Assembly (NCBI GenBank): GCA_965205025.1
Contig: CBDBFU010000014.1
Location: forward strand, 160,001-224,000
Origin: Candidatus Poribacteria bacterium
GTDB taxonomy: Bacteria; Poribacteria; WGA-4E; WGA-3G
Reading direction: 5' to 3'
Length of the DNA: 64,000 nucleotides
Shown here: one piece after another, positions 1-64,000 of the stretch
How positions within the stretch are numbered: the first letter of the stretch is position 1
Layout: each line of letters begins with the position of its first letter
Position numbers and translations under genes: made by a program
The notes under the pieces: generated by a model
The model's database searches: none
What the model saw: only the letters and a program-made list of their open reading frames with translations
What the model was told of the DNA's origin: nothing

Positions 1-718
1 AGATTGATCATGGTGGAGCTTATGGTGGCAAATCGGGTTATCCATTCCAAGAAATGAGTGATGACGAGCACCGTTGGATTACGGCAGCATATTGGGCAAT
101 GATTGATGTAATAGATACACAAGTCGGACGTCTAATTCACTTCTTGGATGAAATTGAACAGAGAGAAAACACAATTATTATCTTTACATCTGATCATGGA
201 GAAATGCTTGGGGATCACGGTATATACCTAAAAGGACCATATTTCTATGAACCTGCTGTTCGGGTGCCACTCATCATTTCAGGACCGAATATGTTGAATA
301 ATGGTGAAGGTTCAGATGCCCTTGTGGAATTAGTGGATTTAGCCCCCACACTAATGGAAGCAGCCAATTGGAACCATTTCCTGGTATGCAGGGTCAAAGT
401 ATATTGCCCATGCTATCAGGGGCAAAATGCTTGGATTCACATAGGGAGGATGTCTATTGCGAATACTATAACGCTATGGGTTGGCATCGTGAACCCACTG
501 CAAATGCTACGATGGTAAGAAACTATCGCTATAAGATAGTTGCTGCACATGGTACTGATAGTGGAGAATTATATGATCTGGAAACCGATCCGAATGAAAC
601 ACACAATCTATGGAACAATTCGGATTACAAGGATGTAAAACTAACTATGCAGGATAGATTAATCGATCGGATGGCATGGACAGTTGATCCATTACCTGAA
701 AGGCAAGCACCGTGGTAG
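1..718 (+). CDS. Sulfatase family hydrolase, 3' part (5' end outside window), with a frameshift near 368
   Basis: FTSDHGEMLGDHG and ELYDLETDPNETHNLW motifs split over ORFs 54..518 and 368..718; frame is open from base 3. Confidence 0.85.
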
Positions 719-1348
719 CAATAAATATAGACAGTCCTTATTATAAATTAATACATCTCCATAAATATCCCTCTATTACTTCCCTGATATTTATTTGTTT
801 ATTCATTTCAAACCCAGTTGTATACTCAGATAATATCCTACAACGGTGGGATCAAGATCTTTTTAATCGAATTTACGATGCACCACCCCATAGTGAACCA
901 TTGTGGACTGGAATGGAAATAACCACAGAATTTGGACACTACCGTGCAGTCATGGGGTGCTCTATTTTGCTTATGGCGTACGGTAATGAAGACCATCGAA
1001 ATACTGGACGACTTGTCACTTCGGCATACTTAGGGGCATGTGTTGTAACATACGGAATGAAACACCTGATTGGTAGAAAACGTCCACTTGATACTACTTT
1101 GGGGAGTCCAGCAATGCCATCAGGACATGCAGCGTTAGCATTTAGTACAGCAACCGATTCTTGGGTGTCGATATCCGAAGTGGCGTATACCCTTATATAT
1201 TGGTGCTGGACTGGTAGGATTCTCACGCATCTATCTTGGAAGACATTATACATCAGACGTGTTAATAGGTGCTGGCATCGGCACAACAATCGGTTTCCTC
1301 GTCTGGAACAACCGCAATGACGTTGTTAAAATGGGAGTTTTTAACTAA
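712..1348 (+). CDS. PAP2 family phosphatase, frameshifted near 1156
   Basis: K..GRKRP and PSGH motifs in the first frame; third motif SRIYLGRHYTSDV in the shifted frame, ending at TAA 1346-1348. Confidence 0.8.
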
Positions 1349-1376
1349 ACAACCTATATTAGTGGGATTCGGATAC

Positions 1377-1592
1377 TTAATTAAGCGTATTTACATTGTT
1401 CTCTGCTTTGGTATAGTCAATAAACTCCAAGGGATTTGTTCCATTCTGATATTCCTCAATATTCGTGTATCTGTCTTTGTCATTATCCTCTAAGGAATTG
1501 GAAGCATCCAAATAATTAAGCTCATATCTCTTTTCCCATTCATTAGGCATTCCATCCTTATCACTTTCAAGTGATGTTGGTAGACTCTTCAA
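1377..1592 (-). pseudogene. Orphan 3' fragment with Ca-binding DxDxDG repeats, as found at the C-terminus of secreted pectate-lyase-like proteins
   Basis: ESDKDGMPNEWEKRYELN...DNDKDRYTNIEEYQNGTNP; no upstream body of the gene. Confidence 0.6.
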
Positions 1593-1726
1593 TTCTGCCC
1601 AATCACAAACATCTTTTTGTCAGTCAATAATTCCACTAAAATCTCAATTCCAAATAAATCTAATCAGAATCTACCGACTGACAGTAAATTCATCACTACC
1701 CTAATCCAGTTTAATTACCCATTATT

Positions 1727-1919
1727 AGAAACAAAATCTAAAAAATATGAAGAAAACACCCATAAAATAACATCTAACATACATATATCACAAAAAGCAT
1801 AAAAGATTATAGGTTAGTACACAAACTAAAAACTGTAAACTCATAAATAAGAACTAATGACTATCTTTAAAAACGATCCTAATTACGGAATCTTATATAC
1901 GTCAAAAAAGCATACCTTA
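1727..1919. repeat. Dispersed A-rich repeat family B, copy 1
   Basis: Blocks ATGAAGAAAACACC, ATACATATATCACAAAAA, CTAATGACT..ACGATCCTAAT..ATATACGTCAAAAAA.CATACCTT recur in the same order at 38212-38627. Confidence 0.75.
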
Positions 1920-1925
1920 ATCCAC

Positions 1926-2075
1926 ACTTAAGTTGTATAATAGTTAACAAATGTGATTCGCGGAGAATTGATGCATTTAAAATTATAAACCCTTATAGAA
2001 TAAGGATTCGCAAAATTGCTCCGTGAAGGTTTCCGTGAAAGGACAACCATCTCAAAACAAAAAATATTAACACTT
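1926..2075 (+). repeat. Structured ~150-bp repeat family A, copy 1
   Basis: ACTTAAGTT...TTCRCGGAGAATT...AAACCCTTAT..TAAGG...AATTGCTCCGTGAAGGTTTCCGTGAAAG...AATATTAACA; also at 19858 and 39199. Confidence 0.9.
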
Positions 2076-2124
2076 ATTGACATATATGTCCAGCGTTACA
2101 TGTTGGGTTGGCAATTCCCGCCAC

Positions 2125-2153
2125 TTGACACACCCCCATTCCCATGCTATCCT
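2125..2153 (+). promoter_or_regulatory. Putative sigma70 promoter of the R-M operon
   Basis: TTGACA-17nt-TATCCT with extended TG, 40 bp upstream of the MTase ATG. Confidence 0.55.
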
Positions 2154-2193
2154 TACTAAACAAATCAAGGACAACTTGTAGGTAAAAATATCT

Positions 2194-3333
2194 ATGAGAA
2201 CTACACATAAGATCCTTTTTCAAGATTCACGTGAGTTGAAGGAAATTCCATCAGAAAGTGTTGATCTTGTGGTCACCTCGCCACCTTATCCTATGATAGC
2301 GATGTGGGATGAAATGTTTGGCAATCAGAATCCAGACATTCAGGATGCGTTAACAAGTGGCAGTGGAAATCAGGCTTATGCGTTGATGCATGAAATTCTC
2401 GATTCTGTCTGGGATGAAGTCTTTAGAGTTTTAAAAAACGGCAGATTTGCATGTATTAACATAGGGGATGCAACGAGGACGGTAGAAGGTAATTTTTGTT
2501 TGTATCCGAATCACGCAAGAATCTTGACTTATCTATTAAAGATAGGGTTTTTAGCTCTACCTGATATCCTTTGGCGAAAACAGGCAAACACACCAAACAA
2601 GTTCATGGGTTCGGGGATGCTCCCCGCGGGTGCTTATGTTACGTTAGAACATGAATATATTCTGATTGTAAGAAAAGGTCCTAAAAGGATATTTAATTCA
2701 GAAAAAGAAAAACAAAACAGACGTGAAAGTGCGTTGTTTTGGGAAGAAAGGAACGTCTGGTATTCAGATATTTGGTTTGATCTTAAGGGAACTACGCAGA
2801 AACTTAATAAAACATCAAGGGATAGAAGTGGGGCATATCCTTTTGAATTGGCTTATAGACTTATAAACATGTATTCAGCAAAGAATGATGTAATATTAGA
2901 CCCATTTTTAGGGACTGGTACAACAACTGCTGCGGCGATGGCATCAGGACGAAATAGTATCGGTGTTGAAATTGATGAGAGTTTTCGACAGTCAATAGAT
3001 CCAATTGCTTGTGAAATTATTCAATTTTCAAATGATTATATACATGACAGAATAATAAGACATTTTGAGTTTGTCAATGAACGTCTCCAAAGTTCAAAAC
3101 CCTTGAAATATAAGAATAAATATTACAGATGTCCAGTGGTGACAAGTCAAGAACAACATATAATTGTGAATTTCCTAAAAGAAGCTCAAACGAATAAAAG
3201 CGATATTTTTGATGTTTCATATTCACCGGAACCAGGTCCATTAGTTTTTGATGACTATGCTCTAACTAAATCTAATGAAAAGATGCAATCTATTAAAAAG
3301 CAAAATCAACTGAATATATTTGATATGCAATGA
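2194..3333 (+). CDS. N4-cytosine DNA methyltransferase (beta class, M.MjaI/M.MthZI-like)
   Basis: VVTSPPY catalytic motif followed by the DPFLGTGTT SAM-binding motif. Confidence 0.9.
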   Translation: MRTTHKILFQDSRELKEIPSESVDLVVTSPPYPMIAMWDEMFGNQNPDIQDALTSGSGNQAYALMHEILDSVWDEVFRVLKNGRFACINIGDATRTVEGNFCLYPNHARILTYLLKIGFLALPDILWRKQANTPNKFMGSGMLPAGAYVTLEHEYILIVRKGPKRIFNSEKEKQNRRESALFWEERNVWYSDIWFDLKGTTQKLNKTSRDRSGAYPFELAYRLINMYSAKNDVILDPFLGTGTTTAAAMASGRNSIGVEIDESFRQSIDPIACEIIQFSNDYIHDRIIRHFEFVNERLQSSKPLKYKNKYYRCPVVTSQEQHIIVNFLKEAQTNKSDIFDVSYSPEPGPLVFDDYALTKSNEKMQSIKKQNQLNIFDMQ

Positions 3334-3357
3334 GTTGAAATTATTAGAGAGCAGCGT

Positions 3358-3944
3358 ATGAAAATAAAACTGAGTAATGATGAGATTCAGGAGTATGTGA
3401 TTAAAGCACCAACATACGAATTTCCAAAGTATACGACACAAATAATGAATCTTACTAATCAAAATTCACAAGCCACGCGCCCAAAAAATGTTGGACAAAT
3501 GACTGATTTAATCCAAGAATTTCCAGGACAAACTTTTGACGAATGGGTTCAATGGTATCAAGAAAGATATCCGAATGCAATTGATGAGGCTACTGAAAAA
3601 ATAATACAGATGGTAGAAACCTTAAAGAAGCATTCATCAAAATTGACCGTGAGATGGTTAGGACGTGGGTTGAAGATTTGATACTTGTTAAAACATACAC
3701 AGGACTTAGATTTCAGGAAGCAATTCTGCGAAAGTTATCAGAAATCAAAGGTTGTGATTACCGTCTAGCAGAACCTTCTGAAGAATCCCAAGGGATTGAT
3801 GGTTTCGTAGGTGAAGATGCATATTCCATTAAACCAAATACGTATGAAGTAATGCCGTTTCTATCTGAATCGATTGATATTAAAATGATCTTTTACGAAA
3901 AGAAGAGGGATGGTGTTGTGTTTGAAATTCAAGAAGATGAATGA
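3358..3944 (+). pseudogene. MjaI-family type II restriction endonuclease split by a frameshift near 3623
   Basis: FPKYTTQIMN..QATRPKNVGQM in the first ORF; WVEDLILVKTY..GIDGFVG..SIKP (PD-D/ExK) in the second; directly downstream of the MTase. Confidence 0.8.
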
Positions 3945-3988
3945 ACTATTGAAGAAAGAAATGAAGCATAATAAAGTGATAGAATCTT

Positions 3989-4654
3989 ATGAAAATGCAG
4001 AATTTCGTTGCAGAATTTGTCGGCACCTTCGCGCTAATCTTTATCGGTGCAGGCGCGTTAGCAATTGATAAAGGAGGATTATTAGAGGTTGCACTTGCAC
4101 ACGGGTTCGTGATTATAGGGTATGTGTATGCCTACGGACATATCTCAGGTACACATATTAACCCTGCTGTGACGCTTGGATTTTTGGTAGCAGGTGAAAT
4201 TCGATTTGGTGCAGCCATAGGATATTGGATTGTTCAGTTTGCTGGTGGAATTTTAGGGGCGTTCGTACTTAAAGGAATGTTACCGGTGGACGGTGATTTA
4301 GGAGTCACTATTTTGGCGGAGAATGTATCCGTAACCCAAGGACTCTTTGTTGAAATCGTGCTGACCTTCTTCCTCGTCAATACGATTTTCAATACTGCAG
4401 TAAGTGGTAAAGTTGGAAACTTTGCTGGACTCGCCATAGGGTTAACTTTAGTTGCTTGCATCCTGATGGGTGGACCGTTGACGCGTGCTTCACTGAATCC
4501 TGCCCGGACGCTGGGACCTGCTATCGCAGCCGGTGCTGAACATGCTCAGTGGGGTAACATCTGGCTTTATTTTGTCGGTCCTTTTATAGGAGCAGTGCTC
4601 GCAGCACTTCTCTATATCGGTGTTTTGAAAGATAAAGGAACTGAAACTGAATAG
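3989..4654 (+). CDS. MIP family aquaporin
   Basis: AEFVGTF motif, two NPA boxes (HINPAVT, SLNPART), six hydrophobic helices. Confidence 0.95.
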   Translation: MKMQNFVAEFVGTFALIFIGAGALAIDKGGLLEVALAHGFVIIGYVYAYGHISGTHINPAVTLGFLVAGEIRFGAAIGYWIVQFAGGILGAFVLKGMLPVDGDLGVTILAENVSVTQGLFVEIVLTFFLVNTIFNTAVSGKVGNFAGLAIGLTLVACILMGGPLTRASLNPARTLGPAIAAGAEHAQWGNIWLYFVGPFIGAVLAALLYIGVLKDKGTETE

Positions 4655-4680
4655 TTGATAATTTAATGTGAGTTGGGTAG

Positions 4681-4801
4681 TTATACCATTTCTATTTAAA
4701 TAGTTCACATTATGAATACTCTTAGTAGTCCCCCTGATAAGGGGGATTTAGGGGGTTTCTTTAAGTTAATAATGGGCGATCATTATTTAGAAATGGTATT
4801 A
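4681..4801. mobile_element. MITE family C shell with a GTAG-CCCCC/GGGGG hairpin cargo
   Basis: TTA|TACCATTTCTA...TAGAAATGGTA|TTA; internal GTAGTCCCCCTGATAAGGGGGA. Confidence 0.8.
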
Positions 4802-4962
4802 GATTGAATATAGATAATGCTATAGAGGCTTCGGTGGTGATTCCCTACGGGATTTATCAAATTGACATTAATTTAAAATAAAACTGGTTGATGCCTTTTA
4901 AGCATCAACCTTACTTTTTTACTATTGCAAGGCACAGAGTCCTTGCAATACAATACGGTGGA

Positions 4963-5658
4963 TTAAGCCTCAACGTTGATCGGAATTTCCGTTGGTTTAG
5001 CCTCTTCAGTTTTCGGAATCTCAATAGTCAAAACACCATTCTCGAATTCGGCTTTTATATCATCAGTTTTCGCATTTGGTGGAAGTGGGAGTACCCGTTT
5101 AAAACTCCCATATCGTAATTCCGACCGGCGTGGGTGTTGTGTTTCATCTGCCTGCTTCCGCTCCTTCTTCCCTTTTACCTTCAATAAATCGTCAGTTACA
5201 GTAATACTAACATCGTTTTGTGAAATGCCAGGAAGTTCAACTATCACTTCATACCTATCTTCAGAAACAGAAAACTCAATGGGTGGATGCCAATTGTTTT
5301 TTCCTCTTTTCGTTTTTCCCTCACGAAACGCGAACCTCTTGTCAAAAACGTGCCGCCTCCGATTGTGATGCCAGAAAAAATCTTGCATTGGATGATGTGG
5401 TCTGAAGTTTCCTTGTGCTGAACGGCGGCGATTTCTCCTACCTCTCGGTGGACGATGTTCCCAATTTTCACGTGATACGAATGGTCGGTGTCGTCGTGGA
5501 CTTCTTACTTGTGATTGTGGTCCCTGTCTTCCACCCTCAGTCTGTTGCAAACGGTGACGAGGTCTCCTATTCTGTCCGGGACCTCTACCTTGTGCCGGAC
5601 GACTTCTCCGTGGCCCTTGGAAAGCACCTCTTGGACCGGGTTGTGGTCTATTTCTCAT
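4963..5658 (-). CDS. Hsp20/alpha-crystallin small heat-shock protein with long Arg-rich N-terminal extension
   Basis: VELPGI, YGSFKRVLPLP and AEFENGVLTIEIPK motifs, C-terminal IPI motif; GGAG RBS before the ATG. Confidence 0.9.
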   Translation of the reverse strand: MRNRPQPGPRGAFQGPRRSRPAQGRGPGQNRRPRHRLQQTEGGRQGPQSQVRSPRRHRPFVSRENWEHRPPRGRRNRRRSAQGNFRPHHPMQDFFWHHNRRRHVFDKRFAFREGKTKRGKNNWHPPIEFSVSEDRYEVIVELPGISQNDVSITVTDDLLKVKGKKERKQADETQHPRRSELRYGSFKRVLPLPPNAKTDDIKAEFENGVLTIEIPKTEEAKPTEIPINVEA

Positions 5659-6029
5659 TTCAATTCTCCATTTCTAATCTTATATTCTAAATTATTCTCT
5701 TTTTCATTAGTATTTGACCACTATACTTATGAAATGTTCGAAATAAGTGATGCAAAGTTAACAGGACATGTATAATCAATTACGGAATTAGTCGTTTTAG
5801 ACTTGGTAAAATATTTAAAAAGTGCGATAATCCCTCGTATTGATTGGGTTTATATGGTATAAGAGATAAGAAAATAGGGGGCTGTAACCCCCTAATTGAA
5901 CACAAAAAACGAGTTATTTTCTGATATTCTCACTTATCTACATTGTATAAGAATCCGTCAGAAAAATCAACTTATTACGGAGTATCTGATGGATTGATTA
6001 AGATTATGGAGATGTTCCCAACCCAAAGA

Positions 6030-6128
6030 ATCGAGGATTGGAATCCCCTCCTATAGAAGAGAAGATCAGGGATTCGAAACCCCTACTACAGATGAGGATA
6101 ACGGGTGTGGAAATCCCATACAGAAGGT
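6030..6128 (-). repeat. Three degenerate tandem REP-like units of ~33-35 bp
   Basis: ATCGAGGATTGGAATCCCCTCCTATAG / ATCAGGGATTCGAAACCCCTACTACAG / ACGGGTGTGGAAATCCCATACAG; reverse complement resembles CTGTAGGAG... at 37846. Confidence 0.55.
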
Positions 6129-6192
6129 TTTCTTATTTTTGTTTTCTTTATTGCTTGTGTCAACAGAATTATCATGTTAAAATATCATTTGT

Positions 6193-7575
6193 ATGAATTC
6201 AAATGATACAGAATATATACATAGAAAGTTCCAATCTTTCCTTGGTGACCGTTATATTACCGATACTTTCGTTCGTACATCTCATGCTAAGGATGCATCA
6301 TACCACGAAGGGGAACCACCATTTGCAGTTGCTTTTCCTCAGACAAACAGCGAGGTATCGGAAGTTGTAAAGGTCTGTTCAGAATATAAAATACCCATTA
6401 TTCCATTTGGTGCCGGTACAGGAGTAGAAGGGGCAGTTACGTCCAATGATAACAGTCTATGTATATCTACAATGAGGATGAATAGGATTCTCCGTGTGGA
6501 ACAGGATGATAAAGATGCGACTGTACAGTCAGGTGTGACTCGACTACAGTTAAATAATCATCTTTCAGAAATTGGTAGTCAACTTCATTTTCCGGTTGAT
6601 CCTGGTGCTGATGCATCAATTGGGGGTATGGCTGCAACCCGTGCGTCAGGAACGAGTGCTGTTTTATACGGTACGATGGTGGAAAATATACTCGGTTTGA
6701 CTGTAATAACGTCTGACGGGTCGATTGTTAAAACTGGAGGAAGAGCAAAGAAGTCATCTGCCGGTTATGACCTTACTCGATTGTTTATCGGTTCAGAAGG
6801 AACATTAGGTATAATTACTGAGATTATTGTGAAATTAGTTCGTCAACCAGAATCTGTTGCTGCAGCGGTTTGTGCATTTTCGTCTATTGAGGATGCTGTA
6901 AATACAGTTATAGAGGTTAATAATACAGGTATTAATATCGCACGGATTGAGTTATTAGATGAAAATCAGATGGTAGCAGTTAATAAGTATTCTGGATCTG
7001 ATTATGAAATAACCCCTACACTCTTTTTTGAGTTTCACGGAACTATTAACCATGTTGAGGAAAATTCAGAATCGTTAGGACGGATTGCAACTTCTCATGG
7101 TGGTAAGAATTTTCAGTGGACATCTGAGGAAAAGGATCGAAAACGACTATGGCAGGCGCGATATGATTGTTATTATGCATCACTGAATTTACGTCCTGGA
7201 TCAGTAGGATATGTAACTGATGTATGTGTACCTATCTCCAATTTGGCAGCATGTATATCACAAACAAGAACAGTGTTGAGTAGATCGAACCTTTTATACA
7301 CCATATTGGGACATGTTGGAGATGGTAATTTCCATGTTGTTTTTCCACTTGAATCAGGAAATGAGGATGAATTGGCAGAAGCACGAAGACTGAGTTTGCA
7401 AATTGTAGAAATTGCCTTAATGATGGAAGGAACATGTACAGGTGAACATGGTATTGGAATAGGGAAACGCGAGGCATTACTGAAGGAGCATGAAGAAGGA
7501 GTAGGTCTCATGCGGACAATTAAACAAGCATTAGATCCATATAATCTGATGAATCCTGGCAAAGTGTTTAATTAA
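6193..7575 (+). CDS. FAD-linked oxidase (D-lactate dehydrogenase/GlcD family)
   Basis: PFGAGTGVEG, DPGADASIGGM, GSEGTLG, HVGDGNFH, GEHGIG and NPGK motifs. Confidence 0.92.
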   Translation: MNSNDTEYIHRKFQSFLGDRYITDTFVRTSHAKDASYHEGEPPFAVAFPQTNSEVSEVVKVCSEYKIPIIPFGAGTGVEGAVTSNDNSLCISTMRMNRILRVEQDDKDATVQSGVTRLQLNNHLSEIGSQLHFPVDPGADASIGGMAATRASGTSAVLYGTMVENILGLTVITSDGSIVKTGGRAKKSSAGYDLTRLFIGSEGTLGIITEIIVKLVRQPESVAAAVCAFSSIEDAVNTVIEVNNTGINIARIELLDENQMVAVNKYSGSDYEITPTLFFEFHGTINHVEENSESLGRIATSHGGKNFQWTSEEKDRKRLWQARYDCYYASLNLRPGSVGYVTDVCVPISNLAACISQTRTVLSRSNLLYTILGHVGDGNFHVVFPLESGNEDELAEARRLSLQIVEIALMMEGTCTGEHGIGIGKREALLKEHEEGVGLMRTIKQALDPYNLMNPGKVFN

Positions 7576-7580
7576 TTACA

Positions 7581-8670
7581 CAGGACTTACGCAAAATTAC
7601 AAAATGTGTTATTCTTATTGATTATGAACACATTTACACATTCTAAAAAGAAGCAAGACTTATTTTCCGATTATTGTCAATATTTGTTTTCAAGTTTTAC
7701 TAATTTTACACAAACTTATTTTGCTAAACATACAGACCGTTGGAGCCACGATCAACTCAATCGCTTTCTGAGAGACGAAAACATTCCTACAAGTGAACTC
7801 TGGGCATCCGTCAAAGACGACATCGACTTTGATGAAGAAGGATACCTGATTTTTGATGATGTTGTGCTGTCAAAAATACATTCTAAACGGATTGAAATAG
7901 TACGCTCTCAATGGAGTGGTAGTGACAGAAAGGTGATTCAAGGTATCGGTATTGTCACCTGTCTCTATGTCAACCCTAAGACACAGGAATATTGGGTCAT
8001 TGATTACCGTATTTTTGACAGAGATCATGACGGTAAAACCAAAATCGATCATTTATTGGATATGTTGCACGATGCTTATTCTAAGAAACAACTCCCATTC
8101 CGGACAGTCTTGATGGACTCTTGGTATGCGTCCATGAAAGTGATGAAAGCGATTGATAGACTTTCTAAGATCTATTATGTTCCGTTGAAACGAAACCGTC
8201 TTGTGAATGATACCAAAGGTGTAGAACCTCACAAGGCAGTCAAAGATCTATCTTGGTCTCAAGCAGAAAAGAAAAGCGGTAAACGCGTACATCTCAAAAA
8301 CTTTCCGAAAGGTTCTGTCGTAAAGTTATTCCGGTTTGTGTCTGATACCGGACGCACGGAATATATAGTGACAAACGATTTGACACAATCAAATGTGGAT
8401 ATGACTCACCAAAAGTGTCGTCTCCGTTGGAAGATTGAACTCCTTCATCGTGAGATGAAACAAGTAACCGGTATTGGTAAATGCCAATGTCGTAAGGTGC
8501 GTGCCCAGAGAAATCATATTGCGTGTAGTTTCCAAGTATGGGTCTTTATGACGCGTGTTGTACGTGCTGTTGGACAAAAGATTTACGAGTTTAAAGATGG
8601 TTTATTGAGTGATTACTTAAAACATCAACTCTCAAATCCTTCAATAAAATTTAAAACTGCGTAAGTCCTG
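7581..8670 (+). mobile_element. Complete IS701-family insertion sequence
   Basis: 13-bp TIR CAGGACTTACGCA/TGCGTAAGTCCTG; 6-bp direct repeat ATTACA at 7575-7580 and 8671-8676. Confidence 0.92.
7624..8664 (+). CDS. IS701-family DDE transposase
   Basis: SHDQLNRFL, IFDD, VLMDSWYA, RWKIELLHRE.KQ and CQCR...QRNH motifs; stop codon lies inside the right TIR. Confidence 0.92.
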   Translation: MNTFTHSKKKQDLFSDYCQYLFSSFTNFTQTYFAKHTDRWSHDQLNRFLRDENIPTSELWASVKDDIDFDEEGYLIFDDVVLSKIHSKRIEIVRSQWSGSDRKVIQGIGIVTCLYVNPKTQEYWVIDYRIFDRDHDGKTKIDHLLDMLHDAYSKKQLPFRTVLMDSWYASMKVMKAIDRLSKIYYVPLKRNRLVNDTKGVEPHKAVKDLSWSQAEKKSGKRVHLKNFPKGSVVKLFRFVSDTGRTEYIVTNDLTQSNVDMTHQKCRLRWKIELLHREMKQVTGIGKCQCRKVRAQRNHIACSFQVWVFMTRVVRAVGQKIYEFKDGLLSDYLKHQLSNPSIKFKTA

Positions 8671-8851
8671 ATTACATTAAAATTTCAACCATTAGAATAA
8701 TGGAGGTTATATTTCAATGAGAACATAATTAATGGATATCCACATATATCCATACGCTCTAATCATAGTTTAGAGAAATATCTATTAGGATCGAGAACAA
8801 ACAACCATTCCCAAATAATATACAATTCTACTGATTATAAGAGAATATAAA

Positions 8852-9853
8852 ATGTCTAAAGATTGGAAAATATTAATAACTGATTATGCATGGACATCAC
8901 TTGAACCTGAACAAGAAGTCATATCTAAAATTGGAGGTGAATTAATTATAGCTGAATCCGGTTCAGAATCAGAATTGGTGAAATTCGCCCCAATAGTGGA
9001 TGCTATTCTTACTTGTTGGAAACCAGTTCAGGAAAGAGTAATTAATGCGGCAAAAAAATGTCAGATTATCTCCAGATATGGTATAGGTGTTGATAACATA
9101 AACGTAGTAACTGCTACAGAACAAGGAATTATAGTAACGAATGTTCCAACATATTGTGTAGATGAGGTATCAGATCATACTATTGCACTTATGCTTAGTT
9201 GTGTTAGAAAAACCTCTCGTTATAATAGATCAGTCAGATCTGGTAAATGGGATTCATCTATTGGTGAAAAAATGTATCGGTTACGTGGTAAGACATTAGG
9301 TGTTATTGGATTTGGCAATATTGCAAAATCAGTAATTCAGAAGGCTATATCTTTTGGACTTGAAATTAAAGTTTATTCTCCTCGAACATCTGAAAAAGAA
9401 ATAGAAAATCATGGAGCGATAAAGGTCTCGTTTGAGAATCTTCTGAGTGAATCTGATATACTCACGATACATGCCCCATTAACACATGAGACTCATCATA
9501 TGTTTAAATTTCAAGAATTTTGTCAGATGAAAAATTCTGCCTATCTTATTAATACTGCTCGTGGAGGAATCATTGATTCTGGAGCACTTGAAAAAGCATT
9601 AAAATCCGGAGAAATAGCAGGAGCGGGAATTGATGTCTTGGAAGCCGAACCCCCTTATATAGATGAACCCCTTTTATATATGAATAATGTTGTAATAACT
9701 CCTCATGCAGCCTATATGTCTGAGGAATCAATCCATGAATTGCAGATTACTGCTGCAAAATGTGTGGTTGATGTGTTATCTGGACAACTTCCAAAGACGG
9801 TGATTAACCCAACTGTGTTAGAACAATCAAACCTTCGGGCAAATATAACATAA
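8852..9853 (+). CDS. D-isomer-specific 2-hydroxyacid dehydrogenase (SerA/CtBP-like)
   Basis: RYGIGVDN, GVIGFGNIA, INTARG, DVLEAEP and TPHAA motifs. Confidence 0.92.
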   Translation: MSKDWKILITDYAWTSLEPEQEVISKIGGELIIAESGSESELVKFAPIVDAILTCWKPVQERVINAAKKCQIISRYGIGVDNINVVTATEQGIIVTNVPTYCVDEVSDHTIALMLSCVRKTSRYNRSVRSGKWDSSIGEKMYRLRGKTLGVIGFGNIAKSVIQKAISFGLEIKVYSPRTSEKEIENHGAIKVSFENLLSESDILTIHAPLTHETHHMFKFQEFCQMKNSAYLINTARGGIIDSGALEKALKSGEIAGAGIDVLEAEPPYIDEPLLYMNNVVITPHAAYMSEESIHELQITAAKCVVDVLSGQLPKTVINPTVLEQSNLRANIT

Positions 9854-9906
9854 AAGGATAATTCTGGTTATTCGAACAATCATAATTTAAGATTTTGGAG
9901 AACTTA

Positions 9907-11100
9907 ATGGAACAACTTCCTGATGCAACTGGTCATTTCGGACAGTTCGGTGGTAGATATGTCCCTGAAACATTGATGCCAGCGTTATTAGAATTAGAAG
10001 AGGCATACACATCACTAAAGGACAATATTGAATTTCTGAAGGAATTTCAGTATTACCTAAGTGAATATGTCGGACGTCCGAATCCACTGTATTTTGCTGA
10101 ACGGCTCACGAATAATCTCGGGGGTGCCAAGATCTATTTAAAGCGTGAGGACTTAAACCATACTGGTGCCCATAAAATCAATAGTGCAATTGGACAAATC
10201 TTGTTAGCAAGATGGATGGGAAAGAGACGTATTATTGCTGAGACAGGAGCTGGACAACATGGTGTAGCCACAGCAACAGTTGCAGCAAAGTTTGATATGG
10301 AATGTGAAGTATATATGGGTGAGGAGGACATTGAAAGACAATCACTCAACGTATTTCGTATGCAACTGATGGGTACGAAGGTGGTTCCGGTAGATACAGG
10401 TTCTCGTACCTTGAAAGATGCAATCAATGCATGTTTCCGAGATTGGGTTACTAATGTCCGGACGACGTACATGTTACTTGGATCTGTAGTTGGAGCACAT
10501 CCTTATCCAATGATTGTAAGAGATTTTCAAGCTGTAATTGGAGATGAAGCAAGAACGCAGATATTAGAACAGACAGGTGAACTCCCTGACTGTGTGGTGG
10601 CTTGTGTTGGTGGAGGAAGTAATTCACTCGGGATGTTCTATCCATTTTATCATGATGAGTCTGTTGAACTCATAGGGGTTGAGGCTGCTGGTGAAAGTAT
10701 AAGCAGTGGAAGACATGCTGCCCCACTTACAGCAGGAACTGTTGGTGTATTTCATGGAGCAAAGTGTTATCTTCTACAGGAGGAAGATGGACAGATTACT
10801 CCAGCTCATTCAATTTCTGCAGGATTGGATTACCCTGGTGTTGGTCCTGAACATAGCTATTATCGGGAAACTGGAAGAGCAGAATATGTTCCAATTACTG
10901 ATAAACAGGCAGTTGAAGGTTTTCAACTATTATCTGAAACTGAAGGTATTATTCCCGCATTAGAATCTGCTCATGCCATTGCTTATATACGGGATCTCGC
11001 ACCAAAACTTGGAAAAGATAAGACTATTTTAGTTTGTCTCTCCGGTCGTGGTGATAAGGATGTGTATACGATTGCTAAAGAATTAGGGATAAGTTTGTAA
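9907..11100 (+). CDS. trpB: Tryptophan synthase beta chain
   Basis: [42 protein letters not shown] and LSGRGDKD motifs; GGAG RBS. Confidence 0.98.
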
Positions 11101-11179
11101 TTTGATCATTCAGTATCCGTTAACGTGTGTATGAGAATAAGTGTGGTATCCTAAAACATTACACACCCTCTTATTACCA

Positions 11180-11208
11180 TTGCAAGCGAAATTTGAAAGT
11201 GCTATAAT
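11180..11208 (+). promoter_or_regulatory. Putative sigma70 promoter
   Basis: TTGCAA-17nt-TATAAT with extended TG, upstream of the HEAT-repeat gene. Confidence 0.6.
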
Positions 11209-11239
11209 ACGGTATATTTCCAGTTAAGCAGGATGCATT

Positions 11240-11854
11240 ATGAAACCAGAAGCATCTCAATCGGTTTCAGAACAATCCTTATCCAAGAAGGTACGTAAGT
11301 TTATATACTTACTGTCTCATAAAGATGGACCAATTCGTAATTGGCGTTTTTTCCCAACGTATATACTCCTACGCAAATTGCGATCCGATTCAGCCGAAAT
11401 ACGAGCTTATGCCGCTGAAGGTTTAGGACCAATAGGTTATGCATCAGCAGTTGAGCCACTCATAAACGCATTATCAGATGATAATCCATCTGTACGTAGA
11501 TTTGCAATTTCATCACTTGGAAAAATAGGGGACTTACGTGCTGCTGATGTAATCATTCCTTTCCTACAGGATGATGAAGTGGATATGCGGTGTACAACTG
11601 TTGTAGCTTTAGGGGAGTTGGGACTTCATGATAAGAGAGAATTGCATTCATCTCAAAATGTGATAGATGCATTGATTAGAAGTGTTACCGATACGGATAG
11701 ATCCGTCTGTTCTGCAGCAGTCGTGGCTTTAGGTAGAATTGGTAACCCACAAGCTATATCAGCACTCAATGAGTTAGCAGAATCTACTGAGAGCGAATGG
11801 ATTCGTCGGTATATAAGTGAGGCATTACATCAAATTGATGAACAGAATAATTGA
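11240..11854 (+). CDS. HEAT/PBS-lyase repeat protein
   Basis: Repeated (V/I)R..A...LG.IG...AV..LI..L.D units. Confidence 0.88.
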   Translation: MKPEASQSVSEQSLSKKVRKFIYLLSHKDGPIRNWRFFPTYILLRKLRSDSAEIRAYAAEGLGPIGYASAVEPLINALSDDNPSVRRFAISSLGKIGDLRAADVIIPFLQDDEVDMRCTTVVALGELGLHDKRELHSSQNVIDALIRSVTDTDRSVCSAAVVALGRIGNPQAISALNELAESTESEWIRRYISEALHQIDEQNN

Positions 11855-12330
11855 AAATGAAAATACAGATCAAAAAAGGAAAAAAGCGCTACAAACATAA
11901 ACCTGATACACTCACATGTATTCGTGATGATGGAAGTGCAACATGGTCACATATTCATCATGGGTTTGCTCTTCACGATTTGACTCATTACGTAGTTGAA
12001 ACCACTCTGGGTCTCAATGATGCCTTTTTTGGTTTAGTTGCAAAAGGTTATAATATCCCTGAATTTAGTCTGCCTAAATCTGATCGTTCATTTAATATTC
12101 CTGACGAAGCGATCTCAGTTGAACCTATTGTTGCACTTCTTCAGATGGAACATTGGGACAGTTTTCCAGAGAAATTAATTAACAAAGATTCACCAGAATT
12201 ACCACCGCATGTAACCTCTGAACAGATAGATACTATGCGAAAAAGACTATATGAATTAGTTCAGAAATGGAAGGAACTGTTACCTGGTGAGTCTTTAGAA
12301 TTAGAGTATACTTATCAAAATGAACAGTAA
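11851..12330 (+). CDS. Hypothetical protein with an HDLxHY motif (possible metal site)
   Basis: 159-aa ORF coupled to the HEAT gene; LHDLTHYVVE..LGL..FFGLVA.G. Confidence 0.7.
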   Translation: MKMKIQIKKGKKRYKHKPDTLTCIRDDGSATWSHIHHGFALHDLTHYVVETTLGLNDAFFGLVAKGYNIPEFSLPKSDRSFNIPDEAISVEPIVALLQMEHWDSFPEKLINKDSPELPPHVTSEQIDTMRKRLYELVQKWKELLPGESLELEYTYQNEQ

Positions 12331-12600
12331 TTGTAATACTTGACTACGGTTATTTAGTTTTAAGAATTTCTTGTTAATGTGTGTTACTTAGAGTTTGTCT
12401 TGTAAGTTAGGTTGACTTCGCAAAACCCAACAGGAACGAAAGATGTCGGGTTTTGCTCCCCTTTACCTATAAGTGTAAACTTAAGGACTGAAACCCATCA
12501 TTTCCGTTGCTTAGCCAGTTCACAAGCTCCGTTTTGATGTGCTTACAGGTACTTTTACACACTTCCAACTGACCGATGGTATCACCGCTGGTCGTTCAGA

Positions 12601-13141
12601 GGAAAAACAGGTATCTATCGTACAACAGATAGTGGAAAAAAATGGCATAGTTTTAATCATGGTTTCAAGAATACTATTGTTCAAAAGTTAATCGTTTCAA
12701 ATAACAATCTATATGCAAGTACAAATGAAGATATATTTTGGTCAGTTGATGGCGGTGAAAATTGGAACGATCTCGCTGACAACCTACCATTTTCTGTTGA
12801 CTCATATAACTCTTTAGTCTTTGCAGGTAATACACTTTATGTAGCAACGAATAAGGGTGTGAACTGGTCAAGAAACAGGATTGTCTGGCAGACGGTAATA
12901 GGAACGGAAAATTCTGATCTCGTAATACAAAACCTTTCAGTTGATGGAACTACAGTATACGGTCAAGCCGATCAACAGATATATACATTGAAAAAAATGT
13001 AATAAATGGCAACCCATCACTGAAGATATCCCATACCAAGTATCCTCTATAGCAGCAAATAACAATACCTTATATGTAGCAACCCTCGGAGGTGGAGTTC
13101 TTCGTTATGAACTTAATTCTACCAAAAAATCCTCGAAATAG
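12601..13141 (+). pseudogene. 5'-truncated BNR/Asp-box beta-propeller gene fragment with a frameshift near 12995
   Basis: Not in the ORF track (no start codon). Translates GIYRTTDSGKKW...WSVDGGENW...NTLYVATNKGV, then after the shift NNNTLYVATLGGGVLRY. Confidence 0.75.
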
Positions 13142-13160
13142 ATGATTTATGAGATATGCT

Positions 13161-13682
13161 CTAACCAAACATAGACAATTGTCCACCTGTTATACGCTCA
13201 ATTATCTCTTCTTGTGTTTTCAGTTCAGTATTCTTATCTATATGAACAACAGGTAAATCCTCAGAAATCAGTGTTGCCCCAATCAGTTTACATCGATGGC
13301 AGTGTTCCGGTTTTCCCTCACTACACATAAGGGCAACACGCTGTTGCTGTGAAAAAGCAGAATGGATACGTGCAATCCCTTGCTGAAAGAATTCCGTCTG
13401 CTTAACCTTTTCATAATCAACCATACCATTCACATAGCACGATTCATCATCAGGTTTCCCACCAAGTAATTCACCCATAAACACATAACGTATACCGTGT
13501 TTCTGTACTTCATTCTCAAGTGGTTCCTTTGAAAATTCTTGCTTATATCCAGAATACGGAACAGAACGTACATCAATGAGGAACGCAATATGGAATTGTT
13601 TTAAAACTTCGATAAACTCTGTAATCGAACGGCTTCCATAACCGATGGTATAAATAGGAATAACGTCTTTAGTTGTATCCAT
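13161..13682 (-). CDS. DUF488 family protein
   Basis: IYTIGY, LIDVRSVPYS, LGGKP and ALMCSE..P..CHR motifs. Confidence 0.88.
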   Translation of the reverse strand: MDTTKDVIPIYTIGYGSRSITEFIEVLKQFHIAFLIDVRSVPYSGYKQEFSKEPLENEVQKHGIRYVFMGELLGGKPDDESCYVNGMVDYEKVKQTEFFQQGIARIHSAFSQQQRVALMCSEGKPEHCHRCKLIGATLISEDLPVVHIDKNTELKTQEEIIERITGGQLSMFG

Positions 13683-13766
13683 GATGATAGTATATTATCA
13701 CATATCATACTTATAGACAATCAACTAATAACGAATCCATGTATCTGACAGAAAATCCATAATTCC

Positions 13767-13795
13767 TTGCTATCCTACACTGTATTTGTTATATT
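13767..13795 (+). promoter_or_regulatory. Putative sigma70 promoter
   Basis: TTGCTA-17nt-TATATT with extended TG. Confidence 0.45.
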
Positions 13796-13842
13796 GTTAT
13801 AGTTATGAAAATTACAAATTGCCAATAAAATAATCTCATAAT

Positions 13843-15900
13843 ATGAAACATCCAATTTCAAAATTGATTCCCGTCCTAATCATACTCGTTGTATTCCTTC
13901 CAAATGCAATTTCCCAAGAAACCGAACCTGTTCCCGTTACTGGGATACATACACTAACCTTAAAAACTGTAAGATCTAAATCTGATAATCTACACGATGC
14001 CCCATGGAAATATCATCCTGGTGATAACCCCGATTGGGCTAAACCGGATTTTGACGACACCACTTGGAAATACCTTTCACCATTAATAACTCAAGATAAT
14101 TTAAAAAATAAAGAGTGGCAGGGAATTGGTTGGTTCAGACTTCACATCTCAGTTCCAGACGAAGAACTCTGGAACAAACCTTTAGCACTAATTGTATCCT
14201 ATCAAGCAGGGGCTTCTGAAATATATCTTGATGGTGAACTCATTTATTCATTCGGTAAAGTTGGAAATAAGAAAGAAGAAGAAGAACACTATTGGGAACG
14301 TGACCCACAAGGATTTAGTTTCTCAGCTAAAACCGACCACGTTATCGCTGTTCGATATTCGAATTACTCGTATAATCAATTTACCCCCGTACTTGGGTTT
14401 AGACTGAGACTTTCAGAGTTGAATGCCGCTATAAAATTTCGTACCATTTTACTTCGGGAACTTACGACAATACAGATGGTAATATCGGCGGTATTAGGTT
14501 TTTTAATGCTTCAACATCTGTTGTTATTTATCTTTTATCCGAAAGCAAAAGAAAACCTATATTTCTCTATATTGACAGGAAGCAGTGCTGCGATTGTATT
14601 TATTGCCCTTCAATTCTTCCTGATAGCGACAAGTGCACCAGAAATCATTACACTTGGTAGATTTTTCTTCATTGTTTCTGCAGTGATGTCTCTGTCATGC
14701 CTACTATTTCTCTACGCTCTTTTTTATTCAAAACTTCCAAAACTATTTTGGTTCTTTCTTATAGGTTGGATCGGAATTTTCATTTTAGGTTTGTTCTCAT
14801 TTGATCATTCTTCCTTAAGTTTAACAATTGACAACTCTCTTGTTTCTTTTTCACATGGGATGCTTCTCCCTGTTTTTTCAATAATTTCTGGGTTGACATT
14901 TTTAGAATTGGTAAGAATCATGATTGTGGCCGTCTTTAAACGAAAAGACGGGGCATGGATTTTTGGACTTGGTTCACTCTCTCCGTTTATACTACCTTTT
15001 ATATACGGTATAATAATCGCTCGGACGGGATGGGAATTGAATCAAACACTTGCCTCACTTCTATTCCTACTGGCACCGATCTTTTCTATGTCTGTTTACT
15101 TAGCACGAAACATTGCACGGACCAGTAGAAACCTTCAAAGAGAGACTATTGAACGGCAACATTTAGAGGTAGAAAATACACGTAAAACAGAGGAGTTGGA
15201 AGAAGCACGGAAACTACAATTATCTATGTTACCAGAAACCGCCCCTGAACTTCCTAACCTTGATGTAGAATTTAAAATGCATCCGGCAACTGAAGTCGGT
15301 GGCGATTATTATGACTATAATCTATCTGAAGATGGGAAGATCACTATTGCTATTGGAGATGCAACAGGACACGGGATGAATTCTGGATTAGTTGTGTCCG
15401 CAGTGAAATGTCTTTTCAAAACATCTGACCCAAATGATGGAAACTTAGAAACTCTGGAGCGAATGTCACAAGGTGTAAAAAGTATGAATCTGAAAAGACT
15501 CTACATGGCAATGACACTCGCTACATTCAAGGATAATATATTGACAATTACTGCAGCAGGTATGCCACCCACACTCATTTATAATGCTGAGGATGACAAG
15601 GTTGAAGAGATACTCCTTGAAGGGGCACCATTAGGTAGATTTGTTGGTGAAGACAGAGAAGAAGCAACATTTGAATTAGATACAGGTGACACTGTGCTGC
15701 TGATGAGTGATGGTCTACCGGAGATGTTAAACCCAAAAAATGAAATACTGGATTATCCAAGAACAAAAGAACTATTTTCCGAGATTGCCGATAAATCACC
15801 AAAAGCCATTATCAATCATCTGTATGATGCCTGCATATCCTGGGCAGAAGGAGAACAACAAACAGACGACATCACCCTTGTAGTCATAAAGGCAAAATAA
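13843..15900 (+). CDS. Membrane sensor PP2C/SpoIIE (RsbU-like) phosphatase with extracellular beta-sandwich and 7TM region
   Basis: Signal peptide, WKYHPGDNP..GWFR sugar-binding-like domain, 7 TM segments, VGGDYYD, GDATGHG, SDGL and DDIT motifs. Confidence 0.9.
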   Translation: MKHPISKLIPVLIILVVFLPNAISQETEPVPVTGIHTLTLKTVRSKSDNLHDAPWKYHPGDNPDWAKPDFDDTTWKYLSPLITQDNLKNKEWQGIGWFRLHISVPDEELWNKPLALIVSYQAGASEIYLDGELIYSFGKVGNKKEEEEHYWERDPQGFSFSAKTDHVIAVRYSNYSYNQFTPVLGFRLRLSELNAAIKFRTILLRELTTIQMVISAVLGFLMLQHLLLFIFYPKAKENLYFSILTGSSAAIVFIALQFFLIATSAPEIITLGRFFFIVSAVMSLSCLLFLYALFYSKLPKLFWFFLIGWIGIFILGLFSFDHSSLSLTIDNSLVSFSHGMLLPVFSIISGLTFLELVRIMIVAVFKRKDGAWIFGLGSLSPFILPFIYGIIIARTGWELNQTLASLLFLLAPIFSMSVYLARNIARTSRNLQRETIERQHLEVENTRKTEELEEARKLQLSMLPETAPELPNLDVEFKMHPATEVGGDYYDYNLSEDGKITIAIGDATGHGMNSGLVVSAVKCLFKTSDPNDGNLETLERMSQGVKSMNLKRLYMAMTLATFKDNILTITAAGMPPTLIYNAEDDKVEEILLEGAPLGRFVGEDREEATFELDTGDTVLLMSDGLPEMLNPKNEILDYPRTKELFSEIADKSPKAIINHLYDACISWAEGEQQTDDITLVVIKAK

Positions 15901-16018
15901 CGTGAGACTATACTATATGTCGTAATTAAACATATCTTGGTCTTGCTATTTATAGGTGAAATCTGTTATATTAAGGGACATGGTAGCCGAGAAATTGAAA
16001 AATCAAACCATAAATTTA

Positions 16019-16044
16019 GAACTTTTCTTGAAGATTTACGTCTA
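16019..16044 (+). promoter_or_regulatory. Putative ECF-sigma promoter (identical copy at 20276-20301)
   Basis: GAAC-16nt-CGTCTA, exactly conserved in both duplicated units while its flanks diverge. Confidence 0.45.
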
Positions 16045-16143
16045 TATACATGGGATTATTTTGAAATAAAAGCAATTAAAATGAAATTATGAATAGTGTA
16101 TTATTAAAAAATCTTTAGCAGCAGAAAATTACAGGAGAATATC

Positions 16144-19100
16144 ATGAATACAAGGGAAGGTTATACCGAACTACAATCTAAGATATTAGATGCACGACGT
16201 GTATGGAAACGAAGCCTCTTCTGGACAGGAGCCGCTATCGTACTAATTGGACTTCTTGCGATCCTTGTTGGAGAATCAATTGTAGATTGGTTGATGCCAC
16301 TCCCAAGTACTGTTCGGGTTGTAATGCTTGTAGGTATTGTTGTAGCAGTAATCTACCTACTATATAGACACATCATACAACCCTTGAAAGCTTCGTTAAC
16401 GTTGCGAGACGTAGCACTAAACGTTGAGGAGAAACATCCCAATCTTGAAGATAGACTTGTAAGTGCAGTTCAATTCGGATCACGCGAATCTGATGATCCC
16501 ATTGAATCTCATATGCTACAACGTCTCCTTGAAGATACTACTAATAAAATTAAAGGCATTGATTTTAAGGCTACAATCGACCACAGCCGGACTCGAAAAT
16601 ATGTTAGTATTGCAATCTTAGTAATTGCTGCATGCGGCTTACTCACTCTCCTATTTCCTACAGAGATACAGACCAGTTTAATGAGAGTATTGGTTCCATG
16701 GGAGAAAACAAAACCCATTTTATCTACGAAAGTCGCCGTTTCACCTGGAAATGCTCGTATTCTTATAGGAAAGAGTTTACCAATTGATGTGACTGTAACT
16801 GGGAAAACTACTGATAAAGCAATCTTAACATATTATAGCAAAGATAACCCACCCACTGCTGATAGTGAAGGAAGCAAAAAAGAGATAAATATGCTGCAGA
16901 ATCCTGATGATAAACGGGGTTTTGCCTATGAACTCTTCAATATCGAAGCAGAGATGGAATACTTTGTTACTGTCAATGAGACCACATCTGAACGATACAC
17001 GATTGAGGTATTTGAAATGCCAAGGGTGGAAGATATCTCTGTCGCATACACCTATCCTGAATATACTGGTCTCACCCCGGTTATTCAACAAGGAAGCGGA
17101 GATGTACAAGCTGTCGTCGGTTCAACAGCAGAAATTCGCATCACAGCTAATAAAGCAATTCAGAAGGCTACATTCACACATCAGACTTCAAAGACTGAAC
17201 CTATTATTGATGAGATTGATGAAGATAAAGAAATCACACCAGATTCTCCTGAAATGATTATCGCAGATGGCAACATACTTACGAAGACACTACAAGTTAC
17301 CGAGGATGGAAAATACAGTGTAGAACTGCTCTGTATTGATAACTTTAATAATGAAATTCCTATTGAATACAATATAAAAGCTAATCCAGATAACCCTCCA
17401 GAAGTGGTAATCAAAGAACCCGGACGCGATGTCAAAGCTTCAATACTCGAAGAGGTTAAAATCGTTACTGAAGCAACAGATGACTTTGGGGTTGAACAAC
17501 TAAAACTGATGTACCGAATAGGGGGTGGAGAATTACAGGAACTCCTTATGGAATCTCCTGTTGAACAACTATCTGAAGATAGTAATACGGGACCCGCAAA
17601 ACACTTTAAATCTGGTACATATACATTCTATTTGGAAGAATTTGATGTTGAACCGGGTGAAATAATTACATATTATGCACAGGCTATTGACAACAATACA
17701 CTAACTGGCCCCAGTGAAGGTAAGAGCGATATTTTTTTCATAGAGATTAAACCCTTTAATCAACGACTTTCAGAAGGTGAACCATCAGAAGACGGAATGC
17801 CAAACCCATTCCTTGAATTAATTGCTTCACAGAAACAAATTATACGTGAAACATGGAATCACATTAACTCACAACCACCCACCATGACAGAAGATTACAT
17901 ATCAGCAGTCAAAAAGACTGGAACGAAGCAATCAGAATTAAAAGATAGAACTCAGAAGGTTACAGATGAATTGAGCATGCAAATGCAAGAAGTACAAATC
18001 GATCCAGAAATAATGATGAACCTTGAAGAAGCTATTGATATGATGGGTGAGGCAACAAATCATCTAAATGACACACAACCCACTACTGCAATTCCACCTG
18101 AACAAGCCGCTCTTGAACTCCTTATAAAAGTCAATCTGGCATTTCCAAAAGTGCTTAGGCAAGCAAGGAATAGCCAACCCCAACTTGCTGAGAACTTTGA
18201 ACTGGAAATGGAAGATCTGCAGAATGAACTTGAGCAAAATCAGGAAGAACTCGAACGGGAGATGCAAGAACAGACACAGGAAATGTTAGACCAAGCCAGA
18301 GAAATGCTGGCACAACAACAGAATCTAAATCAACAGAGTCAACAAATGGGGAGAGAAAGTCAACCATCTCCAAGTGATATGCAGCAGAACAGTCAACAAC
18401 AAGGCGAGTTAGCACAACAGGCACAGCAGATGTCACAACAACTCGGTGAAATGCAAGGCAATGCTCAGGGCACACAGAGTGAACGTTTATCACAAGCAGG
18501 ACAAGCGATGGAGCAAGCCGGTGAACAGATGCAACAAGCATCACAAGGCATGGAACAGCAACAACCCCAGTTGAGTGCCGCAAAAGGTGAAAAAGCTGAA
18601 GAACGGCTCGAACAAGCCATCGATCAACTTGAAAGGGCTGCCGCTGAATTCACTGATAACGCATTAGAGAGAACAGCTGAACAACTACAACAGTTGACCG
18701 CTGAACAATCTGATGTTCAACAGCAAACACAAGAATTACGAGAAAGATCTCAGGAAACTGGGATGCGTCCAGAAGATTACAGACAAGCTTCTGAACTCGC
18801 AAATGAACAACGCCAACTCCAACGAGACTTAGAATCTGTTGAAGAGAATTTGAATAATCTATCAGAGCAACTCAACCAAGAGAATCCTGAGGCTGCACAG
18901 AATGTTCAGAACGCATCAAGGCGACTCTCTGAAGAACAAACTTCAGAAGATATGGGAACAGCTCAAAGAGCATTACAATGGCGAAGTCTACAATCTGCTG
19001 AATTAAATCAACAAGAAGCTCTTGATACTCTACGAGAAGCACAAAACGATCTGCAACAGGCAAGGTCTAACATGGCACGCAATGAAGAAGAGCAACTTGA

Positions 19101-19653
19101 AGCTACACTTGACCAACTCCAAAGTTTTGAAGAACAGATGCAGGATATTCAACGCGAACGGGAAGCGATGGAAGGACAAGAACAAACAGAGGAGCAACAA
19201 CAGCGAGAACAACAACTTGCTGAACAACAACAGCAACTCGAAGAGCGTATGCAACAAGCACAACAAGCTATGCAAAACGCACAGCAAGGTCAGCAGCCCG
19301 GACAAGAGGGACAGCAACCCGGTGAACAAGGGCAGCAACCCGGGCAGCAGGGTCAACAAGGACAACAACCCGGTGAAAATGACTTGGCAAGAAGTGGACC
19401 TGAATCCAATCGTGAGATTAAGGAACTCTGGTTAGATCTTCTTGATAGTGCACAGTATCGTGCCGGAAATCGTAAGAATCCGTTCCCAAATTATGAACTC
19501 GCAATACGAGACCTGAGAAAACTTGAGACCGCTATTGAAGAACGGCTTAACCTCCTACAAGAGATGAAACAGCTAACTCAAGTTGCTAAGGAAGATGTAC
19601 CACCAAAATACAGAAGACTTGTTGACAACTACTACGAATCTTTAGCAAAGTAG
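16144..19653 (+). CDS. DUF4175-like large membrane-anchored protein with Ig-like domains and Gln-rich coiled coil, copy 1
   Basis: Three N-terminal TM segments, DRLVSAVQF, YPEYTG, EATDDFGV, Q/E-rich tail, VPPKYRRLVDNYYESL. Confidence 0.8.
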   Translation: MNTREGYTELQSKILDARRVWKRSLFWTGAAIVLIGLLAILVGESIVDWLMPLPSTVRVVMLVGIVVAVIYLLYRHIIQPLKASLTLRDVALNVEEKHPNLEDRLVSAVQFGSRESDDPIESHMLQRLLEDTTNKIKGIDFKATIDHSRTRKYVSIAILVIAACGLLTLLFPTEIQTSLMRVLVPWEKTKPILSTKVAVSPGNARILIGKSLPIDVTVTGKTTDKAILTYYSKDNPPTADSEGSKKEINMLQNPDDKRGFAYELFNIEAEMEYFVTVNETTSERYTIEVFEMPRVEDISVAYTYPEYTGLTPVIQQGSGDVQAVVGSTAEIRITANKAIQKATFTHQTSKTEPIIDEIDEDKEITPDSPEMIIADGNILTKTLQVTEDGKYSVELLCIDNFNNEIPIEYNIKANPDNPPEVVIKEPGRDVKASILEEVKIVTEATDDFGVEQLKLMYRIGGGELQELLMESPVEQLSEDSNTGPAKHFKSGTYTFYLEEFDVEPGEIITYYAQAIDNNTLTGPSEGKSDIFFIEIKPFNQRLSEGEPSEDGMPNPFLELIASQKQIIRETWNHINSQPPTMTEDYISAVKKTGTKQSELKDRTQKVTDELSMQMQEVQIDPEIMMNLEEAIDMMGEATNHLNDTQPTTAIPPEQAALELLIKVNLAFPKVLRQARNSQPQLAENFELEMEDLQNELEQNQEELEREMQEQTQEMLDQAREMLAQQQNLNQQSQQMGRESQPSPSDMQQNSQQQGELAQQAQQMSQQLGEMQGNAQGTQSERLSQAGQAMEQAGEQMQQASQGMEQQQPQLSAAKGEKAEERLEQAIDQLERAAAEFTDNALERTAEQLQQLTAEQSDVQQQTQELRERSQETGMRPEDYRQASELANEQRQLQRDLESVEENLNNLSEQLNQENPEAAQNVQNASRRLSEEQTSEDMGTAQRALQWRSLQSAELNQQEALDTLREAQNDLQQARSNMARNEEEQLEATLDQLQSFEEQMQDIQREREAMEGQEQTEEQQQREQQLAEQQQQLEERMQQAQQAMQNAQQGQQPGQEGQQPGEQGQQPGQQGQQGQQPGENDLARSGPESNREIKELWLDLLDSAQYRAGNRKNPFPNYELAIRDLRKLETAIEERLNLLQEMKQLTQVAKEDVPPKYRRLVDNYYESLAK

Positions 19654-19681
19654 ATAGCAGCATTCTACTTAAGAAGAATTT

Positions 19682-19715
19682 GGGACAATATGGGAAAACC
19701 CAGTTGTCCCTTTCT
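19682..19715 (+). terminator. Intrinsic terminator (second copy at 23933-23966)
   Basis: GGGACAA..TGGG-AAAA-CCCA.TTGTCCC followed by TTTCTT. Confidence 0.7.
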
Positions 19716-19829
19716 TATACCAATTCTTATAATAGTCTCTTTAATGTACCATAAACTCCCAGTTTGGGCGGTATTTCAAGACATGCGTAACAACTATACA
19801 TGGAATAAACATTTATGGAAATGGTATCA
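19715..19829. mobile_element. Degenerate MITE family C
   Basis: TTA|TACCAATTC...TGGAAATGGTA|TCA with a GTACCATAAACTCCCAGTTTGG core; similar to the 29989 copy. Confidence 0.7.
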
Positions 19830-19857
19830 GATGAAACCAAAGTTGTATTCCGCTTAT

Positions 19858-20004
19858 ACTTAAGTTATGCAAATATTAACGCATGTGATTCACGGAGAAT
19901 TGGGGTTATTAAATTTATAAACCCTTATGGTGTAAGGGTTCGTAAAATTGCTCCGTGAAGGTTTCCGTGAAAGTGCAATCATCTCAAAACGATAAATATT
20001 AACA
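19858..20004 (+). repeat. Structured repeat family A, copy 2, at the duplication junction
   Basis: High similarity to 1926-2075 and 39199-39348. Confidence 0.9.
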
Positions 20005-20072
20005 ATGTTTTGCCAATCACACCCCAACTGTTGAAATGACTTGCTATTTATATGTGAAATCTGTTATATTAA

Positions 20073-20223
20073 CCTAAGTTGCTACCAACGGATTTTGATC
20101 GTTTCAACACAGTTTTTTAGACACCTGCCTCACTCCAAAGGGGTGATATGTCTATAGAAAAAGGTATATCAACATCCTGCACTCCAGCGGAGTGGTATGT
20201 AAGTAAATAGGTGGCAACTTGGG
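20073..20223. mobile_element. 151-bp MITE (family E) with a 9-bp TSD, inserted at the -10 box of copy 2
   Basis: TIR CCTAAGTTGCTACC/GGTGGCAACTTGGG; TTATATTAA at 20064-20072 and 20224-20232; empty site present once at ~15966-15974. Confidence 0.92.
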
Positions 20224-20403
20224 TTATATTAAGGGATATGACAACAGGGAAATTGAAAATCTAACCATAGATTTAGAACTTTTCTTGAAGATTTACGTCT
20301 ATATACATGGGATTATATTGAAATAAAAGCAATTAAAATAGAACAATTATGAATAGTGTATTATTAAAAGATCTTTAGCAGCAGAAAATTACAGGAGAAA
20401 ACA

Positions 20404-23400
20404 ATGAATACAAGAGAAGGTTATACCGAACTACAATCTAAGATATTAGATGCACGACGTGTATGGAAACGAAGCCTCTTCTGGACAGGAGCCGCTATCG
20501 TAATTATCGGACTTCTTGCGATCCTTGTTGGAGAATCAATTGTAGATTGGTTGATGCCACTCCCAAGTACTGTTCGGGTTGTAATGCTTGTAGGTATTGT
20601 TGTAGCAGTAATCTACCTACTATATAGACACATCATACAACCCTTGAAAGCTTCGTTAACGTTGCGAGACGTAGCACTAAACGTTGAGGAGAAACATCCC
20701 AATCTTGAAGATAGACTTGTAAGTGCAGTTCAATTCGGATCACGCGAATCTGATGATCCCATTGAATCTCATATGCTACAACGTCTCCTTGAAGATACTA
20801 CTAATAAAATTAAAGGCATTGATTTTAAGGCTACAATTGACCACAGCCGGACTCGAAAATATGTTAGTATTGCAATCTTAGTAATTGCTGCAAGCGGCTT
20901 ACTCACTCTCCTATTTCCCACAGAGATACAGACCAGTTTAATGAGAGTATTGGTTCCATGGGAGAAAACAAAACCCATTTTATCTACGAAAGTTGACGTT
21001 TCACCTGGAAATGCTCGTATTCTTATAGGAAAAAGTTTACCAATTGATGTGACTGTAACTGGAAAAACTGCAGATAAAGCCACACTAACATATTATAGCA
21101 AAGATAACCCACCAACGGTTGATAGTGATGGAAGCAAAAAAGAAATAAATATGCTACAGAATCCTGATGATAAACGGGGTTTTGCCTATGAACTCTTCAA
21201 TATCGAAGCAGAGATGGAATACTTTGTTACTGTCAATGAGACCACATCTGAACGATACACGATTGAGGTATTCGAAATGCCGAGGGTGGAAGATATCTCT
21301 GTCGCATACACCTATCCTGAATATACTGAACTCAGTCCAGTTGTTCAACAAGGAAGTGGAGATGTACAAGCTGTCGTCGGTTCAACAGCAGAAATACGTA
21401 TCACAGCTAATAAAGCAATTCAGAAGGCTAAATTCACACATCAAACTTCAAATACTGAACCTATCATTGATAGGATTAATGAAGAAACAGAAGTCACACC
21501 AGATTCTCCTGCAATGACTATCGCAGACAGCAACATACTGACAAAGACACTACAAGTTACCGAGGATGGAAAATACAGTGTAGAACTGCTCTGTATTGAT
21601 AACTTTAATAATGAAATTCCTATTGAATATAATATAAAAGCAAATCCAGATAACCCTCCAGAAGTGGTAATCAAAGAACCCGGACGCGATGTCAAAGCTT
21701 CAATACTCGAAGAGGTTAAAATCGTCGCAGAAGCTACAGATGACTTTGGGGTTGAACAGTTAAAACTGATGTACCGTACCGGTGCTGGGGAATTACAGGA
21801 ACTCCTTATGGAATCTCCTGTCGAACAACTATCTGAAGATAGTAATACTGGACCTGCAAAACACCTAAAATTTGGTTCATATACCTTCTATTTGGAAGAA
21901 TTTGATGTAGAACCAGGTGAAATATTATCATATTATGCACAGGCTATTGACAACAATATACTAACTGGACCCAGTGAAGGAAAAAGCGATATTTATTTCA
22001 TAGAGATTAAACCCTTTAATCAACGACTTTCTGAGGATGAACCATCAGAAGGTTCTTGTCCAAACCCATTTCTTGAGTTAATTGCTTCACAGAAACAAAT
22101 TATACGTGAAACATGGAAACATATTAACTCACAACCACCCACCATAACAGAAGATTACATATCTGCAGTCAAAAAGACTGGAACGAAGCAATCAGAATTA
22201 AAAGATAAAACTCAGAAGGTTACAGATGGATTGAGCATGCAAATGCAAGAAGTACAAATCGATCCAGAAATCATGATGAATCTTGAAGAAGCTATTGATA
22301 TGATGGGTGAGGCAACAAATCATCTAAATGACACACAACCCACTACTGCAATTCCACCTGAACAAGCCGCTCTTGAACTCCTTAATAAAGTCAATCTGGC
22401 ATTTCCAAAAGTGCTTAGGCAAGCAAGGAATAGCCAACCCCAACTTGCTGAGAACTTTGAACTGGAAATGGAAGATCTGCAGAATGAACTTGAGCAAGAT
22501 CAGGAAGAACTCGAACGGGAGATGCAAGAACAGACACAGGAAATGTTAGACCAAGCCAGAGAAATGCTGGCACAACAACAGAATCTAAATCAACAGAGTC
22601 AACAAATGGGGAGAGAAAGTCAACCATCTCCAAGTGATATGCAGCAGAACAGTCAACAACAAGGAGAATTAGCACAACAAGCACAGCAGATGTCCCAACA
22701 ACTCGCTGAAATGCAAGGCAATGCTCAGGACACACAGAGCGAACGTTTATCACAAGCAGGACAAGCGATGGGGCAAGCCGGTGAACAAATGCAACAAGCA
22801 TCACAAGGAATGGAACAGCAACAACCCCAATTGAGTGCCGCAAAAGGTGAAAAAGCTGAAGAACGACTTGAACAAGCCATCGATCAACTTGAAAGGGCTG
22901 CCGCTGAATTCACTGATAACGCATTAGAGAGAACAGCTGAACAACTACAACAGTTGACCGCTGAACAATCTGATGTTCAACAGCAAACACAAGAATTACG
23001 AGAAAGATCTCAGGAAACTGGGATGCGTCCAGAAGATTACAGACAGGCTTCTGAACTCGCAAATGAACAACGCCAACTCCAACGAGACTTAGAATCTGTT
23101 GAAGAGAATTTGAATAATCTATCAGAGCAACTCAACCAAGAGAATCCTGAGGCTGCACAGAATGTTCAGGACGCATCAAGGCGACTCTCTGAAGAACAAA
23201 CTTCAGAAGATATGGGGACGGCTCAAAGAGCATTACAATGGCGAAGTCTACAATCTGCTGAGTTAAATCAACAAGAAGCTCTTGATACACTACGAGAAGC
23301 ACAAAATGATCTGCAACAGGCAAGATCTAACATGGCACGCAATGAAGAAGAACAACTTGAAGCTACGCTTGACCAGCTCCAAAGTTTTGAAGAACAGATG

Positions 23401-23904
23401 CAGGATATTCAACGCGAACGGGAAGCGATGGAAGGACAAGAACAAACAGAGGAGCAACAACAGCGAGAACAACAACTTGCTGAACAACAACAGCAACTCG
23501 AAGAGCGTATGCAACAAGCACAACAAGCCATGCAAAATGCACAGCAAGGTCAACAACCCGGTGAACAACTCGGACAGCAGGGAGAGCAACCCGCACAGCA
23601 GGGACAACGGGGACAAGAACCCGCAGAAAATGACTTAGCAAGAAGTGGTCCAGAATCCAATCGTGAGATCAAGGAACTCTGGTTAGATCTTATTGACAGT
23701 ATGCAGTATCGTGCCGGAAATCGTAAGAATCCGTTCCCAAATTATGAACTCGCAATACGAGATCTGAGAAAACTTGAGACCGCTATTGAAGAACGGCTTA
23801 ACCTCCTACAAGAGATGAAACAACTAACTCAAGTTGCTAAGGAAGATGTACCACCAAAATACCGAAGACTTGTTGACAACTACTACGAATCTTTAGCAAA
23901 GTAG
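20404..23904 (+). CDS. DUF4175-like large membrane-anchored protein, copy 2
   Basis: Near-identical to 16144..19653; ORF intact. Confidence 0.8.
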   Translation: MNTREGYTELQSKILDARRVWKRSLFWTGAAIVIIGLLAILVGESIVDWLMPLPSTVRVVMLVGIVVAVIYLLYRHIIQPLKASLTLRDVALNVEEKHPNLEDRLVSAVQFGSRESDDPIESHMLQRLLEDTTNKIKGIDFKATIDHSRTRKYVSIAILVIAASGLLTLLFPTEIQTSLMRVLVPWEKTKPILSTKVDVSPGNARILIGKSLPIDVTVTGKTADKATLTYYSKDNPPTVDSDGSKKEINMLQNPDDKRGFAYELFNIEAEMEYFVTVNETTSERYTIEVFEMPRVEDISVAYTYPEYTELSPVVQQGSGDVQAVVGSTAEIRITANKAIQKAKFTHQTSNTEPIIDRINEETEVTPDSPAMTIADSNILTKTLQVTEDGKYSVELLCIDNFNNEIPIEYNIKANPDNPPEVVIKEPGRDVKASILEEVKIVAEATDDFGVEQLKLMYRTGAGELQELLMESPVEQLSEDSNTGPAKHLKFGSYTFYLEEFDVEPGEILSYYAQAIDNNILTGPSEGKSDIYFIEIKPFNQRLSEDEPSEGSCPNPFLELIASQKQIIRETWKHINSQPPTITEDYISAVKKTGTKQSELKDKTQKVTDGLSMQMQEVQIDPEIMMNLEEAIDMMGEATNHLNDTQPTTAIPPEQAALELLNKVNLAFPKVLRQARNSQPQLAENFELEMEDLQNELEQDQEELEREMQEQTQEMLDQAREMLAQQQNLNQQSQQMGRESQPSPSDMQQNSQQQGELAQQAQQMSQQLAEMQGNAQDTQSERLSQAGQAMGQAGEQMQQASQGMEQQQPQLSAAKGEKAEERLEQAIDQLERAAAEFTDNALERTAEQLQQLTAEQSDVQQQTQELRERSQETGMRPEDYRQASELANEQRQLQRDLESVEENLNNLSEQLNQENPEAAQNVQDASRRLSEEQTSEDMGTAQRALQWRSLQSAELNQQEALDTLREAQNDLQQARSNMARNEEEQLEATLDQLQSFEEQMQDIQREREAMEGQEQTEEQQQREQQLAEQQQQLEERMQQAQQAMQNAQQGQQPGEQLGQQGEQPAQQGQRGQEPAENDLARSGPESNREIKELWLDLIDSMQYRAGNRKNPFPNYELAIRDLRKLETAIEERLNLLQEMKQLTQVAKEDVPPKYRRLVDNYYESLAK

Positions 23905-24000
23905 ATAGCAGCATTCTACTTAAGAAAAATTTGGGACAATATGGGAAAACCCAGTTGTCCCTTTCTTATACCAATTCTTATAATTATAGTCTCTTTAATG

Positions 24001-24119
24001 TAATACCATTTCTAATTGAAAATGTCTCTTTTTTGTACCACAAACTTTCAGTTTGTGACCTGAAAAATGACTACCATAATAACCACCTAATGAGACAATA
24101 ATTTATAGAAATGGTATTA
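24001..24119. mobile_element. MITE family C
   Basis: TACCATTTCTA...TAGAAATGGTA ends; core GTACCACAAACTTTCAGTTTGTG; near-identical to 38366 and 39475. Confidence 0.9.
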
Positions 24120-24190
24120 CACATTGAAGGGAACAGTTGTTCTTACTACAGAATACTCTAATCACTTTACAATTATAATGGAGGATAACT

Positions 24191-25018
24191 ATGGCACAAC
24201 CTTTTATTGTTAAGCCTGGTGGAAAGATAAGTCTTAACGGTGGCGGAGAGGATTTCAATCCTGAACATTCACCAGAATTTACCGGGTCTTACCGAAAAAA
24301 AGGTGATACAAAGAAATATCTGAAAAAGCTACATAAACAGATGTTAAAGCTTCAAGAACTATTATACGCTGGAGGAGAACACGCAGTCCTAATTATCCTT
24401 CAAGGTATGGATACCTGTGGAAAAGATGGAACTATCCGAAAGGTAATGGGAGGTATTAATGTCCAAGGGTGTAATGTCGTCAATTTTAAAGTTCCTACAA
24501 TAGATGAGATTTCTCGTGATTACCTATGGCGAGCACACAAAGCTGTACCACAGAGAGGTAAAATAGGAATCTTCAATCGGTCCCATTATGAAGATGTTCT
24601 TGTTGTTAGGGTACATGATCTCGTACCAAAATCAGTTTGGAAACAACGCTATCAACAGATTAACGACTTTGAAAAAATGCTGGTGGAAAATGGAACAATT
24701 GTCTTGAAATTCTTTCTGAACATCTCAAAAGATGAACAGAAAGAACGGTTAGAATCACGAATAAACGATCCTACCAAGCATTGGAAAATTACCAAAGCCG
24801 ATATACGTGAACGTTCATATTGGGATGATTACATGGAAGCTTATGAAGATGCACTCAATAACTGTAGTACGGATTGGGCACCGTGGTATGTTATTCCCGC
24901 CAATAAAAAATGGTATCGTAATCTGGTTATTACTGAGAGAATTGTAAATACTCTTGAAGATATGCACATGAAATACCCAGAACCCGATTCTGATGTTTCC
25001 AAACTTATTGTTGAATAA
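24191..25018 (+). CDS. ppk2: Polyphosphate kinase 2 family protein
   Basis: QGMDTCGKDG, FNRSHYEDVL, KFFLNISKDEQ and APWYVIPANKKW motifs. Confidence 0.93.
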   Translation: MAQPFIVKPGGKISLNGGGEDFNPEHSPEFTGSYRKKGDTKKYLKKLHKQMLKLQELLYAGGEHAVLIILQGMDTCGKDGTIRKVMGGINVQGCNVVNFKVPTIDEISRDYLWRAHKAVPQRGKIGIFNRSHYEDVLVVRVHDLVPKSVWKQRYQQINDFEKMLVENGTIVLKFFLNISKDEQKERLESRINDPTKHWKITKADIRERSYWDDYMEAYEDALNNCSTDWAPWYVIPANKKWYRNLVITERIVNTLEDMHMKYPEPDSDVSKLIVE

Positions 25019-25035
25019 AGAATACAGGAAAACTC

Positions 25036-25332
25036 ATGAAAGTCAATCTCCTAAGTAACAATAAAAAACTTGTAAGTATAGTAATGCTCGTAGGTTCACT
25101 ATTGATATGTATAGGTATATTGCTGAATATCGCAAATATCTGGATGAGTTTTTCAATATGTCTATTAGGTGCAGGATTAATCACCGCTTTTTGGAGTGCT
25201 TTCTCACACAATATCATTAAGGCAAAGGAGACAGGAGTTAAACCATCACGGTTTGTAGGTAATATCTCTTTCATGATATTGTCCATATTCTGGATAGGCA
25301 TATTAGTTTGGATATACTCCACAATATATTAA
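25036..25332 (+). CDS. Small three-TM hypothetical membrane protein
   Basis: AGGA RBS, three hydrophobic stretches, co-oriented within the gene run. Confidence 0.6.
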   Translation: MKVNLLSNNKKLVSIVMLVGSLLICIGILLNIANIWMSFSICLLGAGLITAFWSAFSHNIIKAKETGVKPSRFVGNISFMILSIFWIGILVWIYSTIY

Positions 25333-25385
25333 TCTAAATATGCCATGTACACCTATCTTCTGTATTGAATCTTAAGGAACATTGA

Positions 25386-26165
25386 ATGCTCTCGACTGAA
25401 CAGTTAGAACAATTTGAAGAAAAAGGGTATCTTTTACTATCTGGGTTAATTCCCAAGAAAACCATTAAAAACGCAGAACAAGCCATGTGGCATTCTTTGG
25501 GGATGGATCCAGATGATTCTGAAACATGGGAGCAGGTGAAACGTCCATTTCTAACCGGTTTTTATATAGAGAAGATGTCTAATGAAAACCGAATTGAACT
25601 CTTTGGTCTTACACATCCAGATATTCTTGCATGTTGTACGCCTGAATACCGAACCGTTCTCATGCAACTTGCCGAAAGATATCCTGAAATACCCCATTGT
25701 AAATGCAGTGAACCTGATAGTGTATGGGCGATGAACCAATTCCCTGATCCATCTGAATGGAGAGTCACTACACCCCATCTGGATGGATATTCCAGAGATT
25801 TACGGTTGGATCCAGGTACATTCCGGGCAAGCAGTCTCACCTATCTTACCGATGCTAACCCACAACAAGGAAATACTGTGATTTGGCCTGAAGGACCGGA
25901 ACGCATACGTTCATTCCGAAAAAAGAATCCAGATTTTTCTAATCATATACAAGATATCCGAAAGATATTCTTAGATATTGAACTTGGTGAACCAATGGAA
26001 ATTGTTGCTAAGCAAGGCGATGTACTACTATTCCATCATTTATTACCACATACGAGTACAATTAACGCGACCCCATCACCCCGCTTCGCAATTCGTTATA
26101 TGTGCCTGTGTTTTGAGTGCCGTCCTTGGCAAAAAAGAGGAGAATGGAACATCTGGATGCCATAG
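25386..26165 (+). CDS. Phytanoyl-CoA dioxygenase (PhyH) family Fe/2OG enzyme
   Basis: QFEEKGYL, HLD, YLTD, GDVLLFHHLLPH...N....R. Confidence 0.85.
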   Translation: MLSTEQLEQFEEKGYLLLSGLIPKKTIKNAEQAMWHSLGMDPDDSETWEQVKRPFLTGFYIEKMSNENRIELFGLTHPDILACCTPEYRTVLMQLAERYPEIPHCKCSEPDSVWAMNQFPDPSEWRVTTPHLDGYSRDLRLDPGTFRASSLTYLTDANPQQGNTVIWPEGPERIRSFRKKNPDFSNHIQDIRKIFLDIELGEPMEIVAKQGDVLLFHHLLPHTSTINATPSPRFAIRYMCLCFECRPWQKRGEWNIWMP

Positions 26166-26218
26166 ATTCACTGATTTGATGAATGAACTGACACAGAAAT
26201 TTGAATGGAAATTTGAAG

Positions 26219-27445
26219 ATGGATTTATCAAGAATTGTTCCTCGCATTGAATCCTTACGGGTCAAGAACTATCGTGCATTACAAGATGTCAAAATACGAG
26301 GTATTACCCCGGTAACAGCATTTTTAGGCTCAAACGGAAGTGGAAAATCAACACTTTTTGATGTCTTTGCATTTCTTGCAGAATGCTTCACAGAGGGTTT
26401 ACGTCGCGCTTGGGATAAACGTGGACGTTTCAATGAATTAAGAACACGGGGCAATGATGGACCTATAGAGTTTGAATTGAAGTACCGAGAAAAGCCTAAT
26501 ACTCCTATTATTACCTATAAATTAACCATTAATGAAACAAAAAAGGGACCAATCGTTGAAAATGAATCATTACAATGGAGACGTAAACGCTATGGAAAAC
26601 CATTCCGCTTCCTGGATTTTGGTAAAGGTAGAGGAAATGTAATTACAGGTGAAATGCCAGACGAGACAGATACACGAATTGAGGAACAGTTGGATGATCC
26701 ATCGATGCTGGCAGTCAGCACTCTTGGACAATTAGCCAGACACCCACGCGTTAGTGCTCTTCGAAGATTTATTACTGGATGGCATCTCTCCTATCTTTCT
26801 GCCGACGCTACACGGGGGATACCAGAAGCTGGACCCCAGGAAAGATTATCTGAATCAGGAAATAATCTACCAAATGTTATACAGTATTTGAAGGAACAAC
26901 ATAAAGACAGGTTGGATGAAATACTCTCAATTTTATCCAGAAGAGTTCCAAGATTAGAAAAGGTGGACGCTGAAATTATGTTGGACGGACGTCTTTTGTT
27001 ACAAATTAAAGATGCTCCATTTGATCAGCCAATATTAGCTAAATTCGTATCTGATGGAACACTGAAGATGCTATCCTATCTAACCTTATTATATGATCCT
27101 GAACCTCCGTTGCTAATTGGTATTGAAGAACCAGAGAATTATCTACATCCACGTTTGTTGAATGGTTTGGCAGAGGAATGTCATAAAGTGTCGGCATTAT
27201 CTCAAGTAATGATTACAACCCATTCACCACAATTTATTAATGAATTTCGTGCTCAAGAGGTATGGGTTCTATATAGGGATGAAAAAGGTTTTACTGTATG
27301 TAAACGCACTTCAGATATGCAGGGGGTCAATGAGTTTATCGCGACAGGGGCTAAGTTAGGACAGTTATGGATGGAGGGCTATTTTGAATTTGGTGATCCA
27401 TTAACTAATTCTGACAATCTAATAGGAAATAGACATGCATCTTGA
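26219..27445 (+). CDS. AAA_21/ABC-type ATPase
   Basis: [13 protein letters not shown] signature, IEEPEN.LHP and TTHSP motifs. Confidence 0.9.
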
Positions 27446-28052
27446 ATTCCTCTTGGAAGAACGTTCTACAGAGGTAACACTAATTGAAATATTGTCCAAG
27501 ATTATCCCTGAAAATGTTGACTTCAAATGTCATGTTTTTCAAGGAAAAGAGGATTTACTTAAGCAACTTCCTAATAGGTTGAAAGGGTACCGTCAGTGGA
27601 TACAAGATGATTGGCGGATTGTGGTACTGATTGATGAAGATCGGGAGGATTGTCTTGAACTGAAACAGAAGTTAGAAAATGTTGCACGTCAGGTAGGCTT
27701 TTATACTAAATCCAATAAGTCCCAAACTGGCAACTTTCAAGTAGTTAATCGCATAGCAATTGAAGAATTAGAAGCTTGGTTTTTAGGAGATCCGATAGCA
27801 ATTCGGTATGCTTATCCGAAAGTCTCAAAATCCTTTCATCGCCGTTCCAAGTATCGCAACCCTGATAAGATACAAGGTGGCACCAGTGAAGCATTAGAAC
27901 GATTGTTAAAACAATATTACCCAAATTGGTTCCCTAAGGTTGAAGTTGCCCGAAACATTGCTCACTATATGCAACCAGAACGTAATAAATCAAAAAGTTT
28001 CCAAGTATTCATCGAAGGAGTTAAGGCTTGTGTTGAGAATTACAATGTATAA
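27435..28052 (+). CDS. DUF4276 family (TOPRIM-like) protein
   Basis: [23 protein letters not shown] and N.S.SF motifs; overlaps the ATPase stop codon. Confidence 0.85.
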
Positions 28053-28141
28053 TTCAATCCGTATGGATATTCATGTATAGGTATTCAATACAAAAATAGA
28101 AAATTTTACAACTACTCACTAAATCTAATCAAGGAGAACTA

Positions 28142-28936
28142 ATGTTTAATATTCTATATCTTAGAAAATCAAAATCTATAAAGATAATAGCACATAATTA
28201 TGTGTCGTTATTAATTCCTCTGACAGTTCTATTCTGTAGTCTCATCTTCACCCCAGTAGTTAAGGCACAAGATATATTACTACAAACAGGATTTGAGGAT
28301 TTCACTATAGGTGAACCACCAACTGATTGGCAGGTAAGAGGGGAACAGATCAATGTTACCGACGAAACCGCTAAAAACGGTAATAAGTCTCTCGGAATTT
28401 TTGGCGGATCAAATGATGATAGATGTGGGGTCGCTATTGATACAGAAAATCCTATCATTTCTGTCGAATTTTGGGTGTTCATCAATGGATCTGGAAGAGC
28501 ATTCAACCTAAAGGTTATCTCTGATGATAACATCCACGCGAATGACGGTGGAGTATACATGAATTGGAATGTAAATGCAGTCCGTTTATACAACGGATCG
28601 GCATGGGTCGCTATTGGTGAATTCCCATTTGGAAGTTGGAGATATGTTCGAGTTGTCGCAGATGTAAGTAAGAGTGAATTTGATTATTATGTTGGAAAAG
28701 ATAGAGACGAAGCACTATTGGCTGAACCAATTTCAGGACTATCCTTTAGAAAACCTGCCACTAATCCCACAGCACAATGGGTTGTTTTTCATATCTATTC
28801 ATCGGTTGCCCAAGGGTTTGTAGATGATTTACTCATCTATGAAGGCGCAGATCCACCCGTCTCAACACCTGTCGAATCCAAAGATAAGCTTACAACTTAC
28901 TGGGGACAGGTCAAGAAACAATCCCATTTACGATAG
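28142..28936 (+). CDS. Secreted beta-jelly-roll protein with C-terminal KLTTxW motif, paralog 1
   Basis: Signal peptide, TGFE..DDLLIY fold signature, tail PVESKDKLTTYWGQVK. Confidence 0.75.
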   Translation: MFNILYLRKSKSIKIIAHNYVSLLIPLTVLFCSLIFTPVVKAQDILLQTGFEDFTIGEPPTDWQVRGEQINVTDETAKNGNKSLGIFGGSNDDRCGVAIDTENPIISVEFWVFINGSGRAFNLKVISDDNIHANDGGVYMNWNVNAVRLYNGSAWVAIGEFPFGSWRYVRVVADVSKSEFDYYVGKDRDEALLAEPISGLSFRKPATNPTAQWVVFHIYSSVAQGFVDDLLIYEGADPPVSTPVESKDKLTTYWGQVKKQSHLR

Positions 28937-29008
28937 ATACCATTTATCGTATCGAAGTTTGGTTAGACACAATTAATCGATTAGATACAAATTCGATAAG
29001 GAGAGAAA

Positions 29009-29773
29009 ATGAAGAAAAGGTACAGATTCAAAGTCAAGAGAACATCTATAGCAGTAGTACTTGTTCTACCATTAATGTGTCTTCTTCTAAACTTCTATCT
29101 CTTACAAGATGCCGTTTCCCAAAAGGTCTTTATACAAACTGGATTTGAAAAAGAAACCGTGGGTAAACCACCAAAGGATTGGGAAGTTAGAGGTGAAGGT
29201 TTTGAGGTGACAACAGATACCGTCAAAACAGATAAGAAAGCACTTGCAATCTTGCTTGGACCTAATGATGATAGAGTAGGAGTTCCAATTGAAACTGACA
29301 ATCCAATCATTTCAATTGAATTTTGGGTTTATATTGAAGGTGGGGGTAGATCATTTAACCTCAAAATAATTACTGCAGATGATATAGCACAACACAATGG
29401 TGGTCCATATATCAATTGGAATGGTGATTCTGTCCGTCTTTTTGATGGAGCGGCATGGGTTCTAATTGATGAATTTGATACTAATGAATGGATATATGTT
29501 CGCGTTGTTACAGATGTAAGCAAAAGTGAATTTGATTTCTATTCTGGGGAGGATCGAAATCTGGCATTAAAAGACCGTGGTAAAAAAGGACTCCCATTTC
29601 GTAACCCCGCAGTAAATCCTACTGCCAAATGGGTTGCTTTCCATGTTTATTCAATGACAGCACCTGCCTATGTAGATGATGTGTTAATCTACGAAGGCGA
29701 CGAACCGATAAACTTGGCAGTTGATCCACTCGGAAAACTCACGACTTTCTGGGGAAATATTAAAAAGGAATAA
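29009..29773 (+). CDS. Secreted beta-jelly-roll protein with C-terminal KLTTxW motif, paralog 2
   Basis: Clear paralog of 28142..28936; tail AVDPLGKLTTFWGNIK. Confidence 0.75.
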   Translation: MKKRYRFKVKRTSIAVVLVLPLMCLLLNFYLLQDAVSQKVFIQTGFEKETVGKPPKDWEVRGEGFEVTTDTVKTDKKALAILLGPNDDRVGVPIETDNPIISIEFWVYIEGGGRSFNLKIITADDIAQHNGGPYINWNGDSVRLFDGAAWVLIDEFDTNEWIYVRVVTDVSKSEFDFYSGEDRNLALKDRGKKGLPFRNPAVNPTAKWVAFHVYSMTAPAYVDDVLIYEGDEPINLAVDPLGKLTTFWGNIKKE

Positions 29774-29844
29774 TCCTTTAGTCTCACCAAGAAACAAAGG
29801 ACAGATACATGATATGAATCAATAATAACATTAATTTCTACCTT

Positions 29845-29901
29845 GTACCACAAACTTCCAGTTTGTGCCTCTTGATGTCTCAAACTGGAAGTTCACCTTA
29901 C
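29845..29901. repeat. REPIN-like inverted doublet of the CACAAACT/AGTTTGTG hairpin
   Basis: GTACCACAAACTTCCAGTTTGTG...CAAACTGGAAGTT. Confidence 0.7.
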
Positions 29902-29988
29902 AGAAATTGACTAACTATCAGCATTTCCAATTAAAGACTGTGTTTCCATGTCAAAAAACCTATAGGTAACAACTTAGCATAAAATTAG

Positions 29989-30110
29989 TAATACCATTTC
30001 TGATAATTAATGTCTCTCTTATGTGGTGTAGCATAAACTTCCAGTTTGTGCGGTATTCAAGACAAGTTTGACAACTGTTCATGGGATAAACATTTATAGA
30101 AATGGTATAA
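29989..30110. mobile_element. MITE family C variant
   Basis: TAA|TACCATTTCT...AGAAATGGTA|TAA; core GTAGCATAAACTTCCAGTTTGTGC. Confidence 0.85.
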
Positions 30111-30150
30111 GTATCCTTGGAAATTGAAGTGAATTAAATAGAGGTGTATT

Positions 30151-30966
30151 ATGGATAACGGAACAGTTAAACTCACACCCGCACAGAGGTTACACTTTGA
30201 CATATACGGGTTCGTCCTATTAGAAAATGTACTCACCAAAAATGAAATTGAACGGATGAAAAACGCACTTTATAAAATAAAAGCTGATGATTTAATCGAG
30301 GATCAACGAGTTTATGTCCGTCCAAATGGCGAACACCATGTACTGTTCGGTAATCTTGTGGAGTATGATCCCGCACTATTAGATTATGCTGCACATCCAA
30401 AACTGGTTCCACTCGTTGAAGAAGTAGTAGGAGGAGCAGTTCGGCTTGAGGAAACAGAAGCTATCATCAACAGTCGAAACCCAGATGTTGATTTAGATCA
30501 ACTTTTTGATAGGAAATACAACCCCACTGGATTTCATAGAGGAACACAACACGGATGGGGAACATACATCGAACAAGATAAGTTCCACTGTATCTTTGTT
30601 AAAACACTCGCATATCTAACGGATGTAGGTCCAGACGATGGAGGGACATGTCTAATTCCTGGAAGTCACCGATTAACTTGGAATCAACATGAGATGATTG
30701 ATGCTGCAATGTCAGATGATAAACTCATCCATCAAGTTGAAGCGTCTGCAGGGTCGGTATTACTGTTCGGAGAATCACTTATACACAGTACTACAGCAAT
30801 ACGAAGCAATAAAGAACGTGTTATTCTCGTAGCCGGATATACGCCACCTATGGTACGGGAATGGCCAGGAAACGAAGTGAATCCAGAATTTATTGAGACT
30901 CTTCCAGAGGAGATTCGACCACTAATTTCTGGGAGCGACAGTTGGCACTGGAAACGTAGATATTAA
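30151..30966 (+). CDS. PhyH family Fe/2OG enzyme, HxG variant
   Basis: FDIYGFVLLENVL, GFHRG, YLTDVGPDDGGT.LIPGSH and ESLIH motifs. Confidence 0.85.
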   Translation: MDNGTVKLTPAQRLHFDIYGFVLLENVLTKNEIERMKNALYKIKADDLIEDQRVYVRPNGEHHVLFGNLVEYDPALLDYAAHPKLVPLVEEVVGGAVRLEETEAIINSRNPDVDLDQLFDRKYNPTGFHRGTQHGWGTYIEQDKFHCIFVKTLAYLTDVGPDDGGTCLIPGSHRLTWNQHEMIDAAMSDDKLIHQVEASAGSVLLFGESLIHSTTAIRSNKERVILVAGYTPPMVREWPGNEVNPEFIETLPEEIRPLISGSDSWHWKRRY

Positions 30967-31004
30967 TACAATACTCAGGTAATAAAGTAAATCTCTACCT
31001 ACCT

Positions 31005-32516
31005 TTATGCCCCAGAAGTTCTCGGCATCCACAAAGACTCTTTACCCATCTCCGCAAATAACAATTTCATCACAAGTTCCGATTTCAACTCCGTATGCTC
31101 AGCGGAATCCCACAGATTGTTAACCTCACCCGGATCCTCGTGCATATCAAACAACTCTCCATAATCACGGTTATAATACACAGTGAGTTTATACCTGTCA
31201 TCAACGTATGTTTTCACATGGACAGTCGTTGGTTCATGATGATTCTCTACGATAACATGGTCACGAACTTCTTCCTGCTGACCATACCAAACCGGTGTCT
31301 GATCAACTCCTGTCATCGGATGGGGTATATCAATTCCAGCAGCACTCAAAAATGAAGGTGCTAAATCTACCAATGTCTGAAGTGCATTAGACTCTTTTCC
31401 AGAAGGAACAACACCTGGATATCGTACGATATAAGGCACGCGAATCACATCCTCGTAATGGAACGCACCCTTAGCAATTAGTCCATGTTGTCCATAAAAA
31501 TGTCCATGGTCAGAAGTAAACAGAACCAATGTATTGTCTGCCAATCCCAGTTCATCAAGTTTACATAATATCTGTCCAATATACTTATCCATCAGACTCA
31601 CCATACCATAATACACTGCAATATCTTTGGCAAGTTCATCTCTGTCCCTTAGATGTGATCTGAATCCATGCACACCCTTACCACTCTCACGCCATTCAGA
31701 AAAATCAGGTTTCCTCTGTTGGGTCATTTGGAAATGCATCGGATTCTTATCATGTTCACCTTCTGTTACGGATGGAACAGTCAAGGCTTCTGGGTCATAC
31801 ATCGTATCCCAAGGTTCAGGAACAAGATATTTTGGATGGGGATCGAAGAAACTTGCCCATAGAAAGAAGTTCTCATCATTCTCCTGATAACTTTCCATTA
31901 AAGCATTCGTTCTTTCAGCAATCCAGGTATCATAATGATACTCTTCAGGAATCGGCCACTTCCTGTATTGTCCTTTAGCATTTCCGGTGGGAGGAGAATA
32001 ATAATCGCGCCAGTTTGTTAGACCATTCTCTTCCATCCAAATAGCATAGTGCTGTCCAACATGTGCTTCATCTGCGTGGTTGCGTGCCAACTCTACATGT
32101 TCAAAACCGTAAAAAGGTTCATTGAAATTACGCCAGAAATCCAAGTCTTGTAATATAGGATATGATTCCAAGGATGGGTATTCGTCTGTTCCGTGTAAGG
32201 GTTGGAAGTGTGCTTTACCAACAAGTGCAGTTCTATATCCTGCCTCTGTAAAATCCTCACCAACAGTATGTTCATCTTCAGATAACTTTGTACCAAGTGA
32301 CCATGCCCCGTGTTGGCTCGGATATTTACCAGTAATGATCGATGCACGGGTTGGTGTACAGGTAGGATTTGGACAATAAGCTCGATGAAAAAGTGTTCCG
32401 TCGTTTGCTAATGCATCTAAATGAGGTGTCTGGATTTCAGGGTTTAAGCAACCTAAGGTATTCCAATGCTGTTGATCACTTGTTATAAGCAGAATATTCG
32501 GTCTGGCTTTATCCAT
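31005..32516 (-). CDS. Cys-type sulfatase
   Basis: PNILLITSDQ, CTPTRASIITG, GKAH and TSDHG motifs; AAGGAG RBS before the ATG at 32516. Confidence 0.95.
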   Translation of the reverse strand: MDKARPNILLITSDQQHWNTLGCLNPEIQTPHLDALANDGTLFHRAYCPNPTCTPTRASIITGKYPSQHGAWSLGTKLSEDEHTVGEDFTEAGYRTALVGKAHFQPLHGTDEYPSLESYPILQDLDFWRNFNEPFYGFEHVELARNHADEAHVGQHYAIWMEENGLTNWRDYYSPPTGNAKGQYRKWPIPEEYHYDTWIAERTNALMESYQENDENFFLWASFFDPHPKYLVPEPWDTMYDPEALTVPSVTEGEHDKNPMHFQMTQQRKPDFSEWRESGKGVHGFRSHLRDRDELAKDIAVYYGMVSLMDKYIGQILCKLDELGLADNTLVLFTSDHGHFYGQHGLIAKGAFHYEDVIRVPYIVRYPGVVPSGKESNALQTLVDLAPSFLSAAGIDIPHPMTGVDQTPVWYGQQEEVRDHVIVENHHEPTTVHVKTYVDDRYKLTVYYNRDYGELFDMHEDPGEVNNLWDSAEHTELKSELVMKLLFAEMGKESLWMPRTSGA

Positions 32517-32591
32517 ATCTCTCCTTGAAAATCTAATAAAATGTGTAAATATCTCCTTGAGTATCCAATATTCCAATACTACATATATATC

Positions 32592-33917
32592 TTATGTAGT
32601 CTTCTCTAAACAACATTGCTTATACTTACGACCACTACCACATGGACAGGGTGAGTTTCGACCTATCTTCTGTGATTGTGTTGATAGTGTCTGTGTTCTC
32701 GAATTGTTTGTTTTCTTATTGCTTCTTGTACTCTTTCCGAGTCGTCGCTCACGCATTATCGGCATTATACTATTCGCGAGTTGTCCCCTCTGAATGGCAG
32801 AAGCCATGAGTTTCATCGGTTCATCTATGTGAGTGAAGAAATGTTTATAACCTTCACATAGATAGTTCAAACCGTCTTCTCCTGAAGGAGTTTGAATAAT
32901 GCGATTCTTTGGACAACCTCCATTGCAGACGAATTTAACATCACAATTTAGACAGTATTCAGGTAATGTATCCCGTTTATCTGTCCCGAATTTTCGTTGA
33001 AACGTAGAATCAACCATATCTGCTATAGTGGTCTCCTCAATGTTTCCAATGAAGTAATCGGGTGTTACGTAGTGGTCACAGGAATATAAATCCCCATTAT
33101 GTTCTATAGCCATCGCGTCACCACAAGTCTCATTAAAAACACAAAGACTGGGGTTATATCCTAACCACGCTTCCAATGCAACATCAAATATCTGTATAAA
33201 GATTTTACCAATGTCATTAACTACCCATTCATCGAATATAGTCGATAAGAATTTCCCATATTGCTTACCTGTAACTGAACGTGGAGATACATTCTTTCCA
33301 TCAAAATGTTCAACAGCAGGAATAAACTGCATGAACTCAACACCAAGTCCTTTAAAATAGGAGTATACCTCTTTTGGATATTCTGCATTGTGACTGTTTA
33401 CCACGCAAAGAACATTATAGTCAACCTTATGTTCCTGCAATAAGCGTAATCCCCGAATAACCTGCTCGGATGTAGGACGACCGCGTTTGTCATACCGATA
33501 TTTATCATGGATTTCAGGTGGTCCGTCTATACTAATTCCAACTAAAAATCTGTTTCGTTTGAGAAATTCTCCCCATTCATCATCCAGAAGTGTTGCGTTG
33601 GTTTGGAAAGTATTTTGTATCCTCATACCACCGCGTTTATATTTCTGTTGATATCGTACAGCTTGTCGAAAAAAGTCAACACCCATCAAAGTCGGTTCGC
33701 CACCTTGCCACGCAAAAGTGACTTCATTTATCTGTTGAGCTTCTATGTATTGTTTGACATAGTTCTCCAGAGTCTCATCATTCATCCGAAAAGATTTCGT
33801 CTCTGGATATAGGTCTTCTTTTTCCAGATAAAAGCAATATTCGCAATCCAAATTACATATCGGTCCTATCGGCTTCGTCATTACATGAAAAGCGCGTGGT
33901 GCTTTAGGTTGAACCAT
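32592..33917 (-). CDS. Anaerobic sulfatase maturase (radical SAM/SPASM) with C-terminal SEC-C motif
   Basis: CNLDCEYC, WQGGEP, YSCDH, C..C.....CNGGCPK and GRNSPCPCGSGRKYKQCC; adjacent to the sulfatase. Confidence 0.95.
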   Translation of the reverse strand: MVQPKAPRAFHVMTKPIGPICNLDCEYCFYLEKEDLYPETKSFRMNDETLENYVKQYIEAQQINEVTFAWQGGEPTLMGVDFFRQAVRYQQKYKRGGMRIQNTFQTNATLLDDEWGEFLKRNRFLVGISIDGPPEIHDKYRYDKRGRPTSEQVIRGLRLLQEHKVDYNVLCVVNSHNAEYPKEVYSYFKGLGVEFMQFIPAVEHFDGKNVSPRSVTGKQYGKFLSTIFDEWVVNDIGKIFIQIFDVALEAWLGYNPSLCVFNETCGDAMAIEHNGDLYSCDHYVTPDYFIGNIEETTIADMVDSTFQRKFGTDKRDTLPEYCLNCDVKFVCNGGCPKNRIIQTPSGEDGLNYLCEGYKHFFTHIDEPMKLMASAIQRGQLANSIMPIMRERRLGKSTRSNKKTNNSRTQTLSTQSQKIGRNSPCPCGSGRKYKQCCLEKTT

Positions 33918-33989
33918 TCTAATACCTCCTATTTTACTTGTGTTAATATAGCATAATACACCTTAACCAACAAGTAAAAAGTAGACGGT

Positions 33990-34354
33990 GGGTGTGTAAA
34001 GTTTTTGTCCCTAAACATTACGCTGCTATTGTACCTGGATACCAATAATTATCCCAAGTATCATTCTTTAGCATACATCTCTAACAACTTTGTCCGATGG
34101 ATTGAGCACCTTCAAATACACGCTGCTCCGCTTCCATCAAATCACAAAAACCAAGCTCAAGGTTTCCTACTAAATCGTATATTTCTTCAACCAGTTCTTT
34201 CGCAGCTTCTGCATTTTTCTTTGATTTTACAACTTTCTAATGATAAACTAAACATCAAAATGAAATTAAGAAAATACTAAGATAGGATACCATTTTTATA
34301 TAGTTTTACAATCCCAAACTTAAACTCTTCAAGTGACAAAAACTTTACATACCC
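33990..34354 (-). mobile_element. Internally deleted ISKra4/IS256-like element
   Basis: 20-bp TIR GGGTRTGTAAAGTTTTTGTC; minus strand retains a transposase-like start (MQKLRKEL..EAEQRVFE..SIG from 34214) fused to an end (NDTWDNYW..AA*). Confidence 0.7.
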
Positions 34355-34441
34355 GGATGTGAACAAGCAAACAAGCATAGACATCATGAAGTTAATGGCT
34401 GTGAAGATTTTTATCAGTGAACAGTGAGAAATGTACAAATT

Positions 34442-34867
34442 ATGCGACAATCTATTTCATTTATAGTTTTTACCATCTTGATAGCAGCAAATTTTATTGG
34501 ATGTACCCGAGAGATAATCGAATTGATGCCCATCAAAGACGTTGAAATATATACTACAGCAATAGATCTACCTGATGCTCCGAACGTTTTTGCTATTTCC
34601 GTTTTAGTAACTGGAACATTATCGGATCAATGCATAGAAAAGCACGAGATAGATTATGATATTATGCCCGATGTGTTTGATAGATATCCAATTTATTCGG
34701 GTGGAGACACGATTTTTCTTGAGATCGAACAGACAGTAACGGTAGGTTGGGTTTCATGTGATATTGCAAGTCCATACTATATTGAGATGATCTTTCTCGG
34801 TTTCTGTGAACCAGGGCAATATACAATAAATGTGAACGGATATACTGAGACATTCAGTGTTGTGTGA
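34442..34867 (+). CDS. Hypothetical lipoprotein
   Basis: Hydrophobic signal ending in FIGC; small beta-sandwich ending PGQYTINVNG. Confidence 0.7.
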   Translation: MRQSISFIVFTILIAANFIGCTREIIELMPIKDVEIYTTAIDLPDAPNVFAISVLVTGTLSDQCIEKHEIDYDIMPDVFDRYPIYSGGDTIFLEIEQTVTVGWVSCDIASPYYIEMIFLGFCEPGQYTINVNGYTETFSVV

Positions 34868-35221
34868 TGTATTCGTGGATGGTGTGAGAAATCCTACTAT
34901 ATCTACTCCCATAGAATATTAACAACTGTGATAAAACACACCAGAAAACAAAAACTAAATAACCCTGAGGACAGGTTAACCTGAAACTTCAATTAATGTC
35001 TACCTAATGATAGAGTCTGAATCATATAGACTGTCCAAGCAACACATTCCAATTACGCTTGCAAAATATACCAATTTGCAGTATTATCTTCTATTAAAGG
35101 TTATGGGTTGTCGATAGACTTGAACCTTTCAATAGAAATAACGATACCCATTTATCCTCAATATTAATTCAACATAGAATGAATGTATAGTTAAATACAT
35201 TCAGATTCTTGGAGGACACTA

Positions 35222-35995
35222 ATGAGATTTGTAAGTGTTTTCATCACGTTATTTTTCTGTCTGAGTGTCATTACAGTATTGGCATTAGAACCAGATGATG
35301 AGGCTATTGTTGGTGTATGGCTATTTGAAGATAATGCTGATGATTCATCACGGAACAAAAATGACGGTAAGATTAATGGTGATTTCAAATTCGAAGACGG
35401 AAAATTTGGAAAAGCAGTTGTCGCAGCGGGTGGTGGTAGTATTGATGTACAGGATTCAAACAGTATAAAATCCATCAGTGATGAATTGACTGTGGCAGCA
35501 TGGTTCCGTGTGGATGCTGACTCCGATACTGGTGTCAGGAAAAATGGTGCATTCCTACTTGAAGACCAATCTGCTGGTGAACCCATCCCTGATGGTTTTT
35601 CCTTCAGAATCTGGACTGACCAAGGCATTACACCAGGTTTCTATGGAAAGACAAAATTAGAACAGAAGAAGTGGCATCATGTCGCTGGCACTTATGACGG
35701 TACAAAGGTCGAAATGTATGTTGACGGTAAACCTGATAGTGAAAATGGGGCACTCGCTGACAATAAAGGAGATTGGAAACCGGAATGGGGTGGTAAGGTG
35801 CAAGCAGGAGGGGTCTTACAACTTAAGTTCGGTCCAGAATCTTTCACTGGTGGAATAGACGAAATCATAATACTTAGCCGTGCCCTTGAAGCTGATGAAA
35901 TTAAACAACTGTTGAACGGTTGGGATGAGGCTTTTGATGTAGAACCCCAAGGAAAACTGGCAACGACATGGTCTCGTATAAAAGCCACACGATAA
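35222..35995 (+). CDS. Secreted LamG/concanavalin-like protein with C-terminal KLATTW motif
   Basis: Signal peptide, GKFGKA, WHHVAGTYDG..MYVDG, GGIDE..RAL; tail DVEPQGKLATTWSRIK. Confidence 0.9.
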   Translation: MRFVSVFITLFFCLSVITVLALEPDDEAIVGVWLFEDNADDSSRNKNDGKINGDFKFEDGKFGKAVVAAGGGSIDVQDSNSIKSISDELTVAAWFRVDADSDTGVRKNGAFLLEDQSAGEPIPDGFSFRIWTDQGITPGFYGKTKLEQKKWHHVAGTYDGTKVEMYVDGKPDSENGALADNKGDWKPEWGGKVQAGGVLQLKFGPESFTGGIDEIIILSRALEADEIKQLLNGWDEAFDVEPQGKLATTWSRIKATR

Positions 35996-36003
35996 ACTAA
36001 CAG

Positions 36004-36044
36004 ATGTGCGGGATACTTTTTGTTGATTCTCGCACATTTATTTT
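36004..36044. terminator. Terminator-like hairpin between convergent genes
   Basis: ATGTGCGGGA...TCTCGCACAT followed by a T-rich run. Confidence 0.6.
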
Positions 36045-36080
36045 AATTACAAAATTATCACAATCACAGTAATTATTCCA

Positions 36081-37604
36081 TTAATTATCGAAATCAAATG
36101 AGACTTGCTGATCTACATTACCAAACGATAATAACTTTTTGATCTTCCCCGGTTGTGCCCAATTACACTTGCCACTTCCATTAAGTTGACGAAGCAATTC
36201 AGGAATTTCTGGATTTTCAAGACCAGTTTTTATCCGTTGGGCATCGTCTTTAGACCAGCACGGTATAAACGCATGCATCGCTTGATTCCCTTGCCACATC
36301 TGTCCATTTACATTATCTAAAACAATAGGAGTAAAGTGACTCTTGCCATAAGCTTGCCAAATCACTTTGTACGGTGCAAAAGAATAAGGACCAACACCCA
36401 ACATTGCCCACCAATTACCTCTATTCATAGACGCTCGTAAAAGAGTTCCTTTTCGTTCTTTTAATCTATCCTCACTACTAAGTAGATACTTCTTTAGTGT
36501 CTCATGTTTTTCGATTTGACTCCAAGACAAAGGTTTTCCTGTATCTCGATTGTAGGGTAAGAGAATCCATTTATTAGGAACTGAATTCTCACCATGCCAT
36601 ATTTCCTTAGTTGCCAATGGAAACATAAATTCATCTGGAAGGTTTTTTGGTTTCTCTTCAAAAATGAAAACACTGTTAGCTCCACATGTATTCACACCCT
36701 GGCGAGGTTTTTGCTCAGATGATAATTTAATATCAAAAATCTCTCCAGGAAGTATTTCATCAGCATTTTGTATAATTCGCCACGGATCGGTACGGTCTCT
36801 CAACGGTATAGCTTTATGTTCAACCCAATCGTCGTTCACCTCCCTAAAATATCTAACAGGGAACTTCTGTGGTTTATCACTGATGAATCTGGCACAGCAA
36901 TATCCAGTATTAACACCTTCAAATACCTTTGTCGTAGAGAATTCATAAACTGTATCCACAGCAAAATCTCTCTGGGAATTTGAGAGTATATCTGAACTCT
37001 TTGAAGAATAATCCCTAAATCCTCTATGAGCACCCTCACCAAAGAATAATGATGTAGGTATATAGAAATAAGCTGCTCCGTTTTCTTTTAACAGTCTTCC
37101 AAGGGCAACCTTTAATACCAATGCTGCAATATCTATCCGAGAAGATCCCAGCAACATACGTTGGGTATTTTCAACAAGTCCTTCCTGTATAAAATAAGGC
37201 TTTAAATGCTCTTTATAAGAATCTGGCAGGTCTCCGAAATTTGCCCATGGAGGATTCCCTATAAGTATATCGTATTGTCTATGATGGCGTTGGGTTATGA
37301 CATCCTGAAAGTGAATTTGCGAGGTAGGAAAGTCTACTGAGAATTCTGATTGTATGTTCCTCTTAAACTGGTTAAGGAGGGATGGAACCATCTCAATTAG
37401 CGTCAAACGAGACAATCGTTCTGTAGTTATGGGTACACCTTTCTCTTCGGCAATTTGCAACATTGCCAATGCAAATATCCCTTGTCCTGCTGTGGGGTCA
37501 CATATTTGGGCACCATCAACCCAGGCTTCTATAATATTCCACTTGTTGATAAGCCATTTTGCCCAGTTAAGCGGTGTGAAAACCAGTCCAATTTTTTTAT
37601 TCAT
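36081..37604 (-). CDS. Solitary N6-adenine DNA methyltransferase (gamma class, TaqI/Eco57I-like)
   Basis: VFTP, DPTAGQG and IGNPPW motifs; C-terminal TRD with RQGVNT. Confidence 0.85.
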   Translation of the reverse strand: MNKKIGLVFTPLNWAKWLINKWNIIEAWVDGAQICDPTAGQGIFALAMLQIAEEKGVPITTERLSRLTLIEMVPSLLNQFKRNIQSEFSVDFPTSQIHFQDVITQRHHRQYDILIGNPPWANFGDLPDSYKEHLKPYFIQEGLVENTQRMLLGSSRIDIAALVLKVALGRLLKENGAAYFYIPTSLFFGEGAHRGFRDYSSKSSDILSNSQRDFAVDTVYEFSTTKVFEGVNTGYCCARFISDKPQKFPVRYFREVNDDWVEHKAIPLRDRTDPWRIIQNADEILPGEIFDIKLSSEQKPRQGVNTCGANSVFIFEEKPKNLPDEFMFPLATKEIWHGENSVPNKWILLPYNRDTGKPLSWSQIEKHETLKKYLLSSEDRLKERKGTLLRASMNRGNWWAMLGVGPYSFAPYKVIWQAYGKSHFTPIVLDNVNGQMWQGNQAMHAFIPCWSKDDAQRIKTGLENPEIPELLRQLNGSGKCNWAQPGKIKKLLSFGNVDQQVSFDFDN

Positions 37605-37767
37605 TCAATTGAGTAAATACCTTAACTAATGTGAGACTTTCTTGACTTCCATAATATGTATAGCAGGACGTAAACTGTGATGTAGACAAAGATAATCCAG
37701 TCCATACATACTTATAAAGTATATCAGAATAACAATTGTATTACAAATACCATCAAAGTATATCAGT

Positions 37768-38168
37768 GGGTGTGTAAACTTTTTTTCACTTTACAACAAT
37801 GTTTCTTATAAAAACGAATCGTTCGTACAGATAGAATTCTTCTTCTGTAGGAGAGAACTCCGACTCCCGACTCTTGCGTAATCCGTGATTCAGAAATAAC
37901 ACCTCTTTGTACCACAAACTTTATGAGGATTAAGTAAATATTTCGGTAATCCAGTCCATAAACTTATCGTAGGGGCAGGGTTAACCCGTCCGTATATTAC
38001 CGATTTAATAAATTAATCTTCATTTAGTTTGTGATCTTACTCCTTCCCCTCTCCAAACACTCTTATCCGCGTAATCTGTGTAATCTGTGATGCAGACAAC
38101 TCAAACATACATAAAAATAAACTAATCTCACAAAATTGACACCAAAGGTGACAATTATTTACACACCC
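37768..38168. mobile_element. Non-coding element with IS256/ISKra4-like ends, filled with REP-like repeats and a nested MITE
   Basis: GGGTGTGTAAA...TTTACACACCC ends, the same terminal type as 33990-34354. Confidence 0.7.
37924..38022. mobile_element. MITE family D, copy 1, inserted in a REP loop
   Basis: TGAGGATTAA..TTCGGTAAT/ATTACCGA..TTAATCTTCA; TTTA duplicated; removal restores CACAAAC-TTTA-GTTTGTG. Confidence 0.85.
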
Positions 38169-38211
38169 GATCGCGCAGGGTGTGAAAGTATATGACATTA
38201 ACAAGAAATAA

Positions 38212-38627
38212 AGGAAACCAATCAAAGAAAAAAAATGAAGAAAACACCAATCTCTTACAACTAATATACATATATCACAAAAACAGAAAAACATATTAAT
38301 AATATTTGTAAAAATGAAAATAACGGTGTATAATATTATATCGTTCAATATTTATAAACTAAAACTAATACCATTTCAAATTGAAAATGTCTCTTTTTTG
38401 TACCACAAACTTTCAGTTTGTGACTTGAAAAATGACTAACATAATAACCGCCTAATGAGACAATAATTTATAGAAATGGTATAACACTGTAAATAAGGAT
38501 ATAAGGCGGAAAGATAACAACACAAACTAACAACCAATAACTAAAAACTATGAACTATAAGCTAATGACTCTCTATAAAGACGATCCTAATAACGAAGTT
38601 TCATATACGTCAAAAAAACATACCTTT
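38212..38627. repeat. Repeat family B, copy 2, interrupted by a family C MITE
   Basis: Colinear blocks shared with 1727-1919. Confidence 0.7.
38366..38484. mobile_element. MITE family C
   Basis: TAA|TACCATTTC...GAAATGGTA|TAA; near-identical to 24001-24119. Confidence 0.9.
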
Positions 38628-39198
38628 TTAACCGTTGGGAATCACAAAATCAGGAAGCACAACAATAACACAAAATCACAATTTTTCGAATTTCTTATAA
38701 AGTCAATTCAAAGTGGGATAAAGTCAGTCTATGACAGGGGTTATAGGGATAATTTACACCAATTTCAATGTCACACAGTGTGACAAAAAGTGTAACTTTT
38801 TTCATGTTTTCGATGCATAGAGAATGCAACAACAACATGATCTACTGTCTGAGTATTTAGGATTAAATGTCTGGTTTTATACACTGTTTTTTGTCTGCAT
38901 ATTAGGATTAAATGTCTGGTTTTATGCATTTTAAACAATCATAAATATAAGTTATTAAAGAATGTTCTCAAGACCAATATATGCCAATTATATACAAAGC
39001 CTAAAAGTAAAATAATGTCTCAATGATACCGATCAAATACGTGAAATATGTGTAATTGGAGTTTTCTATATCAAGAATCCCTTACTCCAGAGGGGTACTA
39101 TGTGTCTATAGAAAACAATATCGGAACAGTCTGGCACTCCAGCGGAGTGCTATGTCCCAATACACTTCGTATGAAAAACATATAAGTACTTAATACAC

Positions 39199-39348
39199 AC
39201 TTAAGTTATAGTTTAGTTAACGTATGTGATTCACGGAGAATTGGTCTACTTTAAATTATAAACCCTTATAGAATAAGGCTTCGTAAAATTGCTCCGTGAA
39301 GGTTTCCGTGAAAGTGCAATCATCTCAAAACGATAAATATTAACACTT
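39199..39348 (+). repeat. Structured repeat family A, copy 3
   Basis: High similarity to 1926-2075 and 19858-20004. Confidence 0.9.
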
Positions 39349-39474
39349 TTGCCATTCACAATAGCCATACATCTAATATAATTATGAGATTGACAGATTA
39401 CCTCCCAATAAATGATTGACAATGGCTAATATTAGATGTAATAATTACGATACATTGTGGATGTGATGTTTATA

Positions 39475-39593
39475 TTATACGATTTCTAATTGAAAATGTC
39501 TCTTTTTTGTACCACAAACTTTCAGTTTGTGACCTGAAAAATGACTACCATAATAACCGTCTAATGAGACAATAATTTATAGAAATAGTATTA
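39475..39593. mobile_element. MITE family C
   Basis: TTA|TACGATTTCTA...TAGAAATAGTA|TTA; near-identical interior to 24001-24119. Confidence 0.9.
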
Positions 39594-39630
39594 GATAGTA
39601 ATTTTCTACATGAAAACCTTAAGGAGTTTT

Positions 39631-40434
39631 ATGTCAAGCAGAACAAGAATAGATTTTGTTGCAGGGGGTGCAAGTCATGGGAGTGGATCACATGAACACC
39701 CAGCTGGTTGTTCTTTCTTAGCTGATCAATTTAACAATTATGTTGATGGCGTTGAAACTGTTGTTCATCAAGGATGGCCAACTGAATCAGATGTATTGGA
39801 TGATACAGATGCTATCATTGTGTATTCAGATGGAGGTGGGGGTCATCTCAGCATTCCTCACCTCGATCAAATCTCTACATTGACAGGAAACGGTATCGGA
39901 TTGGCAATGCTCCACTATGCCGTTGAAGTACCGAAGGGTGAACCTGGGGATTGCTTTTTGGAATGGATTGGTGGATATTTTGAGACACATTTATCAGTGA
40001 ACCCACACTGGACTGCGGAATTTACATCTTTTCCAGTTCATCCAATCACAAACGGCTTAGACCCGTTTGCGCTTGAGGATGAATGGTATTACCATATGCG
40101 TTTTCGCGATAATATGGAAGGTGTAACTCCTGTTCTAAGTGCTATAGCTCCTGAATCAACACTCACAAGACCAGATGGACCCCATAGTGGTAATCCACAT
40201 GTAAGAAAGTCTGTTGCAAATGGAGAACCACAACATCTTGGATGGTGTAGAGAACGACCTGATGGTGGACGTGGATTTGGTTTTACAGGTGGACATTACC
40301 ACAAGAACTGGGGGGAAGACCATCTCCGTAAGTTCATCCTTAATGCGATTGCATGGACTGCAAAAGTAGAGATTCCCACAGATGGCATAGATACTCCTTC
40401 ACCATCAGAAGAAGAATTGAATTCATATTTATAA
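39631..40434 (+). CDS. ThuA-like (trehalose utilisation/class I GATase-like) protein
   Basis: SHG.G.HEH.AG, LHYA, DEWYY and GRGFGFTGGH motifs; AAGGAG RBS. Confidence 0.85.
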   Translation: MSSRTRIDFVAGGASHGSGSHEHPAGCSFLADQFNNYVDGVETVVHQGWPTESDVLDDTDAIIVYSDGGGGHLSIPHLDQISTLTGNGIGLAMLHYAVEVPKGEPGDCFLEWIGGYFETHLSVNPHWTAEFTSFPVHPITNGLDPFALEDEWYYHMRFRDNMEGVTPVLSAIAPESTLTRPDGPHSGNPHVRKSVANGEPQHLGWCRERPDGGRGFGFTGGHYHKNWGEDHLRKFILNAIAWTAKVEIPTDGIDTPSPSEEELNSYL

Positions 40435-40523
40435 TTAAAGGAAATTAGTGTTGAGCGTCAAAAAAGCAATTCGGTTAATTGTTTTAGGGGCACATATTAA
40501 GAAAATGTCTAAGGAGAGATAGT

Positions 40524-41378
40524 ATGGAGCAAGAACAACTTGATTATCTGTTTGATTTGCAAGGATATCTAATCTTAGAGAATGCGATTTCTGATGAAGA
40601 TCTTGCAGAGATGAATGAGTGGATTGATAGACATTGGGAATATGTTGAAACCCCTTGGGCTCCTGATTCTGATGATAATCGTATCCCGCGTTGGATAGGT
40701 AATATTGAAACACATACATATAATATTGAAAATGGTGTAAACTTTCAGAATATCATTGAAGGTGGACGGGTATTTGAAAAGCTTATTGACCATCCTTCAT
40801 GGATAAATCTGATTAGAAAATACATTCATGAAGTAAACGGTGTTTCGATCCATGAGAATTTTTTGAATGTACGGGGAGAAGGTGGTTTCATACATATACA
40901 TTGTGGAGGTCATGTCCCACTTAGTTATCTAACTTTTCGACAGATAAATACGGGTGAATGGTTGGTAGGACAGATAAATGTATTGATGGCTCTTAATGAT
41001 ATTGGTCCGGGGGATGGTGCTCCTGTATTAATTCCAGGGAGTCATAAGAGTGCAGAGATTCATCCGCGACTTAAGCATGATGGTAAGGGAATCGTTTATG
41101 ATGGGATAACCGGTAAACCTGCTGGTACTGCATTTGCTACCGAAGAAGTACATCTGAAGGCAGGGGATGTTGTAATGTTTACAGATGCTATTACACACGG
41201 TTCAGCCGAACGCACCAACCCTGGATTTCGTCGGTCGATTGTTTATAGATATTCACCCAGATATGTACGTGAACGTTTTGATTATCCACATTCCGATGAG
41301 TTGTTATCCCGTTTGACACCTGATCAGCGTAAGATAATTCAACCCATGTCTCCGAGACGTCCACCTCAGGTAGCATAG
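40524..41378 (+). CDS. PhyH family Fe/2OG enzyme, HxG variant
   Basis: YLFDLQGYL, IHCGG, ALNDIGPGDG..IPGSHK and FTDAITHG motifs. Confidence 0.85.
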   Translation: MEQEQLDYLFDLQGYLILENAISDEDLAEMNEWIDRHWEYVETPWAPDSDDNRIPRWIGNIETHTYNIENGVNFQNIIEGGRVFEKLIDHPSWINLIRKYIHEVNGVSIHENFLNVRGEGGFIHIHCGGHVPLSYLTFRQINTGEWLVGQINVLMALNDIGPGDGAPVLIPGSHKSAEIHPRLKHDGKGIVYDGITGKPAGTAFATEEVHLKAGDVVMFTDAITHGSAERTNPGFRRSIVYRYSPRYVRERFDYPHSDELLSRLTPDQRKIIQPMSPRRPPQVA

Positions 41379-41454
41379 AGTAACGCCAGTTTGATAATAA
41401 ATGACATCAGTTCAAGAACATATCCTTTCTTGAAGGGCACCCCTTACTGTTCTT

Positions 41455-41511
41455 GTACCACAAACTTTCCAGTTTGTGGTTTACGTACGCAAACTGGAAA
41501 GTTTATGCTAC
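41455..41511. repeat. REPIN-like inverted doublet
   Basis: GTACCACAAACTTTCCAGTTTGTG-9nt-CGCAAACTGGAAAGTTTATGCTAC. Confidence 0.85.
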
Positions 41512-41512
41512 A

Positions 41513-41723
41513 ATGGACTTTTATCAAACTCACTATGATGAATATGGAATTTGGACAGAATTAGATCAGGATTTCGCTGCAGCGGAGATGTTTAGAGTTT
41601 TAGAAAAAGAAGAGGTGGCAGCAGATAATGTCAATAGTTTTTCTTAAAAAATTAGGAAAATTACAGTCTAATCAGATGAATTTAATTGATATTTGTGTTA
41701 AAAATTGGCTTGGTTTGGATTGA
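41513..41723 (+). pseudogene. Probable toxin-antitoxin relic: acidic antitoxin-like tail plus MazF/PemK C-terminus
   Basis: 41513-41647 reads ..WTELDQDFAAAEMFRVLEKEE; 41628-41723 reads KKLGKLQSNQMNLIDICVKNWLGLD*. Confidence 0.45.
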
Positions 41724-41754
41724 TGTGGAAATAAAGAAAGATTCAATTATAAGT

Positions 41755-43245
41755 ATGAAGACTTCTAAAAAAAAACTATGGAGTGGACGATTTAGTGCTG
41801 ATCCTACCACACAAACCATATCATTTTCACACTCCATAGAAGCCGATACACGCCTTATCGGATACGATATTTGGGGTAGTCAAGTTCATGCTATAATGCT
41901 TGAACGGCAAGGTATCATATCTGAAGATGATTTACAAGAAATCTTACATTGGTTAGGAAGAGTAGAGGAAGAGTTTCAATCTGGCAACTTTACGCTTGAT
42001 CCAAATAAAGAAGATGTCCACATGAATGTGGAGTCGTATCTGATTGAGAATGCTGGACGCGAATTTGGTGGTAAACTTCACACAGCCCGTTCCCGAAACG
42101 ATCAAGTTCTTGTGGACGCACACCTTTATATCCGTGAAGAGATATTGAATGTTCTGCGCGGTATTACATCATTATGTGAAACTTTCTTGAATATAGCGAA
42201 AGCACATGTTGATACAGTGATGCCTGGATACACACATACTCAACATGCCCAACCCATTAGTCTCGGTTTTTGGGCGACAGCCTATGTAAGTATGTTTCTT
42301 AGAGACCAGAAACGATTATTGGCAGCCTACAAAATTGCCAATACAAATCCACTCGGGGCATGTGCTTTAGCTGGAACAACCTTTCCAATTGATCGGCAAT
42401 TTACAACCCAACTCCTCGGTTTTGACAACCCCCATGAACATGCTCTTGATGTGATTAGTAGTCGAGATTTTATTGCCGAAACCCTTTTCGCTTTGTCAAT
42501 GGTGATGGCGAATTTATCTCGTTTAAGTGAAGAGATTGTTTACTGGACTACTTTTGAATTTGGTATGGCAGCACTTGATGATGCTTATAGTTCCGGTAGT
42601 TCAATCATGCCTCAAAAGAAAAATGCTGACATCGCGGAACTCACACGGGGACGGACAGGTCGTGTTTATGGTGCTTTAATGGATTTGTTAACAAATCTAA
42701 AGGGTTTACCTTTGGGATATAACCGTGATTTTCAAGAAGATAAACCCCCATTATGGGAAGCGTTTGACATTGTAAATGCCTGTCTTGAGATATTACCGAA
42801 TCTTCTTCAAACCACTGAATTCAAGACTGAACGGATGGCTGAATTGGTGAATGCAAATTTTGCAACTGCAACAGAATTAGCTAATTATCTGGTAAAGGAA
42901 CATCATATAAGTTTTCGGGAGAGTCATGAGATTGTAGGTTGGCTTGTGGGTGAACTTGTGAGACAGGAATTGACATTTTCAGATTGGGAAGAAACCCACA
43001 GATTACTAAAACAGAAGGAAGTAAACATATCAATCCCGAAGTTGCAACAGATTTTAGATCCGGCATTGGCACTTCAGAATAACCAGAGTCTTGGAGGTAC
43101 ATCTCCTAAAGAGGTTAGTCGGATGATAGATAACTTTGAGAAACAATTGGATGATTTTGCAATGAATATCTATACAAGTCAGACAAAAATTGATGATGCA
43201 TACAAGAAGACGATGCATGAAATTGAAAAGGTGTTTAACAGGTAG
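41755..43245 (+). CDS. argH: Argininosuccinate lyase
   Basis: LWSGRF, EDVH, HTARSRNDQ, MPGYTH.Q.AQP, SSIMPQKKN and YNRD.QEDK motifs. Confidence 0.97.
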   Translation: MKTSKKKLWSGRFSADPTTQTISFSHSIEADTRLIGYDIWGSQVHAIMLERQGIISEDDLQEILHWLGRVEEEFQSGNFTLDPNKEDVHMNVESYLIENAGREFGGKLHTARSRNDQVLVDAHLYIREEILNVLRGITSLCETFLNIAKAHVDTVMPGYTHTQHAQPISLGFWATAYVSMFLRDQKRLLAAYKIANTNPLGACALAGTTFPIDRQFTTQLLGFDNPHEHALDVISSRDFIAETLFALSMVMANLSRLSEEIVYWTTFEFGMAALDDAYSSGSSIMPQKKNADIAELTRGRTGRVYGALMDLLTNLKGLPLGYNRDFQEDKPPLWEAFDIVNACLEILPNLLQTTEFKTERMAELVNANFATATELANYLVKEHHISFRESHEIVGWLVGELVRQELTFSDWEETHRLLKQKEVNISIPKLQQILDPALALQNNQSLGGTSPKEVSRMIDNFEKQLDDFAMNIYTSQTKIDDAYKKTMHEIEKVFNR

Positions 43246-43270
43246 AGAGAATTTACATAAGGAAAATAAA

Positions 43271-43984
43271 TTGAAAGATAGATTGATTGTGGCATTAGAT
43301 TTAGATGATGGAGAAGATATTTTCTGGTTATCTCAAGAACTCAAGGGGACAGTAGCATGGGTTAAGATTGGATTTCAGGCATTAATCTCACTTGGTACCG
43401 AAGCATTTGCTTGGTATAGTGAAAATCTATATAAGACATTTGTTGATCTCAAATACCATGATATTCCAAATACTGTCGCCAGAGATGTTGGAACAATGAC
43501 TAAACACGGTGCCGATATGATAAATATGCATGCATCCGGTGGAATGGAGATGATGCAAACTGCACGAATCAGAGCTGAGAATGTTGCTCAGGATAGCAAT
43601 ATTGCCAAACCAATCCTATTAGGGGTAACTATTCTTACCAGTATTGATGAAGAAGGTTTTCAATCTCAATTTGGTTCAGAAAGACAACTATCGGAACAGG
43701 TGGTTTTCCTGGCAAAACAAGCAAAAGAAGCAGGTTTAGATGGTGTTGTTGCATCTCCATTAGAGATTGAACCGATCCGAAAAGCCTGTGGGGATGATTT
43801 TGTGATTGTCACTCCTGGAATACGTCCAAGATGGGCAGAAACTGGAGATCAAAAACGTATTACCACGCCTGCAGAAGCAATTAATAGGGGTGCGGATTTT
43901 ATTGTTGTGGGGAGACCTATTATTGAAGCAGATGATCCGATAGAGGCTGCAGAAAGAATCTTGGAGGAGATTAGAGGAGTATAA
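43271..43984 (+). CDS. pyrF: Orotidine-5'-phosphate decarboxylase
   Basis: LIVALD, DLKYHDIPNTV, VTILTS, VTPGIRP and VVGRPI motifs. Confidence 0.97.
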   Translation: MKDRLIVALDLDDGEDIFWLSQELKGTVAWVKIGFQALISLGTEAFAWYSENLYKTFVDLKYHDIPNTVARDVGTMTKHGADMINMHASGGMEMMQTARIRAENVAQDSNIAKPILLGVTILTSIDEEGFQSQFGSERQLSEQVVFLAKQAKEAGLDGVVASPLEIEPIRKACGDDFVIVTPGIRPRWAETGDQKRITTPAEAINRGADFIVVGRPIIEADDPIEAAERILEEIRGV

Positions 43985-43987
43985 ATT

Positions 43988-45406
43988 ATGAATATTATCT
44001 GTATCTGTTTAGACACGTTTCGAGCGGATATAATTGGTCAAGGAAAGAAGTTTAGCCATGTTCAGACCCCTAACCTTGATGCGTTTGCTTCTGAGAGTGT
44101 TCGATTTACAAATGCCTTTGGTGAGGGACAACCTACACTACAGATCCGCAGGGGGAATTTCACAGGAATGCGGAGTTTTCCGTGGAGATATAATTTTGAC
44201 CGACGTGGCCATTGGCATCATGCACCCGGATGGCATAAAATACCACCAGAACAAGATACTATTGCTGAGGTGTTGTTGGATCGTGGTTATTTAACTGCTC
44301 TCATTGCAGATACATACCACATGTTTAAACCGACGATGAATTTCTCGCGGGGATTTGCACATTTTGATTTCATTCGTGGACAAGAATCAGATAATTGGAA
44401 TAGTGGTGATCCGAGATTGATTGAGGATACTCTACGTAACCATGTCAGTGAACCTATTAATTGGAAACGGCATGCAGGATTGGTAAACTACCTCCTATCT
44501 CAAAGGCATCGAAAAACAGAAGACGATTACAGTTGTGCGCGTGTATTTCGTTCTGCTGCTGATTGGCTACAGGATAATCATACGGTTGGACCATTTTTCC
44601 TATGGGTAGATAGTTTTGATCCACATGAGCCGTGGGATCCACCAAAATCTTACGCGGACATCTATATGTCTGACTATACAGGTAAAGATTTTATTATGGG
44701 TGGTGCTTCATCAGAAGAGGAATTAGATAGGGTTGAAGCACTCTATCTTGGTGAAGTGACTTTTGTTGATAAATGGGTTGGGGTATTATTAGATAAGATT
44801 GAATCACTTAACATCCGGAATGAAACCCTTGTTCTTGTGATGTCTGACCACGGCACACAACTTCGGGATCACGGTAGTTTTGGCAAAGGTGCAAATAAAC
44901 TACATCCCTTCAACACACAACTGAATCTGATGATACGACATCCTGAAGGACCACATGACAAAGATATATCTGCGTTTGTGCAGAACCATGATCTTATGCC
45001 TACTTTACTAAATATGGTTGATATTCCGTGCGGATGGACTGATGGTGAGGATATGTGGCAGCTTGTTAAAGGAGAGAAAGCATATCTGCGTGAACGAATT
45101 ATTACGGGTTGGGCAGGTTTTACAACAGGGAACGCTGTTGGTCGGGTAAGTGTTCGTGATAACCGCTGGAATTTCTGTACTTCTGTCGGGTACAAAGATG
45201 AGAAGGGTGATCAACTATTTGATGTACGAAACGATACTGAAGAAAAGAATAATATAGTGAATGATCACCCAGATATTGTTTCTGAACGACGTAGGGATGT
45301 AGAAGCATTGATAGGGCAGCCATTACCTGGACATTTTATAGAGGTATGTGATCCTGGACATGCTCCAATGCGGCAATGGCTACAGAAGAAGTTATCAGAG
45401 ATGTAA
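43988..45406 (+). CDS. Sulfatase-like (alkaline phosphatase superfamily) hydrolase lacking C/SxPxR
   Basis: NIICICLDTFRAD, FDPHEPWDPP and MSDHG motifs; nucleophile region reads QPTLQIRR. Confidence 0.85.
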   Translation: MNIICICLDTFRADIIGQGKKFSHVQTPNLDAFASESVRFTNAFGEGQPTLQIRRGNFTGMRSFPWRYNFDRRGHWHHAPGWHKIPPEQDTIAEVLLDRGYLTALIADTYHMFKPTMNFSRGFAHFDFIRGQESDNWNSGDPRLIEDTLRNHVSEPINWKRHAGLVNYLLSQRHRKTEDDYSCARVFRSAADWLQDNHTVGPFFLWVDSFDPHEPWDPPKSYADIYMSDYTGKDFIMGGASSEEELDRVEALYLGEVTFVDKWVGVLLDKIESLNIRNETLVLVMSDHGTQLRDHGSFGKGANKLHPFNTQLNLMIRHPEGPHDKDISAFVQNHDLMPTLLNMVDIPCGWTDGEDMWQLVKGEKAYLRERIITGWAGFTTGNAVGRVSVRDNRWNFCTSVGYKDEKGDQLFDVRNDTEEKNNIVNDHPDIVSERRRDVEALIGQPLPGHFIEVCDPGHAPMRQWLQKKLSEM

Positions 45407-45436
45407 GAATTGTAAGAGAATTAGTTGAAGGATAAA

Positions 45437-47407
45437 TTATCTATCAGCAATTCCCATATCTTCTAAATCCCAGAGTAGAAGTGTACCGTTATTACTGCCA
45501 CTGACAAGAATTGATCCATCAGGTGAAAAGGTGAATTTAGTCGGTCCTGCACTTTCCTCTGTATTGAATTGATGATATAATGATCTTGTCTCCATATCAT
45601 AAATTCTGATTACCCCACCGTGTAAGCCAGTGACCATACTCTTACCATCAGGTGAGATTTCTAATCCCTCTGATGTTCCTCTTGCATCAAGAAAGTCAGC
45701 AATGTTTTCTTTAGTATCTGTATCCCACAATTTTATTTCACCATTCCAAAGAGCAGTCAATAGTTTATTATCTGGTGTAAAGGTTACTTCTTCAATTCCA
45801 TTTTCTGCCTGAATAGGTAATGTTGTTTTTGTAAAATCATCAAGATTCCACAAATTCACTGTACCATCTTCACTTCCACTTGCAAACCACTTCCCATCAG
45901 GTGAGAATGTAACAGATCTTACATCTTCAGTATGACCATCAAGTGTTTTATATAACTTTCGATTAGGTACATCCCACAAGAAAACTCTCCCACGCCAATG
46001 ACCACTCCCCAGTAGTTTTTCGTCTGGAGAGAATGCTAACGTTAAAACAAACTCACTATATTTTCCAAGTGGTGGATAGAATTTCTGAGTCTCAGCATCC
46101 CATAACCGTACCTCACCCCAACACCCAGAAGCCACTGTCTTTCCGTCTTTTGAAAATATCATGTCAAAAGCATACCAGGGTGGTTTTGTCTGTATGAATT
46201 TTTCTGAGATACCTGTTTCATCCATATTTGTCTGTGTTATAATACCATCTGAACCACCACTTAGAAGGGTTGCACCGTTATTAATAAAACGTACATCTTT
46301 GACAGATCCAGTATGTCCATGAATTGTTAAAAGTTCTTTCCCAGTATTTACCTCCCACACCTTCGCTGTTCCATCATCACTACCACTTACCAGTTTTTCT
46401 CCATCAGCAGAAAAGTGTAGTGCCTTAACTGGAAGAGTGTGTCCTATAAAGGTACGTTTTATTAACCTATTAGTGTTTTTCCTTTTGTTATTACCTGTAA
46501 GTGAACGTAACATCTTGGCTAATGAAGGTGTATTATCTCTCTCTATATGTGGTGAAGGTTCAAGATGCCATAGATTAATTTTTCCTCCTGTATCACCACT
46601 TGCGAATGTATTTCCATCAGGAGAAAATACGATTTTCTCTACATTGCGTGTATGACCATCGTATGTAAGTAATTCCTCTCCAGATTTAGTATCCCAGCTT
46701 TTAAGAGTTGTAGAACCACCAACAAGTATTTTACTATCTGGTGAAATAGCTAAAGCCCACCCCTCGTAAGGAATTGTATGGAGTTTTTCTTTGGTGAATG
46801 GATCCCATAAGAAAAGCTCGTTTCTTGCAGCACTTGCGATGTAATTTGAATCAGATGATAATGCTAAACCGTTAAACAACCCTTCTTGTTCACCAGTAAA
46901 CGATAACACTTCTCGACTTGATTCAATCTCCCACATATGGTATTCAACATTACGATTCCAACTTAAGCAAGTAAGTAGTCTACCATCTGGGGAAAATACC
47001 AAGGATTTTACACTCCCAATTCTTTCTTTCATTACCGTAAGGAGTTCACCTTTATTGACATCCCATAATTCTACTGCACCTCCTATAACCCAGTTTCCTA
47101 TAGCGAGTGTGTTACCATCTGGGGCAAATGCAATACAATTTACATTCCGAACACCTCGTGGTTTTACCTTAAGGAGAGATATTTCAGTTCCCGTATGCGC
47201 GTCATAAATCCAAACACCTATATCCGAAGCCACTGCCAACCGTGAACCGTCCGGAGACAATTTCATATCGTTGATTCCTCCTTTACCGATACGCATTATC
47301 GCTCCATCAGGTAAGTGCCATTGGTTATAATCTTGGACTTGACTGGTTGAATGGAATACAATGAATTGCATTAGTATGCAGGTTAGAATAAGAAAAGTCT
47401 TCTTCAT
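45437..47407 (-). CDS. Secreted WD40-repeat protein
   Basis: Signal peptide, QWHLPDGA..RIGKG leader, many GH..V..FSPDG..ASGS.DG.V.LW repeats. Confidence 0.92.
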   Translation of the reverse strand: MKKTFLILTCILMQFIVFHSTSQVQDYNQWHLPDGAIMRIGKGGINDMKLSPDGSRLAVASDIGVWIYDAHTGTEISLLKVKPRGVRNVNCIAFAPDGNTLAIGNWVIGGAVELWDVNKGELLTVMKERIGSVKSLVFSPDGRLLTCLSWNRNVEYHMWEIESSREVLSFTGEQEGLFNGLALSSDSNYIASAARNELFLWDPFTKEKLHTIPYEGWALAISPDSKILVGGSTTLKSWDTKSGEELLTYDGHTRNVEKIVFSPDGNTFASGDTGGKINLWHLEPSPHIERDNTPSLAKMLRSLTGNNKRKNTNRLIKRTFIGHTLPVKALHFSADGEKLVSGSDDGTAKVWEVNTGKELLTIHGHTGSVKDVRFINNGATLLSGGSDGIITQTNMDETGISEKFIQTKPPWYAFDMIFSKDGKTVASGCWGEVRLWDAETQKFYPPLGKYSEFVLTLAFSPDEKLLGSGHWRGRVFLWDVPNRKLYKTLDGHTEDVRSVTFSPDGKWFASGSEDGTVNLWNLDDFTKTTLPIQAENGIEEVTFTPDNKLLTALWNGEIKLWDTDTKENIADFLDARGTSEGLEISPDGKSMVTGLHGGVIRIYDMETRSLYHQFNTEESAGPTKFTFSPDGSILVSGSNNGTLLLWDLEDMGIADR

Positions 47408-47601
47408 GATATGTTCCTCATATTTATTCTATTTGATTCGGTTTGGAAACCGAACCTATCGTTGTTTTTATTAAATTATAAGATGTGACATTCAATTCTT
47501 AGTATTTGATTACAATACAGTATAACATTATTCAGTAATATTGATACAGTTTTCAACGTGACCTATAAATACTGGTTCATCGGTGTGTATAGAATTATAT
47601 A

Positions 47602-48192
47602 CCATAGGCGTCAATTTAGGAGAAAAAATGTTGTATCCCAGACCGGTAGGTGCGGTTTCCCAACCGCACTATTGGGCCTCAATTTTAGACTATGACTTTA
47701 TTGGTTTTGAGTCCCGGGGAATGCCTAAATGGCATTCATACCGTTGATTTGGTAGGGACGGAATGTCTATAGAAAAAGGATCAATTAACAAAATGAGTCC
47801 CGTAGGGACGGAATGTCTATAGAAGTGGTTATCACCAATATCCCAAGCCCCGGTGAATGCCATAAGGCATTCATACCCGGTGAACGCCAAAAGGCGTTCA
47901 TACCGTTGATTCCTTGATTCGCGGGGCGAAAGGTGTGTAGAAAACGTATAAACACAAAACACTAAGCCCCGGTGAATGACTAATGAAGATTAACTAAATA
48001 TTTCGGTAATTCTAATTTTCCCAAACCCGGTAGGTGCGGTTTCCTAACCGCACTGGATCTTTCTCCAAAATTACCGAATTTAAAAATTAATCTTCATATG
48101 TCATTCATACCCGGTGAACGCCAAAAGGCGTTCATACCGTTGATTCCTTGATTCGCGGGGCGAAAGGTGTATCCCTAAATTGACGCCTATGG
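47602..48192. mobile_element. 591-bp non-coding element (family F) with perfect 19-bp TIRs and an 18-bp TSD
   Basis: CCATAGGCGTCAATTTAGG/CCTAAATTGACGCCTATGG; TGTGTATAGAATTATATA at 47584-47601 and 48193-48210. Confidence 0.92.
47984..48096. mobile_element. MITE family D, copy 2, nested in the F element
   Basis: TGAAGATTAA..TTCGGTAAT/ATTACCGAA..TTAATCTTCA; cargo GTAGGTGCGGTTTCCTAACCGCAC. Confidence 0.85.
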
Positions 48193-48415
48193 TGTGTATA
48201 GAATTATATACCTACCCAATGATAGATCTTTATATGTAAGACACCGGTGTGCTATAAAGGGTACATACAACAGAAAAATCCAACGCATCTATGCAAGCTT
48301 CTCGGCAAGTCAAATAATTAGTTGTGTCAAAATTAATTGATTATGGTATAGGTTTTTAGTATAATATCAAACAGGAAGATAACTCCAAAATTTTCATTAT
48401 TTTAAGGAAAAGAAT

Positions 48416-49186
48416 ATGCAACGTAAAAGCTCCCGATCAAAATACTGTATGGGTGAACTGATTGAACGTGAAGATTTTTCTGAAGATTTAGCCGCCTTCA
48501 AATTCAAGACTGACCAAAAACTCCCGTTTATTCCTGGACAATATGCTACCATCGGTTTTGAAGTGAATGAAAAGATTGTTCAACGACCCTATTCAATTGT
48601 ATCATCACCTCACGAAGATTTTATGGAGGTGTTTGTAGAATTGGTACCGGAAGGTGCTACAACTCCACTGTTTTGGGAATTGAAACTTGGCGATAGTGTT
48701 TTTATCAGGGATCGTCTTGTTGGGAAGTTTGTTATGGATGTGGATAGTGGTATGACCCGTCATGTTATGGCAGGAACAGTTACAGGGGCTGCTCCTTATA
48801 TCAGTATTGCTCGGACGTTGAAGATTGAACAGGAACAGGGTAAATCGAACCCGCATGAGATTCTTACTATTGTTGGGGCAAGTCGTTCATGGGAACTTGG
48901 GTATTATATGGATGAGCTGAATGAACTTGCTGCTCAGGAGGAATGGTTTAGTTTTGTGCCTACTGTGAGCCGTCCCTGGGAAGATGAAAAGTGGGAAGGT
49001 GAGAGTGGACGTGCTGAAGATGTTATCCGTAAATATGGGGACGAGATGGGGTATGATCATACGAATTCAGTTGTTTATGCGTGTGGACATCCACAGATGA
49101 TTGAGAATTCCAAGGCTATTTGGTCACGTGCACGTTTCCCTGAGGAACGGATTAAAGAGGAGAAGTTTTTTGTAATTAAGGAGTAG
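48416..49186 (+). CDS. fpr: Ferredoxin--NADP(+) reductase (bacterial type)
   Basis: FIPGQY, RPYSIVS, TVTGAAPY, TVSRP, YACGHPQM and terminal EKF motifs. Confidence 0.85.
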   Translation: MQRKSSRSKYCMGELIEREDFSEDLAAFKFKTDQKLPFIPGQYATIGFEVNEKIVQRPYSIVSSPHEDFMEVFVELVPEGATTPLFWELKLGDSVFIRDRLVGKFVMDVDSGMTRHVMAGTVTGAAPYISIARTLKIEQEQGKSNPHEILTIVGASRSWELGYYMDELNELAAQEEWFSFVPTVSRPWEDEKWEGESGRAEDVIRKYGDEMGYDHTNSVVYACGHPQMIENSKAIWSRARFPEERIKEEKFFVIKE

Positions 49187-49227
49187 GTTTGACGGAGAAT
49201 TGTTAAAAGATTGCATGTTAAATAAAT

Positions 49228-49270
49228 AGCGGTAACTGATGAATTGTGCTTCGGTTACCGCTTTCTTTTT
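49228..49270. terminator. Intrinsic terminator between convergent genes
   Basis: AGCGGTAACTGA...TCGGTTACCGCT followed by TTCTTTTT. Confidence 0.75.
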
Positions 49271-49277
49271 AGTAATA

Positions 49278-51764
49278 CTATTTTACTTTTCTTAGTAAAT
49301 CTCTAAGATAATTTGAAGGAACAGCGAAGTTGATATTTTGTGCGCGATTTACTTTTGCTTTCGGATCAACCCTATAGTATGCCAATGTAGCGATTCCCAC
49401 GACATTACCTTTATTGTCTAATACAGCTCCACCACTACTCCCTGGTGAAATAGCAGCTGTCATTTGTAACCATTTGCTTTTTCCTGTATCTCTAATGCTA
49501 CTTATTATACCATCTGAAACAGTTCCTTCTAATCCTTCAGGATTACCAACAGCATAGATTTTCTCACCTACTTCGACCAGATCGCTATTGGATAAAGATA
49601 ATGGGTTTGTTGTTGCCCCAGAAACTCTTAGTATAGCAAGGTCATGTTCTATATCAGTTGCTTCTATGCTCTCTACCTTGAACCTAATAGTCGTATCTAC
49701 TAATCTTGCCGTTATCAATGAAGATCCTTTAATAACATGGTAGTTTGTCGCAATTAAATCACGTCGTACAAAAAAGCCACTTCCTAAACCAACTACATCA
49801 CCCTTCGCATTTAGTCTGTTGAGGAACACAGTTGACGACAGTGCTTCTTGAGCAATTTGTTGTCCAGTTAGTTGAAGGTTAGATTGTTTTGTTCTTGAAT
49901 TATCGTTAGGTGTAATGTGTTTATTGGGTAAATCCTTTTCTTGCTGATGTAGACTCTCTTTAAGTTTGTCCATATTACAGATAAATATTGAACCGTTTTC
50001 ACAACCAATAATCAATGATCTTTGATCCTTAGAAAAAACAATTGAAGTTATTTCACTTGGGTATGGGAGTAATGATATTTGCCCCTTGCTTTCAAAATTC
50101 TGTTGATATTGAGCTAATAAAATCTGACCCTTTTTATTCCCTATGAGAAGTATTGAATCTTCATGTCGATATCCTAAAGCTGATATAGTACCGATTGGTC
50201 CTAAATCAATACCATTTCCTATTTCTCTTCCAGTTAAGGCATCCCATTTCCTGAGAGTACCATTTTGTTCCCCACTGAATAATATGCTACCATCTGATGA
50301 AAATGTTAAAGATGTGATAGGGTGCTGTGCCCCTGTGAGTTTCTTTAACACTCTTTCAGTTTGAATATTAAATATATAGATGTTCCCGTCGGCACCACCT
50401 GTAGCGATCACAGAATTTCTTGGTGATATTGCTAAAGCTGAGATTCCATGCGGATTTCCATTAAATCTATGAGAAACAGTTGTCGTCTGAATTGAATTTT
50501 TGTTACTAAGAATTTTCTGTACTTCAGATAAAAACACAGTTCCATCATAGCTGCCTCCACTTGCGACATGTCTTCCATCATTAGAAAATATAACGGATTG
50601 GGTTAGATCAAAATGATCCCGTATTGTAGAAAGTTCGCTGCTTGTACCTGCATCCCATATTCTGAGTTTTCCATCTAAACCTGTACCACTTGCCCGAATA
50701 CGATTATCTTCAGTATACACTAATGCTTTTATCCTACCAGTATGTCCAGAAATGTCAAACTTTTTCCTCTCTCCAATTACATCCCATACAAACACTGTTC
50801 CATCTGGACTTCCACTTACAATAATCTTACTATCAGATGAACAGTCAAGTACAGAAACTTGGTCTTTATGGCCTTTTAATGGATTCTGTTGTTCGGTATA
50901 TGTCTGTGTATTCCATATTCGTATTAACTTGTCAGCACTTCCAGTAACTAATGAATTACCATTGGATAGATAACTTACTGTATAGACTGGACTCTCATGT
51001 GAGATTGTAGAGTTGAGTTTCCCACCGACACCAACTAAACTCCATACTCTAACCGTTTGGTCTGTACTGGCACTGACTAACTTTTTTCTGTCAGGCGAAA
51101 AAACTACCTGTTCAACAGGTTTTGTATGTTCAGTAAATAAGTAAATCTGATCACCTGTATTTGCATCCCATACTTGAATAGTTCCATTTACACTACCACC
51201 CGCTACTAATTGACTATCAGACGAGAAAGCAACAGTCAACACGGTATCTCTATATGGTAATAATTTCGATTCTATTCTATCCCTATGATGAGCAGGAAAA
51301 TTTGCAAGATTCCATAGTCTAATATTGTTATCTGCACTGGCACTTGCAAGTTTTGATCCATCAGGAGAGTATGTTAAATCATATATTTTCTTATTATGTC
51401 CCCTAAGAGTGTTTTTTTCTATATCCTGGTTTCTTCTGACAAGATTCCATAATCTTATGGTTCTATCTTGATGGGCTGCGGCTATGTACCGTCCATCAGG
51501 AGAATATGAGATAGCGTTTGCACCACCCATAATCCCTTCGAATCTATGCACTTCACGACCTGTCCTGCTATCATATATCCAAATACCAATTGTAGTTGCT
51601 ACGGCAAATTGGTCCCCATTAGGAGAAAATTTTATATCCTGAATCCATCCTTTTCCTAAGCGTTCTTCAACGAAGGCTGGAAGATTATCTTGAGCAATTA
51701 AATGTGGTGTGATAATTAAAATGAGAACTTCACAGAATAATAACAAATACAATAATTTCTTCAT
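49278..51764 (-). CDS. Secreted WD40-repeat protein fused to a trypsin-like serine protease
   Basis: Signal peptide, WD40 repeats, then GSGF, TNYHVI, DLAIL and ISPGSSGG catalytic triad motifs. Confidence 0.92.
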   Translation of the reverse strand: MKKLLYLLLFCEVLILIITPHLIAQDNLPAFVEERLGKGWIQDIKFSPNGDQFAVATTIGIWIYDSRTGREVHRFEGIMGGANAISYSPDGRYIAAAHQDRTIRLWNLVRRNQDIEKNTLRGHNKKIYDLTYSPDGSKLASASADNNIRLWNLANFPAHHRDRIESKLLPYRDTVLTVAFSSDSQLVAGGSVNGTIQVWDANTGDQIYLFTEHTKPVEQVVFSPDRKKLVSASTDQTVRVWSLVGVGGKLNSTISHESPVYTVSYLSNGNSLVTGSADKLIRIWNTQTYTEQQNPLKGHKDQVSVLDCSSDSKIIVSGSPDGTVFVWDVIGERKKFDISGHTGRIKALVYTEDNRIRASGTGLDGKLRIWDAGTSSELSTIRDHFDLTQSVIFSNDGRHVASGGSYDGTVFLSEVQKILSNKNSIQTTTVSHRFNGNPHGISALAISPRNSVIATGGADGNIYIFNIQTERVLKKLTGAQHPITSLTFSSDGSILFSGEQNGTLRKWDALTGREIGNGIDLGPIGTISALGYRHEDSILLIGNKKGQILLAQYQQNFESKGQISLLPYPSEITSIVFSKDQRSLIIGCENGSIFICNMDKLKESLHQQEKDLPNKHITPNDNSRTKQSNLQLTGQQIAQEALSSTVFLNRLNAKGDVVGLGSGFFVRRDLIATNYHVIKGSSLITARLVDTTIRFKVESIEATDIEHDLAILRVSGATTNPLSLSNSDLVEVGEKIYAVGNPEGLEGTVSDGIISSIRDTGKSKWLQMTAAISPGSSGGAVLDNKGNVVGIATLAYYRVDPKAKVNRAQNINFAVPSNYLRDLLRKVK

Positions 51765-51820
51765 ATTGTTCCTTGATTTATATCTATATTACATCCTATG
51801 TTTATTATGAATTCCTAAGA

Positions 51821-53773
51821 TTATTCAGTTATTGCATCTCTAAGTTGTATGGCAGACTCGTATGTAGCATCAATTTCTAACGCCATATTTACATGATGTA
51901 ATGCATATTCAAAGGAATCCAACCCATAATACGCAATTGCTAAGTTAAAATATGCCTTCTTGTATTGGTTGTCTATTTCTATCGCATTCATTAGGGGTTT
52001 TATAGACTTTTCATATTCACCCTTATGGATATATGCGAATCCTATCTTAGCGTGTATTCTTTTATCATTTCTATCCAGTTCAAGACATTTATTTAATTCA
52101 TTTATCCCAATATCTAACATGTTCTTATCAATAAAACTTGATCCACGGACATAATATCTGTCCTTTATGTCAGATAATAACAATTCTGCAATTTCTAATC
52201 CTGGCTTAGTCTCTAATGCTCTTTTAGCAAATGAAACTGCTTCCTCAAGTTCATCATTATTATAGTGAATTCGACCTTCTTCCACAAATATATCCTCTCT
52301 TGTAGGTTCAGGTTTAAGACCATTCTGATCAGAGATATTATTTGATTTTCCTACTATACGTCTCTTTATTTCTTGCATTTCATTTAGCATTTCTAAGTTA
52401 TCACTATAGGCACTTACTCTAAATCTTTTATCTGCAGTATCTATTAAATTAATAATTATACTATATATGTCATTTGAATCATCCGTACCATCTGCGATAT
52501 ATGAATAAGCCTTAACTAAATGTAAATAAGAACTAATTAAATCCATTCTTTCTATGTACATAGGATATGCATACTCACTAATAAGTATATTGAAATATTC
52601 AATTGATTCCTTATAATATTCTTTGTTATTGCCTCCAGCCATGTAATAACAATAACCGCACCAATATAGTGCGTAGACTTTGTCATCAGACAATAAATCA
52701 CTAATTGCCAATCGTTTAAATAGAGTAGCTGCTTCTAAGAATTTACCATTAAAACGTAAGGAAGTTGCCTTACGGAAAAGATCTGAGTTATTAGTTTTTG
52801 GTCCTACAGTTTCATCCATATCTTCTGGAACAAAATATGTTTCTTTAGATTTATTGTCCAATAATTGTTTATATGTTGGGTTGTTAGTCCTATCAATTGC
52901 TAACTGATAGTATCTTCGTGCCTCAGGATAATTGCTCACATCAGTATAGATATCAGCAATTAACTCATAAGCTTTAGATAAATACTGACTATTTGGGTTG
53001 TCTGTAATCGTTTTTAACACTAAAAATGCATCGAATGCCTTATCTTGTTTTTTTAACTCAACGGCTGTTTGATAAAGGGTTTCATCAGTGAGTTGTTTGT
53101 TCTCAGCATTTTCGTCCCTATCCACATTGACATTTTGAGTTTTATTATTTTCCACTAAAAGATTTGATAAACGGTGTTCTATATCAGTACGATAGTTTGT
53201 AGTTGGAAATTCATCAATTAGTCGGTTAAACGCAGCATGAGCTTCTTCATAGTTTCGTGGGTTAGAATTTATTATACCAATTTTATATAATGCTTCTTCA
53301 ACTAATGAACTCTGAGGATATAGCCGAATAAAGTGAGAATATTTTTCATCAGCTTCCAAAGGCATTTTGTTCTTATATAATATTTCTGCCCATAAGAATG
53401 TAAGATTTGACTTATGTCGGATCTCATTAGTGTTTGATATAGATTGTCGGATATGATTCAATGCAATCGGATAGTATTTCTGTCTGTTGAAATCACTAAT
53501 TTCACCCAGTTTTTCATAACACAGTGCAATCTTATAATTTGCCAGGCCCGTGAAGTCGTTATCAATGAATTTAGGTCTTGCTCCGACTTTGTTGGAGGCT
53601 TTTATTGCTTTCTTATAGATCTTTATTGCTTCCTCGTATTTTCGAATTTCAAATAAATTTTCAGCATGATCATAATGTTTCTCGACTTTCTTTGCACTTC
53701 CTAAAACAAGAGGGGATAGTAAAGCAATTATTAATGCCACTCCTCCAATTATTCCGAGAGTTTTTGTATCCAT
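51821..53773 (-). CDS. N-terminally anchored TPR protein
   Basis: TM anchor, BamD/YbgF-like 'FIRLYPQS' and 'LIDEFPTT' TPRs, plus C-terminal TPRs. Confidence 0.85.
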   Translation of the reverse strand: MDTKTLGIIGGVALIIALLSPLVLGSAKKVEKHYDHAENLFEIRKYEEAIKIYKKAIKASNKVGARPKFIDNDFTGLANYKIALCYEKLGEISDFNRQKYYPIALNHIRQSISNTNEIRHKSNLTFLWAEILYKNKMPLEADEKYSHFIRLYPQSSLVEEALYKIGIINSNPRNYEEAHAAFNRLIDEFPTTNYRTDIEHRLSNLLVENNKTQNVNVDRDENAENKQLTDETLYQTAVELKKQDKAFDAFLVLKTITDNPNSQYLSKAYELIADIYTDVSNYPEARRYYQLAIDRTNNPTYKQLLDNKSKETYFVPEDMDETVGPKTNNSDLFRKATSLRFNGKFLEAATLFKRLAISDLLSDDKVYALYWCGYCYYMAGGNNKEYYKESIEYFNILISEYAYPMYIERMDLISSYLHLVKAYSYIADGTDDSNDIYSIIINLIDTADKRFRVSAYSDNLEMLNEMQEIKRRIVGKSNNISDQNGLKPEPTREDIFVEEGRIHYNNDELEEAVSFAKRALETKPGLEIAELLLSDIKDRYYVRGSSFIDKNMLDIGINELNKCLELDRNDKRIHAKIGFAYIHKGEYEKSIKPLMNAIEIDNQYKKAYFNLAIAYYGLDSFEYALHHVNMALEIDATYESAIQLRDAITE

Positions 53774-53797
53774 ACTAACTCCTTATTCTTTCGGGAC

Positions 53798-56062
53798 TTA
53801 ATCTATCGGGTCTGGACCGAGTACTCTTAATGTAAGATCTTTTTCTGCAATTGTTTTATTTTTACTATCAACCAATGTAATATTCAATTTATTACTTGAT
53901 GTAACAGCTCTCGTATTAGATGTGATTTTTATATTTATAGTTTCATTCTTATTCTTGGTTATATTGAATCTATTATTGGGAATAGTAAATTGTAATCCTT
54001 TTATGGAATTAGGAGATATCCTCAAACTGATGTTTCTTGCTGTACTTCCACTATTTGCTATTTTTAGATTTAAACTATAATCCTGTCCAGAAAAGATTTG
54101 ATTAGATGGTTTCCCATATCTATTTAGCAATGTAGTTTCAATTGAAAGTTTGGGCTGAATTTGATTTTTAGAAGTTTTTCTGTTAGAACTAGTATTTGTA
54201 TCTGAACTGTCCTTATTATGAACTGTCTGATTACTTTGATTTTTTCCATCCGTTTGTTTACGATTTGAATCGAAGATATCAAAGAAAGTAAATACATCAT
54301 ACCGATATGCAATAAACAATCCAGCAAAAACTACTAAGACTATAGAAGCATACAAAAGTACTTTCTTTCTCTTTTTGTCATTCTTTTCAACCTTTTGAAT
54401 AAACTTTATCGTCTGAATGATATCCTGCGATGGTTTATGATTAGGGTTAAGTGCTAATGCCTTTTCTGCTGCAAGTTTGGCATTAGTATAATCACCCATG
54501 GCAAGATAGGTGTCACCTAAACGAGAATGACCATCAATATGGTTGGGATCAGTCTGAATAACCTTTTGGAATGAATCAACAGCTTGATCATATTGTTTTA
54601 TATTTAGAAACACTAAACCCCGTTCCAATTCCTTATCTATATCAATATCTTCTTGAGGTACAATCTCATTTTTAACCTCTTCACCATCAGAATCTTCTGA
54701 ACGTTCAACCTCTATCTCAGACAACAATTGTTTTGCGTCAGGTGAATTTTGATCAATCCGTAATACCTCTTGGACTGAACTTTCCGCTTCATCTAATTGC
54801 TGGTTCTGAAAGTATGCTTTTGCCAAACCAAGATGAGCATCAGCATAATCAGATTTAAGATCTAAAGCATTCTGAAATTCGCTTATAGATTCGTCTATCT
54901 TACCGGCATCAAGGTATGCCATTCCAGTTGCATAATGTGCTTCATGTCTTGGTTGAGTTGTAGTTGTTGAATCTGTAGTTTTTGGTGTAGCATTTTGAGT
55001 TTCATCTGTAGTATCGTTAGAATCAGCTTTATATGTAGGATCTATTGCTTCTAAAAGTGTCTTAGCAGGTTGATAATTTGGATCAATTGATAATGAATCT
55101 TTTGCAGCATTTCTTGCATTGTCAAGTTCACCTAAACCAAGGAATGTGAGTGCAAGACTATGATGTGCTTCCTTATTCCTTGGATCAAGTGATATAGTTT
55201 TTTGCAGATTATCTAATGCTCTAGGATAGCTCTCCAATTTCAAATGTGCTACTGCCAGATTATATTGTGCAGCAGTATAACCTGGATCAAGGGTAATGAC
55301 ATTCTGGAGTGAGGCTATTGCATCACTATAACGTTCATCTTTGAGAAATGTGATTCCATTGTTGTAATGTGTTTGTTTAATTGATTCTACAAGAGCATGA
55401 ATTGGTTGGAATTTAGGATCAAGTCGAAGAGTCTCTATAGCAGCATTCGTTGCAGCTTCTAAATTCCCTAACTCTCTATGGGCACGAGCAAGGTAGTAGT
55501 GTGTTTCTATTTGATTAGGATTTCTAACGATTGCGTCATCAAGGTATTGAATGGCATCTTGATATTGTTTTATTTCAACAAAAGCATTTCCTATGAGATA
55601 ATAGACATCGTCATAACTATTGTTAGATGAAATAGAGCTTTTTAATGAGTCAACTGCTTTCTCATAGTCCTTAAGACCCAGATAAGATCGACCAAGGTTA
55701 TAATTCGTATCTTTATAATCAGAATCAAGTATTATAACTTTTTCAAATGTAGTGACTGCATCCTGATAGTTTTTACCTTCTAATAATGTAATACCATTTT
55801 CGTAATGTGTGGTTTTTATTGTTTCACTTATGTCTTTCACTGAAGGATAATCAGGATTCAGTTTTAAAGCAGCAAGAATAGAGAGTTCGGCTTTGTACAG
55901 ATCATTTAACTCCAAATAGGCGCGACCGAGTCCACAGTGAGCATCAATATAATCAGGATCCACTTGAATCACTGCTTCGAATTCTGGAATAGCCTCTTTA
56001 TACTGTTGATCATTTAGATATGCGATGCCGAGATTGTAGCGTGCTTCTTTTATGGCATTCAT
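53798..56062 (-). CDS. TPR protein with one TM segment and an external Ig-like domain
   Basis: Many YNLG.AY..DP TPR repeats, TM segment VLLYASIVLVVFAGLFIAY, beta-rich C-terminus. Confidence 0.88.
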   Translation of the reverse strand: MNAIKEARYNLGIAYLNDQQYKEAIPEFEAVIQVDPDYIDAHCGLGRAYLELNDLYKAELSILAALKLNPDYPSVKDISETIKTTHYENGITLLEGKNYQDAVTTFEKVIILDSDYKDTNYNLGRSYLGLKDYEKAVDSLKSSISSNNSYDDVYYLIGNAFVEIKQYQDAIQYLDDAIVRNPNQIETHYYLARAHRELGNLEAATNAAIETLRLDPKFQPIHALVESIKQTHYNNGITFLKDERYSDAIASLQNVITLDPGYTAAQYNLAVAHLKLESYPRALDNLQKTISLDPRNKEAHHSLALTFLGLGELDNARNAAKDSLSIDPNYQPAKTLLEAIDPTYKADSNDTTDETQNATPKTTDSTTTTQPRHEAHYATGMAYLDAGKIDESISEFQNALDLKSDYADAHLGLAKAYFQNQQLDEAESSVQEVLRIDQNSPDAKQLLSEIEVERSEDSDGEEVKNEIVPQEDIDIDKELERGLVFLNIKQYDQAVDSFQKVIQTDPNHIDGHSRLGDTYLAMGDYTNAKLAAEKALALNPNHKPSQDIIQTIKFIQKVEKNDKKRKKVLLYASIVLVVFAGLFIAYRYDVFTFFDIFDSNRKQTDGKNQSNQTVHNKDSSDTNTSSNRKTSKNQIQPKLSIETTLLNRYGKPSNQIFSGQDYSLNLKIANSGSTARNISLRISPNSIKGLQFTIPNNRFNITKNKNETINIKITSNTRAVTSSNKLNITLVDSKNKTIAEKDLTLRVLGPDPID

Positions 56063-56235
56063 TGTCTCGTTGAAATAGAGAAGAATCAGACAGAGTATAT
56101 TTTGAACATTTTATTACAATATATGTAAATTATCAAGAATGAAATCTAAAAGATGGCAATTATCTTGAAATGTAAAGTTGTTTTTGATAAACTTCCAATT
56201 TAGTAGACAAACTTTCTCATAAACGAGGTAAGAAA

Positions 56236-57288
56236 ATGGCAGAAAAAACATATCGTGTTGGAATTATCGGTTGTGGTGGTATGGGTAGATCACATACCGG
56301 TAATTGGAGAGGTACAGGTCGTGCAGAAGTTGTAACTGCATCCGATATCAATGAAGAATCCGCAAAGAAATTCGCTGAAGACCAATCACTATCCTCATAC
56401 TACACAGATTTTGAAGAAATGTGTGAAAAAGAGGAACTTGATATCGTAAGTATCACTACTTGGCAAAGTGTCCGAGCAGAACCAACTATCGCTGCAGCAG
56501 AAAACGGTGTCGTCGGTGTTATTACGGAGAAACCGATGGCTGCTTCTGTTGGTGATGCACAAGATATGATGGATGCTTGTGAAAAGAATGGTACCAAACT
56601 GGTGGTTGGACACCAACGACGTTTCAGTCCACAAAATTGTGAAGCACGGAGACTAATCCAGGAAGGTGCTATTGGTCAACCGCAAGCGATGTTACGTCGG
56701 GATGGTCATGGTTTGCTAAATCGCGGAACACATGAAATTGACGAGATGCGATATATTCTTGGTGATCCTGAACCTCAATGGCTTATTGCTCAAGTTGCAC
56801 GAAAAACAGATCGTTGGGAACGTCGTGTAAGAACTGAAGACCTTTGTATGGCGGAAATCTGCTTTGAAGGCGGTATACGTGGTGTTTATGAAAGTGATTT
56901 ACCCGGTCCTGGACTCCGGGGTGATGCGGTTTATGGAGATGATGGACAACTCCGCCGCGGAGAGAATGGAACGATAGAACTTCTGAATAGTAAAGCAGCA
57001 GGATGGCAAACAATCGAACCACGTCAAGGTGAACCGAACCAATTTACCGAAATGTTAGCGTGGATTGAAGGAGAAGTCGATGAGCATCGGAATGCTGGTA
57101 GACACGGTTTTTGTACAATCGAAATTCTGATGGCCTTCTACGAATCTTTACGACTACAAGATGTTGTGACATTTCCAATGGAAACGCGGCCAAACCCACT
57201 TGATTTGTTGGTTGAAGGTGGAAAATTACCTGTTCATGTTGAAGGACGGTACGATATTCGTGCCCCGTTTCCTGAAGAGAACAAGTAA
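56236..57288 (+). CDS. Gfo/Idh/MocA oxidoreductase
   Basis: VGIIGCGGMG, EKPMA, HQRRF and GTH..D motifs. Confidence 0.92.
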   Translation: MAEKTYRVGIIGCGGMGRSHTGNWRGTGRAEVVTASDINEESAKKFAEDQSLSSYYTDFEEMCEKEELDIVSITTWQSVRAEPTIAAAENGVVGVITEKPMAASVGDAQDMMDACEKNGTKLVVGHQRRFSPQNCEARRLIQEGAIGQPQAMLRRDGHGLLNRGTHEIDEMRYILGDPEPQWLIAQVARKTDRWERRVRTEDLCMAEICFEGGIRGVYESDLPGPGLRGDAVYGDDGQLRRGENGTIELLNSKAAGWQTIEPRQGEPNQFTEMLAWIEGEVDEHRNAGRHGFCTIEILMAFYESLRLQDVVTFPMETRPNPLDLLVEGGKLPVHVEGRYDIRAPFPEENK

Positions 57289-57327
57289 ACCTATCCTAAC
57301 GGAACATACCAATACATACAATTTAGT

Positions 57328-57353
57328 AAAGGACGGTAACCACCGTCCTTTTT
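57328..57353. terminator. Bidirectional intrinsic terminator
   Basis: AAAGGACGGT-AACC-ACCGTCCTTTTT. Confidence 0.8.
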
Positions 57354-57355
57354 CA

Positions 57356-58231
57356 TTAACAATCTACATCTTTTCCATCACTACCATATACACCCATTCT
57401 ATCCTGTGTAGATATCTCTTCAGAACTTGCAGGTTTATAATGTAATTGTAGTGCTCTTCTACGTTTTGGAGTTTGATTTGCGGGACTTCCATGATGTGTT
57501 AATCCGTGCCAAAACAGACAGCCACCTGGTTGAAGTGGCACAACTGTATCGCGAGCAACAGGAACATCAGTATCACAGATTTGCCAATCCCTTCGTTTGA
57601 AATGGATCATTGGACCTTCAATATGTGAACCGGGTATGATGTGCATACAACCGTTTTCTGCTGTGGCTTCATCTAAGGCAATCCAAACACCAACAACAAT
57701 TGTGCTTCTCTGAAGATTGAAGTATGCCAAATCTTGATGCCACGGTTTTTCTGATCCGAAAATAGGGGGTTTTACTAATGCCATATCTTGGAACAATACA
57801 GGTGTATCATCCATAATTCGTTGTAAAATACCGAGTAATCCTTGATGGTCAGCAATAGCATTCAGCCGAGGTTCGTGACTAACATAGTTGAATATTTTCC
57901 GAATAGCATCACGACGTTCGTCAGGATTCATCTCATCCTTAGCCTTTACAAGTTTAGGTTCAAATTGGATTGCTTTAAAGTCAGGATTGTTCCCATCCAT
58001 CAGATATACCATACCTTCTAAAGCGGATTTTATTTCCTCCTGTGAAAAACCATCTTCAATTACAAGATATCCATGTTGATGAAAGTAGGCAATATCATCG
58101 TCTGTTACAGAGGAAAATCCACCTGTAATACTGTGAGCAATAGTATCGAATCGGTATAGCTCCTCAGGATATGGTATAGGTGGGACAGTAGGATCGGTGT
58201 TTTGTGGATTAGTTGATGAATGTTGATTCAT
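57356..58231 (-). CDS. PhyH family dioxygenase with canonical HxD
   Basis: KPWHQD, WIALDEAT.ENGC..IPGSH and HGS.AN...RR motifs. Confidence 0.93.
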   Translation of the reverse strand: MNQHSSTNPQNTDPTVPPIPYPEELYRFDTIAHSITGGFSSVTDDDIAYFHQHGYLVIEDGFSQEEIKSALEGMVYLMDGNNPDFKAIQFEPKLVKAKDEMNPDERRDAIRKIFNYVSHEPRLNAIADHQGLLGILQRIMDDTPVLFQDMALVKPPIFGSEKPWHQDLAYFNLQRSTIVVGVWIALDEATAENGCMHIIPGSHIEGPMIHFKRRDWQICDTDVPVARDTVVPLQPGGCLFWHGLTHHGSPANQTPKRRRALQLHYKPASSEEISTQDRMGVYGSDGKDVDC

Positions 58232-58242
58232 AATAATACTCC

Positions 58243-59256
58243 TTAGATTTCACCACGACTTTCTTGGGCAAGTAAAGTCAAGAAGTGCTTAACGCGATTA
58301 ACAGAATCTTGTGCACGTTCACGGGATGAAGAATCTCTTTCCTCATCTTCTACCCATCTTTGACGTTCTGGTAACCACTCCTCCTGTAGATATTGTAGTT
58401 GATTTTGAAAATGTGGATCCTCAGTTTCACTAACAAAATACTCAATTATACCAAGTAAACCGTATTTGCGATTGATCTCCATATCATCTAATTCATTCAC
58501 CATCTGAGTGAATAAATGTTGATTACGATCTTGTCTTGCTTGAGCAACTTCCCGCGCAGATTCGGTCAATAGATTGTCAACAAACTCCTGTTTGGAATTA
58601 ATCCATCTGGGTAAATTTCTGACGTACTCTTCTAAATCCCAACTTCCACGTTGAAGTGCGAAGTATGCGTGAATATGGATGTTTCTGAAGAAACCTGTAT
58701 AACCGACATTCGGATCCATAGTATCTGCATCATAAAGAATTTGGTTCTCAATGTTTCCATAGAGGAGTTTGAAATTTTCTGCTGTAAGGTTCATCGGTTT
58801 AAGATGTGCTAACACTACAGCCGTCGCGGCTTCAACAAATTCCTGTTCAAAGTCGTACATTTGTAGGATATTTTCAGTGATAACAGCACCCGATTCGTGA
58901 TGAACTTTTCCATGAAGATTGTGCTTCTTGTATAGATCGGTAACTACATTCTGTCCTGCGGGTGTTAGCGTTTCATTAAGCCAGAAACCGTTGTGGTCGA
59001 GAATCCTTTTGCCATTGTCATCTGTAAGTATGACACCGTCATAACGTTTTGTAATGTCGTGTAAAGTTCCTGCGATTTCCAATAGTTTTACATTACCATT
59101 TTCACGTCTTCCAAGTTCCATACTCATTGCTCGGACACGCATAGTGTGGTTCCAGGTATAATGTCGCCATTGAAACCCTACTCGGTTGTGTTCCCAAAGA
59201 TTAAATGTGTCATTGACCAGTGTTTCCAATTCACTCAAGACTTGGTCGTAATTCAT
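58243..59256 (-). CDS. HD-domain metal-dependent hydrolase
   Basis: HTMRV, LHDITK, HHESG, AH and DADTMD motifs. Confidence 0.8.
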   Translation of the reverse strand: MNYDQVLSELETLVNDTFNLWEHNRVGFQWRHYTWNHTMRVRAMSMELGRRENGNVKLLEIAGTLHDITKRYDGVILTDDNGKRILDHNGFWLNETLTPAGQNVVTDLYKKHNLHGKVHHESGAVITENILQMYDFEQEFVEAATAVVLAHLKPMNLTAENFKLLYGNIENQILYDADTMDPNVGYTGFFRNIHIHAYFALQRGSWDLEEYVRNLPRWINSKQEFVDNLLTESAREVAQARQDRNQHLFTQMVNELDDMEINRKYGLLGIIEYFVSETEDPHFQNQLQYLQEEWLPERQRWVEDEERDSSSRERAQDSVNRVKHFLTLLAQESRGEI

Positions 59257-59272
59257 AAAAACCTCGTTTCAT

Positions 59273-60028
59273 TTATTCACTATACTTAACTTTGACAAGT
59301 GATAAACCGTTCGCGGGAACTGATGGTCCAGCTTTAGATCTATCTCTTGCATCTACAATACTTTGGAATTGCGTGGTTGCATCTGTGATATTAAATTTTG
59401 GATCTTTTATACACTTTAAAATTGTTCCAACTATAGCTCGTACCATACCTCTTAAGAATGAATCCGCTTCAAATTCAAAAAAGATTAAATCCTCTCTTGT
59501 ATGACAAAATGCTTTGAAAATATCACAGACAGGATTGCTTCTATCACTACCCGTTTTTTGAAAGGAAGAGAAATCGTGTTTACCTATTAAACATTTACAT
59601 ATTTCATTAGCGATTTCAATGTTTATGTTCGTAGAAAGATGATGGCACGTTCTGTGTATGAGTGCAGAAGGAAATGATCTATTTAGTATTGTATACCTAT
59701 AATACCTACTTATTGCACTAAACCTCGCATGAAATTCTGTATCCACTTCAGTTGCATCAATCACAACGACGTCAGAAGGAAGAAAGGTATTTGTACCTGA
59801 TTGGAAGGCTGCAATTGGAATTGACGAATTTGTCTGAAAGTTAGCAACTTGACCCTCTGCATGTACACCCGTATCTGTTCTTCCTGCTCCTATAATCTGT
59901 ATTGACGAATTTGTCAATTGTCTGATTGCATCTTCAACAACACCCTGAACTGTAGGTAGATTGGGTTGTATCTGCCACCCATGGTAATTAGTTCCATCAT
60001 ATTCGAGGACCAGTTTAATATTTCGCAT
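59273..60028 (-). CDS. truA: tRNA pseudouridine(38-40) synthase
   Basis: YDGTNYHGWQ.Q, GRTDTGVHA, FHARF and FLRGMVR motifs. Confidence 0.97.
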   Translation of the reverse strand: MRNIKLVLEYDGTNYHGWQIQPNLPTVQGVVEDAIRQLTNSSIQIIGAGRTDTGVHAEGQVANFQTNSSIPIAAFQSGTNTFLPSDVVVIDATEVDTEFHARFSAISRYYRYTILNRSFPSALIHRTCHHLSTNINIEIANEICKCLIGKHDFSSFQKTGSDRSNPVCDIFKAFCHTREDLIFFEFEADSFLRGMVRAIVGTILKCIKDPKFNITDATTQFQSIVDARDRSKAGPSVPANGLSLVKVKYSE

Positions 60029-60179
60029 TTTCTTACATAAAAGGTCTAAACCTAAACTGTATACAAAATATCATACCATTCTATAGGTGTCAATATGAAT
60101 TATAGTTTTGAAATATGGTGCATGCAATCATTGTATATGATACGATACTAATAGAATTTAAATGAGAGGTAATTTAATA

Positions 60180-61271
60180 ATGAGCCGTGTACGAATAGGT
60201 GTTATTGGTAGTGGTGCAATTGCGCAGGTACACCATTTGCCGAATCTTGCCCAGTTACATAGAGAATTTGAAGTACCCATAATTTGTGACTTATCTGAAA
60301 AGACTGTAGAAGCAGCTGCGAAGAGATTTAAAATTCCTGAATATGTTACAGATTACCGTAAAATCTTAGATTCAAAGGTTGATGCTGTCTTATTATGTCA
60401 TGGTGATCCAAAGACAGAAGTTGCTCTTGCTGCATTTGAAGCAGGAAAACATGTCTTCATTGAGAAACCTGTCTGTTTTTCATTACAAGAAATAGATGCC
60501 ATGATTGCTGCTCAGAAAAAGGCTAACAAAATAGGACAGGCAGGTTATATGAAGGTACACGATCCTGCTTTTCAATATGCAAAAACTGAAGTTGATTCAA
60601 TGGAGAGTTATCGGTTTGTACAAATTAACCATCTACATCCAAACAACAGATTACATCTGAGTCAATTTGACGTGGAAAGATATGATGACATTCCTGAAAA
60701 TGCTTTTGAACCTGCACATACTGCTCGCAGACAGGCTGTAGCAGAAGCAATTGGTGATGTCTCACCAGAAGCAGAACGCGCGTTCTTCTTACTATCAGGA
60801 AGTATGATTCATGACCTATACAGTATGCGAGTGATGTTGGGATCACCATCTGAGGTAGTGAGTGCCGAAGTATGGTCAAATGGACAAGGTGTGAGTATCG
60901 TATTTGGATTTCCAAACGGTGCGCGTTGTATTGCTACCTGGGTTGATTTACCGGATCTGTGGGATTTCAAAGAAACATTAGAGATCTATGGTGATAATAA
61001 AAGGGTTGTTGTCTCCTATCCTACAGGATTTTCACGAGGTATACTTTCTGAAGTGAATATACACGGAATTGATGCAGTAGGCACAACATATAGTAAAACT
61101 CCAGCGATTGAGTGGGAAAGTGCTTTTGTACGCGAATTACGCCATTTTCATGCTTGTATTACCGAAGGTGTAGAATGCTATACTTCGATTGAATCTGCAC
61201 GGAAGGATATTGAATTAATTATTAGTATTGTTAGGTGTTTTGTTGATAGATCTCCTATAACATGCAATTAA
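60180..61271 (+). CDS. Gfo/Idh/MocA oxidoreductase
   Basis: IGVIGSGAIA, GKHVFIEKP and IHD motifs. Confidence 0.9.
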   Translation: MSRVRIGVIGSGAIAQVHHLPNLAQLHREFEVPIICDLSEKTVEAAAKRFKIPEYVTDYRKILDSKVDAVLLCHGDPKTEVALAAFEAGKHVFIEKPVCFSLQEIDAMIAAQKKANKIGQAGYMKVHDPAFQYAKTEVDSMESYRFVQINHLHPNNRLHLSQFDVERYDDIPENAFEPAHTARRQAVAEAIGDVSPEAERAFFLLSGSMIHDLYSMRVMLGSPSEVVSAEVWSNGQGVSIVFGFPNGARCIATWVDLPDLWDFKETLEIYGDNKRVVVSYPTGFSRGILSEVNIHGIDAVGTTYSKTPAIEWESAFVRELRHFHACITEGVECYTSIESARKDIELIISIVRCFVDRSPITCN

Positions 61272-61276
61272 AAATG

Positions 61277-61312
61277 AAAGGGTGGACAATTCTGTTAAAT
61301 TGTCCACCCTTT
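61277..61312. terminator. Bidirectional intrinsic terminator
   Basis: AAAGGGTGGACAATT...AATTGTCCACCCTTT. Confidence 0.85.
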
Positions 61313-61327
61313 GTTGAAGATAGAGTA

Positions 61328-63430
61328 TTATTCTTCAATTACTTCATCATCTATTGCCGGTTCAATTACTTCGTCATCTATTATTGGTTCAATGGGTTGA
61401 ACTTCGACTTCAATTTCTGTGTCTCCAGTCACAATAAACCTATTTACGATGAATGGCAGACCAGTAATTGGTACTGGTAATGGTTCCTCAATTTCTTCCT
61501 GTAGTTCACCATCGTCAGGTAGTTCACCGTCTTCAGGTAGTTCACTGTCATCTGGCATTTCACCATCGTCAGGTAGTTCACCGTCTTCAGGTAGTTCACT
61601 GTCATCTGGCATTTCACCGTCCTCTGGGAGTTCACCATTATCAGGTAGTTCACTGTCTTCACCTATATCAGGTTCTGGTAGGTTCTCGAACAATGTGGTA
61701 AAGAATTGTTCAAAGAAATTTTCAAAAAGTTCTTCGATTTCTGGATCGAGCATTTCAGGTTCATCCTCTAATGCAGCAAGCGTTACAAGGACTAATCCTT
61801 TATCATACTGACCATCTTTGAGTTGATATATCAGTTGATCTAAACTCTCTGGAGATGGAGCATTCTGTATACCAAAAGGATTGAAACCGAAAGTTGTCGC
61901 AGAGGTGACGGCTAAACGAGCTGGACCAGGTATGAAGTTTTCAGGTATTTGGAGTTTAACTTCTCTATACATCTTCCGATTTCTACCAGCAGCACTCCAA
62001 TGTGGTAACATCTCAACGACAAAAGTTGCTTCTTCACCCTGTTTAATTTCACCAACAACATGAATATCAGTTATCTCTGTGTGTAGAATATATGGTATAT
62101 CTATGAGAGATATCTTGACTTCATCAATGGTTGCTCTTTCAGCACCATTATAGAGAATATTGGATAATGGTTGAATTATTGATTTCATATTTTCCAATAC
62201 AGCTTTAAACGGGTCTGGTGCGATTGTTCTGAATGATTCTGTATAGACAGTATCAGTTTCTTTAAAACTAATTGCGACATTGGCTTCAATTGTACCCGGA
62301 CTAACTTCCATTCGAATTGAATCCAGTGTTGTAGCAACTACAACTGGAATTGCCCATTCTTGACCATATGCTACCTCATGGTTTTTCTGAATAGGTACTT
62401 GACTGTTGACGGGTTTATAATACACAGTAACAGGAATCATATCAGGTAATTTACCAAGTTCACCTACAATACCAGGCCTAAGGTCTTTGGTAATTGTACC
62501 TATTGGATTCCCATAAGCAGAAGCAGATTTATATGCAATTTCTGTATTCGGAACTATTCCATCAACTACAGCTCTGTATACAGGGAGTGACACCTTGCCA
62601 GCACGAAACATGTCATGACCAAAGGCAACAAAATTCCCATCATAAACCTGAGTGACAGTTCCAAAACCTATACTGTTTACAACATCACCGGTTGCGATTG
62701 CAACACCAATCATGTCACCCGCAGAAAGTTGTAATGTCGCATTTGCTGGTGGGGCAACAGGAGCACCGCCTATCCTTGAGAAAAATTGCACAGAATCAAA
62801 ATGTGTACCGCTAAGATGATCCGAAAGTTGTTGTAACCTGTTGTTGTCAACACCAGAGATTGTAACTGGAGTCTTCACTTTGGTAAAGGTCGCTTTTATT
62901 CCACCGCCTGGAGCAGCAGGTGGATTCAAAATATCACCAAAGGTTGTATGGTTAATGGTCGCTTCCATAGCTTCAATTGGTGTAACCAAAAATCTATATG
63001 GAGCTTTAGCCCAGGCGTCCCCATAAGCAAGAGCACCGAACACTCTTCCTGGAGGTCCAACTGGACTACCCGACATACCTTGTGCAACTCCTCCCATTGC
63101 TGTCACTGCTTCGTCGGTAAGAACACATTCATAGAGTGGAAATCCAAATCCAGAAGGTTGAATTCTACGAAATTCAGCTTCAAAAGCTACTTTACTCGTT
63201 CCTTCAATGGCAGTAATTACTTCTATACGGGTCTTAGTTGCAAGTTTACTGACTTCAGCTTCATACATCGGTTCAAGCACTACTTCTCCAACCAAAGGTG
63301 CTCCATTAAATACATTTGATACATCAGCAATAGTTGGATTTTGAACTTCAGGTTGTTCTTCATCCTGAGAACAACCGAATTGTATTATAATTGCTAATGT
63401 AATAAAAGCTATAACAAAATATCGTTTCAT
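61328..63430 (-). CDS. SpoIVB/peptidase S55-domain lipoprotein with acidic hexapeptide repeats
   Basis: QFGC lipobox, GVAQGMSGSPV, GTVT..AFGH; E(L/M)P(D/E)D(G/S) repeats. Confidence 0.85.
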   Translation of the reverse strand: MKRYFVIAFITLAIIIQFGCSQDEEQPEVQNPTIADVSNVFNGAPLVGEVVLEPMYEAEVSKLATKTRIEVITAIEGTSKVAFEAEFRRIQPSGFGFPLYECVLTDEAVTAMGGVAQGMSGSPVGPPGRVFGALAYGDAWAKAPYRFLVTPIEAMEATINHTTFGDILNPPAAPGGGIKATFTKVKTPVTISGVDNNRLQQLSDHLSGTHFDSVQFFSRIGGAPVAPPANATLQLSAGDMIGVAIATGDVVNSIGFGTVTQVYDGNFVAFGHDMFRAGKVSLPVYRAVVDGIVPNTEIAYKSASAYGNPIGTITKDLRPGIVGELGKLPDMIPVTVYYKPVNSQVPIQKNHEVAYGQEWAIPVVVATTLDSIRMEVSPGTIEANVAISFKETDTVYTESFRTIAPDPFKAVLENMKSIIQPLSNILYNGAERATIDEVKISLIDIPYILHTEITDIHVVGEIKQGEEATFVVEMLPHWSAAGRNRKMYREVKLQIPENFIPGPARLAVTSATTFGFNPFGIQNAPSPESLDQLIYQLKDGQYDKGLVLVTLAALEDEPEMLDPEIEELFENFFEQFFTTLFENLPEPDIGEDSELPDNGELPEDGEMPDDSELPEDGELPDDGEMPDDSELPEDGELPDDGELQEEIEEPLPVPITGLPFIVNRFIVTGDTEIEVEVQPIEPIIDDEVIEPAIDDEVIEE

Positions 63431-63783
63431 TACTTTCCCCTAATTAAAGTATATGAATAATTGAAATGAATTTCTTAATTAATTCATTATTTCTTTAAAA
63501 GTATTGAATTCAATAGTTGACTTTTAATTTGACAGACATAATTCATCAAAAAATATAAAATCTTATTAATGAACCTTAATCCGATTCATAGATTAAGAAT
63601 GGATTTTAAACGATATTATATATCTATGAGATATCTTGTTATGTCAAATTAAAGTATTGTTTAAAAACATTACTCTGTAGATATTTCAAGAAATAATCTA
63701 CAATAACTTAACCTAATTGATGGATACAAAATATTAATCTAATCAAAATATTAGATAGAATCCATGGTTGAATGCCTATAAAC

Positions 63784-64000
63784 CTACCAAGCAACCCAAC
63801 CCCCATCAACAGCTATTGTCTGCCCTGTGACCCAATTGGCGGCATCTGATGCTAAGAACAGAACTGCACCGACAACTTCGTCTACTTCTCCAACCCTCCC
63901 CATTGGAATACGACGGACAACATCTTCGTAAAATTCTTTTCTTTGTAATAAGACATTTGCAAGGGGGGTACGTGTGAACGCGGGGGCAACTGCATTGACT
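63784..64000 (-). CDS. SDR family oxidoreductase, 3' end (5' part outside window)
   Basis: VNAVAPAFTRTPL...IPMGRVG...FLASDAANWVTGQTIAVDGGWVAW*. Confidence 0.9.
   Translation of the reverse strand, partial: VNAVAPAFTRTPLANVLLQRKEFYEDVVRRIPMGRVGEVDEVVGAVLFLASDAANWVTGQTIAVDGGWVAW

Follow-up and report, generated by a model that had tools for sequence, protein, structure and literature searches.

A probable composite non-coding transposon that duplicates a whole 22-nucleotide target, with nested hairpin insertions, in Candidatus Poribacteria

Between two genes of a Candidatus Poribacteria genome lies a 609-base non-coding stretch packed with hairpins. Our goal was to understand what this DNA is, and how its many layers came to lie inside one another. 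The stretch comprises an element, here called F (47604-48190), and one copy of a 22-mer that is found on either side of it. In our reading, to which we give a probability of about 0.8, F is a composite non-coding transposon (MITE) belonging to a Candidatus Poribacteria family defined by the end motif ATAGGCGTCAATTTAGG. A search of the literature collection available to us found no paper linking Poribacteria with miniature inverted-repeat elements, and none combining MITE, REP, target-site duplication and stem-loop.

Ends and duplicated target of element F

The window, by which we mean the whole 64,000-nucleotide stretch of DNA analysed, contains ATAGGCGTCAATTTAGG exactly twice, once on each strand. 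The features that define F are as follows.

47582..47603, + strand: left copy of the target-site duplication, GGTGTGTATAGAATTATATACC, 22 nt, exact, abutting the left end motif
47604..47620, + strand: left TIR, end motif ATAGGCGTCAATTTAGG, 17 nt, or 19 nt including CC at 47602-47603
48174..48190, - strand: right TIR, end motif ATAGGCGTCAATTTAGG on the minus strand, or 19 nt (48174-48192) with GG
48191..48212, + strand: right copy of the target-site duplication, GGTGTGTATAGAATTATATACC, exact, abutting the right end motif

The two TIRs are identical at 17/17 nucleotides, and at 19/19 with CC/GG. Hence, the perfect 19-bp TIRs described in a first-pass annotation of this DNA are present with no mismatches. 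Note that shuffled sequence gave a mean of only 0.16 matches to the end motif when up to three mismatches were allowed. The same annotation described an 18-bp direct repeat flanking F, or 22 bp with GG/CC. This too is exact; the 18-nt core (47584-47601 and 48193-48210) is contained in GGTGTGTATAGAATTATATACC, which has two copies in the window, no further match at up to three mismatches, and none in 100 shuffles. Note that the CC/GG can be assigned to neither target nor element; hence, a TIR of 19 nt with a duplication of 17-18 nt would fit as well. The target had also been called an imperfect palindrome. This was borne out, with 6 of the outer 9 positions pairing and an arm-spacer-arm symmetry, GGTGTGTA-TAGAAT-TATATACC, of 8-nt arms around a 6-nt spacer, though the 22-mer folds weakly as single-stranded DNA (-0.8 kcal/mol, z -0.38, with 58 of 200 shuffles equal or better).

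Open reading frames overlapping F encode 90 amino acids at most. The window contains no Rfam families or tRNAs, so F is not a known RNA. No match to F was found by blastn in a plasmid collection. A cyanobacterial origin, which WD40 genes and small repeats had seemed to suggest, was rejected, since HIP1 (GCGATCGC) is absent from the 64-kb window and Poribacteria MAGs alone match the repeats. In a promoter scan, the 22-mer was not itself called; the pair TTGACG (within the right end motif) and AATTAT (within the right duplicate) scored 9/12. The scan called 6 sites in total, compared to 4.3 +/- 2.5 in shuffles, and we therefore make no promoter claim.

A family with a 20-22 nt target duplication

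With the 17-mer plus R as query, 50 genome stretches were collected (identified below by L numbers). Forty are from Poribacteria MAGs, two are from relatives (L041 and L043), and eight, from other phyla, look like chance matches. Pairing end motifs with up to three mismatches, plus strand then minus strand, gave 34 pairs, 154-587 nt apart. These delimit non-coding elements, with several copies per genome. We considered an element validated if abutting direct repeats were at least 18 nt long with no more than two mismatches. Twenty-one elements, F included, have such repeats and account for 42 of 100 motif ends. The other 58 ends are solo, nested, decayed, or cut by the end of the locus. The duplications are 22 nt (n=10), 21 nt (n=9), or 20 nt (n=1) long, and one was read as 24 nt via a boundary offset. 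While the duplicated repeats differ from copy to copy, position 1 is G in 21/21, position 2 is G in 20/21, and the last base is C in 20/21. Since the repeats vary, yet start with GG and end with CC, long target duplication is a family trait. Hence, both the non-autonomous element F and its long duplication are genuine, as had been proposed from this one locus. TIRs, a copy-specific target duplication, and a small multi-copy body without a transposase gene are all properties of a MITE.

The same rule is apparent from the motif instances themselves. The pattern GG-N17/18-CC precedes 67 of 91 instances, compared to 79 of 20000 random positions and 1 of 8 chance matches. An unbiased scan, for direct repeats of at least 14 nt abutting an inverted repeat, recovered only the end-motif family (13/13). 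In one genome, an element of about 191 nt occupies four sites, each with a different duplicated target. L019 and L024 have both flanks and the element in common, and so represent one event, copied inside a larger repeat. Clean repeats are missing from 13 of the 34 nearest-neighbour pairs, and in some of these (L009, L026, and L036) the flanking hairpins are oppositely oriented. Note that, with so many targets drawn from a single REP family, left and right flanks taken from different elements still satisfy the repeat test in 122 of 2000 draws.

The commonest target is a GTAG-headed REP-like hairpin, with examples including CCGGTAGGTGCGG.. and TGTAGGGCGGGG.. sequences. The REP1 type is duplicated in L002, L021, L022, L023, L028, L038, L045, and L049. 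Where the REP head (CCGGTAG / CTACCGG) is present on one side only (L002 and L045), this indicates that only 21-22 nt were duplicated. Tandem double insertions also occur, with three copies of one hairpin alternating with two elements (L002; also L028 and L038). At least 8 of the outer 9 positions pair in 11/21 targets, and 4 or more in 19/21; the two targets scoring 2 paired positions are boundary offsets. Weakly palindromic targets include GGGTTTCGCTACCGCTCTACCC and GGGGCGGGGCACAGGGACCCC, with 6 and 4 of the outer 9 pairing. As the first-pass annotation anticipated, other copies have long duplications, and hairpin targets are usual, with some targets barely palindromic. Its suggestion that F itself targets loops does not hold. 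The target is a 20-22 bp segment with dyad-symmetric ends (GGK...MCC), which is duplicated whole and need not fold well; it is not a loop. Excision footprints, defined as tandem 19-24-nt GG..CC duplicates 0-5 nt apart, were absent from 457 kb, which gives no sign of cut-and-paste loss and weighs little either way.

The earlier annotation also proposed a search for a transposase-bearing partner with the same TIR. No autonomous partner with the end motif was found in the window or the 50 loci. Genes beside solo ends are ordinary. We listed the ORFs beside 15 solo or unpaired ends and scanned 12 of them, with 6 more from L034, L042, and L043, against Pfam; these 18 gave ordinary genes or no family, and no partner. 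A search with phmmer, using E. coli IS30 InsI as a single distant query against 2076 ORFs (window plus 50 loci, 457 kb), gave nothing at E <= 10. We scanned 40 window ORFs of at least 150 aa (34 with NCBIfam, 6 with Pfam), and none of these gave a RAYT. Two candidates were set aside. An IS701-family transposase (7606-8664), the only one in the window, is bounded by different ends, CAGGACTTACGC, that bear no relation to the end motif. The end motif also resembles an IS30 end (TCAATT at about position 8), but too weakly for any conclusion.

Hairpins nested in F, filled and empty

The hairpins and units inside F, and one related copy outside it, are listed below.

47643..47669, + strand: REP1, a GTAG-headed REP-like hairpin, CCGGTAGGTGCGGTTTCCCAACCGCAC (-9.3 kcal/mol, z -3.84)
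47670..47688, + strand: internal, degenerate version of the end motif, TATTGGGCCTCAATTTTAG, immediately 3' of REP1 (GGCCTCAATTT compared to GGCGTCAATTT, 91%)
47710..47774, + strand: REP2, an AGTCCC..GTAGGGAC hairpin split by a 36-nt GAATGCC unit (47716-47751), as judged against the intact copy at 47796-47824
47796..47824, + strand: intact REP2 unit, AGTCCCGTAGGGACGGAATGTCTATAGAA, holding AGTCCCGTAGGGAC at 47796, from folding and repeat comparison
47846..47945, + strand: REP4 copy 1, a GCCCC/GGGGC hairpin with a 68-nt loop insert at 47854-47921 (fold z -6.43)
47965..48173, + strand: REP4 copy 2, with a 183-nt loop insert at 47973-48155 that is the double unit of copy 1, itself split by MITE D
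47983..48097, + strand: MITE D, ATGAAGATTAA...TTAATCTTCAT, in the loop of a GAATGAC/GTCATTC unit (-23 kcal/mol, z -6.07)
48027..48054, + strand: REP1 hairpin CCGGTAGGTGCGGTTTCCCAACCGCAC inside MITE D, the second CCGGTAGGTGCGGTTTCCCAACCGCAC site within F
37923..38023, + strand: second copy of MITE D, not part of F, within a CACAAACT/AGTTTGTG hairpin loop

The inner hairpins had been recognised in the first-pass annotation, and our comparison agrees, with an intact AGTCCCGTAGGGAC at 47796 and split hairpins at 47710, 47846, and 47965. The split REP2 folds as a hairpin within a hairpin (-12.1 kcal/mol, z -3.96), and the REP2 unit is also found within end-motif elements of other genomes. The REP4 copy 1 insert combines a pair of GAATGCC-type hairpins with a TTGATTC tail that occurs twice. 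The relative L041 carries a 189-nt version of F in which both GCCCC/GGGGC hairpins are unsplit. These are the empty sites. Compared to the unsplit L041 unit, the blocks flanking the insert are identical at 48/51 and 13/15 positions for REP4 copy 1, and at 37/38 and 48/51 for copy 2. Note that the two inserts may not be independent events, since they have a 76-nt stretch in common that is 97% identical.

The nested units also occur independently. MITE D, which does split a nested unit at its loop, as proposed, has 12 complete copies. Flanks that are inverted complements over at least 5 bp surround 11/12 of these, and TA lies no more than 4 nt from both ends in 10/12, with offsets of 0-2 nt; L048 has none. 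The marks of an IS630/Tc1-mariner-type MITE would be a TA target and a TA duplication. MITE D may thus target TA, with a preference for sites that are symmetric. The 36-nt GAATGCC unit is present at six other loci (L007, L015, L019, L035, L037, and L047). Judged by eye, 10 of 11 well-defined insertions of this unit lie between hairpin arms. The proposed hierarchy of elements that recognise hairpin loops is thus supported in part, by the positions of MITE D and the GAATGCC unit, and fails for F itself.

The degenerate motif at 47670-47688 may bear on ancestry. By eye, it shares with the degenerate end of L041 both the AAAATTGA variant and the distance from CCAAAACCAA. An alignment of L041 to F put the L041 end on 47595-47617, not on 47670-47688. 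The inner motif probably represents what was once the left end of an ancestor resembling L041.

Origin of the array and comparison with known systems

How might such an array be built? The sequences show the family, its duplication rule, the nesting, and hairpins both filled and empty; the mechanism, the enzymes, and the sequence of events given here are inferred. We suggest a staggered-cut mechanism. A transposase, encoded elsewhere, would bind both end motifs and capture a 20-22 bp target with dyad-symmetric ends (5'-GGK...MCC-3'). The element ends would then be joined, one to each strand, at points separated by 20-22 bp, or about two turns of the helix, and gap repair would duplicate the whole target segment. 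Since GTAG-headed REP-like hairpins are the commonest fits to GGK...MCC, it is hairpins that end up duplicated on both sides of an element. Hairpins carried within elements could become new targets in turn, giving nested and tandem arrays. For F, an older L041-like element probably sat beside a REP1 hairpin, inside another family member, and would then have moved along with that member's intact left end. The two small elements would have colonised the hairpins of F. MITE D would enter palindromes at their dyad centre, with TA as the probable site, and the 36-nt hairpin-plus-tail unit would enter hairpin loops 3' to a run of Cs, without duplication.

Could the array instead be a BIME-like mosaic, in which REP hairpins and linkers are multiplied by a RAYT and shuffled by recombination? 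The end motif would then be a linker and the 22-mers REP copies. The hairpins do begin with GTAG, the head by which REPs are recognised, and clusters of REPs are termed BIMEs (PMC3733652). Furthermore, the end motif is nearly always directly 3' of a hairpin, and tandem hairpin-motif-spacer-hairpin-motif arrays occur in L001, L017, and L032. However, the flanking repeats are direct, exact, and copy-specific, and some are non-palindromic (L006, L027, and L033). The AT-rich 22-mer of the window is not a REP and is found nowhere else in the window, one element occupies different targets in one genome, and no RAYT turned up in the 40 scanned window ORFs. HUH enzymes are not known to make a target duplication. 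We consider this mosaic unlikely. Site-specific recombination, at a dif/lox-like core with the 22-mers as attL and attR, is less likely again. Xer-type recombination leaves integrated elements between arm-spacer-arm sites, and the window 22-mer has such symmetry; xrs cassettes are described in the abstract of the IS1202-family paper. Against this, a site borne by the element should be constant, whereas one element here has different 21-22-mers at each locus, each pair identical. F also has TIRs, like a transposon. Finally, short repeats crowd this region and the 64 kb hold only one copy of F, as might result from a single local rearrangement, or from misassembly of repeat-rich DNA. We regard this as highly improbable. 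Twenty other elements, found in several independent assemblies, have this architecture, and their repeats are bounded with single-base precision. Some of the loci belong to records with complete chromosome in the title (5.2-6.1 Mb; complete Poribacteria chromosomes include OZ250160.1, OZ244616.1, and OX638351.1) and, for this reason, the family is not an assembly artefact.

We return to a composite transposon as the best explanation of F. A bolder version of this reading, which we hold to be speculative and rather doubtful, is that the end-motif elements are moved by an undescribed integrase that measures about two helical turns between GGK/MCC half-sites. The 36-nt unit would rank with the smallest known mobile DNAs, spreading via single-stranded hairpin loops, 3' of a C run and without duplication; together, the elements would form a self-feeding ecosystem. 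The logic would be that of Cas1-Cas2 duplicating a CRISPR repeat, or of casposases with their 14-15 bp duplications, unlike that of ordinary insertion sequences. If true, every insertion creates hairpin targets, shaping the intergenic DNA of an uncultivated sponge-symbiont phylum.

Target duplications of at least 20 bp are rare, and report the geometry of the complex between enzyme and target. The tight 20-22 bp duplication, with GGK..MCC ends, yields a testable prediction about a putative transposase in Candidatus Poribacteria, which are uncultivated sponge symbionts. The exact duplication rule is also a simple means to date and order insertions. Layered intergenic DNA can thus be built without coding sequence, from hairpin repeats together with the transposons duplicating them and the mini-elements splitting them. 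Such arrays confound assembly and annotation of Poribacteria genomes.

The first-pass annotation compared F to IS1634/IS1549. IS1630 of Mycoplasma fermentans, a member of the IS30 family, is the more apt comparison, having inverted-repeat targets and 19-26 bp duplications. A title cited in PMC3317919 says that IS1630 targets and duplicates inverted repeats; its duplications are given as 19-26 bp (PMC2853133) and, for strain M64, as 16, 23, 25, and 26 bp (PMC3317919). TIRs, long duplications, and inverted-repeat targets are common to both, with duplications of 20-22 nt here. There are also differences. IS1630 is autonomous, about 1.2-1.4 kb long, with 27-bp ends. The F family is non-coding, spans 154-587 nt, has a 17-19-nt end, and follows a much tighter duplication rule (20-22 nt, GGK..MCC); no IS30-type transposase was found in the sequence searched. 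The IS1202 family, as its abstract describes it, resembles the F family in having a characteristic fixed duplication length for each subgroup, of 27-28, 15-17, or 5-6 bp. Only the 5-bp subgroup is described there with a defined target site, an xrs. The 20-22 nt duplication matches none of the subgroups given, and IS1202 ends are said to begin with TGT (or TaT/TgT), whereas F-family ends begin ATAGG / CCATAGG.

Smaller hairpin-associated elements offer further parallels. REP-targeting insertion sequences, namely IS1397/ISKpn1, ISPpu9/10, and IS621, show loop-specific insertion. In this they resemble MITE D and the GAATGCC unit, which sit inside hairpins. However, these insertion sequences are full-length members of the IS3 or IS110 families, while the units here are non-coding and 36-560 nt. 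Moreover, the largest unit here duplicates the hairpin whole and does not split it. That REPs serve as targets of insertion sequences is noted in PMC3733652. The inner hairpins, and many of the targets, resemble REP, REPIN, and BIME sequences in being GTAG-headed, multi-copy, intergenic, and clustered. F as a whole is not GTAG-headed, and end-motif elements have TIRs and a target duplication, both of which REPINs lack. Elhai and colleagues reportedly described, in 2008, small dispersed repeats (SDRs) of heterocyst-forming cyanobacteria, such as the SDR1-8 sequence families of Nostocales, that nest in each other and in hairpin contexts without target duplication, with a size said to be 21-27 nt. 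PMC3116915 lists SDR as one of several families of short repeats. SDRs resemble the GAATGCC unit in being very small (tens of nt), dispersed, and apparently mobile, but they belong to a different phylum, probably have different sequences, and, at 21-27 nt, would be shorter than the 36 nt found here.

Element F and its setting in the window

Element F, which is non-coding, occupies positions 47604-48190, between two divergent genes. Features of the region are listed here.

Features of F and its flanks (window coordinates)
45437-47407, minus strand: WD40-repeat gene, on one side of F's intergenic region
47582-47603: left copy of the target, GGTGTGTATAGAATTATATACC
47604-47620, plus strand: end motif, ATAGGCGTCAATTTAGG
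47643 and 48027: GTAG-headed hairpins (REP1), of the form CCGGTAGGTGCGGTTTCC(C/T)AACCGCAC
47710: second AGTCCCGTAGGGAC-type copy, split by a 36-nt unit
47796: intact AGTCCCGTAGGGAC unit
47846 and 47965: two GCCCC/GGGGC hairpin units, each split by a doubled 36-nt unit
47983-48097: MITE D, a small element within one of the doubled-unit inserts
48174-48190, minus strand: end motif
48191-48212: right copy of the target
48416-49186, plus strand: FAD/NAD-binding oxidoreductase gene, on the other side

The two end motifs are the only exact copies in the 64 kb. The AT-rich 22-mer abutting the outer side of each is repeated exactly, in direct orientation, and has no further copies in the window at up to 3 mismatches. 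No Rfam families or tRNAs were found in the window. The first-pass annotation described inverted ends, a direct repeat, inner hairpins and nested units; all are confirmed. Within the window, REP1, the favourite target of F's relatives elsewhere, is confined to F. The end motif also holds an outward-facing TTGACG, 8 nt from the tip (48180-48207, and the mirror position at the left end). At the right end of F, this and AATTAT, in the duplicated target, form a weak promoter-like site (9/12). Outward -35 boxes are described as typical of junction-promoter-forming insertion sequences.

Other repeats occur in the window. A complete-looking IS701-family insertion sequence (7581-8672), not related to the end-motif family, has inverted ends CAGGACTTACGC and, by eye, ATTACA-like flanks; its transposase ORF (7606-8664) scores 364.6 bits against NF049921. 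A small inverted-repeat family with GTAATACCATTTCT... ends and a GTACCACAAACTTTCAGTTTGTG hairpin has copies at 23995-24119, 38360-38484, 39469-39593, 4680-4801 and 29988-30116, and is also present in Poribacteria loci (5698-5830 of L001, one of the genome stretches matched by the end motif). The 23-nt inverted repeat GGGTGTGTAAAGTTTTTGTC.. (33990-34012 and 34332-34354, with 319 nt between arms) is probably a further MITE family. Its motif recurs in locus L007, at about 6395-6415, where an end-motif element lies close downstream. Nowhere in the window is there a cyanobacterial HIP1 octamer (GCGATCGC). Among the genes, tandem paralogues at 16144-19653 and 20404-23904 (1169 and 1166 aa, 4260 nt apart) share long stretches at 97% identity and have glutamine-rich repetitive tails; the first has no NCBIfam match. 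Nor has a 700-aa ORF (61328-63430), within which an 18-nt periodic repeat occurs nine times (61476-61691). Defence-like genes, at 26201-27445 and 2194-3333, encode an AAA ATPase, weakly matching the MADS3 antiphage model (110.6 bits; cutoff 420), and an adenine DNA methyltransferase-like protein.

Target duplication in the end-motif family

Scanning genomes for the 17-mer plus R gave 50 matching stretches. Forty are from Candidatus or uncultured Poribacteria, several in records titled as chromosomes (5.2-6.1 Mb), and two (L041 and L043) are from bacteria with the same repeats as the Poribacteria loci. The remaining eight, from unrelated phyla, look like chance matches. The window is absent from the 50, and sequence matches between it and the loci are limited to repeats. 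On the strength of these shared repeats, the window is taken to derive from Poribacteria or a close relative. G+C content is 38% in the window and 39-46% in the Poribacteria-type loci. Together, these contain 100 end motifs at up to 3 mismatches (51 plus, 49 minus), most of which pair plus-then-minus over 154-587 nt.

To be accepted, a direct repeat had to abut both element ends, measure 18 nt or more and contain no more than 2 mismatches. Twenty-one elements, including F, carry such repeats: ten are 22 nt long, nine 21 nt and a single one 20 nt, while another reads 24 via a boundary offset. The elements in L019 and L024, identical down to their flanks, amount to a single event. The duplicated sequences vary between copies. 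REP1 hairpins account for many of them, in one orientation or the other (GGTGCGGTTACAAACCGCACC, GGTGCAGTTAGGAAACCGCACC), and GGGTTTCGCTACCGCTCTACCC, GGGGCGGGGCACAGGGACCCC, GGGGTTAGGTTACCTAACCCC and GGGTAGAGCGCATCAAAACCC also serve. In a single genome, one element of ~191 nt occupies four places, with a different duplicated target at each. Where REP is the target, its head (CCGGTAG or CTACCGG) is on one side only (L002, L045); hence, just 21-22 nt are duplicated. In L002, L028 and L038 a middle hairpin copy is common to two elements, as a second hit on a duplicated target would give. These data support a true target duplication, common to the family.

The ends of the repeats are also constrained. 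All 21 start with G, 20 start with GG and 20 end with C. Furthermore, GG-N17/18-CC precedes 67 of 91 motif instances, compared with 79 of 20000 random positions and one of eight chance hits from other phyla. Also in support of the duplication, a motif-independent scan for inverted repeats bordered without a gap by direct repeats of 14 nt or more recovered only end-motif elements (13/13), in loci pre-chosen for the motif. When flanks were swapped between elements the repeat test was still passed in 122 of 2000 draws, because many targets are one REP family. Note that 58 of 100 motif ends are outside validated elements, and 13 of 34 nearest-neighbour pairs are without a clean repeat. Among these pairs are nested or tandem mispairings (some), pairs with hairpins in opposite orientation (some), one cut at the locus end and one with MITE D in the left duplicate.

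The first-pass annotation also proposed a hierarchy of non-autonomous elements recognizing hairpin loops. The hierarchy, with hairpins as habitat, holds; the details of target choice by F, and of what happens to the target, do not. The target is not a loop, a good hairpin is not required, and the whole 20-22 bp segment is duplicated. Among the 21 segments, the outer nine positions pair at 8 or 9 positions in 11 and at 4-7 in eight, including that of the window; two score 2, owing to boundary offsets. The window 22-mer folds at only -0.8 kcal/mol, within the range of shuffles. What stays constant is a stretch of 20-22 bp whose ends are dyad-symmetric, starting GGK and ending MCC. Since the CC/GG is invariant, it may belong either to the target or to the element. 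In the latter case the inverted repeat would grow to 19 nt, leaving a duplication of 17-18 nt, as first annotated.

Nested units and the probable assembly of F

The 36-nt unit comprises GGGGAATGCC, a loop, GGCATTCATACC and then GTTGATTTG. Beyond the window, copies are found in L007, L015, L019, L035, L037 and L047. Of 11 well-defined inserts judged by eye, ten are enclosed by the arms of recognisable hairpins, of four or five kinds; the other, in L007, is adjacent to a hairpin instead. On the left, the junction is usually preceded by a C run, and no duplication was seen on inspection by eye. Units are nested in units in L015, L037 and L047, and doubled hairpins are accompanied by doubled tails. 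Since the two doubled inserts of F share 76 nt at 97%, they may stem from one event, then copied. Their first GAATGCC-type hairpin nevertheless differs by a compensatory pair: GAATGCC/GGCATTC at 47852-47877 and GAATGAC/GTCATTC at 47971-48112. Both variants are found in other genomes (L035, L037), and the conserved stem points either to selection for base pairing or to distinct source copies.

Across the window and loci, MITE D is present in 12 complete copies. In eleven of them the flanks are inverted complements over 5-13 bp, and these copies sit at the centres of palindromes, of at least six kinds. In ten of 12, TA is at most 4 nt from both ends, with shifting offsets. A TA-targeting transposase preferring symmetric sites would explain this; true loop targeting would do so too.

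A 189-nt relative of F occupies an unrelated site in L041. Shared blocks are identical at 37/38, 48/51, 13/15 and 38/42 positions. The window-only stretches, 47854-47921 (68 nt) and 47973-48155 (183 nt), both fall in GCCCC/GGGGC loops that are closed in L041. Inside F, a degenerate end motif (47670-47688) is directly 3' of a REP1 hairpin. Judged by eye, it matches the degenerate right end in L041 both in carrying the AAAATTGA variant and in its distance from CCAAAACCAA; the aligner instead placed that L041 end on the outer end of F. L001, L017, L026 and L032 likewise show an end motif followed by a short spacer, REP1 and another end motif. This recurrence leads us to a two-step reading: an older L041-like element would first have landed at a REP1 hairpin, close to the left end of a second family member, and later have moved along with that member's intact left end, giving F.

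Proposed mechanism and comparison with known systems

In the simplest account, a transposase encoded elsewhere would bind the end motifs and link them to the target at its GG and CC ends, one on each strand with 20-22 bp in between; repair would then duplicate the segment. Site-specific recombination is very unlikely, because the flanks of one element vary between sites yet match within each. Similarly, a BIME-like mosaic is at odds with exact, direct, copy-specific repeats and with the window's target, which is not a REP. A search for excision footprints found none, which is compatible with copy-and-paste movement while proving little. Concerning a partner, none was found in the window or the loci: solo end motifs adjoin ordinary genes, and an E. 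coli IS30 transposase query found no match among 2076 ORFs. The sole transposase in the window, of IS701 type, has its own ends, unlike the end motif.

The very small nested units of F resemble the small dispersed repeats of Nostoc. In the literature searched, nothing like F is described in the Poribacteria phylum. REPs have been described as GTAG-headed and as targets used by insertion sequences (PMC3733652). The IS1202 family also makes long duplications, of 27-28, 15-17 or 5-6 bp, with ends beginning TGT; end-motif elements match neither these lengths nor these ends. In F, a non-coding element, the duplication is tight (20-22 bp) and obeys a simple end rule. The nearest known behaviour is that of IS1630, an IS30-type element of Mycoplasma fermentans, for which a paper title cited in PMC3317919 states that inverted repeats are targeted and duplicated, and whose duplications are 19-26 bp (PMC2853133), or 16-26 bp in strain M64 (PMC3317919).
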